NCBI GenBank assembly: GCA_965242725.1
Contig: CBDESZ010000015.1
Span: 1 to 64,000, forward strand
DNA length: 64,000 nucleotides
Direction of reading: 5' to 3'
Source of the DNA: Alkalispirochaeta sp.
GTDB lineage: Bacteria > Spirochaetota > Spirochaetia > DSM-27196 > Alkalispirochaetaceae
A program made the position numbers and the translations under genes. Shown piece by piece: positions 1 to 64,000 of the stretch. The notes beneath the pieces were generated by a model. That model was not told the origin of the DNA. It saw only the letters and a list, made by a program, of their open reading frames with translations, and did no database searches. Each line of letters starts with the position of its first letter. Position 1 is the stretch's first letter.

Positions 1-303
1 TCGGCGAGAAAGCGGTCATACACGGGAACGGCCTGAAACAGCTCTTCATCGAAGCTTGACGGCATTTGCTCAACCATCAGGCGGACCGACTCAAGCTCCG
101 AAAGCGTTGCAAGGAGGTCCTGGGTCCCGGAAATCTGTTCCTCTATCGCATTTGCAATTTGAATGACCTGTAGTCGACGTGTATAGAGCTCTTCGTCGAG
201 AAGTCGTTGCCTTCTGACGAGAGTGAAAATTGTTGTAGACACAATCAGCAGCAGAATCGGGAACGGTCACAATGAGCAGTAAAAGCTTGGTCTGTAATTT
301 CAT
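1..303 (-). pseudogene. 5' part of a membrane sensor (MCP or histidine-kinase type N-terminus), frameshifted, runs off window start
   Basis: ATG at 303 gives MKLQTKLLLLIVTVP; deleting one base of the GGG at 259-261 continues as ILLLIVSTTIFTLVRRQRLLDEELYTRRLQVIQIANAIEEQ... open to the window edge (TM helix then helical periplasmic domain). Possibly a sequencing indel. Confidence 0.55.
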
Positions 304-381
304 TATTTTTTCCAATATGGTATTCTATACAGATTAACTCAGCAATGTAAATTGCGACGCCGACCTGACAGGTACGAACAG

Positions 382-1126
382 ATGGAGATCATAAACGGAA
401 TCGGTTTTGCCGAAAACGGCGGATTTGTCATCGCGAAACACCTCCATTCGCCGATGCACGCAGACCGGTACATCGCCGTCGTACTGGCCCTCGCATCGGA
501 CGTTGCCATCGTCGATATGGAGGGGAACGTAACTCTATCCAGTGCCGCGCTCATTCCTCCCGGTGTGGCATTCCGGCTGGACGGCGGGTCCTACGGTACC
601 GCCGCGTTCCTTCACCTCGATCCATTCACCGATGCGGGCAATGCTGCAGGTCGTCGGCTGCACCGGAATCAGACCCCTCGACCGATCGCGGTTTCCATTC
701 GTTCTTCAGGCAATCGAGACATGGATGGGCTCGGAAGGGACGAAGGGGGAGGGGGCGGCAAAGGTTATGGACCTCCTCGTCACGACGCTGTTGGAACGGG
801 ATCTCCGCACGATACCCCTCGATCCGCGGGTCATGCGATGCATTGAGTTTATAAAGCACGCCGACATTGACGAGGTGACCCTCACAAACGCCGCGAAGGT
901 TGCCTCTGTATCCCCGGGCCGGCTCTCCCACCTCTTCAGGAATGAAACCGGCGGTACCTTTCGGGAGTACGTCCTGCATCAAAAGCTTGTCCGGTCCCTC
1001 CGTTCCATCCACGGACGGCATCGTCTCACCACCGCTTCGCATTCCGGGGGATTTACGGATCAGCCTCATTTCACCCATGCATTCCGAAAAGCCTTTGGAA
1101 TCAGACCGTCCTCGGTGAAAAGTTAG
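382..1126 (+). pseudogene. AraC family transcriptional regulator split by a +1 frameshift
   Basis: N-terminal cupin-like part in ORF 352..846 (MEIING...HLDPFTDAG); AraC HTH in ORF 542..1126 (SPGRLSHLFR...GFTDQPHFTHAFRKAFG). Removing one G at 636-638 joins them. Confidence 0.8.
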
Positions 1127-1196
1127 CAACAAAATACAAGTCTCGCAGTCGAATCTTCCGCATAGTGTGTGACAACACAATTCAGGAGGCTTCGAC

Positions 1197-1619
1197 ATGA
1201 ACAATCATTTGACATACCGGGTTGTTCTCGCGACGACGCTGGGCGGCGTGGCGATGTGGGTGACCGCCGGGGTGTGGCACAACCTGATCCTGCCGCGCAC
1301 CGTTGCCGGTGCGGAAGCTCATCATGAGGGACTTCTGGTCGGATTGATAGCCTATTTCACTCTCGCCCTCCTTATGGTGTATCTCTATGCAACCCGGCGG
1401 AAAAGAAGACCCGTCGTCGTGGAAGGACTGATTCTCGGCATGGTCACGGGCATTCTCTGGGTCTTTCCCCATGGACTGACTCTTGCGGGAATACACGGTA
1501 CGTCCATCGCCTATGAAGTCCGTAACGCCCTCTACCACGTTGTCGAGCAGGGAATCGGTGGTGTTGTCGTGGCCGTGATTATCGGAAAGGGCCGACGTGA
1601 CGCTTTCAAGTCGATATGA
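1197..1619 (+). CDS. small 4-TM membrane protein
   Basis: 140 aa, four hydrophobic segments, AGGAGG RBS; likely target of the upstream AraC. Confidence 0.75.
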   Translation: MNNHLTYRVVLATTLGGVAMWVTAGVWHNLILPRTVAGAEAHHEGLLVGLIAYFTLALLMVYLYATRRKRRPVVVEGLILGMVTGILWVFPHGLTLAGIHGTSIAYEVRNALYHVVEQGIGGVVVAVIIGKGRRDAFKSI

Positions 1620-1643
1620 TCGCCGGTATACTCCCCCTCACCT

Positions 1644-2790
1644 ATGAACGAACGATTCAAGCTCGCCGGTTTTACCGCGGTGGGAATGCTGATTCTCGCC
1701 AGCGTGATGACCGGCCTCAGCGCGTCTTTGCTGGACATCGCATCCGAGTTTGCCATCGCACCGAGTCGCGCGGGAATTTTATATACCCTTCACTTTTCCG
1801 GCTTTCTCGGGCTCATTCTCGTGTCGCTGGCCGTAAATGGCCTGCAGGCGCGCCTGCGCCTTGTCATTCTTGCGGCGTGGCTTTTTGGGGTGGCGCTGGT
1901 TGCCGCCGGAACGAGTACCGGCTTTCTTATCCTGGCGGTTGCCCTCATCTTTGCCGGTGGTGCCGGCGGTATTATTGAGGCACATACGGCGACGCTGATG
2001 GTAATGACGACAAAAGACGAAGGGGAGGCGGGCCGGCTCATTTCATTGACACAGGCATTTTTCGCGGTCGGCGCCCTCCTCACGCCGGTCTATCTCGCGA
2101 TGGGGAACGTGATCGCCTCGAGTTGGCGCAGCCTCTTTCTGATTCTCGGCGGAATCGGAGTCATCGGCGGGCTGATCGGTATCACCATGCGTTCCCGACG
2201 CTTTCAGTTTGTTCACACAGGTATGGGCGCATTCCCGCTGGAAACCTCTCGTAAAAGTGTCTGCCGCGATCGCCTGCTACGTCGGTGCGGAAGTCACAAT
2301 TTTTGGATGGGCGCCCACGGTGATGGAACTGTACCACGGAATTCCCGCGTCTCGGGCCCGTCTGGCTCCGACGCTCTTCTGGATCGGAATGCTCGGTGGA
2401 CGCGTCGTAATCGCGTCGCTGACGCGCCGGTACACCGCGGAGCGATTGCTCCGGGTTTCTGCGCTCCTCGGGGTGGCTGCGGCGGTCATGGTGGTGTTTG
2501 TTTCAACCGAGCCCCTCCTCTGGGCGGCGGTAACCCTTTCGTCAGTCGCCTGTGCGGGCATCTGGCCGCTCATCGTTGCGACCAGCAGCGAGACGGGGCA
2601 TGAAACGGGCACGACAATCATCGTCGCTGCAGGTGGACTCGGCGCGGCGGTCTTTCCCTACCTGGCGGGACTGATTTCGGAGTTTCTGCCGGGACACTTC
2701 ATCCTGCTCATGGCCTCGCCCCTGCTCCTGGTGGTCTTTCTTTTAAGCAGAAGTTCCCCTGTGACGCAGATTTCGCGATCGGATGCCTAA
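1644..2790 (+). pseudogene. MFS transporter (FucP/TsgA-like) split by a +1 frameshift
   Basis: First TM bundle in ORF 1644..2603; second half (YVGAE, FWIGMLGGR, AGIWP) in ORF 2209..2790. Removing one base at GGG 2225-2227 or CCC 2234-2236 restores a single ORF. Confidence 0.8.
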
Positions 2791-2819
2791 GCGGGAATAC
2801 CGGGGAGCTTTGACGAGGC

Positions 2820-3383
2820 CTATTCCTTTCTCAATATCAGGAGAATCGAATCGGCCTCTTCCATCTCCCGGTACACGGAGCACTCAAGAATCGTCCATTC
2901 CGGCGCAACCATCTTTTCCAGTTCAGTCTCCGTGTAGTAGACGAATCGCAGTCCGTTGATCTCGTCTTCTCCCGTTCCCTTCCAGAAAGAATGACAGAGG
3001 ATGCCGCCGTCATCTACGATTTTGCGCTGACGCGCAAAGGACCGTTCAAGATCTTCGCGGCGCAGATGGTGGAGAACCTTGTTTGAATAGATTGCATCAA
3101 AACGACGATTGGTATTCAGCGTCACTGCGTCCAATTGTATCAGGTCGGCATCGGGATTATTCTCGCGGTACATGTCCAGAAACGCTTGTGACGAGTCTGA
3201 TCCGGTAACCCGGTAGTCGCGTGCCAGAATAGACAAGTCCACCCCCGGTCCCATGCCGATCTCCAGAACGCTCTTACCCGGATCAAGAACGTGGCGAAGC
3301 TTTTCGATGATTTGCCGCCCGTCGTATCCGCGGGCCATCTCGATATATTCACTGACATTACGCGGGTCTTCCCAAAAATTCAT
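2820..3383 (-). CDS. class I SAM-dependent methyltransferase
   Basis: VLEIGMGPGVD motif I; FDAIYSNKVLHH. Confidence 0.9.
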   Translation of the reverse strand: MNFWEDPRNVSEYIEMARGYDGRQIIEKLRHVLDPGKSVLEIGMGPGVDLSILARDYRVTGSDSSQAFLDMYRENNPDADLIQLDAVTLNTNRRFDAIYSNKVLHHLRREDLERSFARQRKIVDDGGILCHSFWKGTGEDEINGLRFVYYTETELEKMVAPEWTILECSVYREMEEADSILLILRKE

Positions 3384-3540
3384 ATTGTTGAAGATACGTT
3401 GTCGGCCGGTAATTGACGACGTTACGGCGCCGGAAGTGTCGCGATTTCCTCTTGTTCAACCCTGAAGACGGCGAAGGAACTGGCGGAGGCTGTACTTTCC
3501 ATTTGATATCCCCGGAACACTCCATGCTATATTAGTACCG

Positions 3541-5466
3541 ATGCTGTTCATTGACCTCTTTGGGAATATCTTCATCCCCGTCCTTTCCGCCGTTTTCTAC
3601 GTTGTCCTTTGTCTCTATTTCGTGGTCATTGAAGATTCCAAATCCGAGTCGACGAAATACTTCATCGTCTTCCTTCTCTCCTTTGCGTTTTTTCTCCTGG
3701 GACGACCGGTTCAGATTCTGTCCAGCCCTCATCCCGTTCCGTTGATCATCAACAATGTGCGCTCTTTCATTTTCAGTGCCCTCACTATTCCGATGGTTAT
3801 CCTTGCCGATTTCTCCCGGCCCGAAAAAATTTCAAAACGACGGGTGTTGTTTCTCATGGCCGGAGGAATTATTCTCGGTGCGGTGTACTGCGTATTCAAC
3901 ACCTTGACGACAACCGGGTCGGAGGTGATTTTTACGCTCGGCGGCGTACACGCCCATGACTCGGTAACCCCCGTAAATTCTTCTCCTTTTTATGGACGGG
4001 AGGTAACCAACGCGGTGTATATGATTCTCGCGACGATCCTCTTTATCGATTCCGTCAGCAAGATACGTCGTGCGCGGAGTTTCGCGGGAACCGGGGCCAT
4101 CAACTCAAAGCTGGTATACCTCTACAATACGGGCAAGATCATTTTTGCCCTGACCTTTTTCTTTGGGTCGTGGTTACATCAATGGTGGATTTACTATCTG
4201 GGATCGTTCATAAGCGTCATGTTCCTCGGCTACGGCGTCGTACTGGATATCAGAGAAAACAAGTACAGGACGCAGCAGGTTATATCGTTTATCCGGGAAG
4301 ATCTGATACAGGACCTTTCAACGGATGTCCATACCCGTCAACAGGTGTCGGATATACTCGCTCTCCTGAAAATTCCCGACGACATCAACACCTTTATCGT
4401 GCTTAAAAAATCCGGTTCAGGCGCTGTAAAACGGACCGGTTTTCAAAGCAGACAGGAAAGCCTGAACAGGGAGATCGGCGGTGTTCTTGACCAGACCCTG
4501 GGAGTGAACAGGTCCATTCTGATTCCCATCGGTACCGATATGCTCGGTATCTGTCTCGCCAATTCATCCGAAGAAGACTACGGGCGGATGAGTACCATTC
4601 ACATTTGCGAACACCTGAAAAAGAAAGTCGATGAGCTCAATCTCTATGATTTTGGCATCGGTCGGAGTTACTCGGGGCTGGACGATTTGAAAAAGTCCTA
4701 TCATGAGGCGGTGAATGCCCTCGAGCACGCGATTCAGAATGAAGGAAGCCAGATTGTTCACATTTCGGATATTCAGGATGGGGAAGTACGTCGGGAGTAT
4801 CCCCTCAACGAAAAAAACGCCTTTCTGGCTGCCATCAGAATCGGAGACGCCGCGATGGCTTTCGAGCAGATTCCGTCGCTTTCCCGGCGTCTTTTCCATT
4901 ACTGCAGTACCAACGACAAACTGCCGAGGGTTCTTATCTATGAACTGCTTGGCGCAATGATTGAATCCGCAATATCCGGCGGAGGCGATGTGGATGACCT
5001 TCTGGAGCTGAGCGAATCATATTTCACAGATTCCGCGATATTTCGCAGCGAGACACAGATTGCGGCGTGGTTGAGAGGCCGGACCGAGGAAATCATCGAT
5101 ATCGTAGCCCGTTCCCATTCCGACCGGTATGAAAAGATCGTCAGATCGGCAAAGAAATACATCGACGAAAACTATGCCAGGGCAATCTCGGTGAAAGATG
5201 TGGCGGATTCGGTATACATCAGCGAATCCTACTTCAAATCGATATTCAAGAAGAGCAGCGGATATTCCTATTCCGAGTATCTCACCCAGGTGCGGATGAA
5301 TGAAGCGAAGAAACTGCTTCAGGCCACCGACAAAGCGGTGACGGAAATCGCCATGGATGTGGGGTTTCAGACGCCGAACTCGTTCAGCACCCTCTTCAAG
5401 AGGGAGACCGGTTTGACCCCCACCCAGTATAAGAATCAGGTGCGCAAAAAGCCGGACAGCCGGTGA
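3541..5466 (+). CDS. AraC regulator with N-terminal multi-pass membrane domain and YesN/CdaR-like central domain
   Basis: About 235 aa with roughly 7 hydrophobic helices, then GIGRSYSGLDDLKKSYHEA, then AraC HTH (EIAMDVGFQTPNSFSTLFKRETGLTP). Confidence 0.85.
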   Translation: MLFIDLFGNIFIPVLSAVFYVVLCLYFVVIEDSKSESTKYFIVFLLSFAFFLLGRPVQILSSPHPVPLIINNVRSFIFSALTIPMVILADFSRPEKISKRRVLFLMAGGIILGAVYCVFNTLTTTGSEVIFTLGGVHAHDSVTPVNSSPFYGREVTNAVYMILATILFIDSVSKIRRARSFAGTGAINSKLVYLYNTGKIIFALTFFFGSWLHQWWIYYLGSFISVMFLGYGVVLDIRENKYRTQQVISFIREDLIQDLSTDVHTRQQVSDILALLKIPDDINTFIVLKKSGSGAVKRTGFQSRQESLNREIGGVLDQTLGVNRSILIPIGTDMLGICLANSSEEDYGRMSTIHICEHLKKKVDELNLYDFGIGRSYSGLDDLKKSYHEAVNALEHAIQNEGSQIVHISDIQDGEVRREYPLNEKNAFLAAIRIGDAAMAFEQIPSLSRRLFHYCSTNDKLPRVLIYELLGAMIESAISGGGDVDDLLELSESYFTDSAIFRSETQIAAWLRGRTEEIIDIVARSHSDRYEKIVRSAKKYIDENYARAISVKDVADSVYISESYFKSIFKKSSGYSYSEYLTQVRMNEAKKLLQATDKAVTEIAMDVGFQTPNSFSTLFKRETGLTPTQYKNQVRKKPDSR

Positions 5467-5580
5467 TTCACCGATTTCGCAGCAACAAAGTACAATCAAA
5501 AAGGTTCTCAGGATAATCCATAACGCGAGTTCTCCGGGGTCACCTCATCATTGACCAATCACTCAGAAAAAGGAGTTTTT

Positions 5581-6603
5581 ATGAAAGCAAAAATGTTTTT
5601 GCTGTCGGCAGTGATGATTCTCGCAGCTTCCCTCGTTATGGCAGGTGGCCAGGGCGAGGCTTCATCAATGGATGAAGGTGGTGAGCAGCAGGTCACCCTT
5701 GTGTACGCAGAGGTAAACCCTCTTGATTCCATCGTTGGACAGACGGGTCTTAAGTTCAAGGAAGAAGTCGAACGACTGACGAACGGATCCGTGATGATAG
5801 ACCTCCAGCACAGCGGAGTACTGGGCGACGAGCCTGCCGTACTCGACGCGATGCTCGGCGGCAGCGGAACGATCGACATGTCCCGAATCTCGGCGTTTGC
5901 CCTGACGCCCTATGGCGGTCAGAAGTCAAAGCTCCTCTCCATTCCCTATACCTTTGCAGGCAGGGATCACTTCTGGAACTTTGCGACCAGCGACCTCGCT
6001 CCCGAGTTCCTTCTCGAGCCACATGAAAACGGCAGTGGAATCCGCGGTCTCTTCTACGGTGAAGAAGGTTTCCGCCATTTCTTCTCGTCCCAGCCGCTGA
6101 ACACAATGGCCGACCTGGACGGGATGAAGATCCGTGTATCCAATGACCCCATCGCACGGGGTATGGTGGAAGGCATCGGCGCCGATCCGACGGTCGTCAG
6201 CTACAGCGAACTCTATACGTCCCTTCAGAGCGGCGTTGTTGACGCGGCGGAACAGCCCATCGCCAACTATTACTCAATGTCCTTCCATGAAGTTGCGCCC
6301 TACATGATCCTTGACGGTCATACCCTCGGTGCCATCCAGGTCGTCATCACCGATGCGGCGTGGGACAATCTTTCTGCGGACCAGCAGGATGCCCTTATGG
6401 AAGCCGGACGAATTGCCTCCGCCTACAACAGAGAACTCTCTGAAGGTGCCGAGCAGGAAGTGCTTGAGAAACTTGCTGCAGAAGGTGCTACCGTGGTTCC
6501 CGTCGAAGACGTGACCCCCTGGCAGCGGGCGACCGCCGACGTAGCTGAAATGGCAAGTGCGGACAATCCGGAGCTCTATCAGCAGATACTCGACATGCAA
6601 TAG
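5581..6603 (+). CDS. dctP: TRAP transporter substrate-binding protein
   Basis: GFRHF, GMKIRV, YSELYTSLQSGVVDAAEQP; AAGGAG RBS before ATG 5581. Confidence 0.92.
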   Translation: MKAKMFLLSAVMILAASLVMAGGQGEASSMDEGGEQQVTLVYAEVNPLDSIVGQTGLKFKEEVERLTNGSVMIDLQHSGVLGDEPAVLDAMLGGSGTIDMSRISAFALTPYGGQKSKLLSIPYTFAGRDHFWNFATSDLAPEFLLEPHENGSGIRGLFYGEEGFRHFFSSQPLNTMADLDGMKIRVSNDPIARGMVEGIGADPTVVSYSELYTSLQSGVVDAAEQPIANYYSMSFHEVAPYMILDGHTLGAIQVVITDAAWDNLSADQQDALMEAGRIASAYNRELSEGAEQEVLEKLAAEGATVVPVEDVTPWQRATADVAEMASADNPELYQQILDMQ

Positions 6604-6685
6604 ACGCTCATCTGCTTCCGGTGTCCCCTGCGTCAGCATTGTGGACCGCCGGAAGCAGATCCGTGCTAAAGTAAACAGCACAAAC

Positions 6686-6719
6686 ACAAAAAGCGGGAAT
6701 AGTATCCTGCTTTTTTTGT
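6686..6719 (+). terminator. intrinsic terminator-like hairpin between dctP and dctQ
   Basis: AGCGGGA-atagta-TCCTGCT (one G.U pair) followed by a T run; A-run on the other side. Confidence 0.6.
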
Positions 6720-6780
6720 ACGTCCATGCGGCACGGCAACTGAAGGTTCTGTGCCGCATTGGCGGCACTGAGGGGTCAAA

Positions 6781-7308
6781 ATGAGAGCATTTTTTCAATT
6801 GGCGGACCGAATCAAACCATTTTACGACGTCGTCGACAAAGTGGTGCTCTTTGTCTGCAAGGTCCTGTTGATCATTGATATCGGTATCACGTCGGTCGCG
6901 GTAGCGGGCCGCTATATTTCGTTCATACCGGACCCGGCGTGGAGTGAGGAAATCGTCCTCACCTGCATGGCCTATATGGCGGTGCTGTCGGCGGCTCTTG
7001 CCATACGGCGCAAAAGCCATATTCGAATGAGCGCCCTCGACGGATATCTTCCGCAGAGAGTCATCGATATTCTGGACATGCTCGCAGATCTGGCGGTTAT
7101 AACCCTCGGTTTTATCATGATTTTCGTCGGCTGGAAGTACGCCGTTACCATCGGCGCGAGAGGTACTTACGTCAGTCTTCCAAACCTCTCCCGGTTCTGG
7201 ATGTACTTTCCCGTACCGCTTGCAGGAGTTGCCATGGTCATTTTCGAGATTGAGACCATCTATAACCAGGTTAAAAAGCTCGTACTCGGGGAGGATGAAG
7301 CTCTATGA
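6781..7308 (+). CDS. dctQ: TRAP transporter small permease
   Basis: 4 TM, WSEE and HIRM motifs, lies between dctP and dctM. Confidence 0.92.
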   Translation: MRAFFQLADRIKPFYDVVDKVVLFVCKVLLIIDIGITSVAVAGRYISFIPDPAWSEEIVLTCMAYMAVLSAALAIRRKSHIRMSALDGYLPQRVIDILDMLADLAVITLGFIMIFVGWKYAVTIGARGTYVSLPNLSRFWMYFPVPLAGVAMVIFEIETIYNQVKKLVLGEDEAL

Positions 7309-8597
7309 TCGTCAACAGCATGGCTATCTTTATCCTTATCGGAAGCTTTCTTTTTCTCGTGCTTCTCCGATTTCCAATTGCCTATGCGGTGGCTCTCTCC
7401 TCCATTCTCTGCCTCCTCTATCAGGGCCTTCCCCTGTCAACGGTGGCACAGCAAATGGTTAAGGGAATCAGTTCCTTCAGTCTCATGGCGGTCCCCTTCT
7501 TTATTACCATGGGATACCTGATGGGCAACGGGGGAATCTCGGAAAAACTGATCGCCCTGGCAAACGCGTGTGTCGGCTGGATGCGCGGCGGCATGGCCAT
7601 GGTCAATATCGTTGCATCCTATTTTTTCGGTGGTATCTCGGGATCCGCGGCGGCGGATACGGCTTCACTGGGAAGCATCATGATTCCCATGATGGCGGAC
7701 CAGGGCTATGACAAGGATTTTTCGACGGCGGTAACCATAACCAGTTCCGTAGAAGGACTTCTCGTTCCCCCCAGTCACAATATGGTCATATATGCGACCA
7801 CCGCCGGTGGAATTTCGGTGGGTAGTCTCTTTCTTGCGGGATATCTGCCTGCGGCAATCCTCGCGGGCACCCTCATGGTCGGGGCGTATATTATCTCCGT
7901 TCGGCGGGGATATCCCAAGGGTGAACGGTTTCATCTGGTCAATTTGCTGAAGCAGCTCTTTCTTTCCTTCTGGGCACTGGCGGCGATTCTCATCGTTGTC
8001 GTCGGTGTTGTCGGCGGAATCTTCACCGCCACCGAATCCTCGGCAATCGCGGTAATCTACAGTCTCATTGTGAGCGTCTTTATCTATAAAGGTCTGGACT
8101 GGAAAGGAGTCTGGAAAGTCATGGATGAGGTGGTGGGAACCCTCTCCATCGTTCTCATCCTCATTGCCACATCAAGCATTTTCGGCTTTCTCCTGACACG
8201 GCTCAATGTTCCGACCCTGGCCGCCAACGCGATTCTGGGTCTGACTGAAAATCCCATACTCATCGCCCTGCTGCTGAACGCGATTCTTCTCGTTCTCGGC
8301 ATGATTATGGATATGGCGCCGATTATTCTCATCGCCACACCCATTCTCCTGCCGATCGCCACGAGCATAGGAATTTCTCCCATCCAGTTTGGCATCCTGA
8401 TCATCCTGAACTGCGGAATCGGATTGTTGACCCCGCCGGTGGGGTCGGTGCTCTTCATCGGCTCGGCAGTCGGAAGAGTGTCCATCGAAAAGGTTGTACG
8501 GGCGACAATGCCCTTCTACATTCTGATGATCATCACTCTGATCCTGGTGACCTTCGTTCCGTCGATCAGCCTCTTCCTGCCGGAGCTGTTCAGGTAG
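7305..8597 (+). CDS. dctM: TRAP transporter large permease
   Basis: LMAVPFF, GISGSAAAD, VPPSH, GLLTPPVG motifs; ATGA overlap with dctQ. Confidence 0.95.
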   Translation: MIVNSMAIFILIGSFLFLVLLRFPIAYAVALSSILCLLYQGLPLSTVAQQMVKGISSFSLMAVPFFITMGYLMGNGGISEKLIALANACVGWMRGGMAMVNIVASYFFGGISGSAAADTASLGSIMIPMMADQGYDKDFSTAVTITSSVEGLLVPPSHNMVIYATTAGGISVGSLFLAGYLPAAILAGTLMVGAYIISVRRGYPKGERFHLVNLLKQLFLSFWALAAILIVVVGVVGGIFTATESSAIAVIYSLIVSVFIYKGLDWKGVWKVMDEVVGTLSIVLILIATSSIFGFLLTRLNVPTLAANAILGLTENPILIALLLNAILLVLGMIMDMAPIILIATPILLPIATSIGISPIQFGILIILNCGIGLLTPPVGSVLFIGSAVGRVSIEKVVRATMPFYILMIITLILVTFVPSISLFLPELFR

Positions 8598-8608
8598 GGC
8601 AGAGGTCG

Positions 8609-9076
8609 ATGAAATACAGTTATCTGTATAAGGTGAGTCCCCAAAGTTTATTGATTCTCAGCATGGTGAACATCTATCGAACCATGCTGAGCGTCATTAA
8701 CATTGTGTTCACCGGGTCGATGATCCTCCTCGCAATCAGATTCTGGTCCGAGGTGAATCCCTTTCTGCGCATTCTGTTTCTCTTCGGGATTCTCCTCTTT
8801 CCCGTCGTACAACCTCTGGTCATCTATCTGCGAAGCAGAAAAATAGTCGGCAACATGCCCGACGACATGGTGATAAGCTTTGACAGCGATGGTATCACCA
8901 TTTCTTCCGAATCGGGACGGGCGGAAATCAGCTACGGTTCCCTGAAATTCGTACATCGGATCGCCGGCATGATCATCATGTATACCAGGGACGGCAGGGG
9001 ATACATCCTCGGCAGGGGAATCCTCGGGGACAACGGAATACAGTTATTCAAGTTTGTTTCGCAGCAATTGAAATAG
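8609..9076 (+). CDS. YcxB-like membrane protein
   Basis: Two TM helices then a beta-rich domain (FDSDGITISSESG); 11 bp after dctM. Confidence 0.65.
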   Translation: MKYSYLYKVSPQSLLILSMVNIYRTMLSVINIVFTGSMILLAIRFWSEVNPFLRILFLFGILLFPVVQPLVIYLRSRKIVGNMPDDMVISFDSDGITISSESGRAEISYGSLKFVHRIAGMIIMYTRDGRGYILGRGILGDNGIQLFKFVSQQLK

Positions 9077-9205
9077 CCTTCCTGACTTCATCGCAATGTC
9101 CGGTATGAAGCACCCTTTTCACATCTCATGAGATCTGTCTTACAATGGTACGTGTACCGCGTTGTATGCGATAGGCGCATGCAAAGGTACAAAAGGAGGC
9201 TTGAT

Positions 9206-11227
9206 ATGAACGTACGATCCTTTCGTATGGTCGCCATTGTCGCACTGATCGTGATCAGCGCCGGTTGGGCATATTCGCAACAGGCCGCGGATGCCGACGG
9301 GCGTGTGGATTTCACGCTTCAGCTGCTGCACTTTGCCGATATCGACGGTAATGAGGAGCGCGCACTCGATGCGGTCGATGAGTTTTCGGCGCTGGTAAAC
9401 GCCTTTCGTCGCGATCCAACCTACGGTGCGGCAACTGTTGTTGTCAGTTCCGGGGACAACATCATCCCGGGACCGCGCTATTTTGCGGCGGAGCAGGGTG
9501 CGGTCCGGGCGGTTACCGGAAGCAATGAACCGGGCCACGCAGACATCGCCTTTATGAATGCCTTCGGTGTCGCCGCATCGGCGTTGGGAAACCACGATCT
9601 CGACACCGGCCCGGGGGAGCTGGTGGACTCAATGAGCCCGGAGGCAACCGACTCAGCGTCCTTCCCGGGAGCCCTCTTTCCCTATCTGGCGGCAAATCTC
9701 GATTTTTCCACCGACGGCGATACGGCGTCCCGTGTCGGGCCGGCCGGCGGGAGCGTGGGGGATCTGGCCGGCAAGTTTGCCGCTTCGGCGGTTGTCTCGG
9801 TTGGCGGTGAACGAATCGGCCTCGTCGGCGCCTCAACGCCGACGCTCTCGACGATTACATCCACCGGTGGAATCGGCGTCAGTCCGGAAGGGACGGGATT
9901 TGCGATGGCCGATCTGGCCGCGGCGATACAGCCGGCTGTGGACGCCCTCGTCGCCGACGGAATCGACAAGGTGATCCTTCTCTCCCACATGCAACAGATA
10001 CGCGTCGAGCGCGAGCTCGCCACACTGCTGAGAGATGTGGACATCATCGTCGCCGGAGGATCCAACACCCGCATGGGCGACGCAACGGATGAACTGTTTC
10101 GGGGGGACGACGCATTCCAGGCGGCATACCCCTTTATCACCGAAGGCGCCGACGGCAATCCGGTTATCGGGGTGAACGTCGACGGTGACTACAAGTACCT
10201 CGGACGCCTCGTCGTCGGATTTGACGACCGGGGAGTCGTGGTCGTCGACAGCCTCAATGAACAGCTGAACGGCGCGTGGGCCAGCAATCCCTCCGTCGTC
10301 GCGCGGGTCGGCGGTCGTCCGATACCGCAGGTGGTCCGGGTGCGGGACGCCCTTACGAGCGTCATTACCGCCCAGTTCGGCAACGTCCTCGGGTACACGA
10401 GTGTATATCTCGACGGCCGTCGCAGTCAGGTACGCACAGAGGAAACAAACCTCGGTAATCTGACTGCCGATGCAAATCTGTGGTACGCCAGTCGGCTGTC
10501 GCCGCAACGCGTCGACGTTTCCATCAAGAACGGTGGAGGTATCCGGACCGAGATCGGAGCTGCGGTGGTGCCGCCGGGGTCGGTGGACTACGCCAATGCC
10601 GTCCTGTCACCGCCACCGGCACGGGACGACACGGGGACGGCGGAAGGGGCAATCACAGAAGGTCATTTGCGCGCGACATTGCGCTTTGACAACGGCCTCG
10701 CTCTGCTGACCGCCACCGCCGCGGAGCTCAAGATGGTGCTGGAACACGCGGTGGCGGAGACCGCGCCGGGGCAGACGCCGGGACGCTTTCCGCAGATCGC
10801 CGGTATGCGCATACGCTTTGACGCGTCGGCGCCGGCGGGCAACCGGATTCGATCCCTGGAAATCCTCAACGAGGACGGCTCCGTACGCGATACCGTCGTG
10901 TCGGGAGGGGCGATCCGTGGGAACGCCAACCGAACCTTTCGCATCGTCACACTCAACTTTCTCGCCAACGGCGGCGATGACTACCCCTTCGGCCAATTGG
11001 CGAACCCGAACAGGATGAATCTCTATGAAGGAGCCGGTTTCGGCGAGGACACTGACTATCCCGATGCAAACCTCGCAGCCGATCCCGGACGAAATTCGAG
11101 CTTCAGCTACACCGGGGGCGAACAGGATGCCCTCGCGGAGTACCTTCTGGCGATGCACGCCACTCCCGCGACGGCGTACAGTCAGGCCGAATTCAGCCGC
11201 GGCAACGACCGGAGAATCCGTTACTGA
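9206..11227 (+). CDS. secreted bifunctional metallophosphatase / 5'-nucleotidase
   Basis: Signal peptide; LLHFAD, SSGDN, GNHD, ETNLGNLTADA, NGGGIR, FPQIAG, FLANGGDDY; AGGAGG before ATG 9206. Confidence 0.9.
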   Translation: MNVRSFRMVAIVALIVISAGWAYSQQAADADGRVDFTLQLLHFADIDGNEERALDAVDEFSALVNAFRRDPTYGAATVVVSSGDNIIPGPRYFAAEQGAVRAVTGSNEPGHADIAFMNAFGVAASALGNHDLDTGPGELVDSMSPEATDSASFPGALFPYLAANLDFSTDGDTASRVGPAGGSVGDLAGKFAASAVVSVGGERIGLVGASTPTLSTITSTGGIGVSPEGTGFAMADLAAAIQPAVDALVADGIDKVILLSHMQQIRVERELATLLRDVDIIVAGGSNTRMGDATDELFRGDDAFQAAYPFITEGADGNPVIGVNVDGDYKYLGRLVVGFDDRGVVVVDSLNEQLNGAWASNPSVVARVGGRPIPQVVRVRDALTSVITAQFGNVLGYTSVYLDGRRSQVRTEETNLGNLTADANLWYASRLSPQRVDVSIKNGGGIRTEIGAAVVPPGSVDYANAVLSPPPARDDTGTAEGAITEGHLRATLRFDNGLALLTATAAELKMVLEHAVAETAPGQTPGRFPQIAGMRIRFDASAPAGNRIRSLEILNEDGSVRDTVVSGGAIRGNANRTFRIVTLNFLANGGDDYPFGQLANPNRMNLYEGAGFGEDTDYPDANLAADPGRNSSFSYTGGEQDALAEYLLAMHATPATAYSQAEFSRGNDRRIRY

Positions 11228-11235
11228 CTGATACG

Positions 11236-11265
11236 GCGGGCGGCGCGGACGCGTCGCCCGCTTTT
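11236..11265 (+). terminator. intrinsic terminator
   Basis: GCGGGCGGCGC-ggac-GCGTCGCCCGC then TTTT, just after the nucleotidase stop. Confidence 0.7.
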
Positions 11266-11356
11266 CCCCACCGAATCTCCGATTTGACCTTGCCCTCGGC
11301 GGCAACTCTTCCTATGATGCGGAACCTGAATCCCTTTGAGCTGGAGGTGCCTTACG

Positions 11357-11626
11357 ATGCGGGCCGTGATAACGGTAGTGGGAAATGATAAGCCGGGAAT
11401 AATTGCCGCGGTGAGCGGAGCGCTGGCGGAGAAAAACGTCAACATCCTCGATATCAGTCAGACGATCATGCAGGATGTCTTCACCATGTTCATGCTCGTG
11501 GAGACGGGCGCGATGGACATCTCCTTCAAACAGCTGCGGAACCTGCTCACCGAGCTGGGAACCCAGATCGAAATGAGCATAAACATGCAGCACGAAGACG
11601 TCTTTCAGTCGATGCATCGCATTTAG
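11357..11626 (+). CDS. ACT domain protein (UPF0237)
   Basis: MRAVITVVGNDKPGIIA...NILDISQT...FQSMHRI; usual partner of UPF0210. Confidence 0.92.
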   Translation: MRAVITVVGNDKPGIIAAVSGALAEKNVNILDISQTIMQDVFTMFMLVETGAMDISFKQLRNLLTELGTQIEMSINMQHEDVFQSMHRI

Positions 11627-11635
11627 AGAGGTACC

Positions 11636-13000
11636 ATGCTGCTTTTTTCTCCCTTTGAAATTCGTGAAACGACACAAATGCTCACCGAGCAGAATCTCGA
11701 TATTCGAACGATCACCATGGGCATCAGTCTGCTCGACTGCGCCGGAACGAGCCCGAGACAGGCGCGCCTGAAGGTCTACGACAAGGTAACCTCCGCAGCG
11801 GAGCGGCTCCTGGAGGTTGGTGAATCCATAGAAGTCGAGTACGGCATACCGATCATTAACCGACGCATTTCAGTAACGCCGATCTCTCTTCTCATAGAGG
11901 CGACCGGTGAAAAAGAGCCCATCGAATTCGCCAGGACCCTCGACCGGGCGGCACAGGCGGTGGGCGTCGATTTTCTCGGCGGGTACAGCGCCCTTGTACA
12001 CAAGGGAATGACTCCGGGAGAGCAACGGCTCATCGACAGCATTCCCGACGCCCTTGCGGAGACGGAGAAGGTGTGCGCCTCGGTGAACGTCGCCACCAGC
12101 CACGCCGGCATCAACATGAACGCGGTAGCCCACATGGGTGAGGTGATATACCAGCTTGCACGGAACACGGCGGACCGGGGCGGATTCGGCAACGCCAAGC
12201 TCGTCGTCTTTTCCAACGTCCCCGAGGATAATCCGTTCATGGCCGGCGCCTTTCACGGAATAGGGGAGTCGGAACGGGTTATACACGTCGGCGTGAGCGG
12301 CCCCGGCGCGGTCTTTTCCGCCGTCCGGGAGCACCCCGACGCCACCTTTGACGAGATCGCGGAAATCGTAAAGAAGACCGCCTTCAAGATTACCAGAATG
12401 GGACAGCTCGTACTCGGCGTCGCCGCCGAACGTCTCGGCGTGGAGCCGGGTATCGTCGATCTCTCCCTCGCGCCGACACCGGCTGTGGGTGACAGCGTCG
12501 CCCGCATCCTCGAGGCGATGGGTATCGAGCATACCGGCGGTCCCGGCTCAACGGCCGCCCTTGCGCTCCTCAACAACGCGGTGAAGAAGGGGGGCATGAT
12601 GGCCTCCTCACGAGTCGGCGGACTGAGCGGTTCCTTCCTGCCGGTGAGTGAGGACGAGGGCATGGCGGAGGCGGCGGAGCTCGGCGCCCTCTCCATAGAG
12701 AAGCTCGAGGCGATGACGGCGATCTGTTCCGTCGGCCTCGACATGATCGCCATTCCAGGGGATACCTCACCGTCGACGATTTCCGGAATCATCGCCGACG
12801 AGATGGCCATCGGCGTCATGAACGGCAAGACCACCGCCGCCCGACTCCTGCCCGTTCCCGGCAAAACGGCGGGCCAGTGGGTCGAGTTCGGCGGTCTCCT
12901 CGGGCGCGCGCCGATCATGCCGGTAAGCGCATTTTCCTGCGAGGATTTTGTCCGTCGCGGCGGAATCATTCCCGCCCCGATTACCTCTTTCAAGAACTAG
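11636..13000 (+). CDS. PFL-like family protein (UPF0210/DUF711)
   Basis: [45 protein letters not shown]. Confidence 0.93.
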
Positions 13001-13803
13001 GCGGGACCCACGACCGGATTGACCAGCTTTCCGATTTTATCGATTTCCAGCTCCATCACATCCCCCTCTTTTAAAAAGACAGGGGGGGTGCGAGTAAAGC
13101 CGACGCCGCCGGGGGTGCCTGTGAGGATAAGGGTTCCTGCCGGCAGCGTAGTGTCCTCCGACACATAGCGAATAATCTCGGCCACCGAAAAGATCATGTC
13201 CGATGTGTTTGTCTTCTGCATCACTTCGCCGTTCAGGCGGCAGGTCAACTCCAGTTTCTGGGGGTCGCCGATTTCGTCCGGAGTGACCAGACAGGGTCCG
13301 AGGGGGCAGAAGGTGTCGAAGCTTTTGCCCCGAACCCATTGCCCTCTCCCGGCATTTTTCTGCCAACGCCGTGCGGAAATGTCATTGGCTACCGTATATC
13401 CCGCAACGCTATCGAGTGCGGTCTCCAGGGTGGCGTCTCGGACAGACTTGCCGAGAACGACTGCCAGCTCGGCTTCGTAGTCCACCTCCGGTGTCTTCGC
13501 GCAGACTTTCGGGATCACGATAGGATCGTCAGGATTGGCGACGGTATTCAGGTTCTTCATGAACAGGGTGGGGTATCGGGGCAACTCATTACCCGTTTCT
13601 TCCGCGTGGGCGTGGTAGTTCAACCCAATGCAGAGAATACCGGTCGGTATAAAAGGTGCCAGCAGTTTCTTGACGGCCACCCTGTTGCCGGTGACCGTAA
13701 GGGATGAGAAAAAATCCCCTTCCAGGACGCTCGCCATGCCGTCCCGGTAGTCGCAGCCGAGAACGATATCGCCCTGTCCGTCGATAAATCGTATGATCTT
13801 CAT
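12997..13803 (-). CDS. fumarylacetoacetate hydrolase family protein
   Basis: [38 protein letters not shown]. Confidence 0.93.
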
Positions 13804-13865
13804 GAATCCTCCAATATCAGGTACATGCTTTTGTCCGCCGTCAGAGGGCCAATATAAACCTTTGC

Positions 13866-15074
13866 CTAAAGGACCGCTCGTACAATTTCGTCAAACTCGT
13901 CATCCGTCAGCAGTCCGCGTTTGGCGATACCCACCTTCTTTACCCGCAGGACCAGTTCCTCGACGGTTTCATCGGAGACATCGGTGTATCCCTTTCTTTC
14001 CAGGTGATACAGTATGGAAAGTTTCCCGCTCTTTTTTCCGAGGACGACATCGCCGTTGCGACCCGTCAGTTGTGGTTCGGTGGCAAACATCGCCAACGGC
14101 TTTTTTATGACGAGATCTACGCCGATACCCGATTCCCGCGTGAAGTTACGCGGACCGATCACCGGTTTATTGACCGCCGGTGTAATCCCGGTGATGGATT
14201 CGATTTTCGATGCAAGATCAACGAGCCGATCCATTCTATACGGATTTGGTAGCTGGTACAGAACCTTCATCGCCATTATCAATTCTTCAGTTGCCGTGTT
14301 CCCGGTTCGTTCACCGAGACCGTTGGCGGCTCCGTGAACAACATTCGCGCCCGCTTCAAGGGCCGCGAGCTCAGTAGCGAGGGCCATCCCGAAATCGTTA
14401 TGAGTGTGTATTTCGACGGGTAATCCCGTTTTATTTATCACATGACGGACAAGGTATTTAATCGCAGTAGGCAATGCGCAGCCTACGGTGTCGACGATAC
14501 CGATACTGTCGGGCGGCGCATCCCGCATAATGCCTTCCAGAAGGTGTTCGAGATCCTCAAAACGCGCCCGGGTTGTATCGTACGGGAAGTATACCGTGTG
14601 CAGTCCATGCTCCCGTGCATAGTTGATTACCGGGACACTCCTCCTCAAAACCTCCTCCCAGGTCCAGCCGAATTGATATACAAGCTTGGGATATCCAATA
14701 GGTATCTCAATAATGACACCGTCCACGCCCGCATCGATAGCACTGTCTATATCGTCTTTTCTCGCTCGTGCGAACGAATATATTTTTGCATGAAGCCTGG
14801 CATTCACTATTGAACGGATCGCAGCGAAATCGTCTTCCGAGACGGCAGGCATGCCGGCCTCAATACGCTCGACACCAACGCCGTCGAGGAGACGGGCAAT
14901 TTCAAGTTTATTTTCCGGAGTCATCACCACTCCCGGCGTTTGCTCTCCGTCCCTGAGCGTCACATCATGGATTATCACGTTGTCCGGTATAGAAAATTCG
15001 CTCTCCACGGGATCAACATAATTATAAGGGCTTACCCACCACTGATCGGGTTTGTGATACTCATGTTTACTCAT
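13866..15074 (-). CDS. DRE-TIM metallolyase, homocitrate synthase/LeuA-like, no regulatory domain
   Basis: DVTLRDGEQ, HTHND, GLGERTGN, LGKKSG; RBS before ATG 15074. Confidence 0.88.
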   Translation of the reverse strand: MSKHEYHKPDQWWVSPYNYVDPVESEFSIPDNVIIHDVTLRDGEQTPGVVMTPENKLEIARLLDGVGVERIEAGMPAVSEDDFAAIRSIVNARLHAKIYSFARARKDDIDSAIDAGVDGVIIEIPIGYPKLVYQFGWTWEEVLRRSVPVINYAREHGLHTVYFPYDTTRARFEDLEHLLEGIMRDAPPDSIGIVDTVGCALPTAIKYLVRHVINKTGLPVEIHTHNDFGMALATELAALEAGANVVHGAANGLGERTGNTATEELIMAMKVLYQLPNPYRMDRLVDLASKIESITGITPAVNKPVIGPRNFTRESGIGVDLVIKKPLAMFATEPQLTGRNGDVVLGKKSGKLSILYHLERKGYTDVSDETVEELVLRVKKVGIAKRGLLTDDEFDEIVRAVL

Positions 15075-15227
15075 AATGTCTTCCTTTTCTCTGGTTTGTT
15101 GTAACCGCTCCGTTTTCATCGGGAAACTTGAATTTGCGTGTGTCCGTCGGTATTTGTAATTTAATTGTCACCTCGTCTCCTTTCGGTGCGCATGCGGCGC
15201 CGATTCTGATCTGATTCGCATCACAAC

Positions 15228-16736
15228 TCAGTAAACTCCGGTCCACCCACCTATCACGTAAACCGTCATGGCGACAATGAAACTGGCAACCACGGTCATG
15301 ACCGTTCCGGCAATCGCCATATCCTTTATCGAGAAATACCCCGCCGAATAGGGGATCACATTTGTTGGAGTCGATGTAACCAGGATGAATGCCATACTCG
15401 TGGTGAGTGCCGCCGGAATCGCTATGGAGAGAACGTCAATGTTCAACGTCGTCGCCAGTGTGATCATGATTGGAATGATTATTGTCGCGGTAACGGTATT
15501 GCTCGAGAGGAATATCTTCAGGAACCCGATAATGAGCACAACGAGAAAGACCCTGACAAACGGTCCGAGAGAGCCGATGCCGCCAAGAAAAACCACCGCC
15601 ATCCATTCTACCGACCCGGTTCGGTACAACGTTATTCCGAGGGAAATTCCGGAAACAATAAGGATAATGCTGTCCCAGCTGATCTCTTTTTCGATCGTTT
15701 TCCAATGTTCTCTTCCCACGCCGGGAAAGAAAAAGAGACTCGCCGTCAGGAGGACGGGCATTGAGATTGGAATGTCGATTCCGAGAAGCTTCTCCAACAG
15801 CGGCGTTGTAATCCAGAGGGCGACGGTGAGCAGAAAGATCGCCAGAGTTACTTTCTCGGTCCTATCCATCGCCGGAAACTCATGGTACGCCGCACGCAAT
15901 TCCTTTTTTGTTTTTTTGAGGTGCTTCATCTCGGGCTTGAAGAAGAAAAGGAGCATTGCCCAGGAGGGCAGTATTAACAGTATTCCGGCGGGGACACCGT
16001 ACATCATCCAACCTGCAAAGGTAAGTTTGATACCCGCCAATTCATCGAGGAACTCTATCGTCAAGGGATTGGGGCCCGCACCGGAAGGCGCCATGATTCC
16101 GCCGATAATCGGTCCCCACGCGCAGGCAATCATAAGTGCCTTTCCAAAGTTGCTCTTTAAGGGAGTTACACCTTCTTCGCGTAGAACGGCAACACCTAAT
16201 GGCATAAGCATGGCGGCGACCGCGGTATTCGTGATCCACATCGAAAGAAATCCTCCAACTACCAGAAAACCGAGGAGGATCATGGAAGTCCGATTGCCGG
16301 TTCTGGAGAGAAGAAACGCCGACACGCGATCACCGAGGTTGCTCCGGGTTATGAAACTCGAAAGCACCAGGACACCGATAAAGAAAATGAAAATATGGTT
16401 GCCGAAACCGGCTTGAACGATAGAGGAGAAGGAATCGACCCTTAACACGGTGAGGAGAAATACACCGAACAGTCCAGTGATATGGAAGGGAAGGGCTTCC
16501 GTAATCCATAGAATCAGCGCGAAGAGCAACACCCCAACGGCTGCCTGACCGTCCCGGGTCAATTCGGCGGCGCCAGCAATACGAATTGACCCGGGGAGAG
16601 AAAAAAAGCGGCCTGCCAGTGGAAAGACCAGTGCTATTGCGATCACGGCCCATTGAAAGGTGAGGCTCCTCTTCCCGCCTATGGAGGGCTTGGTATTCGA
16701 AGATCTGTCGATCCGTGGATGTATCGGTCCGTTCAT
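15228..16736 (-). CDS. DASS/SLC13 di-/tricarboxylate transporter
   Basis: SMWITNT, PSGAGPN, SSNT, TSTPTN motifs; many TM helices. Confidence 0.9.
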   Translation of the reverse strand: MNGPIHPRIDRSSNTKPSIGGKRSLTFQWAVIAIALVFPLAGRFFSLPGSIRIAGAAELTRDGQAAVGVLLFALILWITEALPFHITGLFGVFLLTVLRVDSFSSIVQAGFGNHIFIFFIGVLVLSSFITRSNLGDRVSAFLLSRTGNRTSMILLGFLVVGGFLSMWITNTAVAAMLMPLGVAVLREEGVTPLKSNFGKALMIACAWGPIIGGIMAPSGAGPNPLTIEFLDELAGIKLTFAGWMMYGVPAGILLILPSWAMLLFFFKPEMKHLKKTKKELRAAYHEFPAMDRTEKVTLAIFLLTVALWITTPLLEKLLGIDIPISMPVLLTASLFFFPGVGREHWKTIEKEISWDSIILIVSGISLGITLYRTGSVEWMAVVFLGGIGSLGPFVRVFLVVLIIGFLKIFLSSNTVTATIIIPIMITLATTLNIDVLSIAIPAALTTSMAFILVTSTPTNVIPYSAGYFSIKDMAIAGTVMTVVASFIVAMTVYVIGGWTGVY

Positions 16737-16740
16737 CGTG

Positions 16741-17631
16741 TCATGTCCCCGTTGTCAAGACGGATTTGAGAAGTTCCCCAACAAGACGCGGCCGTTCCGC
16801 GACCAACGCCCCGGCATCGGTCAATGCGGCGATTTTGTCTTCAACGGAACCGGTTCCTCCGGATACAATGGCACCGGCATGTCCCATCTGCTTACCTTCC
16901 GGAGCGGTCCGGCCCGCGAGAAAGGCGACCAACGGTTTGGTAAACCGTTTCTCGATTATCTCCTTCGCTACCTCCTCCTCCATCGTACCCCCGAGTTCAC
17001 CGATAACGACCACCGCTTCAGTCTCCGGGTCCTCTTGGTACCTGGGTAGCATCTCCGCAAAACGGGTGGCCGGAACGGGGTCACCACCGATCCCGATCAA
17101 GGTGGAAACTCCAAAACCCGCCGCGACGACCATAGAAGTCACTTCATTGGTCAGGCTCCCGCTTCGTGTCATAACACCGATAGAGCCCGGTTTATATACG
17201 CGGTCTATCCAGTATGGAAAAAAGCCCATCATCGCCTTACCGGGGCTGATTACTCCACTGGTGTTTCCGCCGATGACCACAGCTTCGGCCGCTCTGGCGG
17301 CGTGCCGGATCTTTACCGCATCGTGAAGGGGTATCCCGTCGGCGACGGCGACAATCTTCTTGATACCCGCCTCAAGCGCTTCAAGGACAGCGTCCATGGT
17401 GAGGTGAGGGGGAACAAAAATGATAGACGAGTCCGCCTCTTCCGACGCCAATGCCTGTTGAACGGTGTGGAAGACGGGAATGTCATGGATGCGCCTGCCA
17501 CCCTTTCCCGGGGTGACGCCGCATGTGACGGCGGTACCCATTTCCAGGATGTGCTTTGTCCAGAAACTCCCCTCCGTTCCCGTGATACCCTGGACGAGCA
17601 CCCGTGAGTGCCGATCTATAAAAATGCTCAT
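16741..17631 (-). CDS. sucD: ADP-forming acyl-CoA ligase alpha subunit (SucD-like, divergent)
   Basis: VQGITG, GVTPGKGG, GIGGD, phospho-His motif MGHAGA; ATGA overlap with the beta subunit. Confidence 0.88.
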   Translation of the reverse strand: MSIFIDRHSRVLVQGITGTEGSFWTKHILEMGTAVTCGVTPGKGGRRIHDIPVFHTVQQALASEEADSSIIFVPPHLTMDAVLEALEAGIKKIVAVADGIPLHDAVKIRHAARAAEAVVIGGNTSGVISPGKAMMGFFPYWIDRVYKPGSIGVMTRSGSLTNEVTSMVVAAGFGVSTLIGIGGDPVPATRFAEMLPRYQEDPETEAVVVIGELGGTMEEEVAKEIIEKRFTKPLVAFLAGRTAPEGKQMGHAGAIVSGGTGSVEDKIAALTDAGALVAERPRLVGELLKSVLTTGT

Positions 17632-18752
17632 CGGCGCCTCTCCTTCCGGGATATCTCGACGGCACGGCGGACCGCTTCTTCCGTATCGAGGAGCGGTTGC
17701 AGTCCGGCCGCTTTGAGCGTCTGAAATGCCTCTTTCTCGTTTGTTCCGCGGATACATGTGATGATCGGTACGTCCGGTCTGAGTCTGGTGATCGCCTCGA
17801 CCACCCCCTGTGCCATTACGTCGGCTCGGGCTATTGTCCCGAACGTCACGATGAGAATAACTTTGGGATTGGTCCGGAGGCAGAGCTCCATCGCTTGTAC
17901 CGCTTTCCGATAGTTGGGACCGCCAAACTCCAGATAATTGGCGATGGTGCCCCCTTCGTAGTGTACAAGATCAAACACAGTGGTAGTGAGGCCGGCTCCC
18001 GCACACATGAGACTGATATCACCATCAAACGGGAGATAAGGGATTCCCTCTCGTGCCGCGTCGCGTTCTATCTCGGTCTGATACGGTTTTTCCTTGATCC
18101 ACGTCTGGCGGTTGAGGGAGTTATTGTCGATCGCGATCTTTCCGTCACCGGCTATGAGCCGATCGTCGGATGTGACAAAGAGGGGGTTGATTTCCGCAAT
18201 CTCGCAATCGAGTTCCTGAAAGATTGAGCCGAGGTTGACCAATACGGCAACGACTTTTTGTGCCACCTCCGGTGAGAGGTCGAAGGAGTATGCAAACTGT
18301 CTCGCTTCAAACGGACGGATTCCCAGGGCGAGGTCAAAATGAGACCGGACAATTGATTGCGGCCTGGTTTTTGCCAGTGTCTCTATTTCCACACCGCCCT
18401 CGGTCGATCCGATAATAAGACCTGAGGCAGAAACAGGATCGACGGTAACGGAGAGGTAAAGTTCTTTACGAAAATCAATTGCCTCTTCGATCAGAACCCG
18501 TTCTATTTGATTCGCCGAATTATCGAGCAGAGCGTCCGTTTCCGCGACCGCCTCTTCATGTGATGCAGCAAATCGAATCAGTCCTGCCTTTCCCCGTCCG
18601 CCCTGAAGTATTTGCGCTTTCACAACGCACGGCACGCCTGTGTGATCCAACGCATCCGATACTTCACTTGGACTGGAGACGAGATAGCTCCGCGGAACCG
18701 GAATGCGGTGTACCGAGAAGATCTCTTTTGCCTGATACTCAAATAAATTCAC
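17628..18752 (-). CDS. sucC: ADP-forming acyl-CoA ligase beta subunit (SucC-like, ATP-grasp, divergent)
   Basis: NLFEYQAK, KAQILQGGRGKAG, GGVEIE, EINPL, GAGL; GTG start. Confidence 0.88.
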   Translation of the reverse strand: MNLFEYQAKEIFSVHRIPVPRSYLVSSPSEVSDALDHTGVPCVVKAQILQGGRGKAGLIRFAASHEEAVAETDALLDNSANQIERVLIEEAIDFRKELYLSVTVDPVSASGLIIGSTEGGVEIETLAKTRPQSIVRSHFDLALGIRPFEARQFAYSFDLSPEVAQKVVAVLVNLGSIFQELDCEIAEINPLFVTSDDRLIAGDGKIAIDNNSLNRQTWIKEKPYQTEIERDAAREGIPYLPFDGDISLMCAGAGLTTTVFDLVHYEGGTIANYLEFGGPNYRKAVQAMELCLRTNPKVILIVTFGTIARADVMAQGVVEAITRLRPDVPIITCIRGTNEKEAFQTLKAAGLQPLLDTEEAVRRAVEISRKERRR

Positions 18753-18800
18753 TCGTCAAATCCTTCGTTCCGTTACGAAATGGCGCTCTCTAAAGAATCC

Positions 18801-18843
18801 TTGACGTCCCGTGAGGGTAATGATAACATGTATATGTATACAA
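18801..18843 (+). promoter_or_regulatory. sigma70-type promoter of gntR with overlapping TGTATACA palindrome
   Basis: TTGACG-N17-TAACAT with extended TG, then GTATATGTATACA. Confidence 0.7.
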
Positions 18844-18862
18844 AATCAAGATAGGAATCAAG

Positions 18863-19579
18863 ATGAAAGAGGATTCATTTCACAAGGAGATCGGCGAGAA
18901 ACGTCCGATTCAAGCCATCGAAAAACCGGAAAGTCTCCGGAAGGAAGTTTACGAGCGCATCAAGAACGCCATAGTTACCAATAAATTCAATCCGGGACAG
19001 CGCCTGGAAGAAAAATACCTGAGTGATTCACTGGAAGTGAGCCGAACACCGATCCGTGAGGCTCTCACACGGCTGGAGCACGAAGGACTCGTCGGATCAA
19101 TTGCCAATCGTGGTTCATTTGTCAAACGTTTTACCGTCAAAGATATTCTCGAAATACTGGAACTAAGAGAGGTGAACGAGGGATTGGCAGCGCGGCTCTT
19201 TGCCGAACGTGCGGCCGAACAGGATGTGATGGAGTTGCGTGGAACTATGACGCCTTTCAACGTTGATACCGTTGAAGACAATATCGACGAATACAATCAG
19301 GCGAACGTTGAATTTCACAACATTGTCATGCAGGGCGCTCGAAACGGACGATTGGTCGCCGCGCTGGAGAACCTCTATGACCACTACGCGGTAGCCACGA
19401 CTCTGCGTATCATTCCTCTTACCAAGAGGGGCGCGCGATCCCTTCGGGAGCATCTGCGGATTATCGCGGCGATAGAGGAGAGGGATTCTCAGAAGGCGGA
19501 AGAGGAAATGCGCCTGCATATTCGGTCGATCATCGACGATTTCATACGGAGCTCAGACGAAGTTTCAGATTTGATGTAG
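18863..19579 (+). CDS. GntR family regulator (FCD domain)
   Basis: LEVSRTPIREAL HTH; NVEFHNIV and EHLRIIAAI FCD motifs. Confidence 0.95.
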   Translation: MKEDSFHKEIGEKRPIQAIEKPESLRKEVYERIKNAIVTNKFNPGQRLEEKYLSDSLEVSRTPIREALTRLEHEGLVGSIANRGSFVKRFTVKDILEILELREVNEGLAARLFAERAAEQDVMELRGTMTPFNVDTVEDNIDEYNQANVEFHNIVMQGARNGRLVAALENLYDHYAVATTLRIIPLTKRGARSLREHLRIIAAIEERDSQKAEEEMRLHIRSIIDDFIRSSDEVSDLM

Positions 19580-19881
19580 CGGTCGGCGGGAAAGCCGGTA
19601 CGGCAACTTGGTCAGTTCGACCCGAAGGGAGGCACCCGTTCCACGATGAGAACATTGTGGAGAGAGTCTATAAACGCCGGTAATACAGGGACGTCCGGGT
19701 TTCGGCGGTCATTAAATAAATCCGACTCCTTGTGTGGAGGTGATAAAGGGTTCAGGAGGCTCGCTATGCCATGAGAAACGAATAAAACGCCGTGCAGGCA
19801 CAGTTTTGGGGTATCCGGTTGTGCCCGACCGCCGTCGACGGAAGGGTAGCATGTGACCACAAATAAAAAGAAGGAGAAAAG

Positions 19882-20883
19882 ATGATGAGTAGACTCACGA
19901 GAATTGCACTTGCGCTTGCCCTTATATTCGCAGTTGCAATATTTTCCGTTTCCGGAGCTGGTCAGGCGGAGCAAGAGCAGGCTATGTCTGCGGATTACCC
20001 AAATGACAATATTACCGTCTACGTTCCGTTCTCGGCAGGTGGCAGTACCGATCTCATGGCGCGTATAATCGCAGAGCCGCTCGGAGAGATTCTGGGAGTA
20101 CCGATGGTTGTTGAGAATAGACCTGGAGGCGGTGGAGCCATCGCTATGAATGCACTGTCGATTGCCGACCCGGACGGGTATACGATCGCCCTTACCTCTC
20201 TTGGTCCGGCGATGCTGACGCCAAACCAGGGAGATGTCGGTTATACTGATGAAGAGTTTGCGCCCATCAGTCAGACCTCTTTCCTTCCGTCGATGCTGTT
20301 TGTAAGTTCAGATTCACCATATGAAACGTTGGCGGAATTGGTTGCGGCGGCGAAAGGTATGCCCGGTGAAATGACCTATTCCTCTACCGGTGCCGGCGGA
20401 ACGGGGCATGTCGCGTGTGAATTGTTTCAGGAAGAACTGGGTGAGAAAGGCCTGTTCAATATGGTTCCCTTCGATAGCGGGACAGAGGCTACCACGGCGG
20501 TGTTGGGCGGACATATCGAGTTCAGCCTTGGTGACGCCGGTGATACCGCGGATCACGTTGCAGATGGAAACCTGAGAGTTCTCGCGATAGCATCGGAAGA
20601 ACGGGATCCGATGTTTCCCGACGTACCTACGTTCCGGGAACTGGGATATGACGTCGTTATCGGACCGTGGTGGGGATTTGCCGCACCAGCCGGAACACCA
20701 AAAGAGATTATTGATATACTGGATGACGGAATTAAACAGGCGCTGGAAAATCAAAATGTTGTACGGCAAATGATGAACATCAATAGTCCGGTGGTATACA
20801 CGGAAACCACGAAATTCACCGAGAATTGGCATCGGGATTTCGATATGTATCGGACGATGATTCAGGCGATACAGGGAAATTAA
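19882..20883 (+). CDS. tctC: tripartite tricarboxylate transporter substrate-binding protein
   Basis: VPFSAGGSTD, VENRPGGGG, PDGYT, PDVPTFRELG. Confidence 0.93.
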   Translation: MMSRLTRIALALALIFAVAIFSVSGAGQAEQEQAMSADYPNDNITVYVPFSAGGSTDLMARIIAEPLGEILGVPMVVENRPGGGGAIAMNALSIADPDGYTIALTSLGPAMLTPNQGDVGYTDEEFAPISQTSFLPSMLFVSSDSPYETLAELVAAAKGMPGEMTYSSTGAGGTGHVACELFQEELGEKGLFNMVPFDSGTEATTAVLGGHIEFSLGDAGDTADHVADGNLRVLAIASEERDPMFPDVPTFRELGYDVVIGPWWGFAAPAGTPKEIIDILDDGIKQALENQNVVRQMMNINSPVVYTETTKFTENWHRDFDMYRTMIQAIQGN

Positions 20884-20894
20884 ATACTAACACT

Positions 20895-20937
20895 GTACCG
20901 TGCCAAGGTAGTTGGTGCCTGGTCAATGGCACGGTAC
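20895..20937 (+). other. 11-bp stem-loop after tctC
   Basis: GTACCGTGCCA (20895-20905) and TGGCACGGTAC (20927-20937). Confidence 0.6.
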
Positions 20938-20964
20938 GACTGTCCGTCGGGACAACCAAAAAGT

Positions 20965-21000
20965 TTGACAGCGGTATTTGCGCATGGTAACATGTATACA
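20965..21000 (+). promoter_or_regulatory. internal sigma70-type promoter for tctBA with TGTATACA palindrome
   Basis: TTGACA-N17-TAACAT with extended TG, overlapping TGTATACA. Confidence 0.7.
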
Positions 21001-21114
21001 AATACAAACATACATCGAATCACTGGTGGCATATAGGTTGCGGCGGTTCAAAGAGTCCTGGTTGCACGTCATAACGAGGAGGTGAGAATCGAGTTAATTG
21101 CTTGATGCTAAATT

Positions 21115-21567
21115 ATGAAAAAAATATCTATGGATCTAATAGTTTCATCGCTGTTTTTCATATCTGGATTGGGAATGCTTGCCGTTTCGTCCCAGTTACC
21201 ATTCCGTACAAACGTTACGAACTTTGCCGGTCCGGGAACATTTCCCGTCGGGCTGACGATTATCATAGTATTTTTTTCTGGAATTTTAATCGTAAAAGAA
21301 GTTATCAGGATTTCAAAGGGAACTGCAAACGCTTTAAAAATAACAAAAAATGATCTAATTAGAGTTGTTTCAATTATTGTAAGTTCAATCATATACATTG
21401 AACTTCTTCCCGTGGTCGGTTATTTGGCGGCCACTATCGGATTTACCGCTCTGGCTTTATGGATATTTGGATTCCGTAAAAAATTGCCTTTCGCAGTTAT
21501 TACGATTGTATTTCCCCTCGCTATTCTCGTCATTTTCAAGGAATTTCTCAATATTCCACTACCATGA
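21115..21567 (+). CDS. tctB: tripartite tricarboxylate transporter TctB
   Basis: 4 TM, GPGTFP, C-terminal FLNIPLP. Confidence 0.88.
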   Translation: MKKISMDLIVSSLFFISGLGMLAVSSQLPFRTNVTNFAGPGTFPVGLTIIIVFFSGILIVKEVIRISKGTANALKITKNDLIRVVSIIVSSIIYIELLPVVGYLAATIGFTALALWIFGFRKKLPFAVITIVFPLAILVIFKEFLNIPLP

Positions 21568-21586
21568 TACATAGGAGCGGAGCAAA

Positions 21587-23062
21587 ATGGGTTTTGCACT
21601 GAATTTTGTTGTTAATGCGCTGTTTTGTTTTTTAGGCACCAGTATTGGAATTGTCTTTGGTGCCATTCCCGGTCTGACCGCGACAATGGCTATCGCTCTG
21701 TTTTTACCTTTTACCTTCGGCATGGACCCGGTGTTGGCCTTTGCCCTTTTGTTGGGCCTCTATGTCGGGGGCGTTTACGGCGGATCGATAACTGCCATCC
21801 TGATCAATACTCCCGGTACACCGGGAGCGGCTGCCACCGCGGTGGAAGGGTATCCCCTGGCGAGACAGGGAAAAGCTTTGGACGCGCTGTCACTGGCAAC
21901 GGTGTCGTCATTTATCGGAGGAATGCTCAGTTGTGGAGTGTTGATCGTAATGGCCCCCCAGCTGGCCCGGGTGGCTCTACGGTTTGGACCGCCGGAGTAC
22001 TTCGCCATATCCCTCTTCGGGTTGAGCATGGTGTCCAGCATCGCATCGAAGAATATCGTGAAAGGAATAATAGCAGCCGCTTTCGGTCTGTTGGCGGCGA
22101 CGATAGGTATCGATCCGATAGTCGGAACGATGAGATTGACTTTCGGCAATCTGAATCTAGTTGCCGGGATTGGTCTGATCGCCTCGTTAATCGGTCTATT
22201 CGCAATTTCCGAAGTCCTCTCGAAACTGGAAACGATAAAACGAACCAAGGGGATAGAAGACAAAGACATCGAAAAAATAACCGGGAACTTTGTAAGTCTG
22301 AAAGTATTACGGGCAAATATTGTGAACTTTCTCAGATCCGCTGCAATTGGTATCGGAATCGGTTTAATACCAGCGGTAGGGGTGAGTATGTCGAATTGGA
22401 TCGCCTACAATGAAGCCAAACGGGCAACCAAGACACCGGAACTCTATGGAGAGGGTTGTTTTGAGGGAGTTGCCGCTTCAGAGACGTCCAACAACGCCGT
22501 TACCGGTGGTGCCCTCGTTCCAATGCTCACATTGGGAATCCCCGGAGACGCAATGACAGCTGTCCTGCTGGGTGCGTTGTTGATTCAGGGGCTGGCACCG
22601 GGACCAAAACTCTTCATAGATACCCCGGAGGTTGTGACCGGTATATACGGAATGCTGGCACTGGCAAACGTATTCATGCTGATCATCGGGCTCGGGATGA
22701 TTAACATTTTTGTAAAAATTATTAAAGTGCCGACAAACGTCCTGATGCCGCTTGTTCTGGTCATGTGCTATATCGGATCATATGCCATCCATAACAACTT
22801 CTTCGACGTATACGTCACGTTGTTTTTCGGTATTGTTGCATTCCTGTCCCTGAAGGCAAAGTATCCGCTTCCGCCGATGCTCTTAGGTATAATTCTGGGA
22901 CCAATAATTGAGTCCAATTTCAGACGGGCCATAACCATGTCCCGCGGCAGTTTGGGAATATTTTTTGAGCGCCCGTTGTCGGCGACATTTATCGTAATCG
23001 CCATTGTCGCAATGATCTATCCCGTGTTGAGGGAGTATATCAAGCCCAGGGTAAAGACGTGA
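21587..23062 (+). CDS. tctA: tripartite tricarboxylate transporter TctA
   Basis: GAIPGL, NTPGTP, ETSNNA, LTLGIPGD. Confidence 0.95.
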   Translation: MGFALNFVVNALFCFLGTSIGIVFGAIPGLTATMAIALFLPFTFGMDPVLAFALLLGLYVGGVYGGSITAILINTPGTPGAAATAVEGYPLARQGKALDALSLATVSSFIGGMLSCGVLIVMAPQLARVALRFGPPEYFAISLFGLSMVSSIASKNIVKGIIAAAFGLLAATIGIDPIVGTMRLTFGNLNLVAGIGLIASLIGLFAISEVLSKLETIKRTKGIEDKDIEKITGNFVSLKVLRANIVNFLRSAAIGIGIGLIPAVGVSMSNWIAYNEAKRATKTPELYGEGCFEGVAASETSNNAVTGGALVPMLTLGIPGDAMTAVLLGALLIQGLAPGPKLFIDTPEVVTGIYGMLALANVFMLIIGLGMINIFVKIIKVPTNVLMPLVLVMCYIGSYAIHNNFFDVYVTLFFGIVAFLSLKAKYPLPPMLLGIILGPIIESNFRRAITMSRGSLGIFFERPLSATFIVIAIVAMIYPVLREYIKPRVKT

Positions 23063-23086
23063 GGTAGCTGTATCAAAAGTTTGTGA

Positions 23087-23878
23087 ATGGCGCGTATGAA
23101 CTCCTACGTAAAGATGGAGATTTCCGATAAGATCGTACTTCTGACCATTAACCGGCCGGGAGCGTACAATGCTATTAATCTACCTACGGCGCAGGAGCTT
23201 GCGGAACATCTCGTGACCTTGGGTTCCAATCGGCAGGTACAGGGGATCATTATCACCGGCGCGGGTACAGCTTTTTCAGCGGGCGGTGATATCCGGCAGA
23301 TGATGAACGACCCCGATGGCCCGGCGGCGACCTTTTCCCGACTCGCGGCCGTGGTAAACACCTGCATCACTGAGATTCGGCGGATGCGGAAACCGGTGGT
23401 TGCCGCAGTAAACGGGATCGCCGCCGGCGGCGGTTTTTCTCTCGCCCTGGCCTGTGATTTTCGAGTGATCGCCGGGACGGCGCGACTGAAACAGGGTTTC
23501 ACGACTAATGGTCTATGCATCGACGGCGGCGGCACCTTTTTGCTCCCCCGGCTGGTAGGGTTGGCGCGGGCCCTCGAAATTGCGGCCCTGGATGAACCGA
23601 TCACCGCAGAAGAGGCGCTGACACTGGGATTGGTCAATCGGGTGGTGGAACCCGACGAGGTCGTGGCCGCCTCCCGACGGCTGGTGGATCACATACGTCA
23701 AAAATCGCTGCATACCTTCGGCTGGTCCAAACTACTTTTGACCAACGCCTTCGAGACGCCGCTGGAAGCACAACTGGAAATGGAACGACAGGGACTGTTC
23801 AGCTGCGCCGCCCACGCCGACGGCCAGGAGGGAATGAAAGCCTTTCTGGAAAAACGAGCACCCCGTTTCAATCAGTAA
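23087..23878 (+). CDS. enoyl-CoA hydratase/isomerase family (PaaG-like)
   Basis: FSAGGD, VNGIAAGGG, LALACD, AFLEKRAP. Confidence 0.9.
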   Translation: MARMNSYVKMEISDKIVLLTINRPGAYNAINLPTAQELAEHLVTLGSNRQVQGIIITGAGTAFSAGGDIRQMMNDPDGPAATFSRLAAVVNTCITEIRRMRKPVVAAVNGIAAGGGFSLALACDFRVIAGTARLKQGFTTNGLCIDGGGTFLLPRLVGLARALEIAALDEPITAEEALTLGLVNRVVEPDEVVAASRRLVDHIRQKSLHTFGWSKLLLTNAFETPLEAQLEMERQGLFSCAAHADGQEGMKAFLEKRAPRFNQ

Positions 23879-23882
23879 CCGA

Positions 23883-24722
23883 TCAGTCAACTGGCGAAGA
23901 AATAATGCGGCTCCTCTTCATCTCCATGATTTCGTTGGTCAGGCAAAAACCTTTCAGGAACGCGTCAAAGGACTTGCCGAATCTCTCGTCTACATGAAGA
24001 ACCTGGTCGGGACAGATATATACACAATGGAGACATTCGATGCACTTCGTGGGGTCCGCCTTTCCCGTTATTGCATCAAATGCATGTGTCGCACACTCCT
24101 TTTCACACCGTCGACACATTCGGCACGTTTCAACCGTTCGCTCCGGGATCGCTCTCAACGTTCTTTCTTTGGATTCGGGACCTCCAAACAGGCAAATGGT
24201 CTCGTTGTAACCTGATGGCTTCTGCAATGGTAAAATATCCGGAGACGGAGACCGGAATATTCGACATGCCCGGACCGCATATTCCGACGCGATCGCGAAA
24301 TCCGACGCATCAGGTCGATTGGGCAGGATCGTCCACCCTGTAAGATTGAAGGTATGCCGACCGGGAAACTCTGCGGACAGACATACCCTGAAACCGGCGG
24401 CCTCCAGTAGTCGTTTTGTATGGAAATGGGCGAAACCGGCACTTCGTGCTCCGTAAGTGAAAAACATGGTCGCCGGTTTTCCATGGCCTTTCAGTGTTTG
24501 AATCCAGTCGTTTACTACCGACGGTGCAAAATCCATGTACACCGGAAATCCGAATACCGCGCCGTCAAATCGATGAAATCCGAGCCGATTCTGTCGTGAT
24601 GAAAATGAGGTTACATCAAAGACTTCAACGGTACATCCGCGTTCTATGAGTCCGGAAGAGACAACCTTGGTTATAGACGCGGTAACACCGGTTCCCGAGA
24701 AAAACACAAGGGCAATACGCAT
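23883..24722 (-). CDS. EFR1-type flavodoxin-ferredoxin fusion
   Basis: FSGTGVT flavodoxin N-terminus; CRMCRRCEKEC and CIECLHCVYICP 4Fe-4S motifs. Confidence 0.85.
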   Translation of the reverse strand: MRIALVFFSGTGVTASITKVVSSGLIERGCTVEVFDVTSFSSRQNRLGFHRFDGAVFGFPVYMDFAPSVVNDWIQTLKGHGKPATMFFTYGARSAGFAHFHTKRLLEAAGFRVCLSAEFPGRHTFNLTGWTILPNRPDASDFAIASEYAVRACRIFRSPSPDILPLQKPSGYNETICLFGGPESKERTLRAIPERTVETCRMCRRCEKECATHAFDAITGKADPTKCIECLHCVYICPDQVLHVDERFGKSFDAFLKGFCLTNEIMEMKRSRIISSPVD

Positions 24723-24846
24723 GAACTTCCTTGGTCAAACCGAATCTGAAACTCATCATATCGGAAACGTCAGAGAAGTGCACGTATGACTCTTCGCCAC
24801 ATACTTATTGCAGCGGATGACATAAAACAAAGGGGACCTACGGCTA

Positions 24847-25932
24847 TTACTTTCTGCGGGCTCCCAGTTTCGAGGGAATAATCCACGCCGGCAGGGCTAT
24901 CCTGAACTTCTGTCCTCCCCTGAGGGAGACGATGACGCTCTGCAGGACGATGAAGAGATAGAGCAGCAGTCCGGCGATGATCGCCTGGAGGTTTGAGTCG
25001 ACGCCGGCGGCTCGGATCAGTTCGTTGATTGTTAGCAGCGTCAGGGCTCCGACCGGCGATCCCAGGAGGTTGCCGACGCCGCCGTTGAGCATCGTACCGC
25101 CGATGATCGCGGCGGCGATAGCCTTCATTTCCATTCCGGCGCCGTTCCCCACATTCCCCGCACCGGTGGTCATGATAAATACGAAGCCGGCAGTACCTGC
25201 AAGGAGACCGCTCAGCACGTAGGAGAAGAACTTCGTTCTCTTCACGTTGATGCCGAGCATGAGAGAGCTCTGGCTGTTTCCCCCGACGGCGTAGAGGTTG
25301 CGGCCAAACCTGGACCAGTGCATGACACTTGCCAGGACCACCACCAGAACAATTACGACGATCGCGCCGGGTTTGATTTCCAGGGGGATGAAGTTGCCGA
25401 GACGGTTCGTCCTGCCCAGCCATGGAAGGACAAATTCAAAATCGCGGAGGGCAACAAATTCGGGGGCAGTTACATTGAGGGGGTCCTTGTGAATGGTCGT
25501 CAGGAGGCCCGCCCCGAGAAACAGGCCGGCGAGGGTGATTATAAACGGCTGAATTTCGAGGTAGGCGATCAGGAAGCCCTGAAGCAGACCGAACGCGAGG
25601 CCGATCGCCAGGGCGAGGACGATTGCACCGCCGACGCTGCCTCCGCGCAGTTCCAGCAACACCGCGCAGGACATGGTAACAAGGCCCATGACGGAACCGA
25701 CGGAAATATCGATGCCGCCACCGATCATCACGATGCTTATCCCCAGGGTGATGATGATGAAGGGAGCGTTCAGACTGAAAAGGTCAAAAAAAGTCTGGAA
25801 TTGCAGAAAACTGACGGGGTAGCTGAGTACGGCAAATCCGTACATCAGCACGAAAATTCCCCCGGCGATGTAGAAGAGCAGGTTGGAGTTGGTTATCGTT
25901 TCTCTGGGTTTGACGGCGTCCGCTGATTTCAC
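24847..25932 (-). CDS. yjfF: sugar ABC permease (YjfF-like)
   Basis: GGIDISVG, IQPFIITLAG, YAVGGN; GTG start after GGAGG. Confidence 0.85.
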   Translation of the reverse strand: MKSADAVKPRETITNSNLLFYIAGGIFVLMYGFAVLSYPVSFLQFQTFFDLFSLNAPFIIITLGISIVMIGGGIDISVGSVMGLVTMSCAVLLELRGGSVGGAIVLALAIGLAFGLLQGFLIAYLEIQPFIITLAGLFLGAGLLTTIHKDPLNVTAPEFVALRDFEFVLPWLGRTNRLGNFIPLEIKPGAIVVIVLVVVLASVMHWSRFGRNLYAVGGNSQSSLMLGINVKRTKFFSYVLSGLLAGTAGFVFIMTTGAGNVGNGAGMEMKAIAAAIIGGTMLNGGVGNLLGSPVGALTLLTINELIRAAGVDSNLQAIIAGLLLYLFIVLQSVIVSLRGGQKFRIALPAWIIPSKLGARRK

Positions 25933-25933
25933 C

Positions 25934-27001
25934 TTACACCTCCTGCCCGGGAGCGGGAGCCGGACCGACCCCGCGACGCCTGCTTCCAACCCGACCGGCG
26001 AATTTCCTGGCAGCCTCCCGCACAACCGGCGATGAAACCACCATGAGCAGGATTATGAATACCGCCTTGAACGCCTTGATCGCCTCGGTGTTCACTTCAA
26101 GTCTGAGGAGCGTTCTGTTGAGTACTTCAATCGTATACGCACCGATGATCGAGCCGGTTATGCTGAATTTGCCGCCGCTGAGGACGTTTCCTCCGATGGC
26201 GACGGCAAGAATTGCGTCGAGTTCTATGAATTTGAGGAGGTTGACGCTGTCGTGACGCCCCGCCTTGGTCACGGCAATAAATCCGGCGACGGCCGTACAG
26301 ATACCCATGATCATGTAGGTCAGAAACTTTACCTTCATCGGGTCTATGCCGTTCAGGCGCGAGGCGGTCTCGTTGATACCCACCGATTCAGCATAGAGCT
26401 TGAGATTGGTGAATTTGAGCGTGAGCACCACAATCACTATGAACAGCGCGGTCAGAATGATCGGAGTCTGAAGGGGAACGCCGGGGATGACGCCGCCGAT
26501 TTGACTTGTCAGTTCCGTGGCGATTACCGGGGAGAGTTTTCCATCGATGAGAAAGGCAATGGACCTGCCCCCGGTGAAGAGAATGAGCGTTGCGACCATC
26601 GGTTGGACCTTGAAAACCGCAACCAGGGATCCATTGAACGCCCCGATAAGCAGCCCGGTACCGCAGCTCGCAAGCAGCGCCGCCAGTATCGTCGTGAGGG
26701 TGACGTGATCGGCGGCGATGATGACCTGGCCGAAGACTGCCGAGGCGATCGTGGCGGCAACGCCGACGCTGATATCCTGTCCCCCCGATGACGCCGTGAC
26801 GAGGGTCATGCCGATTGAAATGATGACCAGCTCGGACGCGCCGAAGAGAATGTTGGGAATGTTCCCGTAGAGCGCCCCATTGATCATTGAAATACTGAAG
26901 TAGTCGGCGCCCTTGATCAGGTTGATGATAACCAGCAGCCCCAGTACGGAGAGGGGCAGCACAAGATGGGCTGCCGTTGATTTGACTTTGATGCGTGCCA
27001 T
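25934..27001 (-). CDS. ytfT: sugar ABC permease (YtfT-like)
   Basis: GMTLV, DISVG, QPMVATLIL, ELDAILAVAIGG. Confidence 0.85.
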   Translation of the reverse strand: MARIKVKSTAAHLVLPLSVLGLLVIINLIKGADYFSISMINGALYGNIPNILFGASELVIISIGMTLVTASSGGQDISVGVAATIASAVFGQVIIAADHVTLTTILAALLASCGTGLLIGAFNGSLVAVFKVQPMVATLILFTGGRSIAFLIDGKLSPVIATELTSQIGGVIPGVPLQTPIILTALFIVIVVLTLKFTNLKLYAESVGINETASRLNGIDPMKVKFLTYMIMGICTAVAGFIAVTKAGRHDSVNLLKFIELDAILAVAIGGNVLSGGKFSITGSIIGAYTIEVLNRTLLRLEVNTEAIKAFKAVFIILLMVVSSPVVREAARKFAGRVGSRRRGVGPAPAPGQEV

Positions 27002-27002
27002 C

Positions 27003-28505
27003 CTACTCTTTCCCCCTGGCAATCACGTGCATGACGTCGCTCTCCGTCAGATTTCCACCGGAGAGCTCGCCGACGATTTCCCGGTCTTTCATGACAATCA
27101 ATCGGGAACAGGTCCGCAGCATTTCCTCGATTTCGGACGAAATGAAGGTCACGCTGACTCCCTCTTCCGCCAGTTTCAGGACGAGCTTCTGGATCTCCAC
27201 CTTTGTGCCCACGTCGATGCCCCGTGTAGGCTCGTCGAGGATGAGGTAGTCCGGGTGGGTAAGGAGCCAGCGCGCAAGAACCACCTTCTGCTGGTTGCCC
27301 CCTGAGAGGGACTTGATCGGTGTAGCCGACGTCGGTGTCTTGATATTCAGTGCGGCGATATACTCGTCTGCGAACTCCTCCGCCTCTTTCCGTGAAAAGG
27401 GTTTGAGGAACCCTTTCATCACCTGCAGCGCAAGGATGATATTCTCCCGCACGGAGAGTTCGTCAATAATCCCGTCGCCTTTCCGGTCTTCCGGAAGATA
27501 GCCGATACCGTGTTTCATCGCATGTATAGGTTTTGTCAGCTTTACCTCTTCCCCTTTGACGCGAACCGTTCCGCCGGTAACTCTGTCCGCCGCAAAGATC
27601 GCCCGTGCGCTCTCGCTGCGGCCGGAACCCAGCAATCCTGCAAAGCCGTTCACCTCGCCTTTGTGTATCCTGAAGTCAAAGGGGCGCACTCCCGCCGCGC
27701 TGGAGAGCCCTTCCGCTTCAAATACCGGTACACTCTCGTCCGCGCCGGGGGGCTCATGGGTTTCAAAGTCGGCGATCGCATCAAGGGCTTTTCCCATCAT
27801 CCTGGAGACGAGCTCCAGCTGCGGCAGTTTTGATGCTTCGTACTCGCCGATGAATGCTCCGTTTCGGAGTACCGTGATTCGGTCGCTGATTTCGTAAACC
27901 TGGTCAAGAAAGTGAGTGACAAAGAGGATCGCCACACCCCGCGACTTCAACTCCCGCATGAGGTTGAAGAGTTTCCGGACTTCGTCTTCATCGAGGGATG
28001 AAGTCGGCTCGTCCAGGACGAGGATTCTGCAGTTCATGTCGATCGCCCGGGCAATGGCGATCATCTGCTGAACCGCAAGGGAACAGCTTGAAAGCTGCTG
28101 GGTAGGTCGCGCCGGAATCCCCAGGGAATCCAGGAGTTCCGCCGTTCTCCTGTTTATCTTCTTCCAGTTGACGAAGGTGTACCTGCCGCGGCCGATGAAC
28201 GTGTTTTCCGCGACGGTAAGATTGGGGCAGAGCGATATTTCCTGATAGACCGTCCCGATCCCGTGGTTCTGGGCATCCTGGGGCGACCGGAAATGTATCT
28301 CCTCGCCGTCGATTGAAATCCTGCCGGCATCCTTCTCGTATACTCCGGTCATCACCTTGATCAACGTGGACTTGCCCGCTCCATTCTCGCCCATGAGCGA
28401 GTGGACCTCGCCCGTACGGAGGGTAAACCGCACATCCTGGAGTGCTTTCACTCCCGGAAACGCCTTGTGAATACCGCTCATTTCCAGCACATTCTGGGAC
28501 TGCAA
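27003..28505 (-). CDS. ytfR: sugar ABC ATP-binding protein with two NBDs (YtfR-like)
   Basis: GENGAGKS, LSGGNQQK, DEPTRGID; TTG start. Confidence 0.92.
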   Translation of the reverse strand: MQSQNVLEMSGIHKAFPGVKALQDVRFTLRTGEVHSLMGENGAGKSTLIKVMTGVYEKDAGRISIDGEEIHFRSPQDAQNHGIGTVYQEISLCPNLTVAENTFIGRGRYTFVNWKKINRRTAELLDSLGIPARPTQQLSSCSLAVQQMIAIARAIDMNCRILVLDEPTSSLDEDEVRKLFNLMRELKSRGVAILFVTHFLDQVYEISDRITVLRNGAFIGEYEASKLPQLELVSRMMGKALDAIADFETHEPPGADESVPVFEAEGLSSAAGVRPFDFRIHKGEVNGFAGLLGSGRSESARAIFAADRVTGGTVRVKGEEVKLTKPIHAMKHGIGYLPEDRKGDGIIDELSVRENIILALQVMKGFLKPFSRKEAEEFADEYIAALNIKTPTSATPIKSLSGGNQQKVVLARWLLTHPDYLILDEPTRGIDVGTKVEIQKLVLKLAEEGVSVTFISSEIEEMLRTCSRLIVMKDREIVGELSGGNLTESDVMHVIARGKE

Positions 28506-28602
28506 TTGTTGGCTCCCTGGACTTGAGTATAATCAAAGGCGGTACGATGTGCCGGACAGGATCCGACCACCGTACCGCGCACACAACCAATTTCCCCGTT
28601 TT

Positions 28603-29643
28603 TTACCGGGTAATGACTCCCTTGCCCGGATCGTCATTGATTCCGTGGGTCGCAATGATCTCGTCGGTCACCGTGTCGGTGTCGACACCGAGCTCGTCAA
28701 TATAGACGATTCCGCTGGGGATCGACTCACCGGCCTCAAGTGCTTTGATCCATTCTGAGATCTCCGCCGCCTGGCGCGGGCTGGACTGCTGGTCGTAGTT
28801 CCAGTAACCTGCCTGGACGTTCCGAAGGGCAAAGCGGTTGAAGTCGAATCCGATAATGACGACGTCACCGTTTGCACCATGGGAGATTCCGGCTGCGTCG
28901 AGAGCCTGCACGGCACCCTGGGCCATACCGTCATTCTGGGCGTAAATGACATTGAAGTCCTTGCCCGCCGTGATTGCAGCCTCGACAACCCGTCGCGCTT
29001 CCTCAAGGCTCCAGCTGTCGCCGCCCGTTCCGTCGGCTACGATGGTGAGGTCTCCCGCTTCTTCAGCTTTCAGCACCGCATCGCTCCGGCCAATCTCGGC
29101 GGCGGAACCCAACTGCCCACGGATGAGGACAACGTTGTATTCACTTAAGCCCTGTTCCAGCAGCCAGTTCACTGTATTCCGTCCCTGTGCATACATGTCG
29201 GAAACGAGGGCCGCGCGGAAATTGGACTGGGCGGTGTCGATGAGCCGGTCAAAGAGAAAGACTGTTACGCCGGCGGTCTTTGCGGACTGCAGCACGTTGT
29301 CCCACCCTGAGGCGTTTGCCGCGGAGATGAGGAGATAATCCACGCCGTCGCGGATATACCCCTGTGCCGCCGCGATCTGCTCGCTGTTGTCCCCGGTATT
29401 GGTCTGCCGCGCATCGTATCCGTTGGCCCGGGAGAAGACGGTGTTCATGTCCTCCACGTTGGCCTGGCGGTACCCGGACTCCTCCGGCGGCAGATTTACG
29501 ATTCCGACGCGGATCAGCCCGCTTTCGCCTGCCCCTTCGCTTGATCCGCGGGCACTCACCATGCCGGTAACGGCCAGGACAAGTACAAGGATCAGACACA
29601 ATACCCTGTGCGCCTTTCTTCCAGACAATTCTCGAACTACCAT
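28603..29643 (-). CDS. sugar ABC substrate-binding protein (YtfQ-like)
   Basis: ESGYR, FLFDR, YAQNDGMA; GGAGG RBS before ATG 29643. Confidence 0.85.
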   Translation of the reverse strand: MVVRELSGRKAHRVLCLILVLVLAVTGMVSARGSSEGAGESGLIRVGIVNLPPEESGYRQANVEDMNTVFSRANGYDARQTNTGDNSEQIAAAQGYIRDGVDYLLISAANASGWDNVLQSAKTAGVTVFLFDRLIDTAQSNFRAALVSDMYAQGRNTVNWLLEQGLSEYNVVLIRGQLGSAAEIGRSDAVLKAEEAGDLTIVADGTGGDSWSLEEARRVVEAAITAGKDFNVIYAQNDGMAQGAVQALDAAGISHGANGDVVIIGFDFNRFALRNVQAGYWNYDQQSSPRQAAEISEWIKALEAGESIPSGIVYIDELGVDTDTVTDEIIATHGINDDPGKGVITR

Positions 29644-29909
29644 AGTGAACCTCCGTTTATGTGAAACGACTTGACTCAAAAGGGCGGCAACGCCGCGCTT
29701 TCCGACCTCTACCAGTAAAAAGGCAATTTCGGCGCGGCGCTACGGGAATCCTTTCGCTCTTGTGACGATCCTTTATGGGAAAAACCGGTGCGCCACGTTA
29801 TTTCTTTGATTTTATTGGGGAATACCGTGATTTCTTTCGAACTTTTGCCGTCGGCGCGGTTTTCCCTTTTGCCCGGTTCCATCCATGGTAAAATCGAAGG
29901 ACTATCGTT

Positions 29910-30902
29910 ATGGGTATACAAAAGATTGTTTCAACCCTTTTCATAACTCTTGGGATCGTCGCGCTGAGCGGCTGCAGTTCCGGATCCGGTTCCGGAAGCA
30001 CCCGGGAGCCGGAGGCAAGCCCGATCGTGCTCGGTTATTCCCAGCTGGGGGATGAGAGCACCTGGCGCAGCCAGAACAGCCGTTCCATAATCGCCGCCGC
30101 GGAAGAGGCGGGTATCAATATCATGTTTGAAAACGCGATGCAGGATCCGGAAAACCAGATCAAGGCGATACGCTCATTCATCGCGTACAAGGTCGACGTC
30201 ATCGCGTTTTCACCGCTGGTGGAAACGGGATGGGACACCGTACTCGGAGAAGCCAAGGACGCCGGTATCCCTGTGATCATCGTTGACCGTATGATCAACA
30301 CCGCCGACGACAGCCTCTACGCATGCGCCCTCGGCTCGGACTTTGAACAGGAAGGACGTCGGGCCGGGGAGTTTCTTCTCAGGAAGTTCGATGACCGGCA
30401 AGGTCCCGTCAATATCGTCGAACTCGGCGGCACTGCCGATTCAACCCCCGCCATCGGGCGATACAAGGGTTTCAGGGACGTCATCGCCTCCCACCCCCGT
30501 TTTCAGGTGATCTTCAGCGAGGACGGCGACTTCATGGCCAGCAAGGGACGGGAGATCATGCAGCAGGTGCTTACGCAGTTTGATCCATCGGAGATTGACG
30601 TTCTCTACTCCCACAATGACGACATGACCTTCGGCGCAATCGAGGTGATGCACGAGTCGGGAATAAAACCGGGCACTGATATTGTGATCATCTCCGTCGA
30701 TGCAACGCAGCGCATCGTCAACTACCTGAAAGCGGGGCTGGTGAATTCGGTCATTGAGTGTAATCCCAACAGCGGCCCTCAGGTGATGGATATCGCCCGC
30801 AGGATTGTCTCGGGTGAAGCGGTTGAAAAGCACATCTATATCAATGAGACCGTTTTTGACGAATATTCAGACTTGGACTCGATTGCGGACAGAGGGTACT
30901 GA
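29910..30902 (+). CDS. YtfQ-like substrate-binding lipoprotein associated with a sensor kinase
   Basis: LSGC lipobox, SQLGDESTWR, SHNDDM; directly upstream of the HK. Confidence 0.88.
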   Translation: MGIQKIVSTLFITLGIVALSGCSSGSGSGSTREPEASPIVLGYSQLGDESTWRSQNSRSIIAAAEEAGINIMFENAMQDPENQIKAIRSFIAYKVDVIAFSPLVETGWDTVLGEAKDAGIPVIIVDRMINTADDSLYACALGSDFEQEGRRAGEFLLRKFDDRQGPVNIVELGGTADSTPAIGRYKGFRDVIASHPRFQVIFSEDGDFMASKGREIMQQVLTQFDPSEIDVLYSHNDDMTFGAIEVMHESGIKPGTDIVIISVDATQRIVNYLKAGLVNSVIECNPNSGPQVMDIARRIVSGEAVEKHIYINETVFDEYSDLDSIADRGY

Positions 30903-30918
30903 TACCAGAGGTACGGGA

Positions 30919-32385
30919 ATGTTACGCACAAACAGTATACGCAAGACATTACGGGTAACAACCATCGTCGCCGTCCTCGCGATGGTTCTGCCTCTGCTGA
31001 TCAGTACCCTCTACTACAACATCACCCTGAGCCAGTATGGGAGGATCATAGACAACGTCTACAGCGCAAACAGCCTCTCCAGCCGCCTCCAGGGTGATAT
31101 TTACAACACCATGTGGAACGTCGTATCCGGGAAGACGAGATTCTCGGACAATACACAGTACGAGTTGATGGACCGAATCCGCGGTCGCCTGGACGCGTTG
31201 AAAGCGGGCGCCAACAGCGAGGACAACAGCTATCTGATCCAGGTAGCCAGGAACACCCTGGATACGATCGAGGGCTACGTTGACGAAATCGGTGCAAATA
31301 TCGCCTCCGGCCGCCCCGTCCGGGAGAACGAGGAAATACTGGGAGAGATCAGCTCGGTGAGCGAACTGCTCTATGACGTCATTCAGACTTTTGTCGCCGC
31401 TGAAATGGAGATCGCCCATATTCAGACGACACAGATTCAGCGGTCCAGGGACCTGATGACCGTCTTTCAGATCATGCTCTTTGCATCGATTCTCACCTTC
31501 CTCTTCAGGAACTACAAGCAGTTGAACCGCCGCATCAATGACCCCGTTTACCGCCTCAAGACGATGGCCTCCCGGATCGCCCAGGGCGACCTGTCGATCC
31601 GCGTCGATAAACCGGAGGTGAGCGAGCTTGATGAACTCACCGACAGCCTTAATACGATGGCGGGAAAGCTGGGTCAGCTGATCGAGCAGAATATGCAAAA
31701 ACAGCAGAACCTGCAGAAGGCGGAAATGAAGGCGCTCCAGGCGCAGATTGCTCCGCACTTCATGTACAACACCCTTGATACAATCCTCTCTCTGGCGGAG
31801 GACGGGCAGAACGAAAGTGTCGTGACCACGACGCTGGCACTATCCCGTTTCTTTCGCCTCTCCCTCAATAAGGGGAGGGACTGGGTGCCGGTGGCTGAAG
31901 AGAAGTCCCATGTGGAGAGCTACCTGGCCATACAGAAAATTCGCTACGGTGCGATTCTTGAATACGAAATCGACATCGCCGAGGAGATCCTCAACCAGTC
32001 GATGCTCAAGATTCTGCTGCAACCCCTTGTGGAAAACGCAATCTATCACGGCATCAAGGAGACGCGTCGCGCCGGTATGATACGGCTGACCGGAAGGTCC
32101 CGGGAAGGGTGTCTGATCTTCACGGTGGAGGACAACGGTCTGGGAATGACCGGGGAAGAGCTGGATACACTGAAGGAGAGTCTCTTTCACTACGACGTCT
32201 CCAATCCCGAGATGGGATTCGGCCTCTATAACGTATTCAAGCGGATTCAGCTTTACTACGAGATCGACAACGGACTGACTGTGGAAAGCGAGTATGACAA
32301 AGGGAGCCGAATCACCCTGCGGCTGCCGGCGATACCCTCGCCCGTCCCCGCCCGGGTGCCGGCGATTTCAGGGGGAGGGAAGTAG
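30919..32385 (+). CDS. YesM/LytS-type sensor histidine kinase
   Basis: 2 TM, HAMP, LQAQIAPHFMYNTL, QPLVENAIYHG, DNGLG. Confidence 0.93.
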   Translation: MLRTNSIRKTLRVTTIVAVLAMVLPLLISTLYYNITLSQYGRIIDNVYSANSLSSRLQGDIYNTMWNVVSGKTRFSDNTQYELMDRIRGRLDALKAGANSEDNSYLIQVARNTLDTIEGYVDEIGANIASGRPVRENEEILGEISSVSELLYDVIQTFVAAEMEIAHIQTTQIQRSRDLMTVFQIMLFASILTFLFRNYKQLNRRINDPVYRLKTMASRIAQGDLSIRVDKPEVSELDELTDSLNTMAGKLGQLIEQNMQKQQNLQKAEMKALQAQIAPHFMYNTLDTILSLAEDGQNESVVTTTLALSRFFRLSLNKGRDWVPVAEEKSHVESYLAIQKIRYGAILEYEIDIAEEILNQSMLKILLQPLVENAIYHGIKETRRAGMIRLTGRSREGCLIFTVEDNGLGMTGEELDTLKESLFHYDVSNPEMGFGLYNVFKRIQLYYEIDNGLTVESEYDKGSRITLRLPAIPSPVPARVPAISGGGK

Positions 32386-32387
32386 CG

Positions 32388-34046
32388 ATGCATACCGTTT
32401 TTCTCGTAGAGGACGAGCCGGTTATACGAAACAACATACGCAAGGCGGTGGAGCGGAACGACGAGTACTATAGCGTCGTCGGAGAGGCTGGTGACGGCGA
32501 GCTGGCGCTCTCCATGATTCGCGAGCTGAAACCGGACATCCTGATCACCGACATCAAGATGCCCTTCATGGACGGGCTTGCCCTCGCGCGTCACGCCAGG
32601 GCGATCATTCCATGGCTCAGAATCATCATCATCAGCGGCTACGACGAGTTTGAACTCGCCCGGCAGGCGATCTGGGTCGGTGTGGACCATTACCTTCTCA
32701 AGCCGGTGACGGGTCGGGATCTTCTCACGGCGCTCCAAAAGGCGAGCGACCAGATCACGGAACACAAGAAGCACAGCGCTTCCTATCTGAGCGAGAGTTC
32801 CGATGAAGAAACAGTCCGAAACGCGCTGGTAAGCACCTTCCTGGAACAGCTCTGCGGTGGAGGAATGACGCCGGACGAAACCTTTCGCCGCGCCGACGAG
32901 CTGGGAATCAACATCCTGAGCAGACGCTACGTCGTTCTCGTCTCGGTCCTCGAGGGGAAAAACGGCTACCCCAATCGACAGGAGATCGTATCACGGGTGA
33001 AGTACATGCTCGTTGACGAACCGGAGGTCTTTTATTTCTTTAACGGCGTCGATCAGGTGGTCATGATCATCAAGGGCGAGGAGGAGACCGATGTCACCGA
33101 AAAGGCGTACCACACGGCACAGACGCTCAAGCATGAAGTGGAGGACGACGGCACAACCCTCCTAACGGCGGGCATCAGCAGTGTTGCCTGCCGCATTAGC
33201 GCCATACGGGACGCCTATCACGAGGCGTGCATCCTCCTGAAAACATTCGGACAGACCAGCCGCGGCCGTATTCTCTGCGCCGGCGACATCGGGCGCATTC
33301 ACAGCCCCGTCACCACCTCCGCCGACAGGCTCTTCAACCTCAACACCGAGAACAAACTCAAGTTCGCCACTGCAGAGGATGTGCCTTCAATCGTCCGGGA
33401 GTTCACCGAGAACATCACCGCCGACGAGATGCAAAGCGTCCTCTACCGCTACTACGTCCTCATGGACCTCACCAACACGGCCATGAGGATCATCCGTGAC
33501 TTCAGCCCCGGCACCGATCCCGCGGAAATCGCCGGGCACTACGCGGACCTGCGGGAAATGTTCCAGTCCGCCATGTCGGCCGAGGAGTTCAGCGAACTTG
33601 CGACGGCAATCTGCCTGAAAACGATCGAGCTGCGCGACAGCGGCAACACCAGCCACCACGCAAAGCTGGTACGACGCGCCTGTGAGTACATTCAGGAGAA
33701 CTACAACCACCCCGACATCTCACTGACCACCGTCGCCTCCCACGTTGCATTGAGTCCCACCCACTTCAGCACAATCTTCTCCCAGGAAATGGCGGTGACC
33801 TTCATCGACCACCTTACAAACGTCCGCATGGAGAAGGTAAAGGAGCTCCTGGCAACCACAGACGAAAAGGTCGTCAACATCGCCTTTGCCGTGGGATACA
33901 ACGAGCCGAACTACCTGAGCCACCTTTTCAAGAAGCGGGAGGGACTGACCCCAAAGGAGTATCGGCAGCAGAGACGGCCGTACAACGTCACCCCCCGTGG
34001 TGTTGGACAGTACGCCCGAGGCGGAGGAGGGCGACACCAATCATAA
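32388..34046 (+). CDS. YesN-type response regulator (REC + AraC)
   Basis: VEDE, TDIKMP, YLLKP; C-terminal AraC HTH. Confidence 0.93.
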   Translation: MHTVFLVEDEPVIRNNIRKAVERNDEYYSVVGEAGDGELALSMIRELKPDILITDIKMPFMDGLALARHARAIIPWLRIIIISGYDEFELARQAIWVGVDHYLLKPVTGRDLLTALQKASDQITEHKKHSASYLSESSDEETVRNALVSTFLEQLCGGGMTPDETFRRADELGINILSRRYVVLVSVLEGKNGYPNRQEIVSRVKYMLVDEPEVFYFFNGVDQVVMIIKGEEETDVTEKAYHTAQTLKHEVEDDGTTLLTAGISSVACRISAIRDAYHEACILLKTFGQTSRGRILCAGDIGRIHSPVTTSADRLFNLNTENKLKFATAEDVPSIVREFTENITADEMQSVLYRYYVLMDLTNTAMRIIRDFSPGTDPAEIAGHYADLREMFQSAMSAEEFSELATAICLKTIELRDSGNTSHHAKLVRRACEYIQENYNHPDISLTTVASHVALSPTHFSTIFSQEMAVTFIDHLTNVRMEKVKELLATTDEKVVNIAFAVGYNEPNYLSHLFKKREGLTPKEYRQQRRPYNVTPRGVGQYARGGGGRHQS

Positions 34047-34671
34047 TAAACCAGGCGACGTAACCAAGCCCGGAAAGCGCCGAAAGGAGGTCTCCGATCA
34101 CCGGGACGTACAGCCCGAAAGCCAGGAAATTGGTTGCGAGTCCGACAACGGCAGTGGCGTTGGAGTAAAACGGACTTTTCAGCATCAAAGCGGATACAAG
34201 AAGCAGCGCGATGGTACCCAGAACATAGTGCAGGTGATATGCCGTTCCGTATGCAACCGAAAGCATCGCCTCTCCTGCCGCAATCAATGCGTTTCTGTCC
34301 GATGCAACGGCTGATTCCGCATAGCGTTCATAGAGATACATCATATTGAATACCGTGCTGGAGCTGAAAAATGCAATGGTTCCGGACAGTCCCAGGATGA
34401 GCGCCACAAGGGCTATTGACCTGTTTACCCTCCACAAAGACAGACACAGCGCGGGAATGAGAATCAGGTTAACGACGTTATTCAGGAGGTACAGCAGATC
34501 AAGGGAGACCAACCCCATGAGAATGTTCTTCTCAAAGAGTGCGAAGAAACCGGCGGCACTTTCCGGCGGCGGGCTCATGATAAAGGCGACGACCTGCCCG
34601 GGGATAATGGCAAGTGAAAAAAAGGCGCCAAGAGCGCCAAAAATATAGATGGGACGCCAGTGAGCTTCCAT
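33988..34671 (-). CDS. DUF4386-like membrane protein
   Basis: About 6 TM helices, GGAGG RBS; 3' end overlaps the RR. Confidence 0.65.
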   Translation of the reverse strand: MEAHWRPIYIFGALGAFFSLAIIPGQVVAFIMSPPPESAAGFFALFEKNILMGLVSLDLLYLLNNVVNLILIPALCLSLWRVNRSIALVALILGLSGTIAFFSSSTVFNMMYLYERYAESAVASDRNALIAAGEAMLSVAYGTAYHLHYVLGTIALLLVSALMLKSPFYSNATAVVGLATNFLAFGLYVPVIGDLLSALSGLGYVAWFIMIGVALLRLGRTVQHHGG

Positions 34672-34787
34672 AGGTACCTCCCGACCACCGCTGTAAATAT
34701 TGCAATGAGTATAGATTTATTACGGGCAGCGCGTCACGTACAGCTTCAGTCTTTACGGCCGGCGGCGCGCCTCTTATACTTTTGACC

Positions 34788-35918
34788 ATGAGAATTCGGC
34801 GTCTCGTCGGGCGCGCAACGCTGCTCCGTACTGCGCTGGTCGCGGTGGTACTCCTGTTGATACAGTCATGCAGCCCAACCCCGCCGGTCAGGATCGGATT
34901 TATCGCCGCCCTCAGCGGCCGCCTCTCACAGCTCGGTGTTGCCAGCAGGGAAGCGCTCCAGATCGCCGTTAGTTTGCAGAACGAGCGGGGCGGTATCAAC
35001 GGGAGACGGATTGAGCTCTCCGTCGTCGACGATCAGAGCATTCCCGAAAAAGGAATTGAAGAGATCAACAATCTCGCCGACGTGGGCGTCGCGGCAATTA
35101 TCGGCCCCCTCACCAGTAACATGCTCCCGGCAATTGAATCTCTGGAGGGCCGGAACATTCTCATATTCAGCCCCACCGTTTCCACCGCTTCCCTGGACGG
35201 CAGAGACGACCATTTTATTCGTGCTATTTCCAGTACATCTCATCAAGGTCGCATCCTTTCGGTGCTCATGGACCGGGATGGAATGGATACCGTTTCAATA
35301 GTCTATGACACCTCCAACGTAGAATACACCGGGGATGTTCTTGATTCGTTTCTGGAGTTCTATGGGGGAGCGGGTACCGTGAATGGAATCTATCCATACG
35401 ACAGTTCTGACGACCATGACTTTGTCGAACTTGCGGAAAAGATTGTCGGTGATTCCTCCCAGGCGTTGCTGATGATCACAAGTGGAATTGACGCGGCGGC
35501 GCTGGCGCAGCAATTATGGAAACGTGACCACGCCGTCGCGCTCTATGGGGCACGGTGGGCAAAAACGGACGATATCCTTGAGTACGGTGGCCGCGCGGTG
35601 GAAGGCATGAAGCTTGTCAGTGACTATTTTGTCTGTGAATCAGACGCCGCCGCGGAGTTTCGGCGTCGTTTTCGGCAACGACTGGGATACGATCCCGGAT
35701 TCTCATCGATATACACATATGAAGCGGCGCAGATACTCTTTTCCGCCATGGAGCGCGCCTCATCGTTTTCAGCCGACGAGTTGAAAAGTGAAATCCTCAA
35801 CAGGGTCCATCCCGGTTATTGTTACGATATCTTCCTCGACCGGTACGGCGATATCCAGCGGCAGGACGCGTATACGGTAATAGAAGAAGGAGTGTTCCGT
35901 GCGCGCCCGCTGGAGTAA
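34788..35918 (+). CDS. LivJ-type substrate-binding lipoprotein
   Basis: IQSC lipobox, GGINGRRIEL, IIGPLTS; no permease nearby. Confidence 0.88.
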   Translation: MRIRRLVGRATLLRTALVAVVLLLIQSCSPTPPVRIGFIAALSGRLSQLGVASREALQIAVSLQNERGGINGRRIELSVVDDQSIPEKGIEEINNLADVGVAAIIGPLTSNMLPAIESLEGRNILIFSPTVSTASLDGRDDHFIRAISSTSHQGRILSVLMDRDGMDTVSIVYDTSNVEYTGDVLDSFLEFYGGAGTVNGIYPYDSSDDHDFVELAEKIVGDSSQALLMITSGIDAAALAQQLWKRDHAVALYGARWAKTDDILEYGGRAVEGMKLVSDYFVCESDAAAEFRRRFRQRLGYDPGFSSIYTYEAAQILFSAMERASSFSADELKSEILNRVHPGYCYDIFLDRYGDIQRQDAYTVIEEGVFRARPLE

Positions 35919-38109
35919 CAACCGCTCGTTCTTCTTCTACTTTCTTATCGCCGCGTCGCTGATCATTCTATTTCTTGTGGTCATGCTCTCCGTCCTCTAT
36001 ACAAGTGCCTTTCGCAGGCACTTCATTGAAAACATACAACTTCAGTCCTCGGCTACCGTTGAAGCGGTGAATGGTCTGGTGGAGGCCTACATTCAGGAAT
36101 CCGCCGAAAAACTATCCGCCGCCGGGCAGGTTGCGGACAATGCCGGTGACCGGCGGTATGAAGAGCTGTCCCACGTCTTTGAGTACGCCCTTTTGTCCGA
36201 TCAATATGTAAAGTATTTTCAGGCCCTCGGTCCCGACGGTATCGTTGAGCTCGTTTATCCAGCCGACGGTACCCTTGTCGGAACGGATGCCTCGGGACAT
36301 CGGTTTTTTCGGGAAGGAATAGAAGCCGACGGGCCGCGCTGGTGGGGAACGATTCTTTCCAGTCAGACCAACGAGCCGGTGATCACGGTGACCGCACCCT
36401 ATTCCGGGGGGCTCCTGATCGCCCAGATTTCCCTCATTCCGATGCTTGAGAGTCTTGAAGCCATTTCCTCAAAAAGCAGCGGTGAAATCGCCCTGATGGA
36501 CAAGAACGGGATTTATCTGCTCCATTCCAGGGTAGACCGGGTTCGTCAGCGGGAGATCTCTCCCTTTCTGCCTTTGGTGCGGGGGCGGGAGGACCGGTTT
36601 TCCGACATTCTAGAAGTTGACGGCGAACGTTTCGTATGCACCGTTGCTCCCGTACCGGAGCTGGACGGCCATATCATCCTCTATCAGCCGTATGCGGCGG
36701 TGCAGGATGCATTCTCGGCACTCATTGTCCGCCAATCCCTGGTGGCTGCGCTCATTCTGCTGCTGGCGGTGTTTCTCGCCTATATCAGCGGGAAGTTTCT
36801 GTTGCGGCCGATATTGAAAACGGAAGAGGGGATCAATCGCATCGGGGAAGGCGATTACAGCTACCGCTTTGAGGAGCTCCCGTTTTCCGAATTCAACAAG
36901 CTGATTCTCAGCATCAATTCCATGGCCAGCCGCATACAGCAGCGGCAGGAGGAAATCGAAGCGGCCCGTGCCGCCGCGGAAGAGGCAAACAGGACCAAGG
37001 ATCGATTCATCGCCAACATGAGCCATGAGCTTCGAACCCCGCTCAACGGGATAGCCGGAATGACGAGCCTCCTTCTCGGCTCGGTGAACGATCCCGATCA
37101 TACTGAAAAGCTGGAGCTGGTGAAGGTTTCGGTGGATATGATCAGTCAGGTCGTCGGCGACATACTCGACTACGCGCTCATAGAACGGCAGGAACTCAAA
37201 TTACATCGGACGGTCTTTTCTCTCGGCGTTGTGTGCGACAATCTGATTCGACTCCATGAACGGGAGGCAGAGCGTAAGAATCTTCAATTGAAAAGCTACA
37301 ATCACCTGACGGGTAATGATCGTTTCGTCGGTGATCCGGTCCGGATTGCCCAGGTTCTGACCAACTTGCTGACCAATGCAATAAAGTTTACCGGCGCCGG
37401 TACGGTCGAGCTGAATGTGCACTCCCGTCAATCTGCCGAGTCACGGGTAAATATCGAGTTTGTCGTCAGGGACTCGGGCATCGGTATTCCTCCGGATGAA
37501 ATTTCCCGGATATTTGAGCGCTTTACCCAGCTTGACGATTCCACGACAAAGGAAGGGCGCGGTATCGGCCTCGGGCTGGCGATATCCCGTGACCTGGTGA
37601 GACTCATGGGCGGAACCATTACCGTTGAAAGCGCGGTTGGAGAGGGGAGTGTTTTTACCGTTGTCCTTCCCCTGGAAATCGCCGCGGAAGAGCTCCCTCC
37701 GCAGCCACCGTCCCGACGCGCACCCGATGAAGCGCCGGAACGGACGCTCCTCATCGCGGAAGACGAAGCAATCAACCGTATGTACCTGAAGCGACATCTT
37801 ACGGGTCTGGGATATACGGTGGCTGAAGCAGTAAACGGCGAAGATGCCTGGCGCATGGCCCTTGAACTTCGCCCGGACCTGGTCCTCCTTGATATCAGCA
37901 TGCCCGTCATGGACGGGTGGGCGGCGATTGAAAAGATTCGGTCCTTTCAGGAACTGGACGGAATTCCGGTGATCGCATTGACCGCCCACGCCCAGCGGGA
38001 CGTTATGGAACGGTGTCTTCAGGCCGGCATGGACGGTTTTATCTCCAAGCCGATCAATGAAGCCGTCCTCGACGGAAAAATCGCCTCCCTCCTGAGCACG
38101 CGGTCCTGA
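35899..38109 (+). CDS. hybrid sensor histidine kinase (Cache-HAMP-HisKA-HATPase-REC)
   Basis: ANMSHELRTPL, NAIKFT, DSGIG, GLGL, LDISMP. Confidence 0.93.
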   Translation: MRARWSNNRSFFFYFLIAASLIILFLVVMLSVLYTSAFRRHFIENIQLQSSATVEAVNGLVEAYIQESAEKLSAAGQVADNAGDRRYEELSHVFEYALLSDQYVKYFQALGPDGIVELVYPADGTLVGTDASGHRFFREGIEADGPRWWGTILSSQTNEPVITVTAPYSGGLLIAQISLIPMLESLEAISSKSSGEIALMDKNGIYLLHSRVDRVRQREISPFLPLVRGREDRFSDILEVDGERFVCTVAPVPELDGHIILYQPYAAVQDAFSALIVRQSLVAALILLLAVFLAYISGKFLLRPILKTEEGINRIGEGDYSYRFEELPFSEFNKLILSINSMASRIQQRQEEIEAARAAAEEANRTKDRFIANMSHELRTPLNGIAGMTSLLLGSVNDPDHTEKLELVKVSVDMISQVVGDILDYALIERQELKLHRTVFSLGVVCDNLIRLHEREAERKNLQLKSYNHLTGNDRFVGDPVRIAQVLTNLLTNAIKFTGAGTVELNVHSRQSAESRVNIEFVVRDSGIGIPPDEISRIFERFTQLDDSTTKEGRGIGLGLAISRDLVRLMGGTITVESAVGEGSVFTVVLPLEIAAEELPPQPPSRRAPDEAPERTLLIAEDEAINRMYLKRHLTGLGYTVAEAVNGEDAWRMALELRPDLVLLDISMPVMDGWAAIEKIRSFQELDGIPVIALTAHAQRDVMERCLQAGMDGFISKPINEAVLDGKIASLLSTRS

Positions 38110-38262
38110 ACGCACCTGACCGACTTGCCGGCGCCCGTACCGGCCACAACGCAATTTGAATTCCGTAGGTATCATTCAGGAAAGTGGTAACACTGTCTGA
38201 GATATAGCGCCTGCTAATGCTTCCGGGCTTCCTGTCCCGAAATTTCATGCGCGGACCACCCG

Positions 38263-38772
38263 TCACTTCAGCTCCGTCAAATACTGATCCCCGGTGAGCC
38301 ATAGTTCTTCCATGCGATACATGTGCCAGTGGTCGTGCATCAGGATGTGCCGCAGCAATATTCCCGCGGTATAGCGGCGAAATTCAGGATGAGTACCCTC
38401 ACGTTCCCAGATCGCATCGGGTAGTGAGACCGCCAGTTCAACCTGCCGCGCGCGCCACGATCTAAACTGTTCCAGTGCCTTCTCCGGCGGCATCATCGGT
38501 TCATCGGGACCGTCGTCCCGCTCCTGATCATCCGACGGTCCATCCGGCAAATAGGGGGTGAAATTCGGCCGCTCTTCGTCACGAAATCGTTCCAGCCGTC
38601 CGTGCAGCATGGACTGCACAAAGGCGAGATGTGACAGATGCTCCGACACGGTCCAGAATCCCCGCCGGCGGCGCAGGTCCATCTCTTCACCGGGAATTTC
38701 GGCGACAAACTGTTCCAGCACGTCCGGAGACAGCCGCAAACCTTCAATGATCACAGCGATTTCGTTACGCAT
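38263..38772 (-). CDS. DinB family protein
   Basis: WTVSEHLSHL and HDHWH metal-binding histidines. Confidence 0.85.
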   Translation of the reverse strand: MRNEIAVIIEGLRLSPDVLEQFVAEIPGEEMDLRRRRGFWTVSEHLSHLAFVQSMLHGRLERFRDEERPNFTPYLPDGPSDDQERDDGPDEPMMPPEKALEQFRSWRARQVELAVSLPDAIWEREGTHPEFRRYTAGILLRHILMHDHWHMYRMEELWLTGDQYLTELK

Positions 38773-38837
38773 CGTCACCTCCTACGTCCAAGGATATATC
38801 GGTTTTATCGAACGCTCCTACCCGCGGAGCGGAAGAC

Positions 38838-39201
38838 CTACCGGGTGAGGGCCGTCGTAATTGCGTTGAGGAGATCCGAAGTTGTGTAGGGTTTTTGTAC
38901 GACCCCGGTTGAAACAAAGGTATCGATCTCGCTGCGTATCTTCGGATCGTCGGAGGCGGTGACAAAGACGATTCGAAGCCCTCGTTCTGTCCTCGAGTGC
39001 CCGTGCCGCGTCGATGCCGGTGACTCCGTTGGCGAGGAAAATGTCCATGAGAATGAGATCGGGGTCCAGTTCCCGGGCGAGTCTGATCGCGCCGGCGCCG
39101 TTGGAAACGATCGCGGGCACGATGTGTCCCCAGGATTCCACGAGTTGTTTCATCGCGAGGGCGGTGATCATTTCATCTTCCACGATCAGGATTGACGCCA
39201 A
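38838..39201 (-). pseudogene. single-domain response regulator split by a +1 frameshift
   Basis: LIVEDE...LMDIFL; removing one base at 38979-38981 gives RIVFVTAS...VQKPY...TR* ending at TAG 38838-38840. Confidence 0.8.
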
Positions 39202-40122
39202 CGGTTCTCTTCCTTTTTCACCTCTGAAAATTCTACCACAAATGAAACGGTCTTTCCTTTTTCCGTCCGTGTGAATCCGTCCAGTTGCATTACCAGCGCA
39301 TCGACAAGAGACATATTCTCGACAAGCATCTCGTCTCCGAGATCGAGGGATGGTTGGGAGATGACGAGTGTCATTGCACCGGGTGACCTCTCATGTAGTT
39401 CAACTTCCACCTGAATTCTCCTGCCGCCTTGCTCCGCTCTCCGGAGTGCGTGAAGCAGAAACTCATTGACGATGAGACCGCAGGGAAGGGCCGTTTCAAT
39501 ATTCGTCGTTACGGGTTCCGCGTTGACGCCAATGGTGACGCCCGTCTGCCGCGGTGCCTCTTCGTCCATCGCCTGCTGCGCGAGGGCAGAGAGATATGAA
39601 TCGAGGCGGAGCGTCGCGTAGCTCCCGTCGCCGGAGAGCTGTTTATGGAGCAGGCCGATCGCGGCGACGCGGCTGGCGATAGACCCGATATGACGGTTTG
39701 CCTCCTCACCCTCCGATTCATTGCGCTGAAGTTGAATGAGCCCCGCAACGGTCTGCAGGTTGTTCTTGACGCGATGGTGAATCTCCTGGAGGAGCAGGTC
39801 TCGTTCCGAAACCGCCCGTTCAAGCGCCTCCTGATTCCGTTGTCGAGCCCGGATATGCGTCTCCGTGGATACGGCGTACAAAAAGAGCAGGAAGTAGGGA
39901 ATGATCATAACTTCCAGGAACTCTTCAACGGTGTCCGAAGGTCGAATCGATCCCGGAGTGCTCAAGCAAATTGGCGACGACGGTGAAAAGCACGATGAGG
40001 ATGGGGATAAGAAGAAATACCGCCACCCGGGGTTGCAAGTGGCCGGCGACGATCTTGACGATCATCACCACGATCGTTGCAACGAGGACCGCCGCCGCAA
40101 GGGCGTTGATTGTAATGATCAT
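39186..40122 (-). pseudogene. HisKA_2-type sensor kinase with 3-TM N-terminus and degenerate ATP lid, split by a +1 frameshift
   Basis: MIITINAL...NLLEHSG frame joins the DTVEEFLEV...EIHHRVKNNLQ frame if one base near 39935-39936 is removed. Confidence 0.75.
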
Positions 40123-40394
40123 CGGGAGTCTCCCACTGAGGAGGAAAAATTGCGCAACACTCCCCACAGGAAAAAGACCGACGCGACGAGAATCGAAATG
40201 TGCTCGGCCGTATTGAACATGTCGGGAAGGGCGGTTCCTTCGACGATCGTAAAGACGTGGGATGCGACAATTGCACCAATGCCGCACAGAAACAATGGAT
40301 AGCGGGGGAGTCCGGTACGAAATACTAGGACAACCAGAATTGGAAGGCTCAGTATGTCGCCGAGGAGGTTAAACAGTTCACTCGTTTCAAACAT
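40119..40394 (-). CDS. small 3-TM membrane protein coupled to the kinase
   Basis: ASHVFTIVEG...FNTAEH; ATGA overlap with the kinase start. Confidence 0.7.
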   Translation of the reverse strand: MFETSELFNLLGDILSLPILVVLVFRTGLPRYPLFLCGIGAIVASHVFTIVEGTALPDMFNTAEHISILVASVFFLWGVLRNFSSSVGDSR

Positions 40395-40490
40395 TTCTGA
40401 ACAAATAATAGGAAAAGCGATCCCCGCGTACAAGCGGATTCGGGCAACCGACACCATCGGCGCACGCTGAATGGATACAGGAACGGAGTG

Positions 40491-40661
40491 TTAATGCAAT
40501 TGATGAGTTACTTCTCCAATATCCTTCCTCAACTAGACCATATCGACGAGCTGTATGTCTCCCTCCGGCAGATAGCGGTCGATCATATCTTCCTGCTCGT
40601 CCGCCAACAGCAACAGATCAAGGAACCGTTTCTTGCCGTCGGTTATTTTTTCTATGTTCAC
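40491..40661 (-). pseudogene. GNAT acetyltransferase remnant (N- and C-termini joined, internal stop)
   Basis: KKRFLDLLLLADEQEDMIDRYL joined directly to IQLVDMV*LRKD. Confidence 0.65.
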
Positions 40662-40945
40662 CCCCATTCCGAACCTCTCCTGACGAGTCTCGTTCACGAT
40701 ACCGTATCGCCGCACCGCGTCGCGATTGAATCCCCGGATTACAAGCCACCCACCCATCACCATTTCCTGTATCGCCAGCGGGGTATCAGACGGGTCCGGT
40801 AGAATGAGACGTAGAGACAGGTCGCGCCGATGACGAACACCGTCGTGCCGAACCCGCCGACCGCAACGATGGACAATATCCCGGCGACGGTACCGAGAAT
40901 GTAGAGTGCGCCGGCCATCACGGCGTGAATCCGATACGTCTTCAT
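40662..40945 (-). pseudogene. DUF4386 remnant with internal deletions
   Basis: AGALYILGTVAGILS / LYVSFYRTRLIPRW / LAIQEMVMGGWLVIRGFN pieces, matching the order in the intact paralog at 53730-54404. Confidence 0.7.
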
Positions 40946-41043
40946 TGAAAAATAGTATGGAGAAGTGGTCCCCGAGTGCAACGGCATAATCCCGGTAACA
41001 ATCGAACTTGCGAACCCCGACGGATTACCCTATCATTTCACTC

Positions 41044-42198
41044 ATGAAAAAGAGCGCAGCGGTCGGTCTGGCTTTTCTCGTCCTTCACCTTTTCATCACA
41101 CCCGCTCTCTTGAGCCTCACGCCCCGGGAGGAGTCGAGTCTCGAACAGGCGCTGCGCATCGGGTACATGAATCTGTTGTACCTCGATGAGAGCTTTCTTC
41201 CGGCGGCGTCCAGGTGGGATCAGGCGGATCGCAGCGCCGGAGTGATCGGGTTTTATCGGCGCTCCACCCCGGGCGGGAATTATGGTGCCCTCGACTTTGA
41301 CCTCTTCTCATTTTCACCCGTCGCCGCGTGCTACGGTGATGAGTGTGAGGACTACACCACGACCGCGCTGGGGCTTTCCTACCGCTTTACCGCAGGCGGA
41401 ACAGTTGTGCGTTACGGAGGGTCCCTTTCATTTTTCGGCGTGGACTCGCGTCCCGAGTCGGTCTCGATAGGAGACGCCGGCGGACTCCAGGAGCGCATCA
41501 GCGTCGGCGGCAACATCGAATATCGCGGTTTTCGGTACGCCCTGACGGCCCTGGCGCAACACATAAACATGTTCGATTTCGTTGACAACAACGGCGACAC
41601 GTCGGCGGTGAGCGCCACCGATACGTGGGAGTTCAGCTCTTTGCATGAAATTGAGATCCCGTTCGGTCTCTACTCCCGGACCATTGCTACCGGGGCGGAA
41701 GATTTCGACGCAATTCCCTATGCCGTGGTCGGGGAGCGAATCCTGCTGCCGACTCTCAACTCCCTCGTTGATGTAAAATACGAAGTCTTTGACGGGAGCT
41801 ACGGGTTGTACGGTCTCGCCTGGGACCAGCGTCTTGGCCGGAGCCGCCGACGGTGGCCGTCGACGGAGCTCTCTGGAGGCGTGCGACTGAGCGACAGCGG
41901 CAGTCTTTATTCCTACCGCCTCGGCGTCGTCTATCGCGCATTCAAAGCGGTGATGACCCACCAGCTGCGGGACCTGCGGGATGACTCCGCTGAGAATGTG
42001 CTCGGTGTTGCTCTCGGTGCAGGGATCCACATCGTCGCCCCGGATCGCGCGGGGACGTTCTTATTCGAGGTCGTTTACTCCCGGAACTACCTCACCCAGC
42101 TGGAAATCGTCGGTGGTGCGGAGAACGCCAATTACCTGCAGCTGAAGATCAGGACCGGCGATCCCAGTCTCCTGCCCCCGATCCTGGCCGACGGATAA
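41044..42198 (+). CDS. exported protein, possible outer-membrane beta-barrel
   Basis: Signal peptide; alternating aromatic/Gly beta-strand pattern. Confidence 0.6.
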   Translation: MKKSAAVGLAFLVLHLFITPALLSLTPREESSLEQALRIGYMNLLYLDESFLPAASRWDQADRSAGVIGFYRRSTPGGNYGALDFDLFSFSPVAACYGDECEDYTTTALGLSYRFTAGGTVVRYGGSLSFFGVDSRPESVSIGDAGGLQERISVGGNIEYRGFRYALTALAQHINMFDFVDNNGDTSAVSATDTWEFSSLHEIEIPFGLYSRTIATGAEDFDAIPYAVVGERILLPTLNSLVDVKYEVFDGSYGLYGLAWDQRLGRSRRRWPSTELSGGVRLSDSGSLYSYRLGVVYRAFKAVMTHQLRDLRDDSAENVLGVALGAGIHIVAPDRAGTFLFEVVYSRNYLTQLEIVGGAENANYLQLKIRTGDPSLLPPILADG

Positions 42199-42307
42199 GC
42201 CCGGGGACGTCGGGCCGTTGTTCACAATTTCAGTGCGCCCTGCTATGATGCGGCGCAATAATTCTCCGCATACAGCTCCGGTATAAACGGCCGGAAAAGG
42301 AACCTTC

Positions 42308-43153
42308 ATGTTAATCGATTATATCCCCAGGCACACCTACGGCATTGCAGCCTCATACCGCGACGGAAAAATAATATCTGTTATAGCAGGGGTGCAGATT
42401 TTCGCCGACAACAGCCTCAAGCTTCGATTTCCAAAAACGAATCCATTCAAGCGCAGGGATACTATTACCATTCACCTGGACAACAGAACGGGTGTGGACA
42501 CCTACGATGCCGATCTGAAGGTATACCGCTGTTCATATAAGGGCTCGATCGTCGATTCCGGAGATGACGAAGCGCGCATCATTCCCCTTGAATACTCCCT
42601 GGTCTATTCCCATCAGGTTGTGGAATCCTACAAAGCCCCGGTTTTTGAATATTCCGAGGACCCCAGACCTGCGGTTCCCGTACCGGAGTCACCGTTGAAA
42701 TCCCTGAGCATGGCCGACGGCAACGAAGAGGAAAACAAACTCGGGGTATTGGTAACAAAATCGGTTGATTTTCCCCAGACCAGCGTGATGGCATTCCTCA
42801 ACACCGTGGACGATGACATTTTCATCATTACCCGAGGCGCCACCCGAAAAGCCCACAATCTCCACAGGGATTCGGACTGCTATTTTGCAATTGACCATCG
42901 CGCCAACTTTGTCTTTGAGAACGCCTATGAATGGAACTACACGATCATTAAAGGAAGGGCCTTTACGATACCGCCGAGAAATCCAATCTTTCACGATATT
43001 CAGCAGAAGTTTGTGGAAAAGAACCCCTGGGAACTGGTCTTCTTCGGCGCACCTGACATCGAGCTGTTCCACATAGAGCCGGATGAAATCATGTGTCCGG
43101 AAAAATACGCCGGATTGAGGGTAGCGCAGAGACAGCTGAATTATTCGGGTTGA
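42308..43153 (+). CDS. pyridoxamine 5'-phosphate oxidase-like split-barrel protein
   Basis: C-half LGVLVT...IFIITRGATRKAHNL; extra N-terminal domain. Confidence 0.65.
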   Translation: MLIDYIPRHTYGIAASYRDGKIISVIAGVQIFADNSLKLRFPKTNPFKRRDTITIHLDNRTGVDTYDADLKVYRCSYKGSIVDSGDDEARIIPLEYSLVYSHQVVESYKAPVFEYSEDPRPAVPVPESPLKSLSMADGNEEENKLGVLVTKSVDFPQTSVMAFLNTVDDDIFIITRGATRKAHNLHRDSDCYFAIDHRANFVFENAYEWNYTIIKGRAFTIPPRNPIFHDIQQKFVEKNPWELVFFGAPDIELFHIEPDEIMCPEKYAGLRVAQRQLNYSG

Positions 43154-43222
43154 GAGGAACAGGGAGTTCGTAACATCCTGCGGAGTCATCCTGCGGAGTA
43201 TCCGGAACGTGAGAAAGACTGT

Positions 43223-44149
43223 CTATCGGGAATTGTATCCGCCGCGACGGAAGGTATTGCTGATTTTCAGGAACGGTGCGGGATCCACAACCTGTGTGCC
43301 CATCATGATCTCAAAATGGAGGTGCGTGCCCGTGGCAATTCCGGTCTGACCCATCAATCCCAGTTTCTCTCCCTGAACAACGCGTTGCCCTCGGGATACT
43401 AAAATGCTGCCCATATGCGGATACCGCGTGCTGTAGCCGTATTTGTGACGGACTACCACCTGAAATCCGTATCCCGGATCGTACGCCGCCTCCACAACTT
43501 CACCGTCTGCACTGCTGACAATGGGTGTTCCGGGATAGCCCGCGATATCGAATCCCTTATGAAGGTACCACTGGCCGGAAATGGGATGAATATTCGGTCC
43601 GAACTCCATTGAAACGTTTCCGCCGTTGCCGCCGACGGGCCACGCATTCGGAATATCCCGCAGGATTTGTGAGACCATTTCCTGGGTAGCAGGAATACCC
43701 GACAGCAATGCCGCCGCATGATCGAGTTCCTCGGAAAGATGTTTCACCGAAGCCGGCAGCTCCGCGGAATTCTTCGTCTCGCCCCCGAAATACGATTGCA
43801 GCGTAACCGATGAGGCCGGATCGGGATTGTACGCATCGTTCCGTTGCGGCGGGATGAGGAGATCCGTCAGCGATTCAACCTCGGCGTCGTATGGCTGCGC
43901 CAATTGCTCCAGATTATCAAGCTCCCGCAAAATTGCATCCAGATTTGCCTGTGCCTCCGCCAGCTCGGGGCGTTGCTCCGCGATTGACGGCTGTCCTACA
44001 TCGAGCTGCAAGAGCAGAACCAGTCCGCCGATGATGAACCCAAACAGAATCGCCCCGGCGAAAAGAACTCCGGAATGAATAGAAAACGACACCGGTGCCC
44101 GGGATGAATCAAACAGTACCGAGACGGTATATCGTTTTCCTATCTTCAT
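43223..44149 (-). CDS. M23 family peptidase
   Basis: HKGFD, TGTHLHFE; N-terminal TM and coiled coil. Confidence 0.9.
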   Translation of the reverse strand: MKIGKRYTVSVLFDSSRAPVSFSIHSGVLFAGAILFGFIIGGLVLLLQLDVGQPSIAEQRPELAEAQANLDAILRELDNLEQLAQPYDAEVESLTDLLIPPQRNDAYNPDPASSVTLQSYFGGETKNSAELPASVKHLSEELDHAAALLSGIPATQEMVSQILRDIPNAWPVGGNGGNVSMEFGPNIHPISGQWYLHKGFDIAGYPGTPIVSSADGEVVEAAYDPGYGFQVVVRHKYGYSTRYPHMGSILVSRGQRVVQGEKLGLMGQTGIATGTHLHFEIMMGTQVVDPAPFLKISNTFRRGGYNSR

Positions 44150-44261
44150 ATGACCTGCCTGAAAAATATACGTGACTCATCGGGAGATTTCATGCCCGGA
44201 CAGTGCCGGCCCGGAATACGCAAACGAGTATCATTAAAATATCACCACTGCCGCGTCGTTA

Positions 44262-44563
44262 CAACCATTCTCAAGGGCTGGTTTGACCGCGTCTTTGTCA
44301 GCGGAGGACTGTATTCAAGTCGAAAACGATACGGTGCCGGGCATTTCCGGGGGAAGCGGGCGATCTGTTCGGTAACGACGGGCGCACCGGAACACGCTTT
44401 CGGTCCGAAAGCCAGAGGCGGGGATCTGGACGCCATCCTGTGGCCCATTGAGCGTTCCCTGTACTACAGGGAAGCACGCCTCCATTCATTGCCGTCGGAA
44501 AAACCGATGAATTTTCCTGGATGGGCCGACTGGGATAATGTCAATCATCGCCGGCATAGGTAA
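44262..44563 (+). pseudogene. NAD(P)H:quinone dehydrogenase (flavodoxin-fold) fragment
   Basis: ILKGWFDRVF...GKRAICSVTTG; N-terminus missing and apparent internal gap after YY. Confidence 0.75.
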
Positions 44564-45140
44564 TGTCCAGGAGTCCCCGTGGTATGTACGCCCCGGAGAG
44601 CATGTTTTTTATCCGTTCCACCCGTTGCAGGTTTGCCGCCGGATCATTTTTTATATTTAGCGTCGTCGGCGAGATTATGGACGCGATCAGCGCGATATAC
44701 TCATCCTCCGTCAACTCGTCGATGCGTTTAGCGAAGTAAAACGTGGCGGCTTGGTCGAGGCCGAATTGTCCGTTTCCGAAATATGTTATGTTCAGGAAGA
44801 TCGTAATCTGGTCATCTTTCGAGACGAGCGGATCGAGGGCAAAACGGGCGCACAGCGTTTGTTTGATCTTGGCAATACCCTGCTTGAAGTCCCTGAAATA
44901 GAACTTTTTCGCCAGGCTCTGGGTGATGCCGGTCCAGCCGGTACCGGGCGTGCGGAAGTCCACTCCCCGGTGATTGTAGAAATTGGGATCCTGAACCTTG
45001 AGCAGAATCTCGAGTTGCCGGTCTGAAAGATCGGCCGTCCGGATTGACGCGTCGGACAGCAACTGAGCAGCCGTTCCGATCGTGTGTCGGCGGGCGAGTG
45101 CGACTTCGATACTGAAGTACATAACAATGATCAGAAACAA
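44541..45140 (-). CDS. stand-alone peptidoglycan transglycosylase-domain protein
   Basis: QDPNFYNHRGVD, ITQSLAK, FLNITYFG, AATFYF; start uncertain. Confidence 0.85.
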   Translation of the reverse strand: MFLIIVMYFSIEVALARRHTIGTAAQLLSDASIRTADLSDRQLEILLKVQDPNFYNHRGVDFRTPGTGWTGITQSLAKKFYFRDFKQGIAKIKQTLCARFALDPLVSKDDQITIFLNITYFGNGQFGLDQAATFYFAKRIDELTEDEYIALIASIISPTTLNIKNDPAANLQRVERIKNMLSGAYIPRGLLDITYAGDD

Positions 45141-45303
45141 CGCCGCGGCAACGGAGCGTCCTGTTCTATTCCGGCTTTTCTTGTTTTTCGTACGCTTTGT
45201 TCCTGGAAATTCAATTGAGAGATATCATGGTGACCATCGAATCAGACGTCGACCGGGAGGCAATACTCCCGGTCCGCATAAAATCCTGCCCCGACCGCTG
45301 CCG

Positions 45304-45981
45304 CTACTGCAGATCGCTCATTTCGATCGGCCACGATACGGATGAACGCGAGTTGTCGACGCCGACCTGAAACTGATACCGATCACCGTCTTCGTCAAAA
45401 GCGATAACATCGTAGACCACCTCGACGCTCCCCGCCGGCACGTACATGGAGATCGTATCTCCGGGGCCCATGATGGTACTGCTGCCGAGAAAGTCGACTC
45501 CCAGATAGGACGAATCGCTGGGAGAGATAAAGAGAAGCCACATCGCATAGGCCGTTTCGTTCCCAAACGCTACTTCAACCAGATCATAGTCCGGCGCCTG
45601 CTCACCGGAGTAGTCATCCAGGGTCAACTCGATGATGTTGTCACGATCGTCGCAGATAGCGGTTTCCCAGATGTAGTAGGCGTCGTTGTCCTCATCGACA
45701 GCCATAAAATCAAAGTTGTTGCAACGCTCCGGATGATGAACGAGAAACTTCACCGAATCTCCCGTCTCCATGATCGTCGTGGAATCGAGGACGTCCGGTC
45801 CCCAGGAGTTGCTGTCCGCCGGTGAAAAGAAGATATTGTAAATATCGAATCCGGTATTGTTTACGATCTCAACCGACGTCGTCTGGCTGAGAATATCGTT
45901 GATCTGCGCCGGCACCGCCCACAAGATCCCGAGAAGCATCACCGTTGCGATCGCCATAATTCTGTTCTTGTGCTGCACCAT
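45304..45981 (-). CDS. secreted acidic protein with two tandem similar domains
   Basis: NNTGFDIYNIFFSPADSNSWGPDVL repeated as NETAYAMWLLFISPSDSSYLGVDFL; signal peptide, GGAGG RBS. Confidence 0.75.
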   Translation of the reverse strand: MVQHKNRIMAIATVMLLGILWAVPAQINDILSQTTSVEIVNNTGFDIYNIFFSPADSNSWGPDVLDSTTIMETGDSVKFLVHHPERCNNFDFMAVDEDNDAYYIWETAICDDRDNIIELTLDDYSGEQAPDYDLVEVAFGNETAYAMWLLFISPSDSSYLGVDFLGSSTIMGPGDTISMYVPAGSVEVVYDVIAFDEDGDRYQFQVGVDNSRSSVSWPIEMSDLQ

Positions 45982-46127
45982 TTCCGCCTCCTTTGTACGT
46001 TTCCTGCGTACTCTACCTGTTATTATCGATGGCGATGCAAATTTCCACCATGGATCGGTCATAATTGTCAGGATCTGCCCATAGTGCGGCTCCGATGTTT
46101 GTCTCGAAAATATCTTCAACGTGCCGC

Positions 46128-46829
46128 CTAATGTGAAATCCACGCGGCGATATCGGATTCTTCAATCACTCCGTACTTTGCCCGGGTGCCGTGGACCATC
46201 GCCCAGTATTTGTCCCCGTATGACCAGTGCCACCATTCGGACGGGTAATTCACAAACCCCGCCGATTCCATGCACGTCTTGAGGAGCATTCGATTGGTAC
46301 GCTGTACTGCCGTTATCAATTCCGAATCGAAATAGGTGCGATTGTCCGTGTCCCACGGTTCAGCGTTGAATTCGGTTCCCATGTCGAGGTCGATCATGTC
46401 CTGGTCCGAAATGGTGAGATCCAGTGCGGCACCGGTCGGATGCGGTGCGGTGGATAGGGGCGCGACGTACTGAGATGCAGCCATCTCAGCCTCCCGTCTG
46501 GAATGGGCGGAGTTCAGTTTCATTGTCGCACCGACCGCCTTCTCAAAGGATCGCGCCTGTTGCGAGGATGGACGGTACGCCTCCTTGATAACCAGGCGAA
46601 ACTGATCCGGAAGGTTTGAAAGAGCCGTCGTCAGAAGGGCGGCGACCGTTTCCCGGGCAAAGCAAAAATAACAGGACTCGTTTGCAATTTCCGAGCGGGT
46701 CTCGTCAATCACGATTCGGTCACCGAGACGGCGAAGATCGACCATCGTTTCGCCGTTTTCCTCAACCGGGATTGCGATAACCCGGGGGTCCCCAATCAGT
46801 ACAATAGTCCCGTCGCCGGTGATACTCAT
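46128..46829 (-). CDS. D-Ala-D-Ala dipeptidase (M15D, VanX/DdpX family)
   Basis: EAYRP, PHPTGAALD, DMGT, EWWHWSYGD. Confidence 0.88.
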   Translation of the reverse strand: MSITGDGTIVLIGDPRVIAIPVEENGETMVDLRRLGDRIVIDETRSEIANESCYFCFARETVAALLTTALSNLPDQFRLVIKEAYRPSSQQARSFEKAVGATMKLNSAHSRREAEMAASQYVAPLSTAPHPTGAALDLTISDQDMIDLDMGTEFNAEPWDTDNRTYFDSELITAVQRTNRMLLKTCMESAGFVNYPSEWWHWSYGDKYWAMVHGTRAKYGVIEESDIAAWISH

Positions 46830-46931
46830 TCGTCCATTCTATCATCGACCGGTCCGCGGGAGGTAGATGGTGGTTTCCCCGTCGTATCCGTTGTACGTTT
46901 ATTGAAGTCGATTGACGAAGAGAGGGATACA

Positions 46932-48467
46932 ATGATCGATAGACTGCCGTCATACGCCGTGCTTATTCCCGCACGGAAGAGAATAGTGATCAACCTCGTC
47001 GCGTTTATCGCGACGCTCTTTCTGACCTTCTATAACCAGCTCGTGTGCCCATTTCTCGACTCCCTTTCCTTTGTTGAGGAGTTCAGAAATCTGGCCGTCG
47101 TCTTTGTCTTCCAGATCGTTGTCCGGGAGGTCGCGTTGTATCTGGTCCGTCCTGCCGGCGGATCGGAGGCGCTCAATAAACGGTACTACCGGATACTGGT
47201 CCTTTCCTGGATCGCCGCAGGCGTAGCGGCGGCGGTTTTGCATGAGTTTTTTTATATAAACATCAATCCCGACGGTGTGTACCAGACCTTCCCCTGGAGG
47301 AGCGATTATCCCTGGCACAGCCACCTGAAGGTATTGAGCGGGTACTGGTTTCTCGGCGGCGGATTGATTACCCAACTTGAACTCACCATCGGTGAAAAGG
47401 AAATCCGAAAGTACATCGAGAAGAACGAGGGTACGCCGGACTACTTCGATGAACGAATCTCGACCCGGATCACCTGGGGCAATTTTTTCTACGCCTTTGT
47501 TCCCTCCATAACACTGCTCATCATGGTTGTACGTTACTCCGCCCAGGAAATGCTGATTCCCCTCGGCGTGGCGGCCGAAATTGCGTACATCGGAACCGTT
47601 TTTATCGCCGTCGCCCTTGCGGCGGCCGTGCTGTACGGCCGCATGCTGCGGGAGGACACGGCGCGGATCGTCGACATGCTCAAGACGATCGGGGAGGGCG
47701 ATTTTACCAAACGCCTCTATCCCACCAGGCAGGATGAGCTCGGCAAGATCGCATCGGGTATCAATCGCATGGCGGAAGGGCTCGTGCAACGGGAGCGGAT
47801 CAAGGAATCCTTCGGCTACTTTGTGTCGCCCGAGATCGCCGAGAAGTTCATCAGCCAGTATTCGAAGGGGAAGGATATGCGGAATCGCGGCGAACGGAGG
47901 AAAGTCGCCGTCCTCATGTGCGATATACGCAACTTTTCATCGATTTCGGAAAAACTCGATCCCTCGATCGTCACGGCAATGCTCAACAACTACTTCGACC
48001 ATATGGTTGCGGCGATCCGGAAGCACGGCGGAATTGTCGATAAGTTCATCGGAGATGCGGTCATGGCAGTTTTCGGTCTTCTGGAGGACGACGAAAATCC
48101 GACGGCGTCAGCCGTTGAAGCGGCCCTGGAAATGAGATCCGCCCTCAGGGCGGCGAATCTCGCCGGCAGGGAACGGGGCTATCCCGCGATCAATAACGGA
48201 ATAGGAATCCACTACGGCGATGTGATCGCCTCCTATCTGGGTAGCACCGACCGCATCGAGTTCACAGTGATCGGATCCACCGTCAACACCGCGGCGCGCC
48301 TCGAGGCGCACGCCAAAAAACCGAACCCTCCCATCATCATCAGCAAGCGGGCCGCAGTCGAAATCAAAGGTTATTTCGGCGTGTCGGAAGTGGGAGAAGG
48401 GGAGCTCAAGGGAATCGGTGTTCAGAAGCTCTATACGATCAGAAGCAGGAAGAAACGGCGAGGGTGA
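46932..48467 (+). CDS. membrane class III adenylate/guanylate cyclase with HAMP
   Basis: About 6 TM, HAMP, CDIRNFS, DKFIGDAVMA, FTVIGSTVNTAARLE. Confidence 0.92.
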   Translation: MIDRLPSYAVLIPARKRIVINLVAFIATLFLTFYNQLVCPFLDSLSFVEEFRNLAVVFVFQIVVREVALYLVRPAGGSEALNKRYYRILVLSWIAAGVAAAVLHEFFYININPDGVYQTFPWRSDYPWHSHLKVLSGYWFLGGGLITQLELTIGEKEIRKYIEKNEGTPDYFDERISTRITWGNFFYAFVPSITLLIMVVRYSAQEMLIPLGVAAEIAYIGTVFIAVALAAAVLYGRMLREDTARIVDMLKTIGEGDFTKRLYPTRQDELGKIASGINRMAEGLVQRERIKESFGYFVSPEIAEKFISQYSKGKDMRNRGERRKVAVLMCDIRNFSSISEKLDPSIVTAMLNNYFDHMVAAIRKHGGIVDKFIGDAVMAVFGLLEDDENPTASAVEAALEMRSALRAANLAGRERGYPAINNGIGIHYGDVIASYLGSTDRIEFTVIGSTVNTAARLEAHAKKPNPPIIISKRAAVEIKGYFGVSEVGEGELKGIGVQKLYTIRSRKKRRG

Positions 48468-48717
48468 GGTGAGAGGGTGTCGCTCCGGGTCTCGATCTTC
48501 GATCGCTGTATGGGTCTTGTGTCCACGACACATAGACATGAGTTGCGTGTCTCCATATTGTGAGCACCTCCGAATGATTTCTACGATACGTTTCGACGAT
48601 CGCCTCCGACGGGGAGGGGAAAAATGAGTGAATAGGACGAAAGTAACAATGTTGTTCGGAGGGTTTGCAGGAAGAAATAAAAATTGACACCCGCCCAATA
48701 AAATACAATAATTTAAT

Positions 48718-49356
48718 ATGAATTCATTCTTAGCAACTATCTCTAAATTTACCCAAAATCGAATTTATGGCATTGTAGGAACACTTCTCGTCCTTTCAAC
48801 TCTCATCGGCTGCGGCATGCCGGGCGACGACGGGGATTCCTACGTAGCCTATTCTTGGGCGGTCGGGCCGTTCAGTTTCTATAGCACCGATCCGGCGTTT
48901 TCGGGGCGGTCGTTTATAGGTAACAATACGTATTACAAGTCGGATGAGGGAACGTGGTACATGGAGTACCAATCATGGGACGAATCCTTATGGTGGGCGG
49001 AATACGAAGTCTATCGGGAAGAAGGCAAGGACGGCGCACTGTTTACGGACGGGTCTGACGGAGACGACCTTTACTTCGAGATTTCGTGCCTCTCGTCTGG
49101 ACCGAGTCTCTATATATGGGATAGACCATATGGAGGTTGGGTCGTTTCGAGTGGGGTGAAGTCCGAGGCAATTGCAGTTATTGGGGCAAAAGGTACGACG
49201 GAGGGGTCACTTCCGGAGGACGACGAAAATATATCGGTTGTGACGAACAACGAAAAGCGACTGAGTATCGGACGTGAGAGAGGTGAAGCCGTCGGACCGG
49301 AAAGCGTCAGGGTCGGGAACGCAGTTTTTACGATAACCTACGGCAGGATCGAGTAG
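48718..49356 (+). CDS. hypothetical lipoprotein
   Basis: LIGC lipobox; Trp/Tyr/Asp-rich. Confidence 0.7.
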   Translation: MNSFLATISKFTQNRIYGIVGTLLVLSTLIGCGMPGDDGDSYVAYSWAVGPFSFYSTDPAFSGRSFIGNNTYYKSDEGTWYMEYQSWDESLWWAEYEVYREEGKDGALFTDGSDGDDLYFEISCLSSGPSLYIWDRPYGGWVVSSGVKSEAIAVIGAKGTTEGSLPEDDENISVVTNNEKRLSIGRERGEAVGPESVRVGNAVFTITYGRIE

Positions 49357-49426
49357 AATGAAACAGGGAACGAATATTGCGATTGTGTCTGTTGCGGAAA
49401 CCGTTCGTGAAGGAAAGGAGTGACCA

Positions 49427-50032
49427 ATGAGAGTGAAGCGATTTGCCTTGACGGTTGGAGTGGCGATCTTTCTTGCGGGCACGGTGTTCGGACAGACCGG
49501 GGGGCGCGGGCTGATGTTGTTCGGCGGATTGGGGTTTGCGGGAATTGAGTACCAGAGCGACGTCCAGGAATACGTCGATATCATCGAGGACAATAGCGGC
49601 GTCGATCGGTTCAAGATGCATCTGAACCTCGGAATCGGTATTGCGGTGTCGCAACGAACGTACCTGACGGGATCGATGAACGGATACAGCGATATTTTCA
49701 CCTATTCCGATTCGCAGGTTGATGAAGAACTTCAGATCGCTTTCGTGAATCTCGGTCTGGGTTTACGGTTTTATCCAAACGTGACGGGAGTCGTGACTGG
49801 ATTTGACATCGGACCGGCGGGGGCGGTGAGCACCTTTGACGCAAGTTATCTTGACGAGGAGATCACATCGGAATCGGACGAAGGTCTCGGCTTCGGTATT
49901 ATGCTGGGATATGACTTTGCGAGCCGGCCGACGGGCTTTTCCGCCTTGGTCGGAGCGAGGGCGGATTTCATGGAGGTTGACGGCGAGATGAATACCTTTG
50001 GCTCGATCTTCCTGGATCTCGTCTTCAAATAG
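49427..50032 (+). CDS. small outer-membrane beta-barrel protein
   Basis: Signal peptide, amphipathic strands, ends DLVFK; AGGAG RBS. Confidence 0.7.
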   Translation: MRVKRFALTVGVAIFLAGTVFGQTGGRGLMLFGGLGFAGIEYQSDVQEYVDIIEDNSGVDRFKMHLNLGIGIAVSQRTYLTGSMNGYSDIFTYSDSQVDEELQIAFVNLGLGLRFYPNVTGVVTGFDIGPAGAVSTFDASYLDEEITSESDEGLGFGIMLGYDFASRPTGFSALVGARADFMEVDGEMNTFGSIFLDLVFK

Positions 50033-50223
50033 AACATTGCCGCTCTTCTTTGAATGCGAAGAGGATGAATGAAGACTTTCTCCGAAACCGAGTGTCTTTG
50101 TGGCATGTCGATCTCAGAGCCGAACATAGCACGCCCCGGATTCCGAAAGGATTACCGCGACGGGGAGATTCCGATTGATCCTATCCGGAAGGACGGGGAG
50201 GAGCGAAATGTGATACTGCCTGT

Positions 50224-50847
50224 TCAACGCGAAGCCTGTACCGGCCGCATTTGCGCGACTGCCAGATAGCTCGCCGCAACGGTGATTCCACCGGCCACGG
50301 AGCCAATGATATTGGCGACGGCACCGCCGGATGAATATGCAATCGCGTTGAAGTCGTTCTTCGCTCCAAGCAGGTAGGCGATGTAGTTATTCAAAACATC
50401 GAATGCCGGCGACGCAATCAGCACCGTGAAAAGAACTCCCGACAGAATCGCCGATCGTCGGATCGACGGGTACTTGAGCATAAGGACTCCAAGGGCGACG
50501 AAAAGAACGTCCGTGAGATAGGGAAAGGCCACAATTATGAGCTCCGCTCGTGGTCCCGAGTATTGGGTGGTGATGTGCCCGCCGTCGAGTTCTCCGCTGA
50601 AGATACGCGGAAAGAGCTGAATCTCACTGACCCGTTCACCGAGAAACCATGCGGGAAGAAGGTGCCGCAGTTCATGAATCATACTATAGGTGGCATACCA
50701 AACGACGTAGATGGAGACGACGTACAGGAATAAACGCGCTGTTCCGATATTCATTCGGCGGAATACGAGGATGAGCGGCAGGACGATCACGAGGGCGATT
50801 TCAATTGTGGTGATCAAAAGGCTTGTTGCCGGTGTCAGGGTCATCAT
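50224..50847 (-). CDS. membrane HExxH metalloprotease-like protein (M50-like)
   Basis: IHELRH next to TM helices; later ND motif; ATGA overlap with the upstream gene. Confidence 0.6.
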   Translation of the reverse strand: MMTLTPATSLLITTIEIALVIVLPLILVFRRMNIGTARLFLYVVSIYVVWYATYSMIHELRHLLPAWFLGERVSEIQLFPRIFSGELDGGHITTQYSGPRAELIIVAFPYLTDVLFVALGVLMLKYPSIRRSAILSGVLFTVLIASPAFDVLNNYIAYLLGAKNDFNAIAYSSGGAVANIIGSVAGGITVAASYLAVAQMRPVQASR

Positions 50848-51194
50848 GAGAGCCCGTTGAACCGGCGGCCGTGTCGCCAGCTTATCAGAAATGAGCCGCC
50901 GATGATGAGCAATGGAATTGTGATGATCCAGCTCTCGCCGCCGCTCATGAGGAAAAACGCCAACCCGAAGGCAAAGAAGAGGACCGACCCGACGAACGGA
51001 CGTCGCCATGCAATGACAAGGGCAACGACGACGATCACGGTCGGTACCATGTGAATCAGCCATGCAATCGGCACTTCCCACCAGCGCAAGGCCGGGTCGA
51101 ATACGTCGAAAGTAAAAAGCCCCAAAAAGGCGGCGAACAGCACGCCGAGAACTCTCGGTGTCCAGAGGAAAATATCCTTCCCGGTGAGTTTCAT
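50844..51194 (-). CDS. small 4-TM membrane protein
   Basis: WTPRVLG...FTFDVF...HMVP...IAWRRP; GGGAG RBS. Confidence 0.7.
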   Translation of the reverse strand: MKLTGKDIFLWTPRVLGVLFAAFLGLFTFDVFDPALRWWEVPIAWLIHMVPTVIVVVALVIAWRRPFVGSVLFFAFGLAFFLMSGGESWIITIPLLIIGGSFLISWRHGRRFNGLS

Positions 51195-51297
51195 CGCGAT
51201 ACTCCCATGGCGACCTGTGTGAATCGACCTGTCTAGTATACCATCTATGCCCAATGAACGACCGGGAATCGCCCGGGACAAGGGGACATACACACCG

Positions 51298-51801
51298 ATG
51301 ATCGAAACTGAACGATTGCTGCTGCGGGAGTTTGACGATTCGGATTCCGCATTCATTATTGAACTGTTGAACGATCCGGCCTGGATAGAGAACATCGGCG
51401 ACAAACATGTAAGGACGGAGACCGACGCAGTCGCGTATCTCAGGAACGGACCGATCACCAGCTACCGCACCAATGGATTCGGTTTACTCGCGGTTGCGTT
51501 GAAACGGGACGGGTTCATTATCGGTACCTGCGGTCTGATCAAACGGCCCGGCCTGGATGACGTCGATATCGGTTTTGCCTTTCTTCCCGCGTATCGCGGG
51601 AAGGGATACGCCCTCGAGGCATCGATGGCCGTATTGGATGCTGCCGTATCCGTCCACAACCTCCGGCGGGTTCTGGCAATAGTCCTGCCGGAAAATATTG
51701 CATCGATACGACTTGTCGAACGACTCGGAATGGCTTTCGACAGGATGGTTGTGTTACCCGGTGATTCGACACCACTTGCATGTTACTCCATCGAGCTGTA
51801 G
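51298..51801 (+). CDS. GNAT N-acetyltransferase (RimJ/RimL-like)
   Basis: IETERLLLR, YRGKGYALEA, NIASIRLVERLG. Confidence 0.92.
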   Translation: MIETERLLLREFDDSDSAFIIELLNDPAWIENIGDKHVRTETDAVAYLRNGPITSYRTNGFGLLAVALKRDGFIIGTCGLIKRPGLDDVDIGFAFLPAYRGKGYALEASMAVLDAAVSVHNLRRVLAIVLPENIASIRLVERLGMAFDRMVVLPGDSTPLACYSIEL

Positions 51802-51888
51802 CCGTTCCGCTTTTCTGAAAACACCGGGACGTTGCACGTCCGTCGCATCCCAACGATCAGCGCTGCTTCGTCGCGAGGCGTGCAATTC

Positions 51889-52287
51889 TCACGGCAGCTC
51901 ATCGTATTTCGGAATATGTTCGAGATTATCATCCCAGTTTGCCTTTTCTTTCATATATATATGACCGGCAGGAGTAATATCAATTTCCGTATCAAGACTT
52001 CCGGCAGGAACAACCAATAACGTTCCATCCATTTGGATATTCGGCACTGCGGAACTGCAATTCGGGCAGAATGCCTTTATGTGACCGGAATTTTGATAAT
52101 TGAATATTCTGACGTCATGTTCTCCTTTTAACCATTTTAAAGTTGCCGTAGAAGAAAACAGATTCGCCGCATGTACGGAACCCGTATCTTTTCTGCACGA
52201 TCTACAATGACATAAAAAGAAATTCTCAAAGACTCCATCTATTTCATAGTGAATGTTGCCGCATAAACATGAACCAGAATATTTCAC
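51889..52287 (-). CDS. GFA family Zn-binding protein
   Basis: GSCLCG, CHCRSCRK, FCPNC; GTG start after GGAGG; visibly AT-rich. Confidence 0.9.
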   Translation of the reverse strand: MKYSGSCLCGNIHYEIDGVFENFFLCHCRSCRKDTGSVHAANLFSSTATLKWLKGEHDVRIFNYQNSGHIKAFCPNCSSAVPNIQMDGTLLVVPAGSLDTEIDITPAGHIYMKEKANWDDNLEHIPKYDELP

Positions 52288-52389
52288 TTTACCTCCCTTT
52301 CGCCCATTAACGTCACATTTTTCGTTTTCTCGTATATTGAACTTCGTCACATGGAGATTTATGTCACGGTATCCGCATTTGCACCAACC

Positions 52390-52477
52390 GGCACATGACG
52401 CGTGCGAGCCTGGCACAAGTCATGTGCCGAATTCGCACAAAGCATGCGCCATTCCGGCACAAAGCATGTGCCATCGT
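52390..52477. repeat. four tandem 22-bp units with palindromic core GGCACA-N5-TGTGCC
   Basis: Units start at 52390, 52412, 52434 and 52456. Confidence 0.8.
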
Positions 52478-52588
52478 GCCGACATGAAGGGGACCATACA
52501 TAACCCGTCGGTGCAATAAAGGTTGTATCTGTTCCCGCTTGTGTGTTCCTGCCGACGCTGAGCGGACAGCCCGGACGGGCGTTCCCGG

Positions 52589-53080
52589 TCAGGACCGGGG
52601 TACCAGGAGCCAGACGCCGAGTGCCATCGCCGCAACGCCCGCGATTCGCCGGAGATCAATCGTCACCGCGGTACCGCCGGCGCCGCCGAAATGGTCGATA
52701 ACCATGCCCAGGACAAGCTGGGAGAGGATGATTGCAGAGAGGCCCGCCGTCACACCCGCCCCCTGAACGGAATAGGAAACGCCGACAATTATCGCGATTC
52801 CGAGAAGGCCGGCGACAACGATCCAGGTGACCACCTGCGGCGTCTGAGCGGTACGCCCGGACAAGATAAGGAGTCCGGCATCGACACGTCCCGCGAAACG
52901 TACGAGGGCTGCGACCAGCACGATCACGACGGCGATGGTTCCTCCCGCCGTGTTCACCATGAGACCGGTGCGGAGCGGCCCGATGACCGCGCCGGCGCGT
53001 CCGGTCAATGTCGACTGGACGGCGATTGCCGTCCCCGTCGCCAGGGCAGCGAGAACCGCCGCAAGTACCCGTACCGTCAC
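52589..53080 (-). CDS. DMT family (YdcZ/DUF606-like) transporter
   Basis: GTAIAVQ, GLLG, QLVLGMVIDHFG. Confidence 0.85.
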   Translation of the reverse strand: MTVRVLAAVLAALATGTAIAVQSTLTGRAGAVIGPLRTGLMVNTAGGTIAVVIVLVAALVRFAGRVDAGLLILSGRTAQTPQVVTWIVVAGLLGIAIIVGVSYSVQGAGVTAGLSAIILSQLVLGMVIDHFGGAGGTAVTIDLRRIAGVAAMALGVWLLVPRS

Positions 53081-53733
53081 GGACGTGCCCCTTTGTCACA
53101 CACCACCACCCACGAGAGATCGGAAAATCTCTTCCATTGCGCCGTCCAGCCGCTCCGATGAAGCATCTTGGTACTCTCCTCCACATTCCAGAAAAACTCG
53201 TCTTCCATATCATCGGCAAGGCCGGGACAGGAATCGCGGTTGGCCGCCAGAATTCGGAGCCGGTCCTCTTCGTTTCGGTACATCAGATCGCCTGCGATAA
53301 CCCGCGTCCCGCCGTCCGTCTTTTCCCTGAGGGTGCGGAAGAGGTGCTCCCGCTCGAGCGCGGTGAGGTGGTGGAGGGCGTAGGAGGAGACGACGGCGTC
53401 ATATCCGGCGAGCTCCCGTTCCGTCACAAAGGCGAGGATGTCATCCCTCACCAGGGTGACTGCACGGCCGGCAAGCTTTGCCTCGGCAAGGGCGAGCATG
53501 CGCTCCGATACGTCCACGCCGGTGACCACCGCGTCGGCGGGGAGGCGGAGGATGGTGTTTCCCGTCCCGGTGCCAAGATCGAGGACGCGGCTGCCCGGTT
53601 TGATCCGGGAACCGATGCAGGTAAGGACCCGGGAATACCCCGTCCGTATGGGATTGCCCTCATTCCGTACGTCCCCGTCATACTCCGGTGCGTCGCCGTC
53701 ATGGTTGAAGTAGTCGGCATACTCGCTTCTCAT
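53077..53733 (-). CDS. class I SAM-dependent methyltransferase
   Basis: VLDLGTGTG, SSYALHHL. Confidence 0.9.
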   Translation of the reverse strand: MRSEYADYFNHDGDAPEYDGDVRNEGNPIRTGYSRVLTCIGSRIKPGSRVLDLGTGTGNTILRLPADAVVTGVDVSERMLALAEAKLAGRAVTLVRDDILAFVTERELAGYDAVVSSYALHHLTALEREHLFRTLREKTDGGTRVIAGDLMYRNEEDRLRILAANRDSCPGLADDMEDEFFWNVEESTKMLHRSGWTAQWKRFSDLSWVVVCDKGARP

Positions 53734-54404
53734 CGCTCCACCGGTGAAAGTATGAATCCCCTGATGACAAGATGCAACGCCAGGATGATCTCACCCAGCG
53801 CAGTCGGTGCGTTGAGGGCAAAGTAGGGCACCGATACGAGCGGGACCGCTTCGACCATATAGAGCAGCGTGGCACCCATCGTCAGGACGGCGGCGGCGAC
53901 CCCCCACAGAGAGATCCACCGGGGAATCAGGCGGGACTTCAGAAAGGATGCGTAGAGAAGGAAGGTGCCGACGGTCCAGGGCAGGATGACGGTGATGTGG
54001 TTAAGGGCGTCCCGGCCGTGCCGCAGAAGCGCACCGGTCACATCCATATAGCTCGCCGTAGCAGAATCGGCCCCGGAAATTGCGCGCGCCAGCGTCAGGA
54101 AGAGAAGAAGCGTGGCGATACCGGCAAAGAGGAAGATCGCCCCTGTGGCGCGGAAGACGAGATACGCCCGCGCCGCATGCCGGCCCAGGACGCCGACAAG
54201 GGGAGTGGTGATGACCGCGATCGTCACATAGAGGACCGCCATCACCGCCTGAAAGAAGACCGCCCGGAGAATTTCTCCTTCCAGGGAAGGGAGCCGCATG
54301 AGATAGTCCGCCTTTTCCAGGGCGGGGACGGAACTGAATATCCCCGCTCCCATGGAGGCGATCAGGAGAATGCCGAAGGCGACGGCTGTTCGTCTCGATA
54401 TCAT
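53730..54404 (-). CDS. DUF4386 family membrane protein
   Basis: SRLIPRWISLWG, EIILALHLVIRGF. Confidence 0.8.
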   Translation of the reverse strand: MISRRTAVAFGILLIASMGAGIFSSVPALEKADYLMRLPSLEGEILRAVFFQAVMAVLYVTIAVITTPLVGVLGRHAARAYLVFRATGAIFLFAGIATLLLFLTLARAISGADSATASYMDVTGALLRHGRDALNHITVILPWTVGTFLLYASFLKSRLIPRWISLWGVAAAVLTMGATLLYMVEAVPLVSVPYFALNAPTALGEIILALHLVIRGFILSPVER

Positions 54405-54417
54405 TTCACACCTTCCC

Positions 54418-55521
54418 CTAAAACTGCGGTCCCAGGAGTTCCGAGAGCCCTTCCAGAAGGGGCACCATCCTGCCGCTGTTGGTGAAGACCACCAGCCCGT
54501 ACGACTCCTCTGGAACGAACATCGCGTAGGACTGAAAGTCGTGGTTGTTGCCGGTATGGAGGTGCATCGTCCACCGGGGCGTTCGCTTTTGCGCAAAGCC
54601 GAGGCCCCAGCCGGTCTGCCCCACCTCCACCTGCAGGGGGTTGTCCGCGGCAAAGCGCGTCTCTTCGCGGAGCATTGCATCAAAGGTGTCCTCTTCCAGT
54701 CCCTCCCGCTTCAGCATGGCGACAATGAACCGGGCGTACTCGGACGCCTCGCTGTGGAGGCTTGAAAAGGCGTTAAAGGTCTCGCCGTTCCATCCTCCCT
54801 CGGCGGGGCTTTTTTGGGTCGGATTGCCCTCTTCATCGTGACCGTACACCTTGTGAGCCTGGAGATAGTCGTCCCAGATGAAGGTTGTGTGAGTCATGAG
54901 CAGAGGCCGGGTAACGGTTTCCCGGAAGAGGTTGTTGAGCTCCGCGCCGAGGTCCGTCCCCGTCAGCGATGCGATGACCGCCGCGAGATACTGATAGGCT
55001 TCACCGGAGTAGCCAAAGCCCGTACCCGGCTGAAAGGCGAGGGTGATGGGCTCACCGAAGGAGTGGTTGGGAAAGCCCGTCTGATGGGCCAGAACCATGC
55101 GCGCCGTAATCGCCTTGGACGCCTCCCGCGACGCCGGAGCTATGCCGGGGTGGGGAAGGTATTCATGGAGGGACCGATCCAGATCGAGCACGCCCTCCTC
55201 GACGAGCTTCAGCGCAAAGTAGGCGAAGATCGGTTTTGAAAGGGATGCACCCTCAAAGACGCTTTGGTCATCCACGGTCTCACCTGTTTCCGCGTTACCC
55301 ACTCCCAGCGCCGCGTGATAGGCGATCTCGTTATCGTTGATAACGGCAATAGAAAGACCGGGGATCTCCTCCCGGCGCATGATCTCCAGGATCTCCGCCG
55401 TGAGGGCGGAGGCGGTGAGCGTCCCTCCGTCGAGGGTGTTCACGCGGGGCTCTTCCGCAGGGGCCGCGGCGGCCGCGACGGCCAGGATTATCAGGAACAG
55501 TAGCGGTTTTGTCGGTTTCAC
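54418..55521 (-). CDS. serine hydrolase, beta-lactamase class C/AmpH-like
   Basis: SLSK (SxxK), YSGEAY, HTG; signal peptide. Confidence 0.9.
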   Translation of the reverse strand: MKPTKPLLFLIILAVAAAAAPAEEPRVNTLDGGTLTASALTAEILEIMRREEIPGLSIAVINDNEIAYHAALGVGNAETGETVDDQSVFEGASLSKPIFAYFALKLVEEGVLDLDRSLHEYLPHPGIAPASREASKAITARMVLAHQTGFPNHSFGEPITLAFQPGTGFGYSGEAYQYLAAVIASLTGTDLGAELNNLFRETVTRPLLMTHTTFIWDDYLQAHKVYGHDEEGNPTQKSPAEGGWNGETFNAFSSLHSEASEYARFIVAMLKREGLEEDTFDAMLREETRFAADNPLQVEVGQTGWGLGFAQKRTPRWTMHLHTGNNHDFQSYAMFVPEESYGLVVFTNSGRMVPLLEGLSELLGPQF

Positions 55522-55628
55522 AACGTATCGTCTCTCCCCGCCGCGCCCGATCTCCGGCACGGCTCATTAGAATGTGTAGGGGAGAGTATCGAATCGGTTG
55601 AGAGGTGAATTGTAAAAAAGGGACATTC

Positions 55629-56435
55629 TCAGATGGAATCGTCGCCGAGCTTCCAGAAATCCCTCGGGCTCAATCCGGTGAAAGCGCGGAACTCGTGGTT
55701 GAGGTGGGCCTGGTCAAAGTACCCCGCCCCATGGGCGAGGTCGGTGAGGGTAGACGCGGCGGGATACCCCTTTATGACCGACTCAAAGCGAACGACCCGG
55801 GCGTATTTTTTCGGCGTGAATCCCGTACACGCCTTGAACCGCCTGTTTAAGTGCTTCCGGGAGAGGCCGTACCGTGCCGCCAGATCGGCGAGGGACACGT
55901 TGCCCCCGCCGCTTCTGATCACGGTAACCGCATCAGCCATGGCTGCATCGTCTGTTGTGGTCCCGAAGGTGCGGCCGGTTCCCGATCCCCCGGCTGCGCG
56001 CAATCGTGCCCGGAAGAACGCGGTGAGCATCGCTATGCGTTCCGCCACGCTCCCCGCGGCGGCGATCCTCTCGTTCAACAGCGCCCCGTCCCGTGCAAGA
56101 AGGGTATCGACGGAGAGGAGCTCCTGACTCACCTCCGATGCGGCAACGGGAAAGAGCCGGGCCAGCGCGTGGGAATACACTGAGACACCCAGGAGGTGGC
56201 GATAGGGCCGTATCGTGAGGTGGCGGGGTAGATAGGTATGCCCTTCCACCATGGAATGGAGAAGTTCCCCGTCGGCAGAGGAATCGGAAAAGGCAAAGGT
56301 GATATTGGTCAGCGTATTTGCAACGATGTAGTAGTGCCCTCCCGGGTGCGGCGTCCGGGCGTCCCAGCTGCACAGCCAGAAGTGGCGTATGATATCTTTC
56401 AGTTCATCGCACGGCGCGATTTCGGCATAATCCAT
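55629..56435 (-). CDS. AraC family regulator
   Basis: PCDELKDIIRHFW N-terminus; AGYFDQAHLNHEFRAFTGLSP. Confidence 0.9.
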   Translation of the reverse strand: MDYAEIAPCDELKDIIRHFWLCSWDARTPHPGGHYYIVANTLTNITFAFSDSSADGELLHSMVEGHTYLPRHLTIRPYRHLLGVSVYSHALARLFPVAASEVSQELLSVDTLLARDGALLNERIAAAGSVAERIAMLTAFFRARLRAAGGSGTGRTFGTTTDDAAMADAVTVIRSGGGNVSLADLAARYGLSRKHLNRRFKACTGFTPKKYARVVRFESVIKGYPAASTLTDLAHGAGYFDQAHLNHEFRAFTGLSPRDFWKLGDDSI

Positions 56436-56534
56436 GAGGTCGGTCAAAGATACCACGGCGGGAGGATTCCGGCACCCTCTATGGTTGATGACAACCCGTC
56501 CCGTTTGTGTAACCATATCGTCCGGAGGATTCGT

Positions 56535-57245
56535 ATGGAGACAAACACCGGTGATACCGGCGCTGGTACAACCCTCTCGACTCGGCGCAGACGAGCTGCC
56601 CTTGCTGCCGCTATAGCGCTCCTGGGAATGGGCGTCGCCGCGGGTGTCGCCTTCGGCGTCATTCACGGTCAACTCGTTATTCCCGGTAACCCCGTCACAA
56701 CCGCCGCCAACATACGGAACAATACCACCCTTTTCGCGCTTGAAGTGGCGTTGTGGATTATCATCGTGGCGGCTGATGTGATCGTCGCCCTTGCCCTGTG
56801 GCGCTTCTTCAAGCCCGTACACCGGGGACTGTCCCGTGCTGCGGCGGTGATGCGTCTCGTCTATTCGGTGATTCTCGCCACGGCCGTCGTCATCCTTGCA
56901 ACGGCTCTTTTTGCCGGAGACGACGCGTATTCCCGGATAACTGTCTTTGAAAGGATATGGTCCCTCGGTCTGATTCTCTTTGGCGGCCATCTGTTGCTGC
57001 TGGGAATTGTGTCCATTCAGGCGCCGGAAGTTCCACGTATTATCGCGTGGCTCCTTGCGGGCGCGGGACCGGCGTATACGGTAATTCACATAATGGACAA
57101 CCTCGACCCCGACGCCGCTAAGCTCGGCGCGGCAATAGGCCGCATCCTTTCTGCGCCGATGGCCCTTGCCGAGCTTGGGTTTGCGGTGTGGCTGATCGTA
57201 CTGGTTGTTCGCAGTCGAAGGCGACGTGACGGTGCATCCCGGTAA
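56535..57245 (+). CDS. DUF4386 family membrane protein
   Basis: TAANI, ADVIVALALW, GLILFGGHL, ELGFAVWL; GGAGG RBS. Confidence 0.8.
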   Translation: METNTGDTGAGTTLSTRRRRAALAAAIALLGMGVAAGVAFGVIHGQLVIPGNPVTTAANIRNNTTLFALEVALWIIIVAADVIVALALWRFFKPVHRGLSRAAAVMRLVYSVILATAVVILATALFAGDDAYSRITVFERIWSLGLILFGGHLLLLGIVSIQAPEVPRIIAWLLAGAGPAYTVIHIMDNLDPDAAKLGAAIGRILSAPMALAELGFAVWLIVLVVRSRRRRDGASR

Positions 57246-57293
57246 CACGGATACATCGGATACATCAGAGATTGAGTAGACGAGGATTGGGTC

Positions 57294-57644
57294 ATGGAGT
57301 TTCACCATCACACGCGGGGGACTCACAAAGTAGCCGAATTGGTATCACCGGAGCGATGCATCGATACCGCCTCGGACTTTCTCGATGTCGTGGCAAATGC
57401 CGGGGCCAGATCCGTGCTGGTACACAACCATCACCTCCATGACGATTTTTTCGATCTGAAAACGGGGCTCGCCGGTGAAATCCTGCAGAAGGTCAGTAAT
57501 TACCGCACCCGTCTGGGCGTCATCGGCGACCATTCGCGATTCACTTCCGGCGCCATGCGCGATTTCATCCGTGAGAGTAACCGGACCGGACAGGTTGTCT
57601 TTGTCGCGTCCGTTGAGGAGGCTCTCGACCGATTTCTCGGGTGA
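57294..57644 (+). CDS. DUF4180 family protein
   Basis: FFDLKTGLAGEILQKVSNY, DFIRESN. Confidence 0.9.
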   Translation: MEFHHHTRGTHKVAELVSPERCIDTASDFLDVVANAGARSVLVHNHHLHDDFFDLKTGLAGEILQKVSNYRTRLGVIGDHSRFTSGAMRDFIRESNRTGQVVFVASVEEALDRFLG

Positions 57645-57699
57645 CTGCAGCCTTCATAGAAATCACTGGGGATTGATTCCCATCCGGCAACGATCGTGC

Positions 57700-58507
57700 A
57701 ATTTGAAAAGGAATTCTTCCGGCGCAGACAGGGCAGGGACTTCGTCCGATTCCCCAGTATGAGCCGACTCCCGACCTGATCGCGAATATGGTTGGATTCC
57801 GGAAAGGGGAAATCGAAGGGATCTCCGATGTCGTAGAGAGAGTTCTTAGGTAACTTTCGAATCCCCGTTCGCCGACGGAGGCATACGATACAAAGTGCGC
57901 CGATCCTTCCAGGGATGGATCGGGGGAGGCGAGGAGGAGGGCGTACGCTTCCTCCTTGAGGTCGCGATAGAGACTGGCCGGCTCGGCTTCCATCCGGGTT
58001 GCCGCGTTCGTCTCGTCGACCATCCCGGTACGAACGGCGGGGAAAACGCCGATACTGGTATTCTCCCGGCGTGACGCCTTTGAAATGGTAACGCCCACGA
58101 CGCTGAATCCAATGTCCGTTTTCACCGTCCTGACAAAGAGTGGACCACCACTGTTGCCTCCCTCGATCGATACAGTATGTTGAATGAGATAGCTGTAATG
58201 GGGGTCAATTCTCGCCGCCGCGTTGGTGACAACTCCGTAAGACAATTGTCACAACAGAGACTGGGCAAATCCGGGATAACCTGTCGCATACACCCGTGTA
58301 CCGTCGGTAACACGGGTGGAGGATACGGGAAATCCCCGGGTAAATGATCCTGCCGGCAGACGCAATACGGCGAGGCATATGCGGTCTTCCACATATGCTA
58401 ACGGCAACGATCAAACGCACGAAAGATGAGGACAACTCCGCATTTACCCGTTCTGCGCCCGCATAAACGAGAACTGCCGACGAGGTATGAGGTTTCGCGC
58501 CAGGCAT
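57700..58507 (-). pseudogene. degraded trypsin-like (S1) serine protease
   Basis: GVVT...IQHTVSIEGGNSGGPL in ORF 57565..58245; no intact N-terminus; boundaries approximate. Confidence 0.6.
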
Positions 58508-58526
58508 TGACCCGAAAAGGACGGAA

Positions 58527-58733
58527 TCACCGGAGTTGCAGAACCCGACGGATTGTATGGGACAACGGGGTCACCCAGCCGGAGGATGATAACTCAACAT
58601 GAGGCGCCCCGACCCGGTGAAGGAGCACGTTTTCCGACGGGCCGTCGGTATTTCTGAACTGACCGAGGGTGATTGCGGCGACGCCGATGAGGACGAAAAG
58701 TCCGTACCATTTCCTTCTGCCGTGGTGGTTCAT
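58527..58733 (-). CDS. short membrane-anchored ORF or truncated gene
   Basis: GGAGG RBS, ATGA overlap with the flavodoxin gene, one TM then no recognisable domain. Confidence 0.35.
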   Translation of the reverse strand: MNHHGRRKWYGLFVLIGVAAITLGQFRNTDGPSENVLLHRVGAPHVELSSSGWVTPLSHTIRRVLQLR

Positions 58734-59227
58734 CGCCCGCCTCCCGTCACCCACTGACGGGCAAAGGTGCGGATTTCCTCCCCGTTGATCCGCCGATAAC
58801 TTCCGGTTACTCCTGCCTTCCTTTTCAGGAGGTATCGCATCAGGGGTCCGTAATCTTCAATTGAAAGTTCTCCGCCGAAGAAGCGCCGCTGTTCCGCCCG
58901 GGTGATCATGTCGCGGGGAAAATTGTTTTCAAAATAGGCTGCGTCCTCCCGTCCGGAACAGAGAAAGAATCCCATGCGTTTTGCCGGCAGGACGGCGCGA
59001 TGTGCATCGATGAATCGGCGAATCCCGGGGTGCACTTTGCCCGCCCAGATCGACGATCCGATGATGACGTGGTCGTAACGGGAAACTTCCGTGCGCCGTG
59101 CCTTCTTAATGTCCACGACGTCACAGCCTGCGCCTCCTGCACGGTTGATCTCATCCCTCAGTGTGAAGGCACACTTTTTGGTGCATCCTTTTCGGCTTCC
59201 ATAGAGAATTAATGTTTTCATGTTCAT
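58730..59227 (-). CDS. flavodoxin domain protein (HemG-like)
   Basis: YGSRKGCTKKCA, IIGSSIWAG, FFGGEL. Confidence 0.88.
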   Translation of the reverse strand: MNMKTLILYGSRKGCTKKCAFTLRDEINRAGGAGCDVVDIKKARRTEVSRYDHVIIGSSIWAGKVHPGIRRFIDAHRAVLPAKRMGFFLCSGREDAAYFENNFPRDMITRAEQRRFFGGELSIEDYGPLMRYLLKRKAGVTGSYRRINGEEIRTFARQWVTGGGR

Positions 59228-59248
59228 CTCCCTTTAGTGGTTTTAACC

Positions 59249-59280
59249 GTTTGTGGCGGGGGATGAAAAAAAGTTACGGC
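59249..59280 (-). promoter_or_regulatory. candidate ECF promoter of the flavodoxin gene
   Basis: GCCGTAAC-N15-GCCACAAAC, matching the site at 60099. Confidence 0.65.
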
Positions 59281-59303
59281 CTTTTGTGGTATAATCGAAC
59301 GAA

Positions 59304-60089
59304 ATGGCAGACATCGAGTCGATTGTCCGTGAACATGGAAAGCGGCTGTACAATCTCGCATATCGGATCTGCGGTGATGCCGAGCTTGCGGAGGATCTCT
59401 ATCAGGAGAGCCTTATCGCGATCAATCAGGCTCTTCCGTCATTTCGGGGAGAGAGTACCTCTTTCACATGGGCATACCGTATTACCACCCGGACCTGTCT
59501 CAGAAAAAGAGGGGCCCTCACGGGGGACAGCGATGCACGGGCGGCGTTGCGGCGGGCGGACCACGCGGGGCACACGGAGGGGGATGAGGAATATGCGATT
59601 GAGACCCTCCCTTCGGACGGGATGTCCCCCGAGGAAAAACTGGTACACGACGCGCTCATGGCGGAAATCAGGGAGAAGTGCCACTATTTTGTGACCTTTT
59701 CCCTGACCGACGAACAGCGGGTGCCCCTGCTGTTGAAGGACCTCTTCGATTTTTCATACCGGGAGATCGCCTACATTCTCGATGTGACCGAGGACATTGT
59801 CCGGTCCCGGATTTCCCGGGCCCGTACCAATCTGAAGCGTCACTTTGAAAAACGGTGTTCCTGGATCAATCCCGCCAACCCCTGCACCTGTGAGAGCCGC
59901 GCCGGCGAGGCGATCGCCAAATACCCGTCCCTTCTCAGTACGCTCCGACGCCGGACCAGCCGACCCGAATACAACCGCATGATCGCACGGCAGATCGGAA
60001 AAAAGATCGAATCGGAAGACGATATCATCGCCTCCTTTCCTCTTCTCGACCATAAAGCCCGTACCTCCCTGAAAAAAATTAGTGAATAG
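59304..60089 (+). CDS. ECF sigma factor with Cys-rich C-terminal extension
   Basis: AEDLYQE, FTWAYRI, FSYREIA, VRSRISRAR; then RCSWINPANPCTC. Confidence 0.92.
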   Translation: MADIESIVREHGKRLYNLAYRICGDAELAEDLYQESLIAINQALPSFRGESTSFTWAYRITTRTCLRKRGALTGDSDARAALRRADHAGHTEGDEEYAIETLPSDGMSPEEKLVHDALMAEIREKCHYFVTFSLTDEQRVPLLLKDLFDFSYREIAYILDVTEDIVRSRISRARTNLKRHFEKRCSWINPANPCTCESRAGEAIAKYPSLLSTLRRRTSRPEYNRMIARQIGKKIESEDDIIASFPLLDHKARTSLKKISE

Positions 60090-60098
60090 CGCCGCGAC

Positions 60099-60131
60099 GC
60101 CGTAACCTTTTTCAATCTTCACGCCACCAAC
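60099..60131 (+). promoter_or_regulatory. candidate ECF promoter of the SDR operon
   Basis: GCCGTAAC-N16-GCCACCAAC. Confidence 0.65.
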
Positions 60132-60184
60132 TCCATATACGTCCCGGTAGCGCCGGGACGGTAATAATTCTCAAGGAGCACAGG

Positions 60185-61015
60185 ATGAAGGAATTGAAGG
60201 ATACCATCGCAGTCGTTACCGGAGCGGCGTCGGGGCTGGGCAGATCGATTGCATTGCATCTGGCGGAGAGGGGCGCCATCGTCGTCGCGAGCGACATCGA
60301 CTTCGGCGGCGCGGAAGAGACGAGCCGCCGGATTGTTGAAGGCGGCGGCAGATCCATTGCGATCGCCGCCGATGTGACCGTTGAAAATGAGATTGTCAAC
60401 GTCGTCAACCGCACGGTAGAACGGTACGGAAGGATCGATTATCTCTTCAACAACGCGGGCGTAGCGCTGAATGGGGAGTTTCAGGATATGGACGACGATA
60501 CGTGGAAGAAGATCATGGACGTCAATTTCTGGGGCGTCGTCTACGGTACCCGCGCCGCCTATTCTCACATGATCGGGCAGGGTTTCGGCCATATCATTAA
60601 CGTGTCATCCCTGGCGGGGCTCGTTCCGGGCGGACTCATGACCGGGTACGGCGCCGCAAAACACGCCGTGGTGGGGTTTACCGCAACACTCAGAGCCGAG
60701 GCGCGGCAATACGGCATCCGTGTTTCCTCCCTCTGTCCCGGGTACCTCGATACGCCGATGCATGAGACCGCCGCCAATGTGACGCCCTACATCGCCGCAC
60801 ATGATGCGGAATATCTCAGCAGGTCCCACGGGTACCCGCCGCCGGACCGGATCATCCGGCACGTGATGCGCGGCGTGATGCGCAACAGGTCAATCATCGT
60901 TTCGCCCCGTATTCAGCTTCCGGTCTGGTGGATCTACCGTGTATTTCCGGAGTTGCTGCCGCGGGTCTGGTCGGCGATAATAGCTGGTATCAAGCAAAAA
61001 CAACCGGCTGTGTAA
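60185..61015 (+). CDS. short-chain dehydrogenase/reductase
   Basis: TGAASGLG, NNAG, YGAAK. Confidence 0.95.
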   Translation: MKELKDTIAVVTGAASGLGRSIALHLAERGAIVVASDIDFGGAEETSRRIVEGGGRSIAIAADVTVENEIVNVVNRTVERYGRIDYLFNNAGVALNGEFQDMDDDTWKKIMDVNFWGVVYGTRAAYSHMIGQGFGHIINVSSLAGLVPGGLMTGYGAAKHAVVGFTATLRAEARQYGIRVSSLCPGYLDTPMHETAANVTPYIAAHDAEYLSRSHGYPPPDRIIRHVMRGVMRNRSIIVSPRIQLPVWWIYRVFPELLPRVWSAIIAGIKQKQPAV

Positions 61016-61025
61016 AGGGGAGACA

Positions 61026-61802
61026 GTGGAAGAATATCCGCAGCCCGTGAATGTTCGGCAAATGACGCTTTCCCGTATTCTCTTGATGCATCTCTGGCCG
61101 GCAATCGCTTTTTTCGTCGTCATTTACGGGATCGGTCCGAAATTTGCCGGCGACGATCGACCCGTGTCGTTCTGGTTTGTCCTATTTGTTATGGTCGTGT
61201 GCAACGGCCTCGAACTGGCGGCGGGAGTGGCGGGGCTGCGCCGCTCCGGTCGTCCCGTTCCTCTCCGGCGAAGTCCCCGGCGAAGGGGACGGTGGTACGT
61301 ATCCGCGATCGCGGTCCTGATCGTCGGTTTTGCCGCGGCCGCGGCGGTAACGCCGGTTCACCGGCTCCTTGCCGAATCGACGCTCCTGGCACCGCCTTCC
61401 TGGTGGCCCGCCGCAACCGACCCGACCGTACCCAAATCGGGTATCGCCGACGCCTTTCCGGATGTCAACCTTTCCGGGAACTGGCTGTTTTTCTTTGCCT
61501 ACGTGACGATCGGCCTCTTTTTCAACGTCATTGGAGAGGAGGTGTACTATCGGGCCTATCTCCTGCCGCGGATGCACGGCGTCTTCGGCCGGTGGGCGTG
61601 GGTTGCAAGCTCGCTGCTCTTTACGGCAAAACATATCTACCAGCCCTGGGCATTGCCGGGAGTCCTGGTTGGAGCCCTCTGTTTCGGATTTGCCGCAGGC
61701 CCCCTCAAGAGCGTCCGCCTGGCGATTCTGTACCACTGGATCGGGAATTACCTACTGCCGGTAGGTATGCTCTTCCTGGCGGTTATGAACATTTCAATGT
61801 AA
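61026..61802 (+). CDS. CPBP (Abi/CAAX) intramembrane protease
   Basis: EEVYYR, FTAKH, HWIGN. Confidence 0.88.
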   Translation: MEEYPQPVNVRQMTLSRILLMHLWPAIAFFVVIYGIGPKFAGDDRPVSFWFVLFVMVVCNGLELAAGVAGLRRSGRPVPLRRSPRRRGRWYVSAIAVLIVGFAAAAAVTPVHRLLAESTLLAPPSWWPAATDPTVPKSGIADAFPDVNLSGNWLFFFAYVTIGLFFNVIGEEVYYRAYLLPRMHGVFGRWAWVASSLLFTAKHIYQPWALPGVLVGALCFGFAAGPLKSVRLAILYHWIGNYLLPVGMLFLAVMNISM

Positions 61803-61818
61803 GGGGAAAAGGATCTGC

Positions 61819-62811
61819 ATGATGAGTGACAGGGGCGCCCCAACTGCTACACCCGCCACAACCGGTACCGTCGCCGCATTGCTGGGGATCCATCCCAACA
61901 CCCTTCGCTGGTACGAGGCGGCGGGGTATCTGCCGGAGGTTCCGCGCACGCGAGGTGGATACCGTCAGTACTCTCCGGAGCTCGTACGCCTGGCCGGAAT
62001 CGTCCGGGAATCGCAACCGCTACTGCGCATCTATGGACCCATACGCCGCGCCGGCTTTGTCTTTCTCCGGGGGTGCAGGGAAGAGTGCGTCGCCCTGGAA
62101 CGACGTGGTGACGTGAGAGCGAAGGTTGCCGCGTGGACGGAAGGTGCGGGATATCCGCTGCCGGTGGAGGGCGCGGATCACGCGGTGAGCCCGCCCGGGA
62201 CGTACCCGGCGTACCCGCCGTACCGTACCGCCCTGGCGCGTCTGGCTGAATTGAAAGATCTATTGGAGCGGGAACACCGCCTCGCCCTGGACGCCCTGGA
62301 AGCACTGGAACGATTCCGGCGCGGCGACGCCGCGGCTACGCGTGATATGGAGCGGGAGCGGGCTCCGTCACGCCGGGGCGTGCTCTCCTATATCGGACCG
62401 ACGGCAGCAGATACAGGCCTCTCCCGGGACCGGATCATCAACTGGGAACGGGACGGACTGTGCCGCTACCCGCGGAGCGAGGCGGGGTACCGTCTCTTTG
62501 GCGCGGACGAGCGAGACCGACTTCTGATTATCAGAAGCTGCAGGACCGCCGGATACAGCATTACCGCCATTCGCCGGCTGATGCGCGCCGTTGAGGAGGC
62601 GTCGCCGGTTTTGGACGTGCCCACGGACGCTCCGACCGTCGACGTGCAGCCCTCTGCGTCGGGGCCCGACGCTCTTCGGACCGTTGCCGACACACCGACA
62701 CCACAGGAGACGGCGCTCTTTTCCGTCTTTCCCACCGATACCCTCCCGTCCACGCTGGAAAGGCTGATCGCCCTGACTGAACGTCTGGAGACGATAATTC
62801 GGGCCGGCTGA
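61819..62811 (+). CDS. MerR family regulator with two MerR HTH domains
   Basis: IHPNTLRWYE...GYRQY and RIINWERDGL...GYRLF. Confidence 0.85.
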   Translation: MMSDRGAPTATPATTGTVAALLGIHPNTLRWYEAAGYLPEVPRTRGGYRQYSPELVRLAGIVRESQPLLRIYGPIRRAGFVFLRGCREECVALERRGDVRAKVAAWTEGAGYPLPVEGADHAVSPPGTYPAYPPYRTALARLAELKDLLEREHRLALDALEALERFRRGDAAATRDMERERAPSRRGVLSYIGPTAADTGLSRDRIINWERDGLCRYPRSEAGYRLFGADERDRLLIIRSCRTAGYSITAIRRLMRAVEEASPVLDVPTDAPTVDVQPSASGPDALRTVADTPTPQETALFSVFPTDTLPSTLERLIALTERLETIIRAG

Positions 62812-62828
62812 TCTCCCGTCGTCCCTCT

Positions 62829-62861
62829 CAACCCTCCAATTTAACACCAGGGTTGTACCAT
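62829..62861 (+). promoter_or_regulatory. candidate MerR operator dyad next to a -10 element
   Basis: CAACCCT-N13-AGGGTTG directly followed by TACCAT. Confidence 0.5.
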
Positions 62862-62886
62862 GACCCATCAATTCACAGGAGGCGGT

Positions 62887-63657
62887 ATGACAGATACGGT
62901 AATTGTGCGCGCCCGAGGAATATCCAAAGAGTACCCCAGCGGCGTGCGTGCTCTGGAGGAGGTTGATCTCACCATCCGGGAAGGAGAGCGCTTTGTGCTC
63001 CTCGGTCCCAACGGCGCGGGAAAGTCGACGCTGGTCAGAATCATTTCATCACTTTCCCGACCGGACCTGGGACGGTGTGACGTCTGCGGAATGGATCCTC
63101 AACGGGACGCACGGCGGCTCATGGAACGGATCGGCGTGGTGACCCAGGATAATGATCTCGATCCCCAGGCGACGGGACGGGAGCTGCTGCGGTTTCAGGG
63201 CAGGCTCTTTGGTCTGGACAGGAACGAGAGCGGAGCGCGGGCGGAGGAGCTCATTGAGGCGCTTGACCTCACCGATCACGCCGACAAACGGGTGGAGACG
63301 CTGTCGGGAGGGAACAAGCGCAAACTCCACTGCGCCCTCGCACTTGTCCATCGTCCGCGGCTCCTCTTTCTCGATGAGCCGACGGTGGGTATGGACCCGG
63401 AAGTGCGGGCGCGGTTCTGGGGGTTCATTCGTCGTCTCAATCGAGATGAGGGAATCACGCTGGTCCTCACCACCCAATATCTGGAAGAAGCGGAACGGCA
63501 CGCCGAGGAAATGGCGTTGCTCCGCAACGGCAGGATTGTCTACCGGGGATCGGTGGAGACTTTTATCGGTGAACGTCACATCGCGGAAGGCAACCGGAGA
63601 TCTCTTGAGGAGGGATATCTGGCGTATCTGCAGGAGGCCGGTCATGCTGCTCATTAA
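62887..63657 (+). CDS. ABC-2 exporter ATP-binding protein (DrrA-like)
   Basis: GPNGAGKST, LSGG, DEPTVGMDP, TTQYLEEA; AGGAGG before ATG 62887. Confidence 0.92.
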   Translation: MTDTVIVRARGISKEYPSGVRALEEVDLTIREGERFVLLGPNGAGKSTLVRIISSLSRPDLGRCDVCGMDPQRDARRLMERIGVVTQDNDLDPQATGRELLRFQGRLFGLDRNESGARAEELIEALDLTDHADKRVETLSGGNKRKLHCALALVHRPRLLFLDEPTVGMDPEVRARFWGFIRRLNRDEGITLVLTTQYLEEAERHAEEMALLRNGRIVYRGSVETFIGERHIAEGNRRSLEEGYLAYLQEAGHAAH

Positions 63658-64000
63658 ACGGGGTGTCCTGCGGATGCTCAGACGTCCATTTGCCCTCCTG
63701 GGGGGGCTCGGCATGAGCCTCTTTTTTCTGGTGGTATACAATGCGGGAATTGGCGGTGTTGAATTTCTGCCGCAGTTCGGCGGAGGCGGGTATCTCGCCT
63801 TTCTTCTGCCCATGAGCCTCGTCTCCCTTGCGATGGGTTCTGCCGCCGGGGCGGGGCAGTCACTTCACGATGACATGGCGTCGGGCTACTTTCGCCGCCT
63901 CTACCTCTCGCCGGTGCGGCGCTGGACATTTGTGGTTGCGCCGATTACCGCCGACGCCGTCGCCACGGCGCTGGGGTCTTTCGGCGTTGTCACTGCGGGT
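63644..64000 (+). CDS. ABC-2 exporter permease, truncated by window end
   Basis: MLLIKRGVLRMLRRP...YLAFLLP...DMASGYFRRL, open to the edge. Confidence 0.85.
   Translation, partial: MLLIKRGVLRMLRRPFALLGGLGMSLFFLVVYNAGIGGVEFLPQFGGGGYLAFLLPMSLVSLAMGSAAGAGQSLHDDMASGYFRRLYLSPVRRWTFVVAPITADAVATALGSFGVVTAG

Follow-up and report, generated by a model that had tools for sequence, protein, structure and literature searches.

The divergent GntR locus in a 64,000-nucleotide stretch of Alkalispirochaeta sp. DNA (the window) encodes a DRE-TIM enzyme from a large unstudied group, and this enzyme, which probably cuts a product of ring breakdown into pyruvate and malonyl-CoA, is the real finding of the analysis. 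The locus as a whole is best explained as two modules joined under one GntR regulator that would together form a malonate-export route, a reading to which we give a probability of roughly 0.38. If the proposed reaction is correct, several thousand proteins named isopropylmalate or homocitrate synthase would be catabolic enzymes, and the DRE-TIM superfamily would gain a thiolase reaction, new to it and not found in the literature searched for this superfamily, by which the energy of ring cleavage is kept in thioesters. Marine and soil bacteria would then have a three-enzyme route for polyhydroxy-aromatic breakdown (dioxygenase, DRE-TIM enzyme, malonyl-CoA decarboxylase), and the locus itself would represent a ligase of sulfonate metabolism reused for malonate.

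Layout and shared operator of the locus

Convergent genes flank the block at either end (11636-13000, plus strand; 23883-24722, minus strand). The features between them are as follows:

12997-13803, minus strand: FAH-family protein, 2,4-diketo-acid (acylpyruvate) hydrolase-like by sequence
13866-15074, minus strand: DRE-TIM enzyme, 402 aa from the likely start (the longest ORF reaches 15119); PF00682 and PF22617
15228-16736, minus strand: DASS carrier, TIGR00785
16741-17631, minus strand: sucD-like ligase alpha subunit of the SqwL/SauD clade, 296 aa; phospho-His motif MGHAGA
17628-18752, minus strand: sucC-like ADP-forming CoA ligase beta subunit of the SqwK/SauC (sulfoacetate-CoA ligase) clade, 374 aa
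18801-18844, plus strand: promoter-like site with putative GntR operator in the divergent spacer, core ATGTATACAA
18863-19579, plus strand: GntR/FCD regulator, PF00392 and PF07729
19882-20883, plus strand: TctC solute-binding protein, PF03401
20965-21008, plus strand: second promoter/operator copy, in the spacer that separates the tctC and tctB genes and preceded by a hairpin
21115-21567, plus strand: TctB, PF07331
21587-23062, plus strand: TctA, PF01970
23087-23878, plus strand: crotonase of the PaaG-like type, PF00378

Read from the divergent spacer, the left arm is ordered sucC-like, sucD-like, DASS carrier, DRE-TIM, and FAH, all on the minus strand. All the genes named in an earlier reading made from the DNA alone (the sequence-only reading) were found, and its statement that no citrate-synthase-fold gene is present is true of the block, the family being encoded on other contigs of the genome. 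A second, separately assembled contig is identical over 11500-22569 and another covers 19396-24252, an agreement that serves as an assembly check only, as all four runs come from one sample, possibly the source itself.

A sigma-70-like site lies at 18801-18829, and the putative operator contains a direct repeat (D1). The 25-nt promoter/operator element occurs in two copies in total, before gntR (18820) and before tctB (20984), the latter preceded by a hairpin visible in the sequence of the tctC–tctB spacer; no further copies were found when the 4.3 Mb genome was scanned with as many as three mismatches to the shared consensus allowed. Because the element is present on both arms and otherwise absent from the genome, a single regulon is supported, and the locus does look like the CoA-linked catabolic unit under one regulator that had been proposed.

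Active site and gene context of the DRE-TIM enzyme

The predicted structure (pLDDT 92, with low confidence in loop 314-316) has homocitrate synthase 6ktq as its top fold match (TM 0.84). With the Claisen-type synthases (6ktq, LeuA, CimA, and MAM synthase 6e1j) the enzyme shares this fold, Arg41 and Asp42 of the RDGEQ motif, Gln45, Thr196 as the residue for the carboxylate of the oxo acid, His223 and His225 of the His-x-His metal site, and the helical C-terminal subdomain on the CoA side (PF22617); LGKKSG is present in 120/120 sequences. It differs from them in its catabolic neighbours, in having Gly, Tyr, and Met for the catalytic His, Glu, and Tyr, and in scores below all curated synthase cut-offs (best, 344.7 versus 517; nifV, 281.5 versus 462.9; citramalate synthase, 139 versus 450). 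When mapped on 6e1j, Tyr165, Gly318, and Met329 sit where MAM synthase has Glu227, His388, and Tyr399; Tyr165 and Gly318 occur in 81/81 DRE-TIM sequences, and Met329 is invariant in 56/56. According to the available part of the MAM synthase study, from which the catalytic roles of these His, Glu, and Tyr residues are taken, the H388A variant is inactive (PMC11532901). Because all three residues are replaced, the DRE-TIM protein is very likely not a normal synthase, and on this point the residue comparison agrees with the sequence-only reading. The enzyme is predicted to bind a 2-oxo acid at the metal and to lack the base for acetyl-CoA enolization, and its clade would bind CoA.

Membership of two other groups was not supported. 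The enzyme does not resemble HMG-CoA lyase, the acyl-CoA lyase named in the sequence-only reading (49.8 bits versus a cut-off of 246; 25-45 bits in the PDB; TM ~0.6 versus 0.84). For the 4-hydroxy-2-oxovalerate aldolase group it scores 80.5 versus 229 bits, and no acylating dehydrogenase gene accompanies it at the locus.

Relatives at 89% and 76% identity exist, and at least 3668 were found at E values up to 1e-80 among 8000 scored, a number that may include more distant synthases. Compared with 80 relatives, the window enzyme differs at 12/175 conserved positions, including changes close to the active site (A38V, M197V, S248G, C249A), which weighs against the malonate-export reading. In a wider group, 81/126 representatives are without the catalytic His and the pocket is diverse; this group may therefore hold many further activities.

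Malonyl-CoA decarboxylase is encoded at 13 of the 80 closest DRE-TIM loci (within 400 bp at 5 of them), in Alphaproteobacteria, one Pirellulaceae genome, and one gammaproteobacterial genome, and also beside the DRE-TIM gene in one additional genome (L163). It is present in 37/50 DRE-TIM genomes versus 0/14 controls, and within one order in 9/9 DRE-TIM genomes versus 6/142, the within-order counts being inflated by kinship and 4/9 genomes having come from an earlier list; a second order (1/201) gave no usable comparison. A hydroxyquinol-type dioxygenase is found at 26/80 loci (7 within 135 bp) and in all 9 within-order DRE-TIM genomes, and a RutE-like 'malonic semialdehyde reductase' at 17/80. 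The decarboxylase link, seen across phyla, points to malonyl-CoA as the likely product in the family. No AMP-forming ligase motif was found at the 13 decarboxylase-bearing loci; such ligases occur elsewhere in the five genomes checked, which would allow for free malonate and a distant MatB. Malonyl-CoA could also be removed, with no need for the ligase, by a Na-pumping biotin decarboxylase set encoded in the window genome.

Affiliation of the ligase and DASS carrier

By sequence comparison, the ligase is very probably a member of the sulfoacetate-CoA ligase (SqwKL/SauCD) clade. In the tree, 25/32 rows form a 100/100 clade that contains the window ligase, on a long end branch, together with ligases of sulfo-transketolase clusters and Desulfovibrio sulfoacetate clusters; the TCA-cycle SucC copy of the same genome (score 489) lies on the opposite side of a 100/100 branch. 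The alpha subunit is 61-71% identical to the SqwL/SauD clade versus 44-52% to other SucD proteins. Clade-specific acid-site loops are present in both subunits, and the beta loops CAGAGLTTTV, FGGPNY, and VTFGTIARAD are common to the SqwKL/SauCD clade; 6/143 conserved beta positions differ (one being the start codon), none within these three loops. As all the acid-site loops of the sulfoacetate clade are retained, a preference for malonate is invisible in the ligase sequence. The DASS carrier is of the same family as the one encoded after sqwKL in sulfo-transketolase clusters; it is 60-71% identical to the carriers encoded after the ligase at the loci of 13 relatives and 40% identical to that of a Desulfovibrio sulfoacetate cluster. 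No relative exceeds 61% for the beta subunit or 74% for the carrier. Taken alone, ligase and carrier are known biology.

A TCA-cycle succinyl-CoA synthetase was rejected, since beta falls below the NCBIfam SucC cut-off (311 versus 370 bits) and the tree separates it from TCA copies, which bears out the distinction drawn in the sequence-only reading; the alpha subunit alone narrowly passes the SucD model PRK05678 (337.9 versus 336). The companion claim of a citryl-CoA-synthetase-like ligase did not survive. Against citryl-CoA synthetase and ATP-citrate lyase, beta scores 90 (6hxq) and 73 bits (6hxj) versus 210 for succinyl-CoA synthetases, and alpha 162 versus 298; the C-terminal 135 aa of beta barely match the large subunit of Hydrogenobacter-type citryl-CoA synthetase (15.8 bits, E 0.11), with 29 bits to ATP-citrate lyase and 50-67 to succinyl-CoA synthetases, and Pfam reports Ligase_CoA, not Citrate_bind. 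Citryl-CoA synthetase/lyase and ATP-citrate lyase pair a SucCD-like ligase with a citrate-synthase-fold partner; the window locus has in common with them only the SucCD-like architecture and is without such a partner.

The locus resembles the SauCD-SauS-SauXYZ-SauI system of Bilophila wadsworthia, as given in the available text of PMC10413351: its ADP-forming SucCD-like ligase is of the same clade, its DASS carrier comes from a related family, and it likewise encodes a tripartite tricarboxylate transporter. For this comparison, Desulfovibrio-named proteins from clusters of the same layout stood in for the assayed Bilophila sequences. The locus differs in having no acylating aldehyde dehydrogenase, in the presence of DRE-TIM, FAH, and crotonase in place of TauF/IseG, and in its TctC, only ~31% like that of a sulfoacetate cluster (L083). 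The same portion of text reports that Bilophila SauCD has no succinate activity and 7% activity on malonate, with malonyl-CoA detected (PMC10413351). The sulfo-transketolase variant (SqwGH-SqwI-SqwD-SqwKL) has orthologues of the window ligase and carrier, in that a trio at 18 loci of 17 relatives corresponds to them both by sequence and by gene order, and SqwKL is reported to operate in the ATP-forming direction that is also proposed here (PMC12890257); in contrast, the window locus is without transketolase, RpiB-type isomerase, and SqwD, and the DRE-TIM enzyme is the proposed source of the CoA ester. An adjacent acylating aldehyde dehydrogenase (SqwD/SauS), present in 21/22 comparison loci, is absent at this locus. 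Two SauS-like acylating dehydrogenases are encoded on a different contig (C31), which holds a transaldolase and SauS-like pair without a ligase, and could supply the ligase without DRE-TIM.

Proposed route and competing explanations

In the proposed route, the first module is a trio of the sulfoacetate family (SqwKL/SauCD plus DASS carrier) that would interconvert a C2-sulfonate or malonate and its CoA ester, with ATP. The DRE-TIM enzyme would act as a thiolase-type acylpyruvate:CoA acyltransferase, cleaving a 2,4-dioxo acid between C3 and C4 in a CoA-dependent manner, so that the acyl part passes to CoA (as malonyl-CoA) and pyruvate is released, as the chemistry suggests. Within its superfamily, carboxyltransferases and 4-hydroxy-2-oxovalerate aldolase likewise release pyruvate enolate. 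The simplest substrate would be 2,4-dioxoadipate, formed by ring opening of a 1,2,3,5-tetrahydroxybenzene-type compound; its thiolysis by DRE-TIM has slightly less than an even chance, and functional coupling of DRE-TIM to the ligase at this locus is marginally favoured. TctCBA may import the dioxo acid, either as such or in lactone form; the ligase may convert malonyl-CoA to malonate and ATP, and the DASS carrier may export the malonate. In aerobes, malonyl-CoA decarboxylase would consume the DRE-TIM product. The FAH protein may act as a hydrolase on acetopyruvate and similar acylpyruvate by-products. The locus contains no gene for producing the substrate, which counts against the route. The available part of PMC10832562 gives a fungal precedent in which tetrahydroxybenzene is cleaved and both an FAH-like gene and acetopyruvate feature. 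FAH acylpyruvate hydrolases (8gsr and that fungal pathway), of which the locus has a probable one, share the proposed substrate class and the C3-C4 cleavage yielding pyruvate; they lose the bond energy, whereas the proposed DRE-TIM reaction would store it as a thioester. We advance tentatively, as a somewhat unlikely generalization, that LeuA-like proteins lacking the His make up a DRE-TIM subgroup of acylpyruvate:CoA acyltransferases not recognised until now, supplying the missing step of a bacterial route from tetrahydroxybenzene to pyruvate and malonyl-CoA, to which this locus adds a repurposed sulfoacetate ligase, substrate-level phosphorylation, and malonate export.

The ligase and DRE-TIM pairing was observed in this genome only: recurrence in other genomes, the sequence-only reading's own test, was negative, with SucCD at 0/80 closest DRE-TIM loci and DRE-TIM in 0/17 relatives bearing this ligase. 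Such isolation favours a chance mosaic, in which sulfoacetyl-CoA or malonyl-CoA from the C31 dehydrogenases leaves through the trio, a normal ATP-forming outlet of the SqwKL type that happens to lie next to an unrelated DRE-TIM/FAH/Tct unit. The 153 bp gap between carrier and DRE-TIM, the closer relatives of DRE-TIM than of beta or carrier, and the ligase-less C31 pair, whose counterparts stand together with ligase and carrier in a relative (L118), point the same way. This explanation is nevertheless rather unlikely: the trio heads the arm on the same strand, between regulator and DRE-TIM, no terminator-like site is listed from carrier to DRE-TIM, the C31 dehydrogenases sit on long branches that do not join the SqwD/SauS clade, and malonyl-CoA, both the inferred DRE-TIM-family product and a shown ligase-clade product, would be a coincidence. 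The SauS-like genes would also serve an aldolase scheme, in which DRE-TIM splits 4-hydroxy-2-oxoadipate or a sulfonate analogue into pyruvate and malonate semialdehyde or sulfoacetaldehyde after hydration by the FAH protein, with a SauS-like enzyme encoded elsewhere making the CoA ester for discharge by the ligase. The RutE-like neighbours and the DRE-TIM nature of 4-hydroxy-2-oxovalerate aldolase suit it; the weak match to the aldolase model, the retained CoA-side subdomain and LGKKSG, and a recurring neighbour that is malonyl-CoA decarboxylase and no aldehyde dehydrogenase make it improbable.

The ligase might instead spend ATP, as Bilophila SauCD acts in the activating direction (PMC10413351, available in part), on a product of dioxo-acid hydrolysis by FAH or on imported malonate or sulfoacetate, and DRE-TIM might condense the ester, whose acidic alpha protons need no His base, with a 2-oxo acid. 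This would account for the loss of His and Glu with both substrate sites kept; it is quite improbable, as malonyl-CoA decarboxylase, the most consistent partner, would destroy the synthase substrate, and the locus has no downstream dehydratase or dehydrogenase. Least probable is the original proposal of an ATP-citrate-lyase equivalent, in which citrate or a similar hydroxy acid becomes a CoA ester that DRE-TIM splits as a lyase. An enzyme without the synthase base could be a lyase, Tct and DASS include citrate carriers by family name, and the SauCD substrate panel, in the text available, is without citrate (PMC10413351). However, the tested clade member rejects even succinate according to the same text, the ligase is remote from the citrate enzymes, the HMG-CoA lyase match is poor, no SucCD recurs at the 80 DRE-TIM loci, and the decarboxylase and dioxygenase links are left unexplained; with a sulfoacetate-type ligase and carrier, the new tricarboxylate cleavage pathway fails.

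On the malonate-export reading, the putative acylpyruvate hydrolase of the left arm would compete for the proposed DRE-TIM substrate. Its best PDB match is L-2,4-diketo-3-deoxyrhamnonate hydrolase (8gsr, 198 bits), ahead of FAHD1, the oxaloacetate-acting protein named in the sequence-only reading (118 bits), neither at ortholog level in a promiscuous family, and it scores 227 bits against NF053535, under the cut-off of 500. No close solved structure for TctC was among the PDB matches. The crotonase presumably has a single Asp and no hydratase Glu pair, as read from the alignment with the usual crotonase numbering, and its best matches are 2ej5 and the PaaG isomerase 4fzw.

Organization of the Divergent GntR Locus

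All ten genes named in the sequence-only reading are present as described, in two arms that diverge from a common spacer and whose outer ends are bounded by convergent genes:

17628–18752, minus strand: sucC-like ligase beta-subunit gene, the first gene from the divergent spacer
16741–17631, minus strand: sucD-like ligase alpha-subunit gene, with a four-base overlap with the sucC-like gene
15228–16736, minus strand: DASS carrier gene
13866–15074, minus strand: DRE-TIM enzyme gene
12997–13803, minus strand: FAH protein gene
18863–23878, plus strand: gntR, tctC, tctB, tctA and crotonase genes, in that order

A 25-nt element that includes a sigma-70-like promoter and has ATGTATACAA as its core lies upstream of gntR and again upstream of tctB, and a genome search allowing as many as 3 mismatches from the shared consensus found no third copy; the element is a putative GntR operator. 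At 20883–21115, tctC is followed by a hairpin, the second promoter/operator copy and then tctB, so that tctC may be transcribed separately from tctBA-crotonase. The G+C content of tctB is low (0.37, vs. about 0.5 in neighbouring genes). The crotonase is of the PaaG-like type. The left flank of the block (11336–13000) carries an ACT-domain gene and a PRK05313 (UPF0210-type) gene, the latter with a second genomic copy on contig C6 (67%). An assembly chimera was not seen: one contig of another assembly spans 11500–22569 with zero differences. As the four runs constitute one sample, which may be the source itself, this match argues against a chimera and nothing more.

The Ligase and Its Partners in Other Genomes

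The ligase can be assigned to the sulfoacetate-CoA ligase (SauCD/SqwKL) clade. A 25-member clade (support 100/100) in the tree of 32 beta subunits includes the window protein, whose end branch is long, and leaves the TCA-cycle copies outside; both ligase subunits keep the clade-specific loops. The earlier assignment to a citryl-CoA-synthetase-like enzyme is ruled out by the scores of both subunits against solved structures (beta, 210 bits to succinyl-CoA synthetase, 90 to citryl-CoA synthetase and 73 to ATP-citrate lyase; alpha, 298 bits to succinyl-CoA synthetase and 162 to citryl-CoA synthetase) and of the acid-holding C-terminal domain of beta (50–67 bits to succinyl-CoA synthetases, 15.8 bits [E 0.11] to citryl-CoA synthetase). 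The distinctness from TCA-cycle SucCD is borne out, in that beta falls below the SucC cut-off (311 vs. 370 bits) and stands apart from the TCA copies in the tree; alpha by itself barely exceeds its model cut-off (337.9 vs. 336). A second SucC copy on contig C5 scores above the cut-off (489 bits) and adjoins fumarase, malate dehydrogenase and succinate dehydrogenase genes.

The types of ligase, carrier and transporter are already known. The nearest metagenome ligase loci (4 of 14 informative; beta 54–55% and alpha 61–63% identity) combine an aldehyde dehydrogenase and the ligase with a DASS carrier or a Tct set, a layout shared with SauS–SauCD–SauI/SauXYZ clusters (PMC10413351), and proteins identical to theirs carry Desulfovibrio names. 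Among 60 relatives, the ligase clade occurs in 17 genomes (18 loci, 13 of which encode a full carrier 60–71% identical to the DASS carrier of the window). A SauS-like acylating aldehyde dehydrogenase accompanies the ligase in 21 of the 22 compared loci, and a split transketolase with an RpiB-type isomerase in 17. The relatives' loci correspond to the sulfo-transketolase variant whose end products are sulfoacetate and ATP, which has been reported from Spirochaetes among others (PMC12890257). The Bilophila ligase is inactive with succinate, shows 20% activity with 3-sulfopropanoate and 7% with malonate, and yields detectable malonyl-CoA; citrate was not part of the substrate panel (PMC10413351).

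The expected co-occurrence of this ligase clade with the DRE-TIM clade failed, given that no recurrence was found in the sets searched. By tblastn, neither SucC nor SucD was detected, even at E 0.01, in the best 80 of 556 DRE-TIM loci (confirmed, 57–65% identity; 49 of them flanked by 5 kb or more on each side). No DRE-TIM gene was detected at E 1e-60 in the 17 ligase-bearing relatives, the close DRE-TIM clade was absent from 98 other genomes of the order (a sister clade at 45–51% occurs in 5), and the pairing was not found in 400 genomes of the phylum. The pairing was likewise absent from the 14 metagenome ligase loci; one of them, L092, has a 32% DRE-TIM match beside a TCA-type SucCD outside the window ligase clade. 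The ligase clade is present in 2 of 50 DRE-TIM-bearing genomes (chosen from the 80 loci), on other contigs and in sulfo-transketolase-type clusters, one of which is cut by a contig end. Among the matches listed from the 5.8-billion set, identities are 89, 89 and 76% for the DRE-TIM enzyme, at most 61% for the ligase beta subunit and at most 74% for the carrier; the contigs of the 89% and 76% DRE-TIM relatives, which are short and make this comparison by eye a weak one, had no match among 120 listed ligase or carrier relatives. A conserved pairing was therefore dropped, the combination being seen in the source genome alone among the loci and genomes searched.

The DRE-TIM Enzyme and Its Family

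The predicted model of the DRE-TIM enzyme (pLDDT 92) has a homocitrate-synthase fold including the C-terminal subdomain (TM 0.84 with 6ktq and about 0.6 with HMG-CoA lyases), and it fails to reach any of the curated cut-offs for synthases, lyases and aldolases. When residues are mapped on MAM synthase, Arg89, Asp90, Gln93, Thr257, His288 and His290 have identical counterparts in Arg41, Asp42, Gln45, Thr196, His223 and His225, whereas Glu227, His388 and Tyr399 are replaced by Tyr165, Gly318 and Met329. Tyr165 and Gly318 are invariant in 81/81 sequences and Met329 in 56/56, and 120 further homologs keep the motifs FPYD (120/120), RESG[IL]G (119/120) and LGKKSG (120/120). His388 is the proposed base of MAM synthase, and its H388A variant is inactive (PMC11532901). 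A normal synthase, which the sequence-only reading had named as a refuting outcome, is unlikely with the catalytic His, Glu and Tyr replaced. Retention of the subdomain, together with Gln45 and the GK motif, suggests that CoA still binds; CoA sits between both domains in PMC8468904, the available text of which does not name the Gln or GK residues, and the available text of PMC9860122 holds no direct evidence for CoA binding by the GK motif.

Near the clade, the catalytic His is absent from 81 of 126 full-length 50%-identity representatives (P0361–P0510; 150 rows, 24 excluded by length). Of these His-less proteins, 63 keep Arg, His-x-His, Thr/Ser and the GK-motif Lys, with varied pocket residues, and the group is best regarded as a wide LeuA-fold branch that is still uncharacterised. 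Databases name the clade proteins isopropylmalate or homocitrate synthase, and ESM Atlas gives family-level names only; a true citramalate synthase is encoded elsewhere in the source genome.

The best 80 of 556 DRE-TIM loci contain a hydroxyquinol-type intradiol dioxygenase (26/80; best structures, PnpC and chlorohydroxyquinol dioxygenase), a RutE-like nitroreductase (17/80), malonyl-CoA decarboxylase (13/80) and FAH proteins (9/80). In 5 loci the decarboxylase lies within 400 bp of the DRE-TIM gene, and 7 have the dioxygenase no more than 135 bp away; in L048 (Pirellulaceae), decarboxylase, dioxygenase, DRE-TIM and a transporter-like gene are consecutive. The malonyl-CoA decarboxylase family is present in 37 of 50 DRE-TIM genomes vs. 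0 of 14 controls; the other 13 are mostly anaerobes, as judged from titles, and a search of 5 decarboxylase-less genomes for malonate decarboxylase alpha (PF16957) gave nothing beyond weak partial matches. In a sample of 151 genomes from one order, DRE-TIM occurs in 9, decarboxylase in 15 and dioxygenase in 14, and all 9 DRE-TIM genomes have both of the others, with decarboxylase and DRE-TIM as near neighbours in one. Four of the 9 came from the earlier DRE-TIM genome list, and the Fisher values for decarboxylase and DRE-TIM (6e-11 for all; 9e-7 for the 5 new genomes) are overstated because related genomes are not independent. In a second order (n = 201), DRE-TIM occurs in 1 genome and decarboxylase in 22, which is uninformative on co-occurrence. 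No ORF with the AMP-binding motif was found in the 13 decarboxylase loci; AMP-forming ligases occur elsewhere in the 5 genomes checked, in a search that could not separate MatB from others.

An alphaproteobacterial cluster (L033, L046, L051, L052, L055, L058–L061, L063, L067–L069, L073, L075, L076, L078) conserves YciI-like, RutE-like nitroreductase, OsmC-like, TRAP transporter, hydroxyquinol-type dioxygenase, GntR and DRE-TIM genes, often with malonyl-CoA decarboxylase and GST; no monooxygenase was seen in these loci, and the imported compound may be a hydroxy-benzoquinone. In anaerobe loci (L140–L143, L028, L047, L057), DRE-TIM or the 45–51% sister clade accompanies a cyclase-family hydrolase, in many cases together with a xanthine-dehydrogenase-type molybdoenzyme, a context suggestive of N-heterocycle hydroxylation and hydrolytic opening (e.g., of dihydroxypicolinate) to a 2,4-dioxo acid. 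L007, titled Bordetella parapertussis (G468), falls in the order sample with acidobacterial genomes and shares its gene order with L001; the title may be wrong.

A Candidate Cleavage of 2,4-Dioxoadipate

With a dioxygenase, one further enzyme and malonyl-CoA decarboxylase as neighbours, the simplest account is thiolysis of 2,4-dioxoadipate by the DRE-TIM enzyme. Intradiol opening of 1,2,3,5-tetrahydroxybenzene would give 2,4-dioxoadipate, the C3–C4 bond of which would be cleaved onto CoA to yield pyruvate and malonyl-CoA, with a metal holding the 2-oxo-acid end and stabilizing the pyruvate enolate. The carboxyltransferase and aldolase branches of the DRE-TIM superfamily employ a metal-stabilized pyruvate enolate. 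Such a cleavage would require no acetyl-CoA base, with which the lost His fits. Retro-Claisen hydrolysis lies near −50 kJ/mol and thioester formation near +35 kJ/mol, so CoA-dependent cleavage should be favourable. A fungal pathway with tetrahydroxybenzene, a hydroxy-lactone, an FAH-like gene and acetopyruvate indicates that such intermediates occur (PMC10832562). Acetopyruvate corresponds to 2,4-dioxoadipate minus CO2, and the FAH protein of the window, which is nearest to 2,4-diketo-acid hydrolase, may clear it. Malonyl-CoA decarboxylase was not found in the source genome (completeness 91.8%). Because the ligase clade accepts malonate, the left arm may be read as a unit that cleaves the substrate, makes ATP from the resulting thioester and exports the acid, a logic shared with SqwKL (ATP from a thioester) except for where the thioester comes from. 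The fold itself is not new, and the reaction is a prediction; the open-licence literature yielded no account of the DRE-TIM clade, its malonyl-CoA decarboxylase link or an acylpyruvate thiolase. The main value lies in a testable function for a large misannotated enzyme group, more than in the locus itself.

The full scheme (DRE-TIM cleavage to pyruvate and malonyl-CoA, ATP formation by the ligase, and export) is held tentatively, at a probability of about 0.38. Counting against it, the ligase/DRE-TIM pairing is a single case; the ligase has no apparent shift away from sulfoacetate; the window DRE-TIM enzyme deviates at 12 of 175 positions conserved among relatives, some near the active site; the FAH hydrolase of the same arm probably acts on the proposed substrate class; two SauS-like dehydrogenases on contig C31, which may oxidize malonate semialdehyde to malonyl-CoA, could supply the ligase independently as a second feed; and a Na-pumping biotin decarboxylase set on contig C2 could remove malonyl-CoA. 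That the block is a mosaic, with the ligase–carrier trio beside an unrelated DRE-TIM unit, is somewhat unlikely. Lower still stands an aldolase role for the DRE-TIM enzyme, to which the RutE-like neighbour points by way of malonate semialdehyde, and there is perhaps a slim chance of activation followed by condensation. The citrate model, in which a citryl-CoA-synthetase-like ligase and a DRE-TIM lyase would together replace ATP-citrate lyase, is highly improbable, the ligase being far from citryl-CoA synthetase and the pairing without recurrence in the sets searched. The remaining probability belongs to schemes not thought of.

Three variants were dropped. Cleavage of 3,4-dioxoadipate to malonyl-CoA and malonate semialdehyde would require an acyl anion, chemistry for which we know of no precedent in the DRE-TIM fold; DRE-TIM as a malonyl-CoA decarboxylase would be redundant with its usual neighbour; and the crotonase as the decarboxylase, though possible, wanted support.

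On contig C31 (93000–112300; L144, L145), inositol-type genes, named by eye, are interleaved with the two SauS-like acylating aldehyde dehydrogenases, which score 542 and 459 bits against a cut-off of 600. One lies behind a transaldolase-like gene; the other is the first in a run that continues with genes for a CoA transferase, an HMG-CoA lyase scoring above its cut-off and a split transketolase. Beside the transaldolase gene (C31, 112400–113700) are pieces of a broken carboxyltransferase and Na-pumping decarboxylase beta; the intact set is at 33900–37400 of C2. In a relative (L118; G019:C151:1–17000), the dehydrogenase–ligase–carrier module stands behind a transaldolase (44% to that of C31), not a transketolase. 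Next come a beta-decarboxylating dehydrogenase and an opposed Tct set, and the locus is thus another non-standard use of this module.

Follow-up and report, generated by a model that had tools for sequence, protein, structure and literature searches.

A conserved subfamily of homocitrate synthase-like proteins lacks the synthase catalytic triad and may form malonyl-CoA by carbon-carbon bond cleavage

We analyzed a 402-residue homocitrate synthase-like protein encoded in a 64,000-nucleotide stretch of DNA from Alkalispirochaeta sp., referred to below as the window. The protein is real, conserved and misannotated, and it is very probably not a synthase. Loss of the synthase catalytic triad, together with neighboring genes that dispose of malonyl-CoA, probably points to the breakdown of organic acids by an undescribed C-C cleavage in which energy is trapped as a CoA thioester. 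In our preferred reading, to which we give a probability of roughly 0.4, the triad-less protein would be a catabolic, CoA-using C-C cleavage enzyme that makes malonyl-CoA (or sulfoacetyl-CoA), most simply by thiolysis of a 2,4-dioxo acid. The features on which the analysis is based are collected in the table.

Table. Genes and codons discussed in the text, with their positions in the window.
Feature	Position	Strand	Remark
Triad-less DRE-TIM enzyme, HMGL-like + HCS_D2, 402 aa	13866..15074	-	Proposed malonyl-CoA-forming C-C cleavage enzyme (predicted)
Codon of Glu123, a new and invariant acidic residue (end of strand 4) where most synthases have Phe; candidate acid/base	14706..14708	-	
Tyr165 codon; replaces synthase Glu (MAMS Glu227)	14580..14582	-	Alignment and conservation
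Arg313 codon; replaces first His of H-E-S-G-I-H	14136..14138	-	Alignment and conservation
Gly318 codon; replaces catalytic His (MAMS His388)	14121..14123	-	Alignment and conservation
Met329 codon; replaces stacking Tyr (MAMS Tyr399)	14088..14090	-	Alignment and conservation
GKKSGK, residues 346-351; basic motif of the C-terminal subdomain, retained from synthases; presumed CoA contact	14022..14039	-	
FAH-family protein, last operon gene; below every NCBIfam cut-off; tautomerase, decarboxylase or hydrolase	12997..13803	-	
DASS-family anion symporter; 40% to SauI-like transporter, 53% to DASS beside relative in L062	15228..16736	-	
ADP-forming acyl-CoA ligase alpha subunit, SauD/SucD-like	16741..17631	-	
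Beta subunit of the ADP-forming acyl-CoA ligase; its acid-binding loop, TFGTIARADV, matches SauC-like proteins and not the genome's SucC	17628..18752	-	
Divergent GntR/FCD regulator	18863..19579	+	
Tripartite tricarboxylate transporter (TTT), linked to enzyme by position only	19882..23062	+	tctC 19882-20883, tctB-like 21115-21567, tctA 21587-23062
Enoyl-CoA hydratase/isomerase (crotonase) gene, linked by position only	23087..23878	+	Crotonase in 1/80 related loci

Residue equivalences were taken from HMMER alignments to solved synthases. The protein keeps the motifs LRDGEQ (residues 40-45), HTHND (223-227) and GERTGN (254-259) and, at 195-196, the DT that binds carboxylate, and the metal and 2-oxo-acid residues R41, D42, E72, T196, H223, H225 and N259 are all retained. 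The triad, which we take to be Glu155, His309 and Tyr320 in yeast homocitrate synthase, is replaced: Tyr165 aligns with the Glu of 'fssed' in S. pombe Lys4 and of 'fsced' in N. meningitidis LeuA, Arg313 and Gly318 with the first and second His of 'hkagih'/'hesgih' (the second being MAMS His388), and Met329 with the Tyr of 'tye' (MAMS Tyr399). The initial annotation had reported intact metal and oxo-acid motifs with the synthase Glu, His and Tyr lost, and the alignments agree. It had also considered that equivalent residues might lie elsewhere, which may hold for the Glu, given the invariant Glu123, and fails for the His: the stretch from residue 248 to residue 356 of the 402-residue protein is free of His, which makes substitution by a nearby His impossible. 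The homocitrate synthase side-chain pocket (His/Arg/Ser) aligns to F101, V161 and F163 and is lost.

The protein matched the Pfam families PF00682 (HMGL-like, 221 bits) and PF22617. Its scores with the NCBIfam synthase models (345, 328, 282, 268 and 139 bits) all fell short of the respective cut-offs (517, 485, 463, 414 and 450), as did those with the HMG-CoA lyase model NF004283 (49.8 bits versus 246) and the 4-hydroxy-2-oxovalerate aldolase model (70.5 bits versus 286). The best solved relatives were the homocitrate synthase of S. acidocaldarius, N. meningitidis LeuA, S. pombe Lys4 and B. juncea MAMS. The AlphaFold model, with an overall pLDDT of 86, falls below 50 at residues 312-324 and hence cannot place Arg313 or Gly318. 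It superimposed on 6ktq with a Z score of 39.3 and an rmsd of 3.1 Å over 362 residues; synthases gave the best match over the full length, aligned to residue 402, with Z scores of 29-32 for aldolases and 28-30 for HMG-CoA lyases. The D-R-E helix, the HxH metal site and the TIM barrel are all present, and the protein belongs to the DRE-TIM metallolyase superfamily. Its architecture derives from that of the synthases, but it has no synthase triad, and its scores lie below the cut-offs for synthases, for HMG-CoA lyase and for the aldolases alike. With the Claisen synthases (6ktq, 3ivs, 3rmj and 6e1j) it shares the fold with a C-terminal helical subdomain, the R-D-G-E-Q helix, HxH, Thr and GKxSG, with no regulatory domain; it differs from them in the replaced Glu, both His and Tyr, in the new Glu123, in an identity of only ~30%, and in its catabolic context. 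The C-terminal domain of MAMS is described as forming part of the CoA site (PMC8468904), and the presence of the subdomain that completes this site in synthases, with its invariant GKKSGK motif, suggests that CoA may be bound here as well.

Of 496 GTDB loci found, the 80 best, 51 of them at least 12 kb long, were used to compare gene neighborhoods by tblastn; the pocket motifs of the 80 loci are near-identical to those of the window protein. That the protein has remained a synthase condensing acetyl-CoA, its base relocated to Glu123, is very unlikely, although it is closest to homocitrate and isopropylmalate synthases in fold and sequence over its whole length, and a few distant members adjoin lysine-pathway genes (L147 and L148). 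In MAMS, the E227Q, H388N and Y399F variants are reported to retain low activity, with E227A, H388A and Y399S inactive (PMC11532901), whereas in the window protein three residues are all replaced non-conservatively. Proteins of the CimA and LeuA types are encoded by separate genes of the same genome, and these retain Glu and His. LeuCD/LeuB-type isomerase/dehydrogenase genes are not among the recurrent neighbors of the relatives, which are surrounded by importers and regulators, with GntR beside 32 of the 80 and TRAP DctM in 29. The claim in the initial annotation that a different, non-synthase reaction had been overlooked by annotation gains support from the missed cut-offs, the inactive Ala/Ser mutants and the separate CimA- and LeuA-type genes, and from the database labels on the relatives, which read 2-isopropylmalate or homocitrate synthase; ESM Atlas matches bear automatic names only.

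To assess conservation, we compared the protein with its 119 best homologues (62-89% identity). Y165, R313, G318, M329 and F330 are invariant in all 120 sequences, as are Glu123, GKKSGK, and R41, D42, E72, Thr196, H223 and H225. A profile search gave 150 representatives, 130 of them at least 340 aa long and 128 scorable for the triad. Glu, His and Tyr are complete in 31 of these 128, none of which has Glu123; Glu and His are both missing in 78, of which 50 have Glu123; and 19 show a mixed state. In a FastTree phylogeny of 194 sequences, midpoint-rooted and with the assayed enzymes not among its sequences, the 31 triad-bearing and 13 mixed proteins form a single clade (support 0.98) with all triad-less proteins outside it, and the window protein lies within a core clade of 36 sequences (support 0.97). 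These patterns indicate that the triad-less proteins are a conserved subfamily and not the result of decay. A pseudogene or sequencing artefact was ruled out by the open frame and the invariant replacements. A ribosome-binding-like site precedes the ATG at 15074 on the minus strand.

Carriers turn up here and there among Alpha- and Gammaproteobacteria, Acidobacteriota, Desulfobacterota, Bacillota, Spirochaetota and other groups, and are rare inside each. Besides the centre genomes, random samples contained one carrier among 400 Alphaproteobacteria and one among 399 scored Gammaproteobacteria, and a random sample of the host phylum, Spirochaetota, contained one among 300. No match was found in a plasmid collection at 1e-60. 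Neither a description of the subfamily nor an acylpyruvate thiolase was found in the open-licence literature, and within this known superfamily the subfamily, like its reaction, is probably new.

In the window, the genes for ligase beta, ligase alpha, the DASS carrier, the enzyme (fourth) and the FAH protein follow one another on the same strand, with GntR, the TTT transporter and the crotonase on the opposite strand. At first glance this layout resembles a citryl-CoA synthetase plus lyase. The ligase shares only 35%/46% identity with the SucCD of its own genome and 54%/63% with proteins whose operons combine TTT or DASS with an acylating aldehyde dehydrogenase (SauS-like) and a ligase; this SauCD likeness is a match to proteins of sau-layout operons, named from Desulfovibrio, and not to an assayed protein. 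The ligase scored 34.9 bits versus a cut-off of 83 with PF24948, the test for citryl-CoA synthetase/ATP-citrate lyase, and its loop, TFGTIARADV, differs from GGIANFT, which we take to be the citrate-binding loop of those enzymes. The window ligase and the proteins of those sau-layout operons have the same acid-binding loop; the window operon differs in its DRE-TIM partner enzyme and in having no SauS-like gene, which means that enzyme and ligase are not joined by an aldehyde step. SauCD itself is described as a sulfoacetate-CoA ligase of the ADP-forming type with 7% activity on malonate (PMC10413351). The window operon contains no ring-cleaving or ring-opening gene, and thus does not indicate the substrate. 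A promoter/terminator scan gave 6 and 10 sites versus 5.7 and 7.6 expected by chance, and was not informative.

The initial annotation had suggested an acyl-CoA lyase or aldolase. In its lyase form this would be an HMG-CoA-lyase-like retro-Claisen cleavage of a 3-hydroxyacyl-CoA made by the ligase, such as (homo)citryl-CoA or 3-hydroxyglutaryl-CoA, to acetyl-CoA and an oxo compound, with the FAH protein decarboxylating oxaloacetate. The order ligase-DASS-enzyme-FAH, with TTT and crotonase opposite, is in keeping with this, and HMG-CoA lyases, which also use an Arg/Asp/Glu and HxH site, cleave C-C bonds of acyl-CoAs without the synthase triad. In locus L154, two triad-less paralogues adjoin SucCD and a CaiB CoA-transferase as lyases do, which suggests that some members of the wider radiation could be acyl-CoA lyases of the usual kind. 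For the window protein, however, this reaction is rather unlikely. HMG-CoA lyases require a CoA-activated substrate, and despite the near-identical pockets SucC/SucD was found in none of the 80 best loci and any CoA-activating gene in only four (three CoA-transferases and one AMP ligase), though an unlinked gene might do the activating. This leaves a (homo)citryl-CoA lyase or a plain aldolase weakly supported. The adjoining ligase resembles the sulfoacetate-CoA ligase rather than the citryl-CoA type, its loop fitting SauC-like, small-acid proteins. The HMG-CoA lyase family is ~20% identical to the window protein, lacks its C-terminal subdomain and has a model score far below cut-off, and such a lyase would leave the malonyl-CoA decarboxylase of the relatives unexplained. 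A conserved ligase-lyase pair was ruled out for the close relatives (0/80 loci), and the four long loci in which close relatives of the ligase occur (L086-L089) are without the triad-less enzyme.

Malonyl-CoA decarboxylase (MCD) is encoded in 14 of the 80 best loci, and lies within 1.5 kb of the enzyme in 10 of the 14. Searches for SucCD, AMP-forming ligase, CoA-transferase and SauS-type aldehyde dehydrogenase found none in these 14 loci. MCD occurs in two gene contexts, a dioxygenase cluster and a Gammaproteobacterial MetE-like context. In L074, the genes for TRAP, dioxygenase, YciI, MCD, the enzyme and a reductase are all on the same strand; L178 has the marine cluster with MCD and no dioxygenase match, which counts against the reading preferred here. 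At the genome level, 18 of the 25 carrier genomes tested have MCD. Among Acidobacteriota, the one group for which a random-genome baseline was obtained, it is present in 7 of 8 carriers, adjacent to the enzyme in none of them, and in 1 of 100 random genomes; the carriers are related, which makes 7/8 a strong association and not eight independent events. The single MCD-positive random genome has only a 33% LeuA-type match, with HEAGIH. No CoA ligase was seen in six MCD regions fetched (12-14 kb). MCD was found in none of six anaerobe or spirochaete carriers tested, and the window genome has no MCD match; of five such carriers tested for the window-type ligase, only the MCD-less L062 has it (55% identity).

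A 2-oxo-acid metal site and a CoA subdomain, without the base for acetyl-CoA, next to consumers of malonyl-CoA and without a CoA-activating gene, are most simply explained if the enzyme makes the thioester. That it forms malonyl-CoA therefore seems somewhat better than an even bet on genomic context. The opposite direction, consumption of malonyl-CoA or sulfoacetyl-CoA by condensation of an already acidic thioester or by a biotin-free malonyl-CoA:pyruvate carboxyl transfer, would need no base either. The window resembles the layout of matR-matABC malonate operons (divergent GntR, ligase and carrier), and its genome is one in which MCD was not found. Elsewhere, however, the substrate would be destroyed by MCD, or by SauS plus Xsc, encoded in the enzyme's own operon, and the MCD loci have no ligase to supply it, which makes a malonyl-CoA consumer highly improbable.

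For a malonyl-CoA-forming enzyme, the exact reaction that we tentatively propose is a thiolysis in which a 2,4-dioxo acid would give pyruvate and acyl-CoA, with 2,4-dioxoadipate + CoA yielding pyruvate + malonyl-CoA as the putative case. The metal held by Asp42, His223 and His225, together with Arg41 and Thr196, would grip the 2-oxo-acid end and stabilize pyruvate enolate as the leaving group; the CoA thiol, entering by the inherited CoA channel, would attack C4, and Glu123 might protonate the enolate at C3. Neither deprotonation of acetyl-CoA nor hydrolysis of a thioester would be needed, which would make the Glu/His/Tyr triad dispensable. Malonyl-CoA would then pass to MCD in aerobes, and in the window genome to the ADP-forming ligase, yielding ATP and a free acid to be exchanged by the DASS carrier. 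The main points against thiolysis are the RutE-type neighbor described below, the missing MCD of anaerobes and the lack of precedent: we know of no thiolysis of a free acylpyruvate, and none was found in the open-licence literature. An alternative source of malonyl-CoA is an exchange like that of BKACE (DUF849), in which a metal-bound beta-keto acid, for example 3-oxoglutarate, and acetyl-CoA would give malonyl-CoA and acetoacetate. BKACE provides a precedent on a different TIM barrel, where a metal-bound free keto acid yields a CoA ester without a Cys intermediate; such a reaction would need no His/Glu base and would account equally well for the MCD link and the missing CoA-activating genes. 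Nevertheless, we consider it unlikely: the window protein is of a different family, with no DUF849 Pfam match, intradiol dioxygenases yield C6 products rather than 3-oxoglutarate, and both the class I aminotransferase neighbors and the invariant Thr196 and Arg41 indicate a 2-oxo acid.

Upstream genes could supply the 2,4-dioxo diacid required for thiolysis. A hydroxyquinol-type intradiol dioxygenase is encoded in 21 of the 80 best loci, none of which has a match to Fe-ADH (maleylacetate reductase family); its iron ligands are intact, and it is closest to PnpC and (chloro)hydroxyquinol dioxygenases. Cleaved in intradiol fashion, 1,2,3,5-tetrahydroxybenzene would yield 2,4-dioxoadipate in its enol form. 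A 2,5-dihydroxybenzoquinone route to 3,4-dioxoadipate was set aside, as cleavage of an alpha-diketone would presumably need thiamine chemistry. In fungi, the ring product of tetrahydroxybenzene is reported to cyclise to 5-hydroxydienelactone and to end in acetopyruvate via a FAH-like protein (PMC10832562). In anaerobes, where the gene is accompanied by Mo-hydroxylase and cyclase genes (L054 and L102-L105), a 4-oxygenated pyridine carboxylate could be converted to 2,4-dioxoadipate by hydroxylation and lactam hydrolysis, with cyclase/creatininase and aminotransferase as the further candidates. The TRAP binding protein had only distant matches among solved structures, with no clue to the ligand.

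The dioxygenase loci also hold some of the evidence for a cleavage without CoA, either by an aldolase (4-hydroxy-2-oxoadipate to pyruvate and malonate semialdehyde) or by an acylpyruvate hydrolase (to pyruvate and malonate), in which case unlinked genes would form malonyl-CoA at a later step. A RutE-type reductase scoring above the malonic semialdehyde reductase cut-off is encoded in 18 of the 80 best loci, as is YciI; the reductase fits an aldehyde product and to that extent counts against thiolysis, and AFOR lies beside L012 and L150. Aldolases exist within DRE-TIM, cleavage of pyrogallol yields 2-hydroxymuconate, and the window ligase could activate malonate, imported or released. Against this, the reductase is confined to dioxygenase loci (18/18) and may be a quinone reductase, for which we take TcpB to be the precedent; GKKSG is retained in 80/80 loci; and MCD is adjacent without a match to a ligase or an acylating dehydrogenase. 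The 4-hydroxy-2-oxovalerate aldolases (DmpG/BphI/HsaF) act downstream of ring cleavage and have the metal-stabilized pyruvate enolate leaving group proposed here, but they are only 24-26% identical to the window protein, which has DGEQ where they, as we understand it, carry a His motif; their model scored 70 bits against 286, and a SauS/AdhE-type query for their partner acylating dehydrogenase found nothing in the 80 loci. A CoA-free cleavage thus appears about as unlikely as the BKACE-like exchange.

Thiolysis would attack the same bond in the same class of substrate as the FAH-family acylpyruvate hydrolases, which have an unrelated fold and use water in place of CoA, losing the thioester energy. 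It would be the energy-conserving counterpart of those hydrolases, a C-C cleavage unprecedented in the literature searched and, in principle, a source of malonyl-CoA without ATP or CO2. We tentatively regard the large, misnamed triad-less radiation as acylpyruvate thiolases, a possible fifth type of DRE-TIM reaction in which energy is kept as malonyl-CoA or sulfoacetyl-CoA. Many proteins labeled isopropylmalate or homocitrate synthase would then be catabolic enzymes with other chemistry, which can be told apart from synthases by a brief check of motifs (Glu123 present, Glu/His absent). The reaction would close an unrecognized route for ring products of polyhydroxybenzenes in marine bacteria that have hydroxyquinol dioxygenase and no maleylacetate reductase, and would offer a route for the breakdown of N-heterocycles and sulfonates in anaerobes, with a SauCD-type ligase giving substrate-level ATP in the window genome. 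Many SAR116 genomes are reported to have hydroxyquinol dioxygenase without maleylacetate reductase, a pattern read as detoxification in a 2026 preprint (10.64898/2026.07.17.739263); the triad-less enzyme, should SAR116 carry it, would give a direct test of this pattern in the aromatic metabolism of marine bacteria.

A more remote triad-less branch (40-44% identity) shares core genes for a Mo-hydroxylase, a creatininase and a class I aminotransferase. Its operons end either in SauS-like plus Xsc genes (L153 and L159, above the Xsc cut-off, with no ligase seen in these regions) or in SauCD-like plus SauI-like genes (L161). To judge from these genes, sulfoacetyl-CoA, an analogue of malonyl-CoA, is the metabolite that the two endings share, and given the ligase beside the enzyme it may also be the alternative product in the window. 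The enzyme copy in L153 contains internal stops. Among the ligase homologues, a distant locus (L097, 33%) has a LeuA-like neighbor.

In five anaerobe loci, the gene for the triad-less DRE-TIM enzyme occupies a conserved operon with the order GntR, XDH FAD/FeS, cyclase, triad-less DRE-TIM and XDH Mo subunit, and this operon likely serves the breakdown of an N-heterocycle. In marine loci, the enzyme is clustered with YciI, a RutE-like reductase, an OsmC-like protein, TRAP, a hydroxyquinol-type dioxygenase and GntR, often with the addition of GST and malonyl-CoA decarboxylase (MCD). No monooxygenase or maleylacetate-reductase-family match was found in these marine loci, and the cluster may act in scavenging of a hydroxyquinone anion.

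A separate triad-less branch is found in operons with a Mo-hydroxylase, a creatininase and a class I aminotransferase, which end in either SauS-like and Xsc genes or SauCD-like and SauI-like genes. These operons seem to represent an undescribed pathway, with a cyclic N/S compound as the start and sulfoacetyl-CoA as the product.

The window's own genome harbors a separate module with genes for a SauS-like dehydrogenase, a CoA-transferase-like protein and an HMG-CoA-lyase-like protein. Another SauS-like gene of this genome adjoins an IolD-like gene; all of these were named by sequence inspection and tblastn rather than by family scans. In a second MCD-less carrier genome (L062), the window-type ligase is preceded by 2-oxoacid:ferredoxin-oxidoreductase-like genes, not by SauS, and the contig ends there.

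A stand-alone MetE-like gene (cobalamin-independent methionine synthase catalytic domain), scoring under family cut-offs, repeatedly adjoins the enzyme or MCD. The record titles of L008, L028, L010 and L032 (Bordetella parapertussis, Klebsiella pneumoniae, Enterobacteriaceae) are at odds with their gene context, which resembles Bryobacterales or other Gammaproteobacteria loci; these MAG titles are probably mislabelled. In the window, the convergent DUF711 (+) and FAH (-) genes share four bases at their overlapping stop codons.

Loci and coordinates of the features described
Feature	Locus	Coordinates
Anaerobe operon	L102-L105, L054	
Marine cluster	L037, L049, L055-L059, L064, L065, L067, L072, L074, L075, L078-L080	
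Separate triad-less branch	L153, L159, L160, L161, L144, L145	
SauS-like module and second SauS-like gene	L106 (G000:C31)	3862-7656 and 9537-13099
Window-type ligase, L062 genome	L177	3120-7595
MetE-like gene	L005, L006, L010, L011, L028, L030, L032, L042, L185	
DUF711/FAH overlap	window	12997-13000
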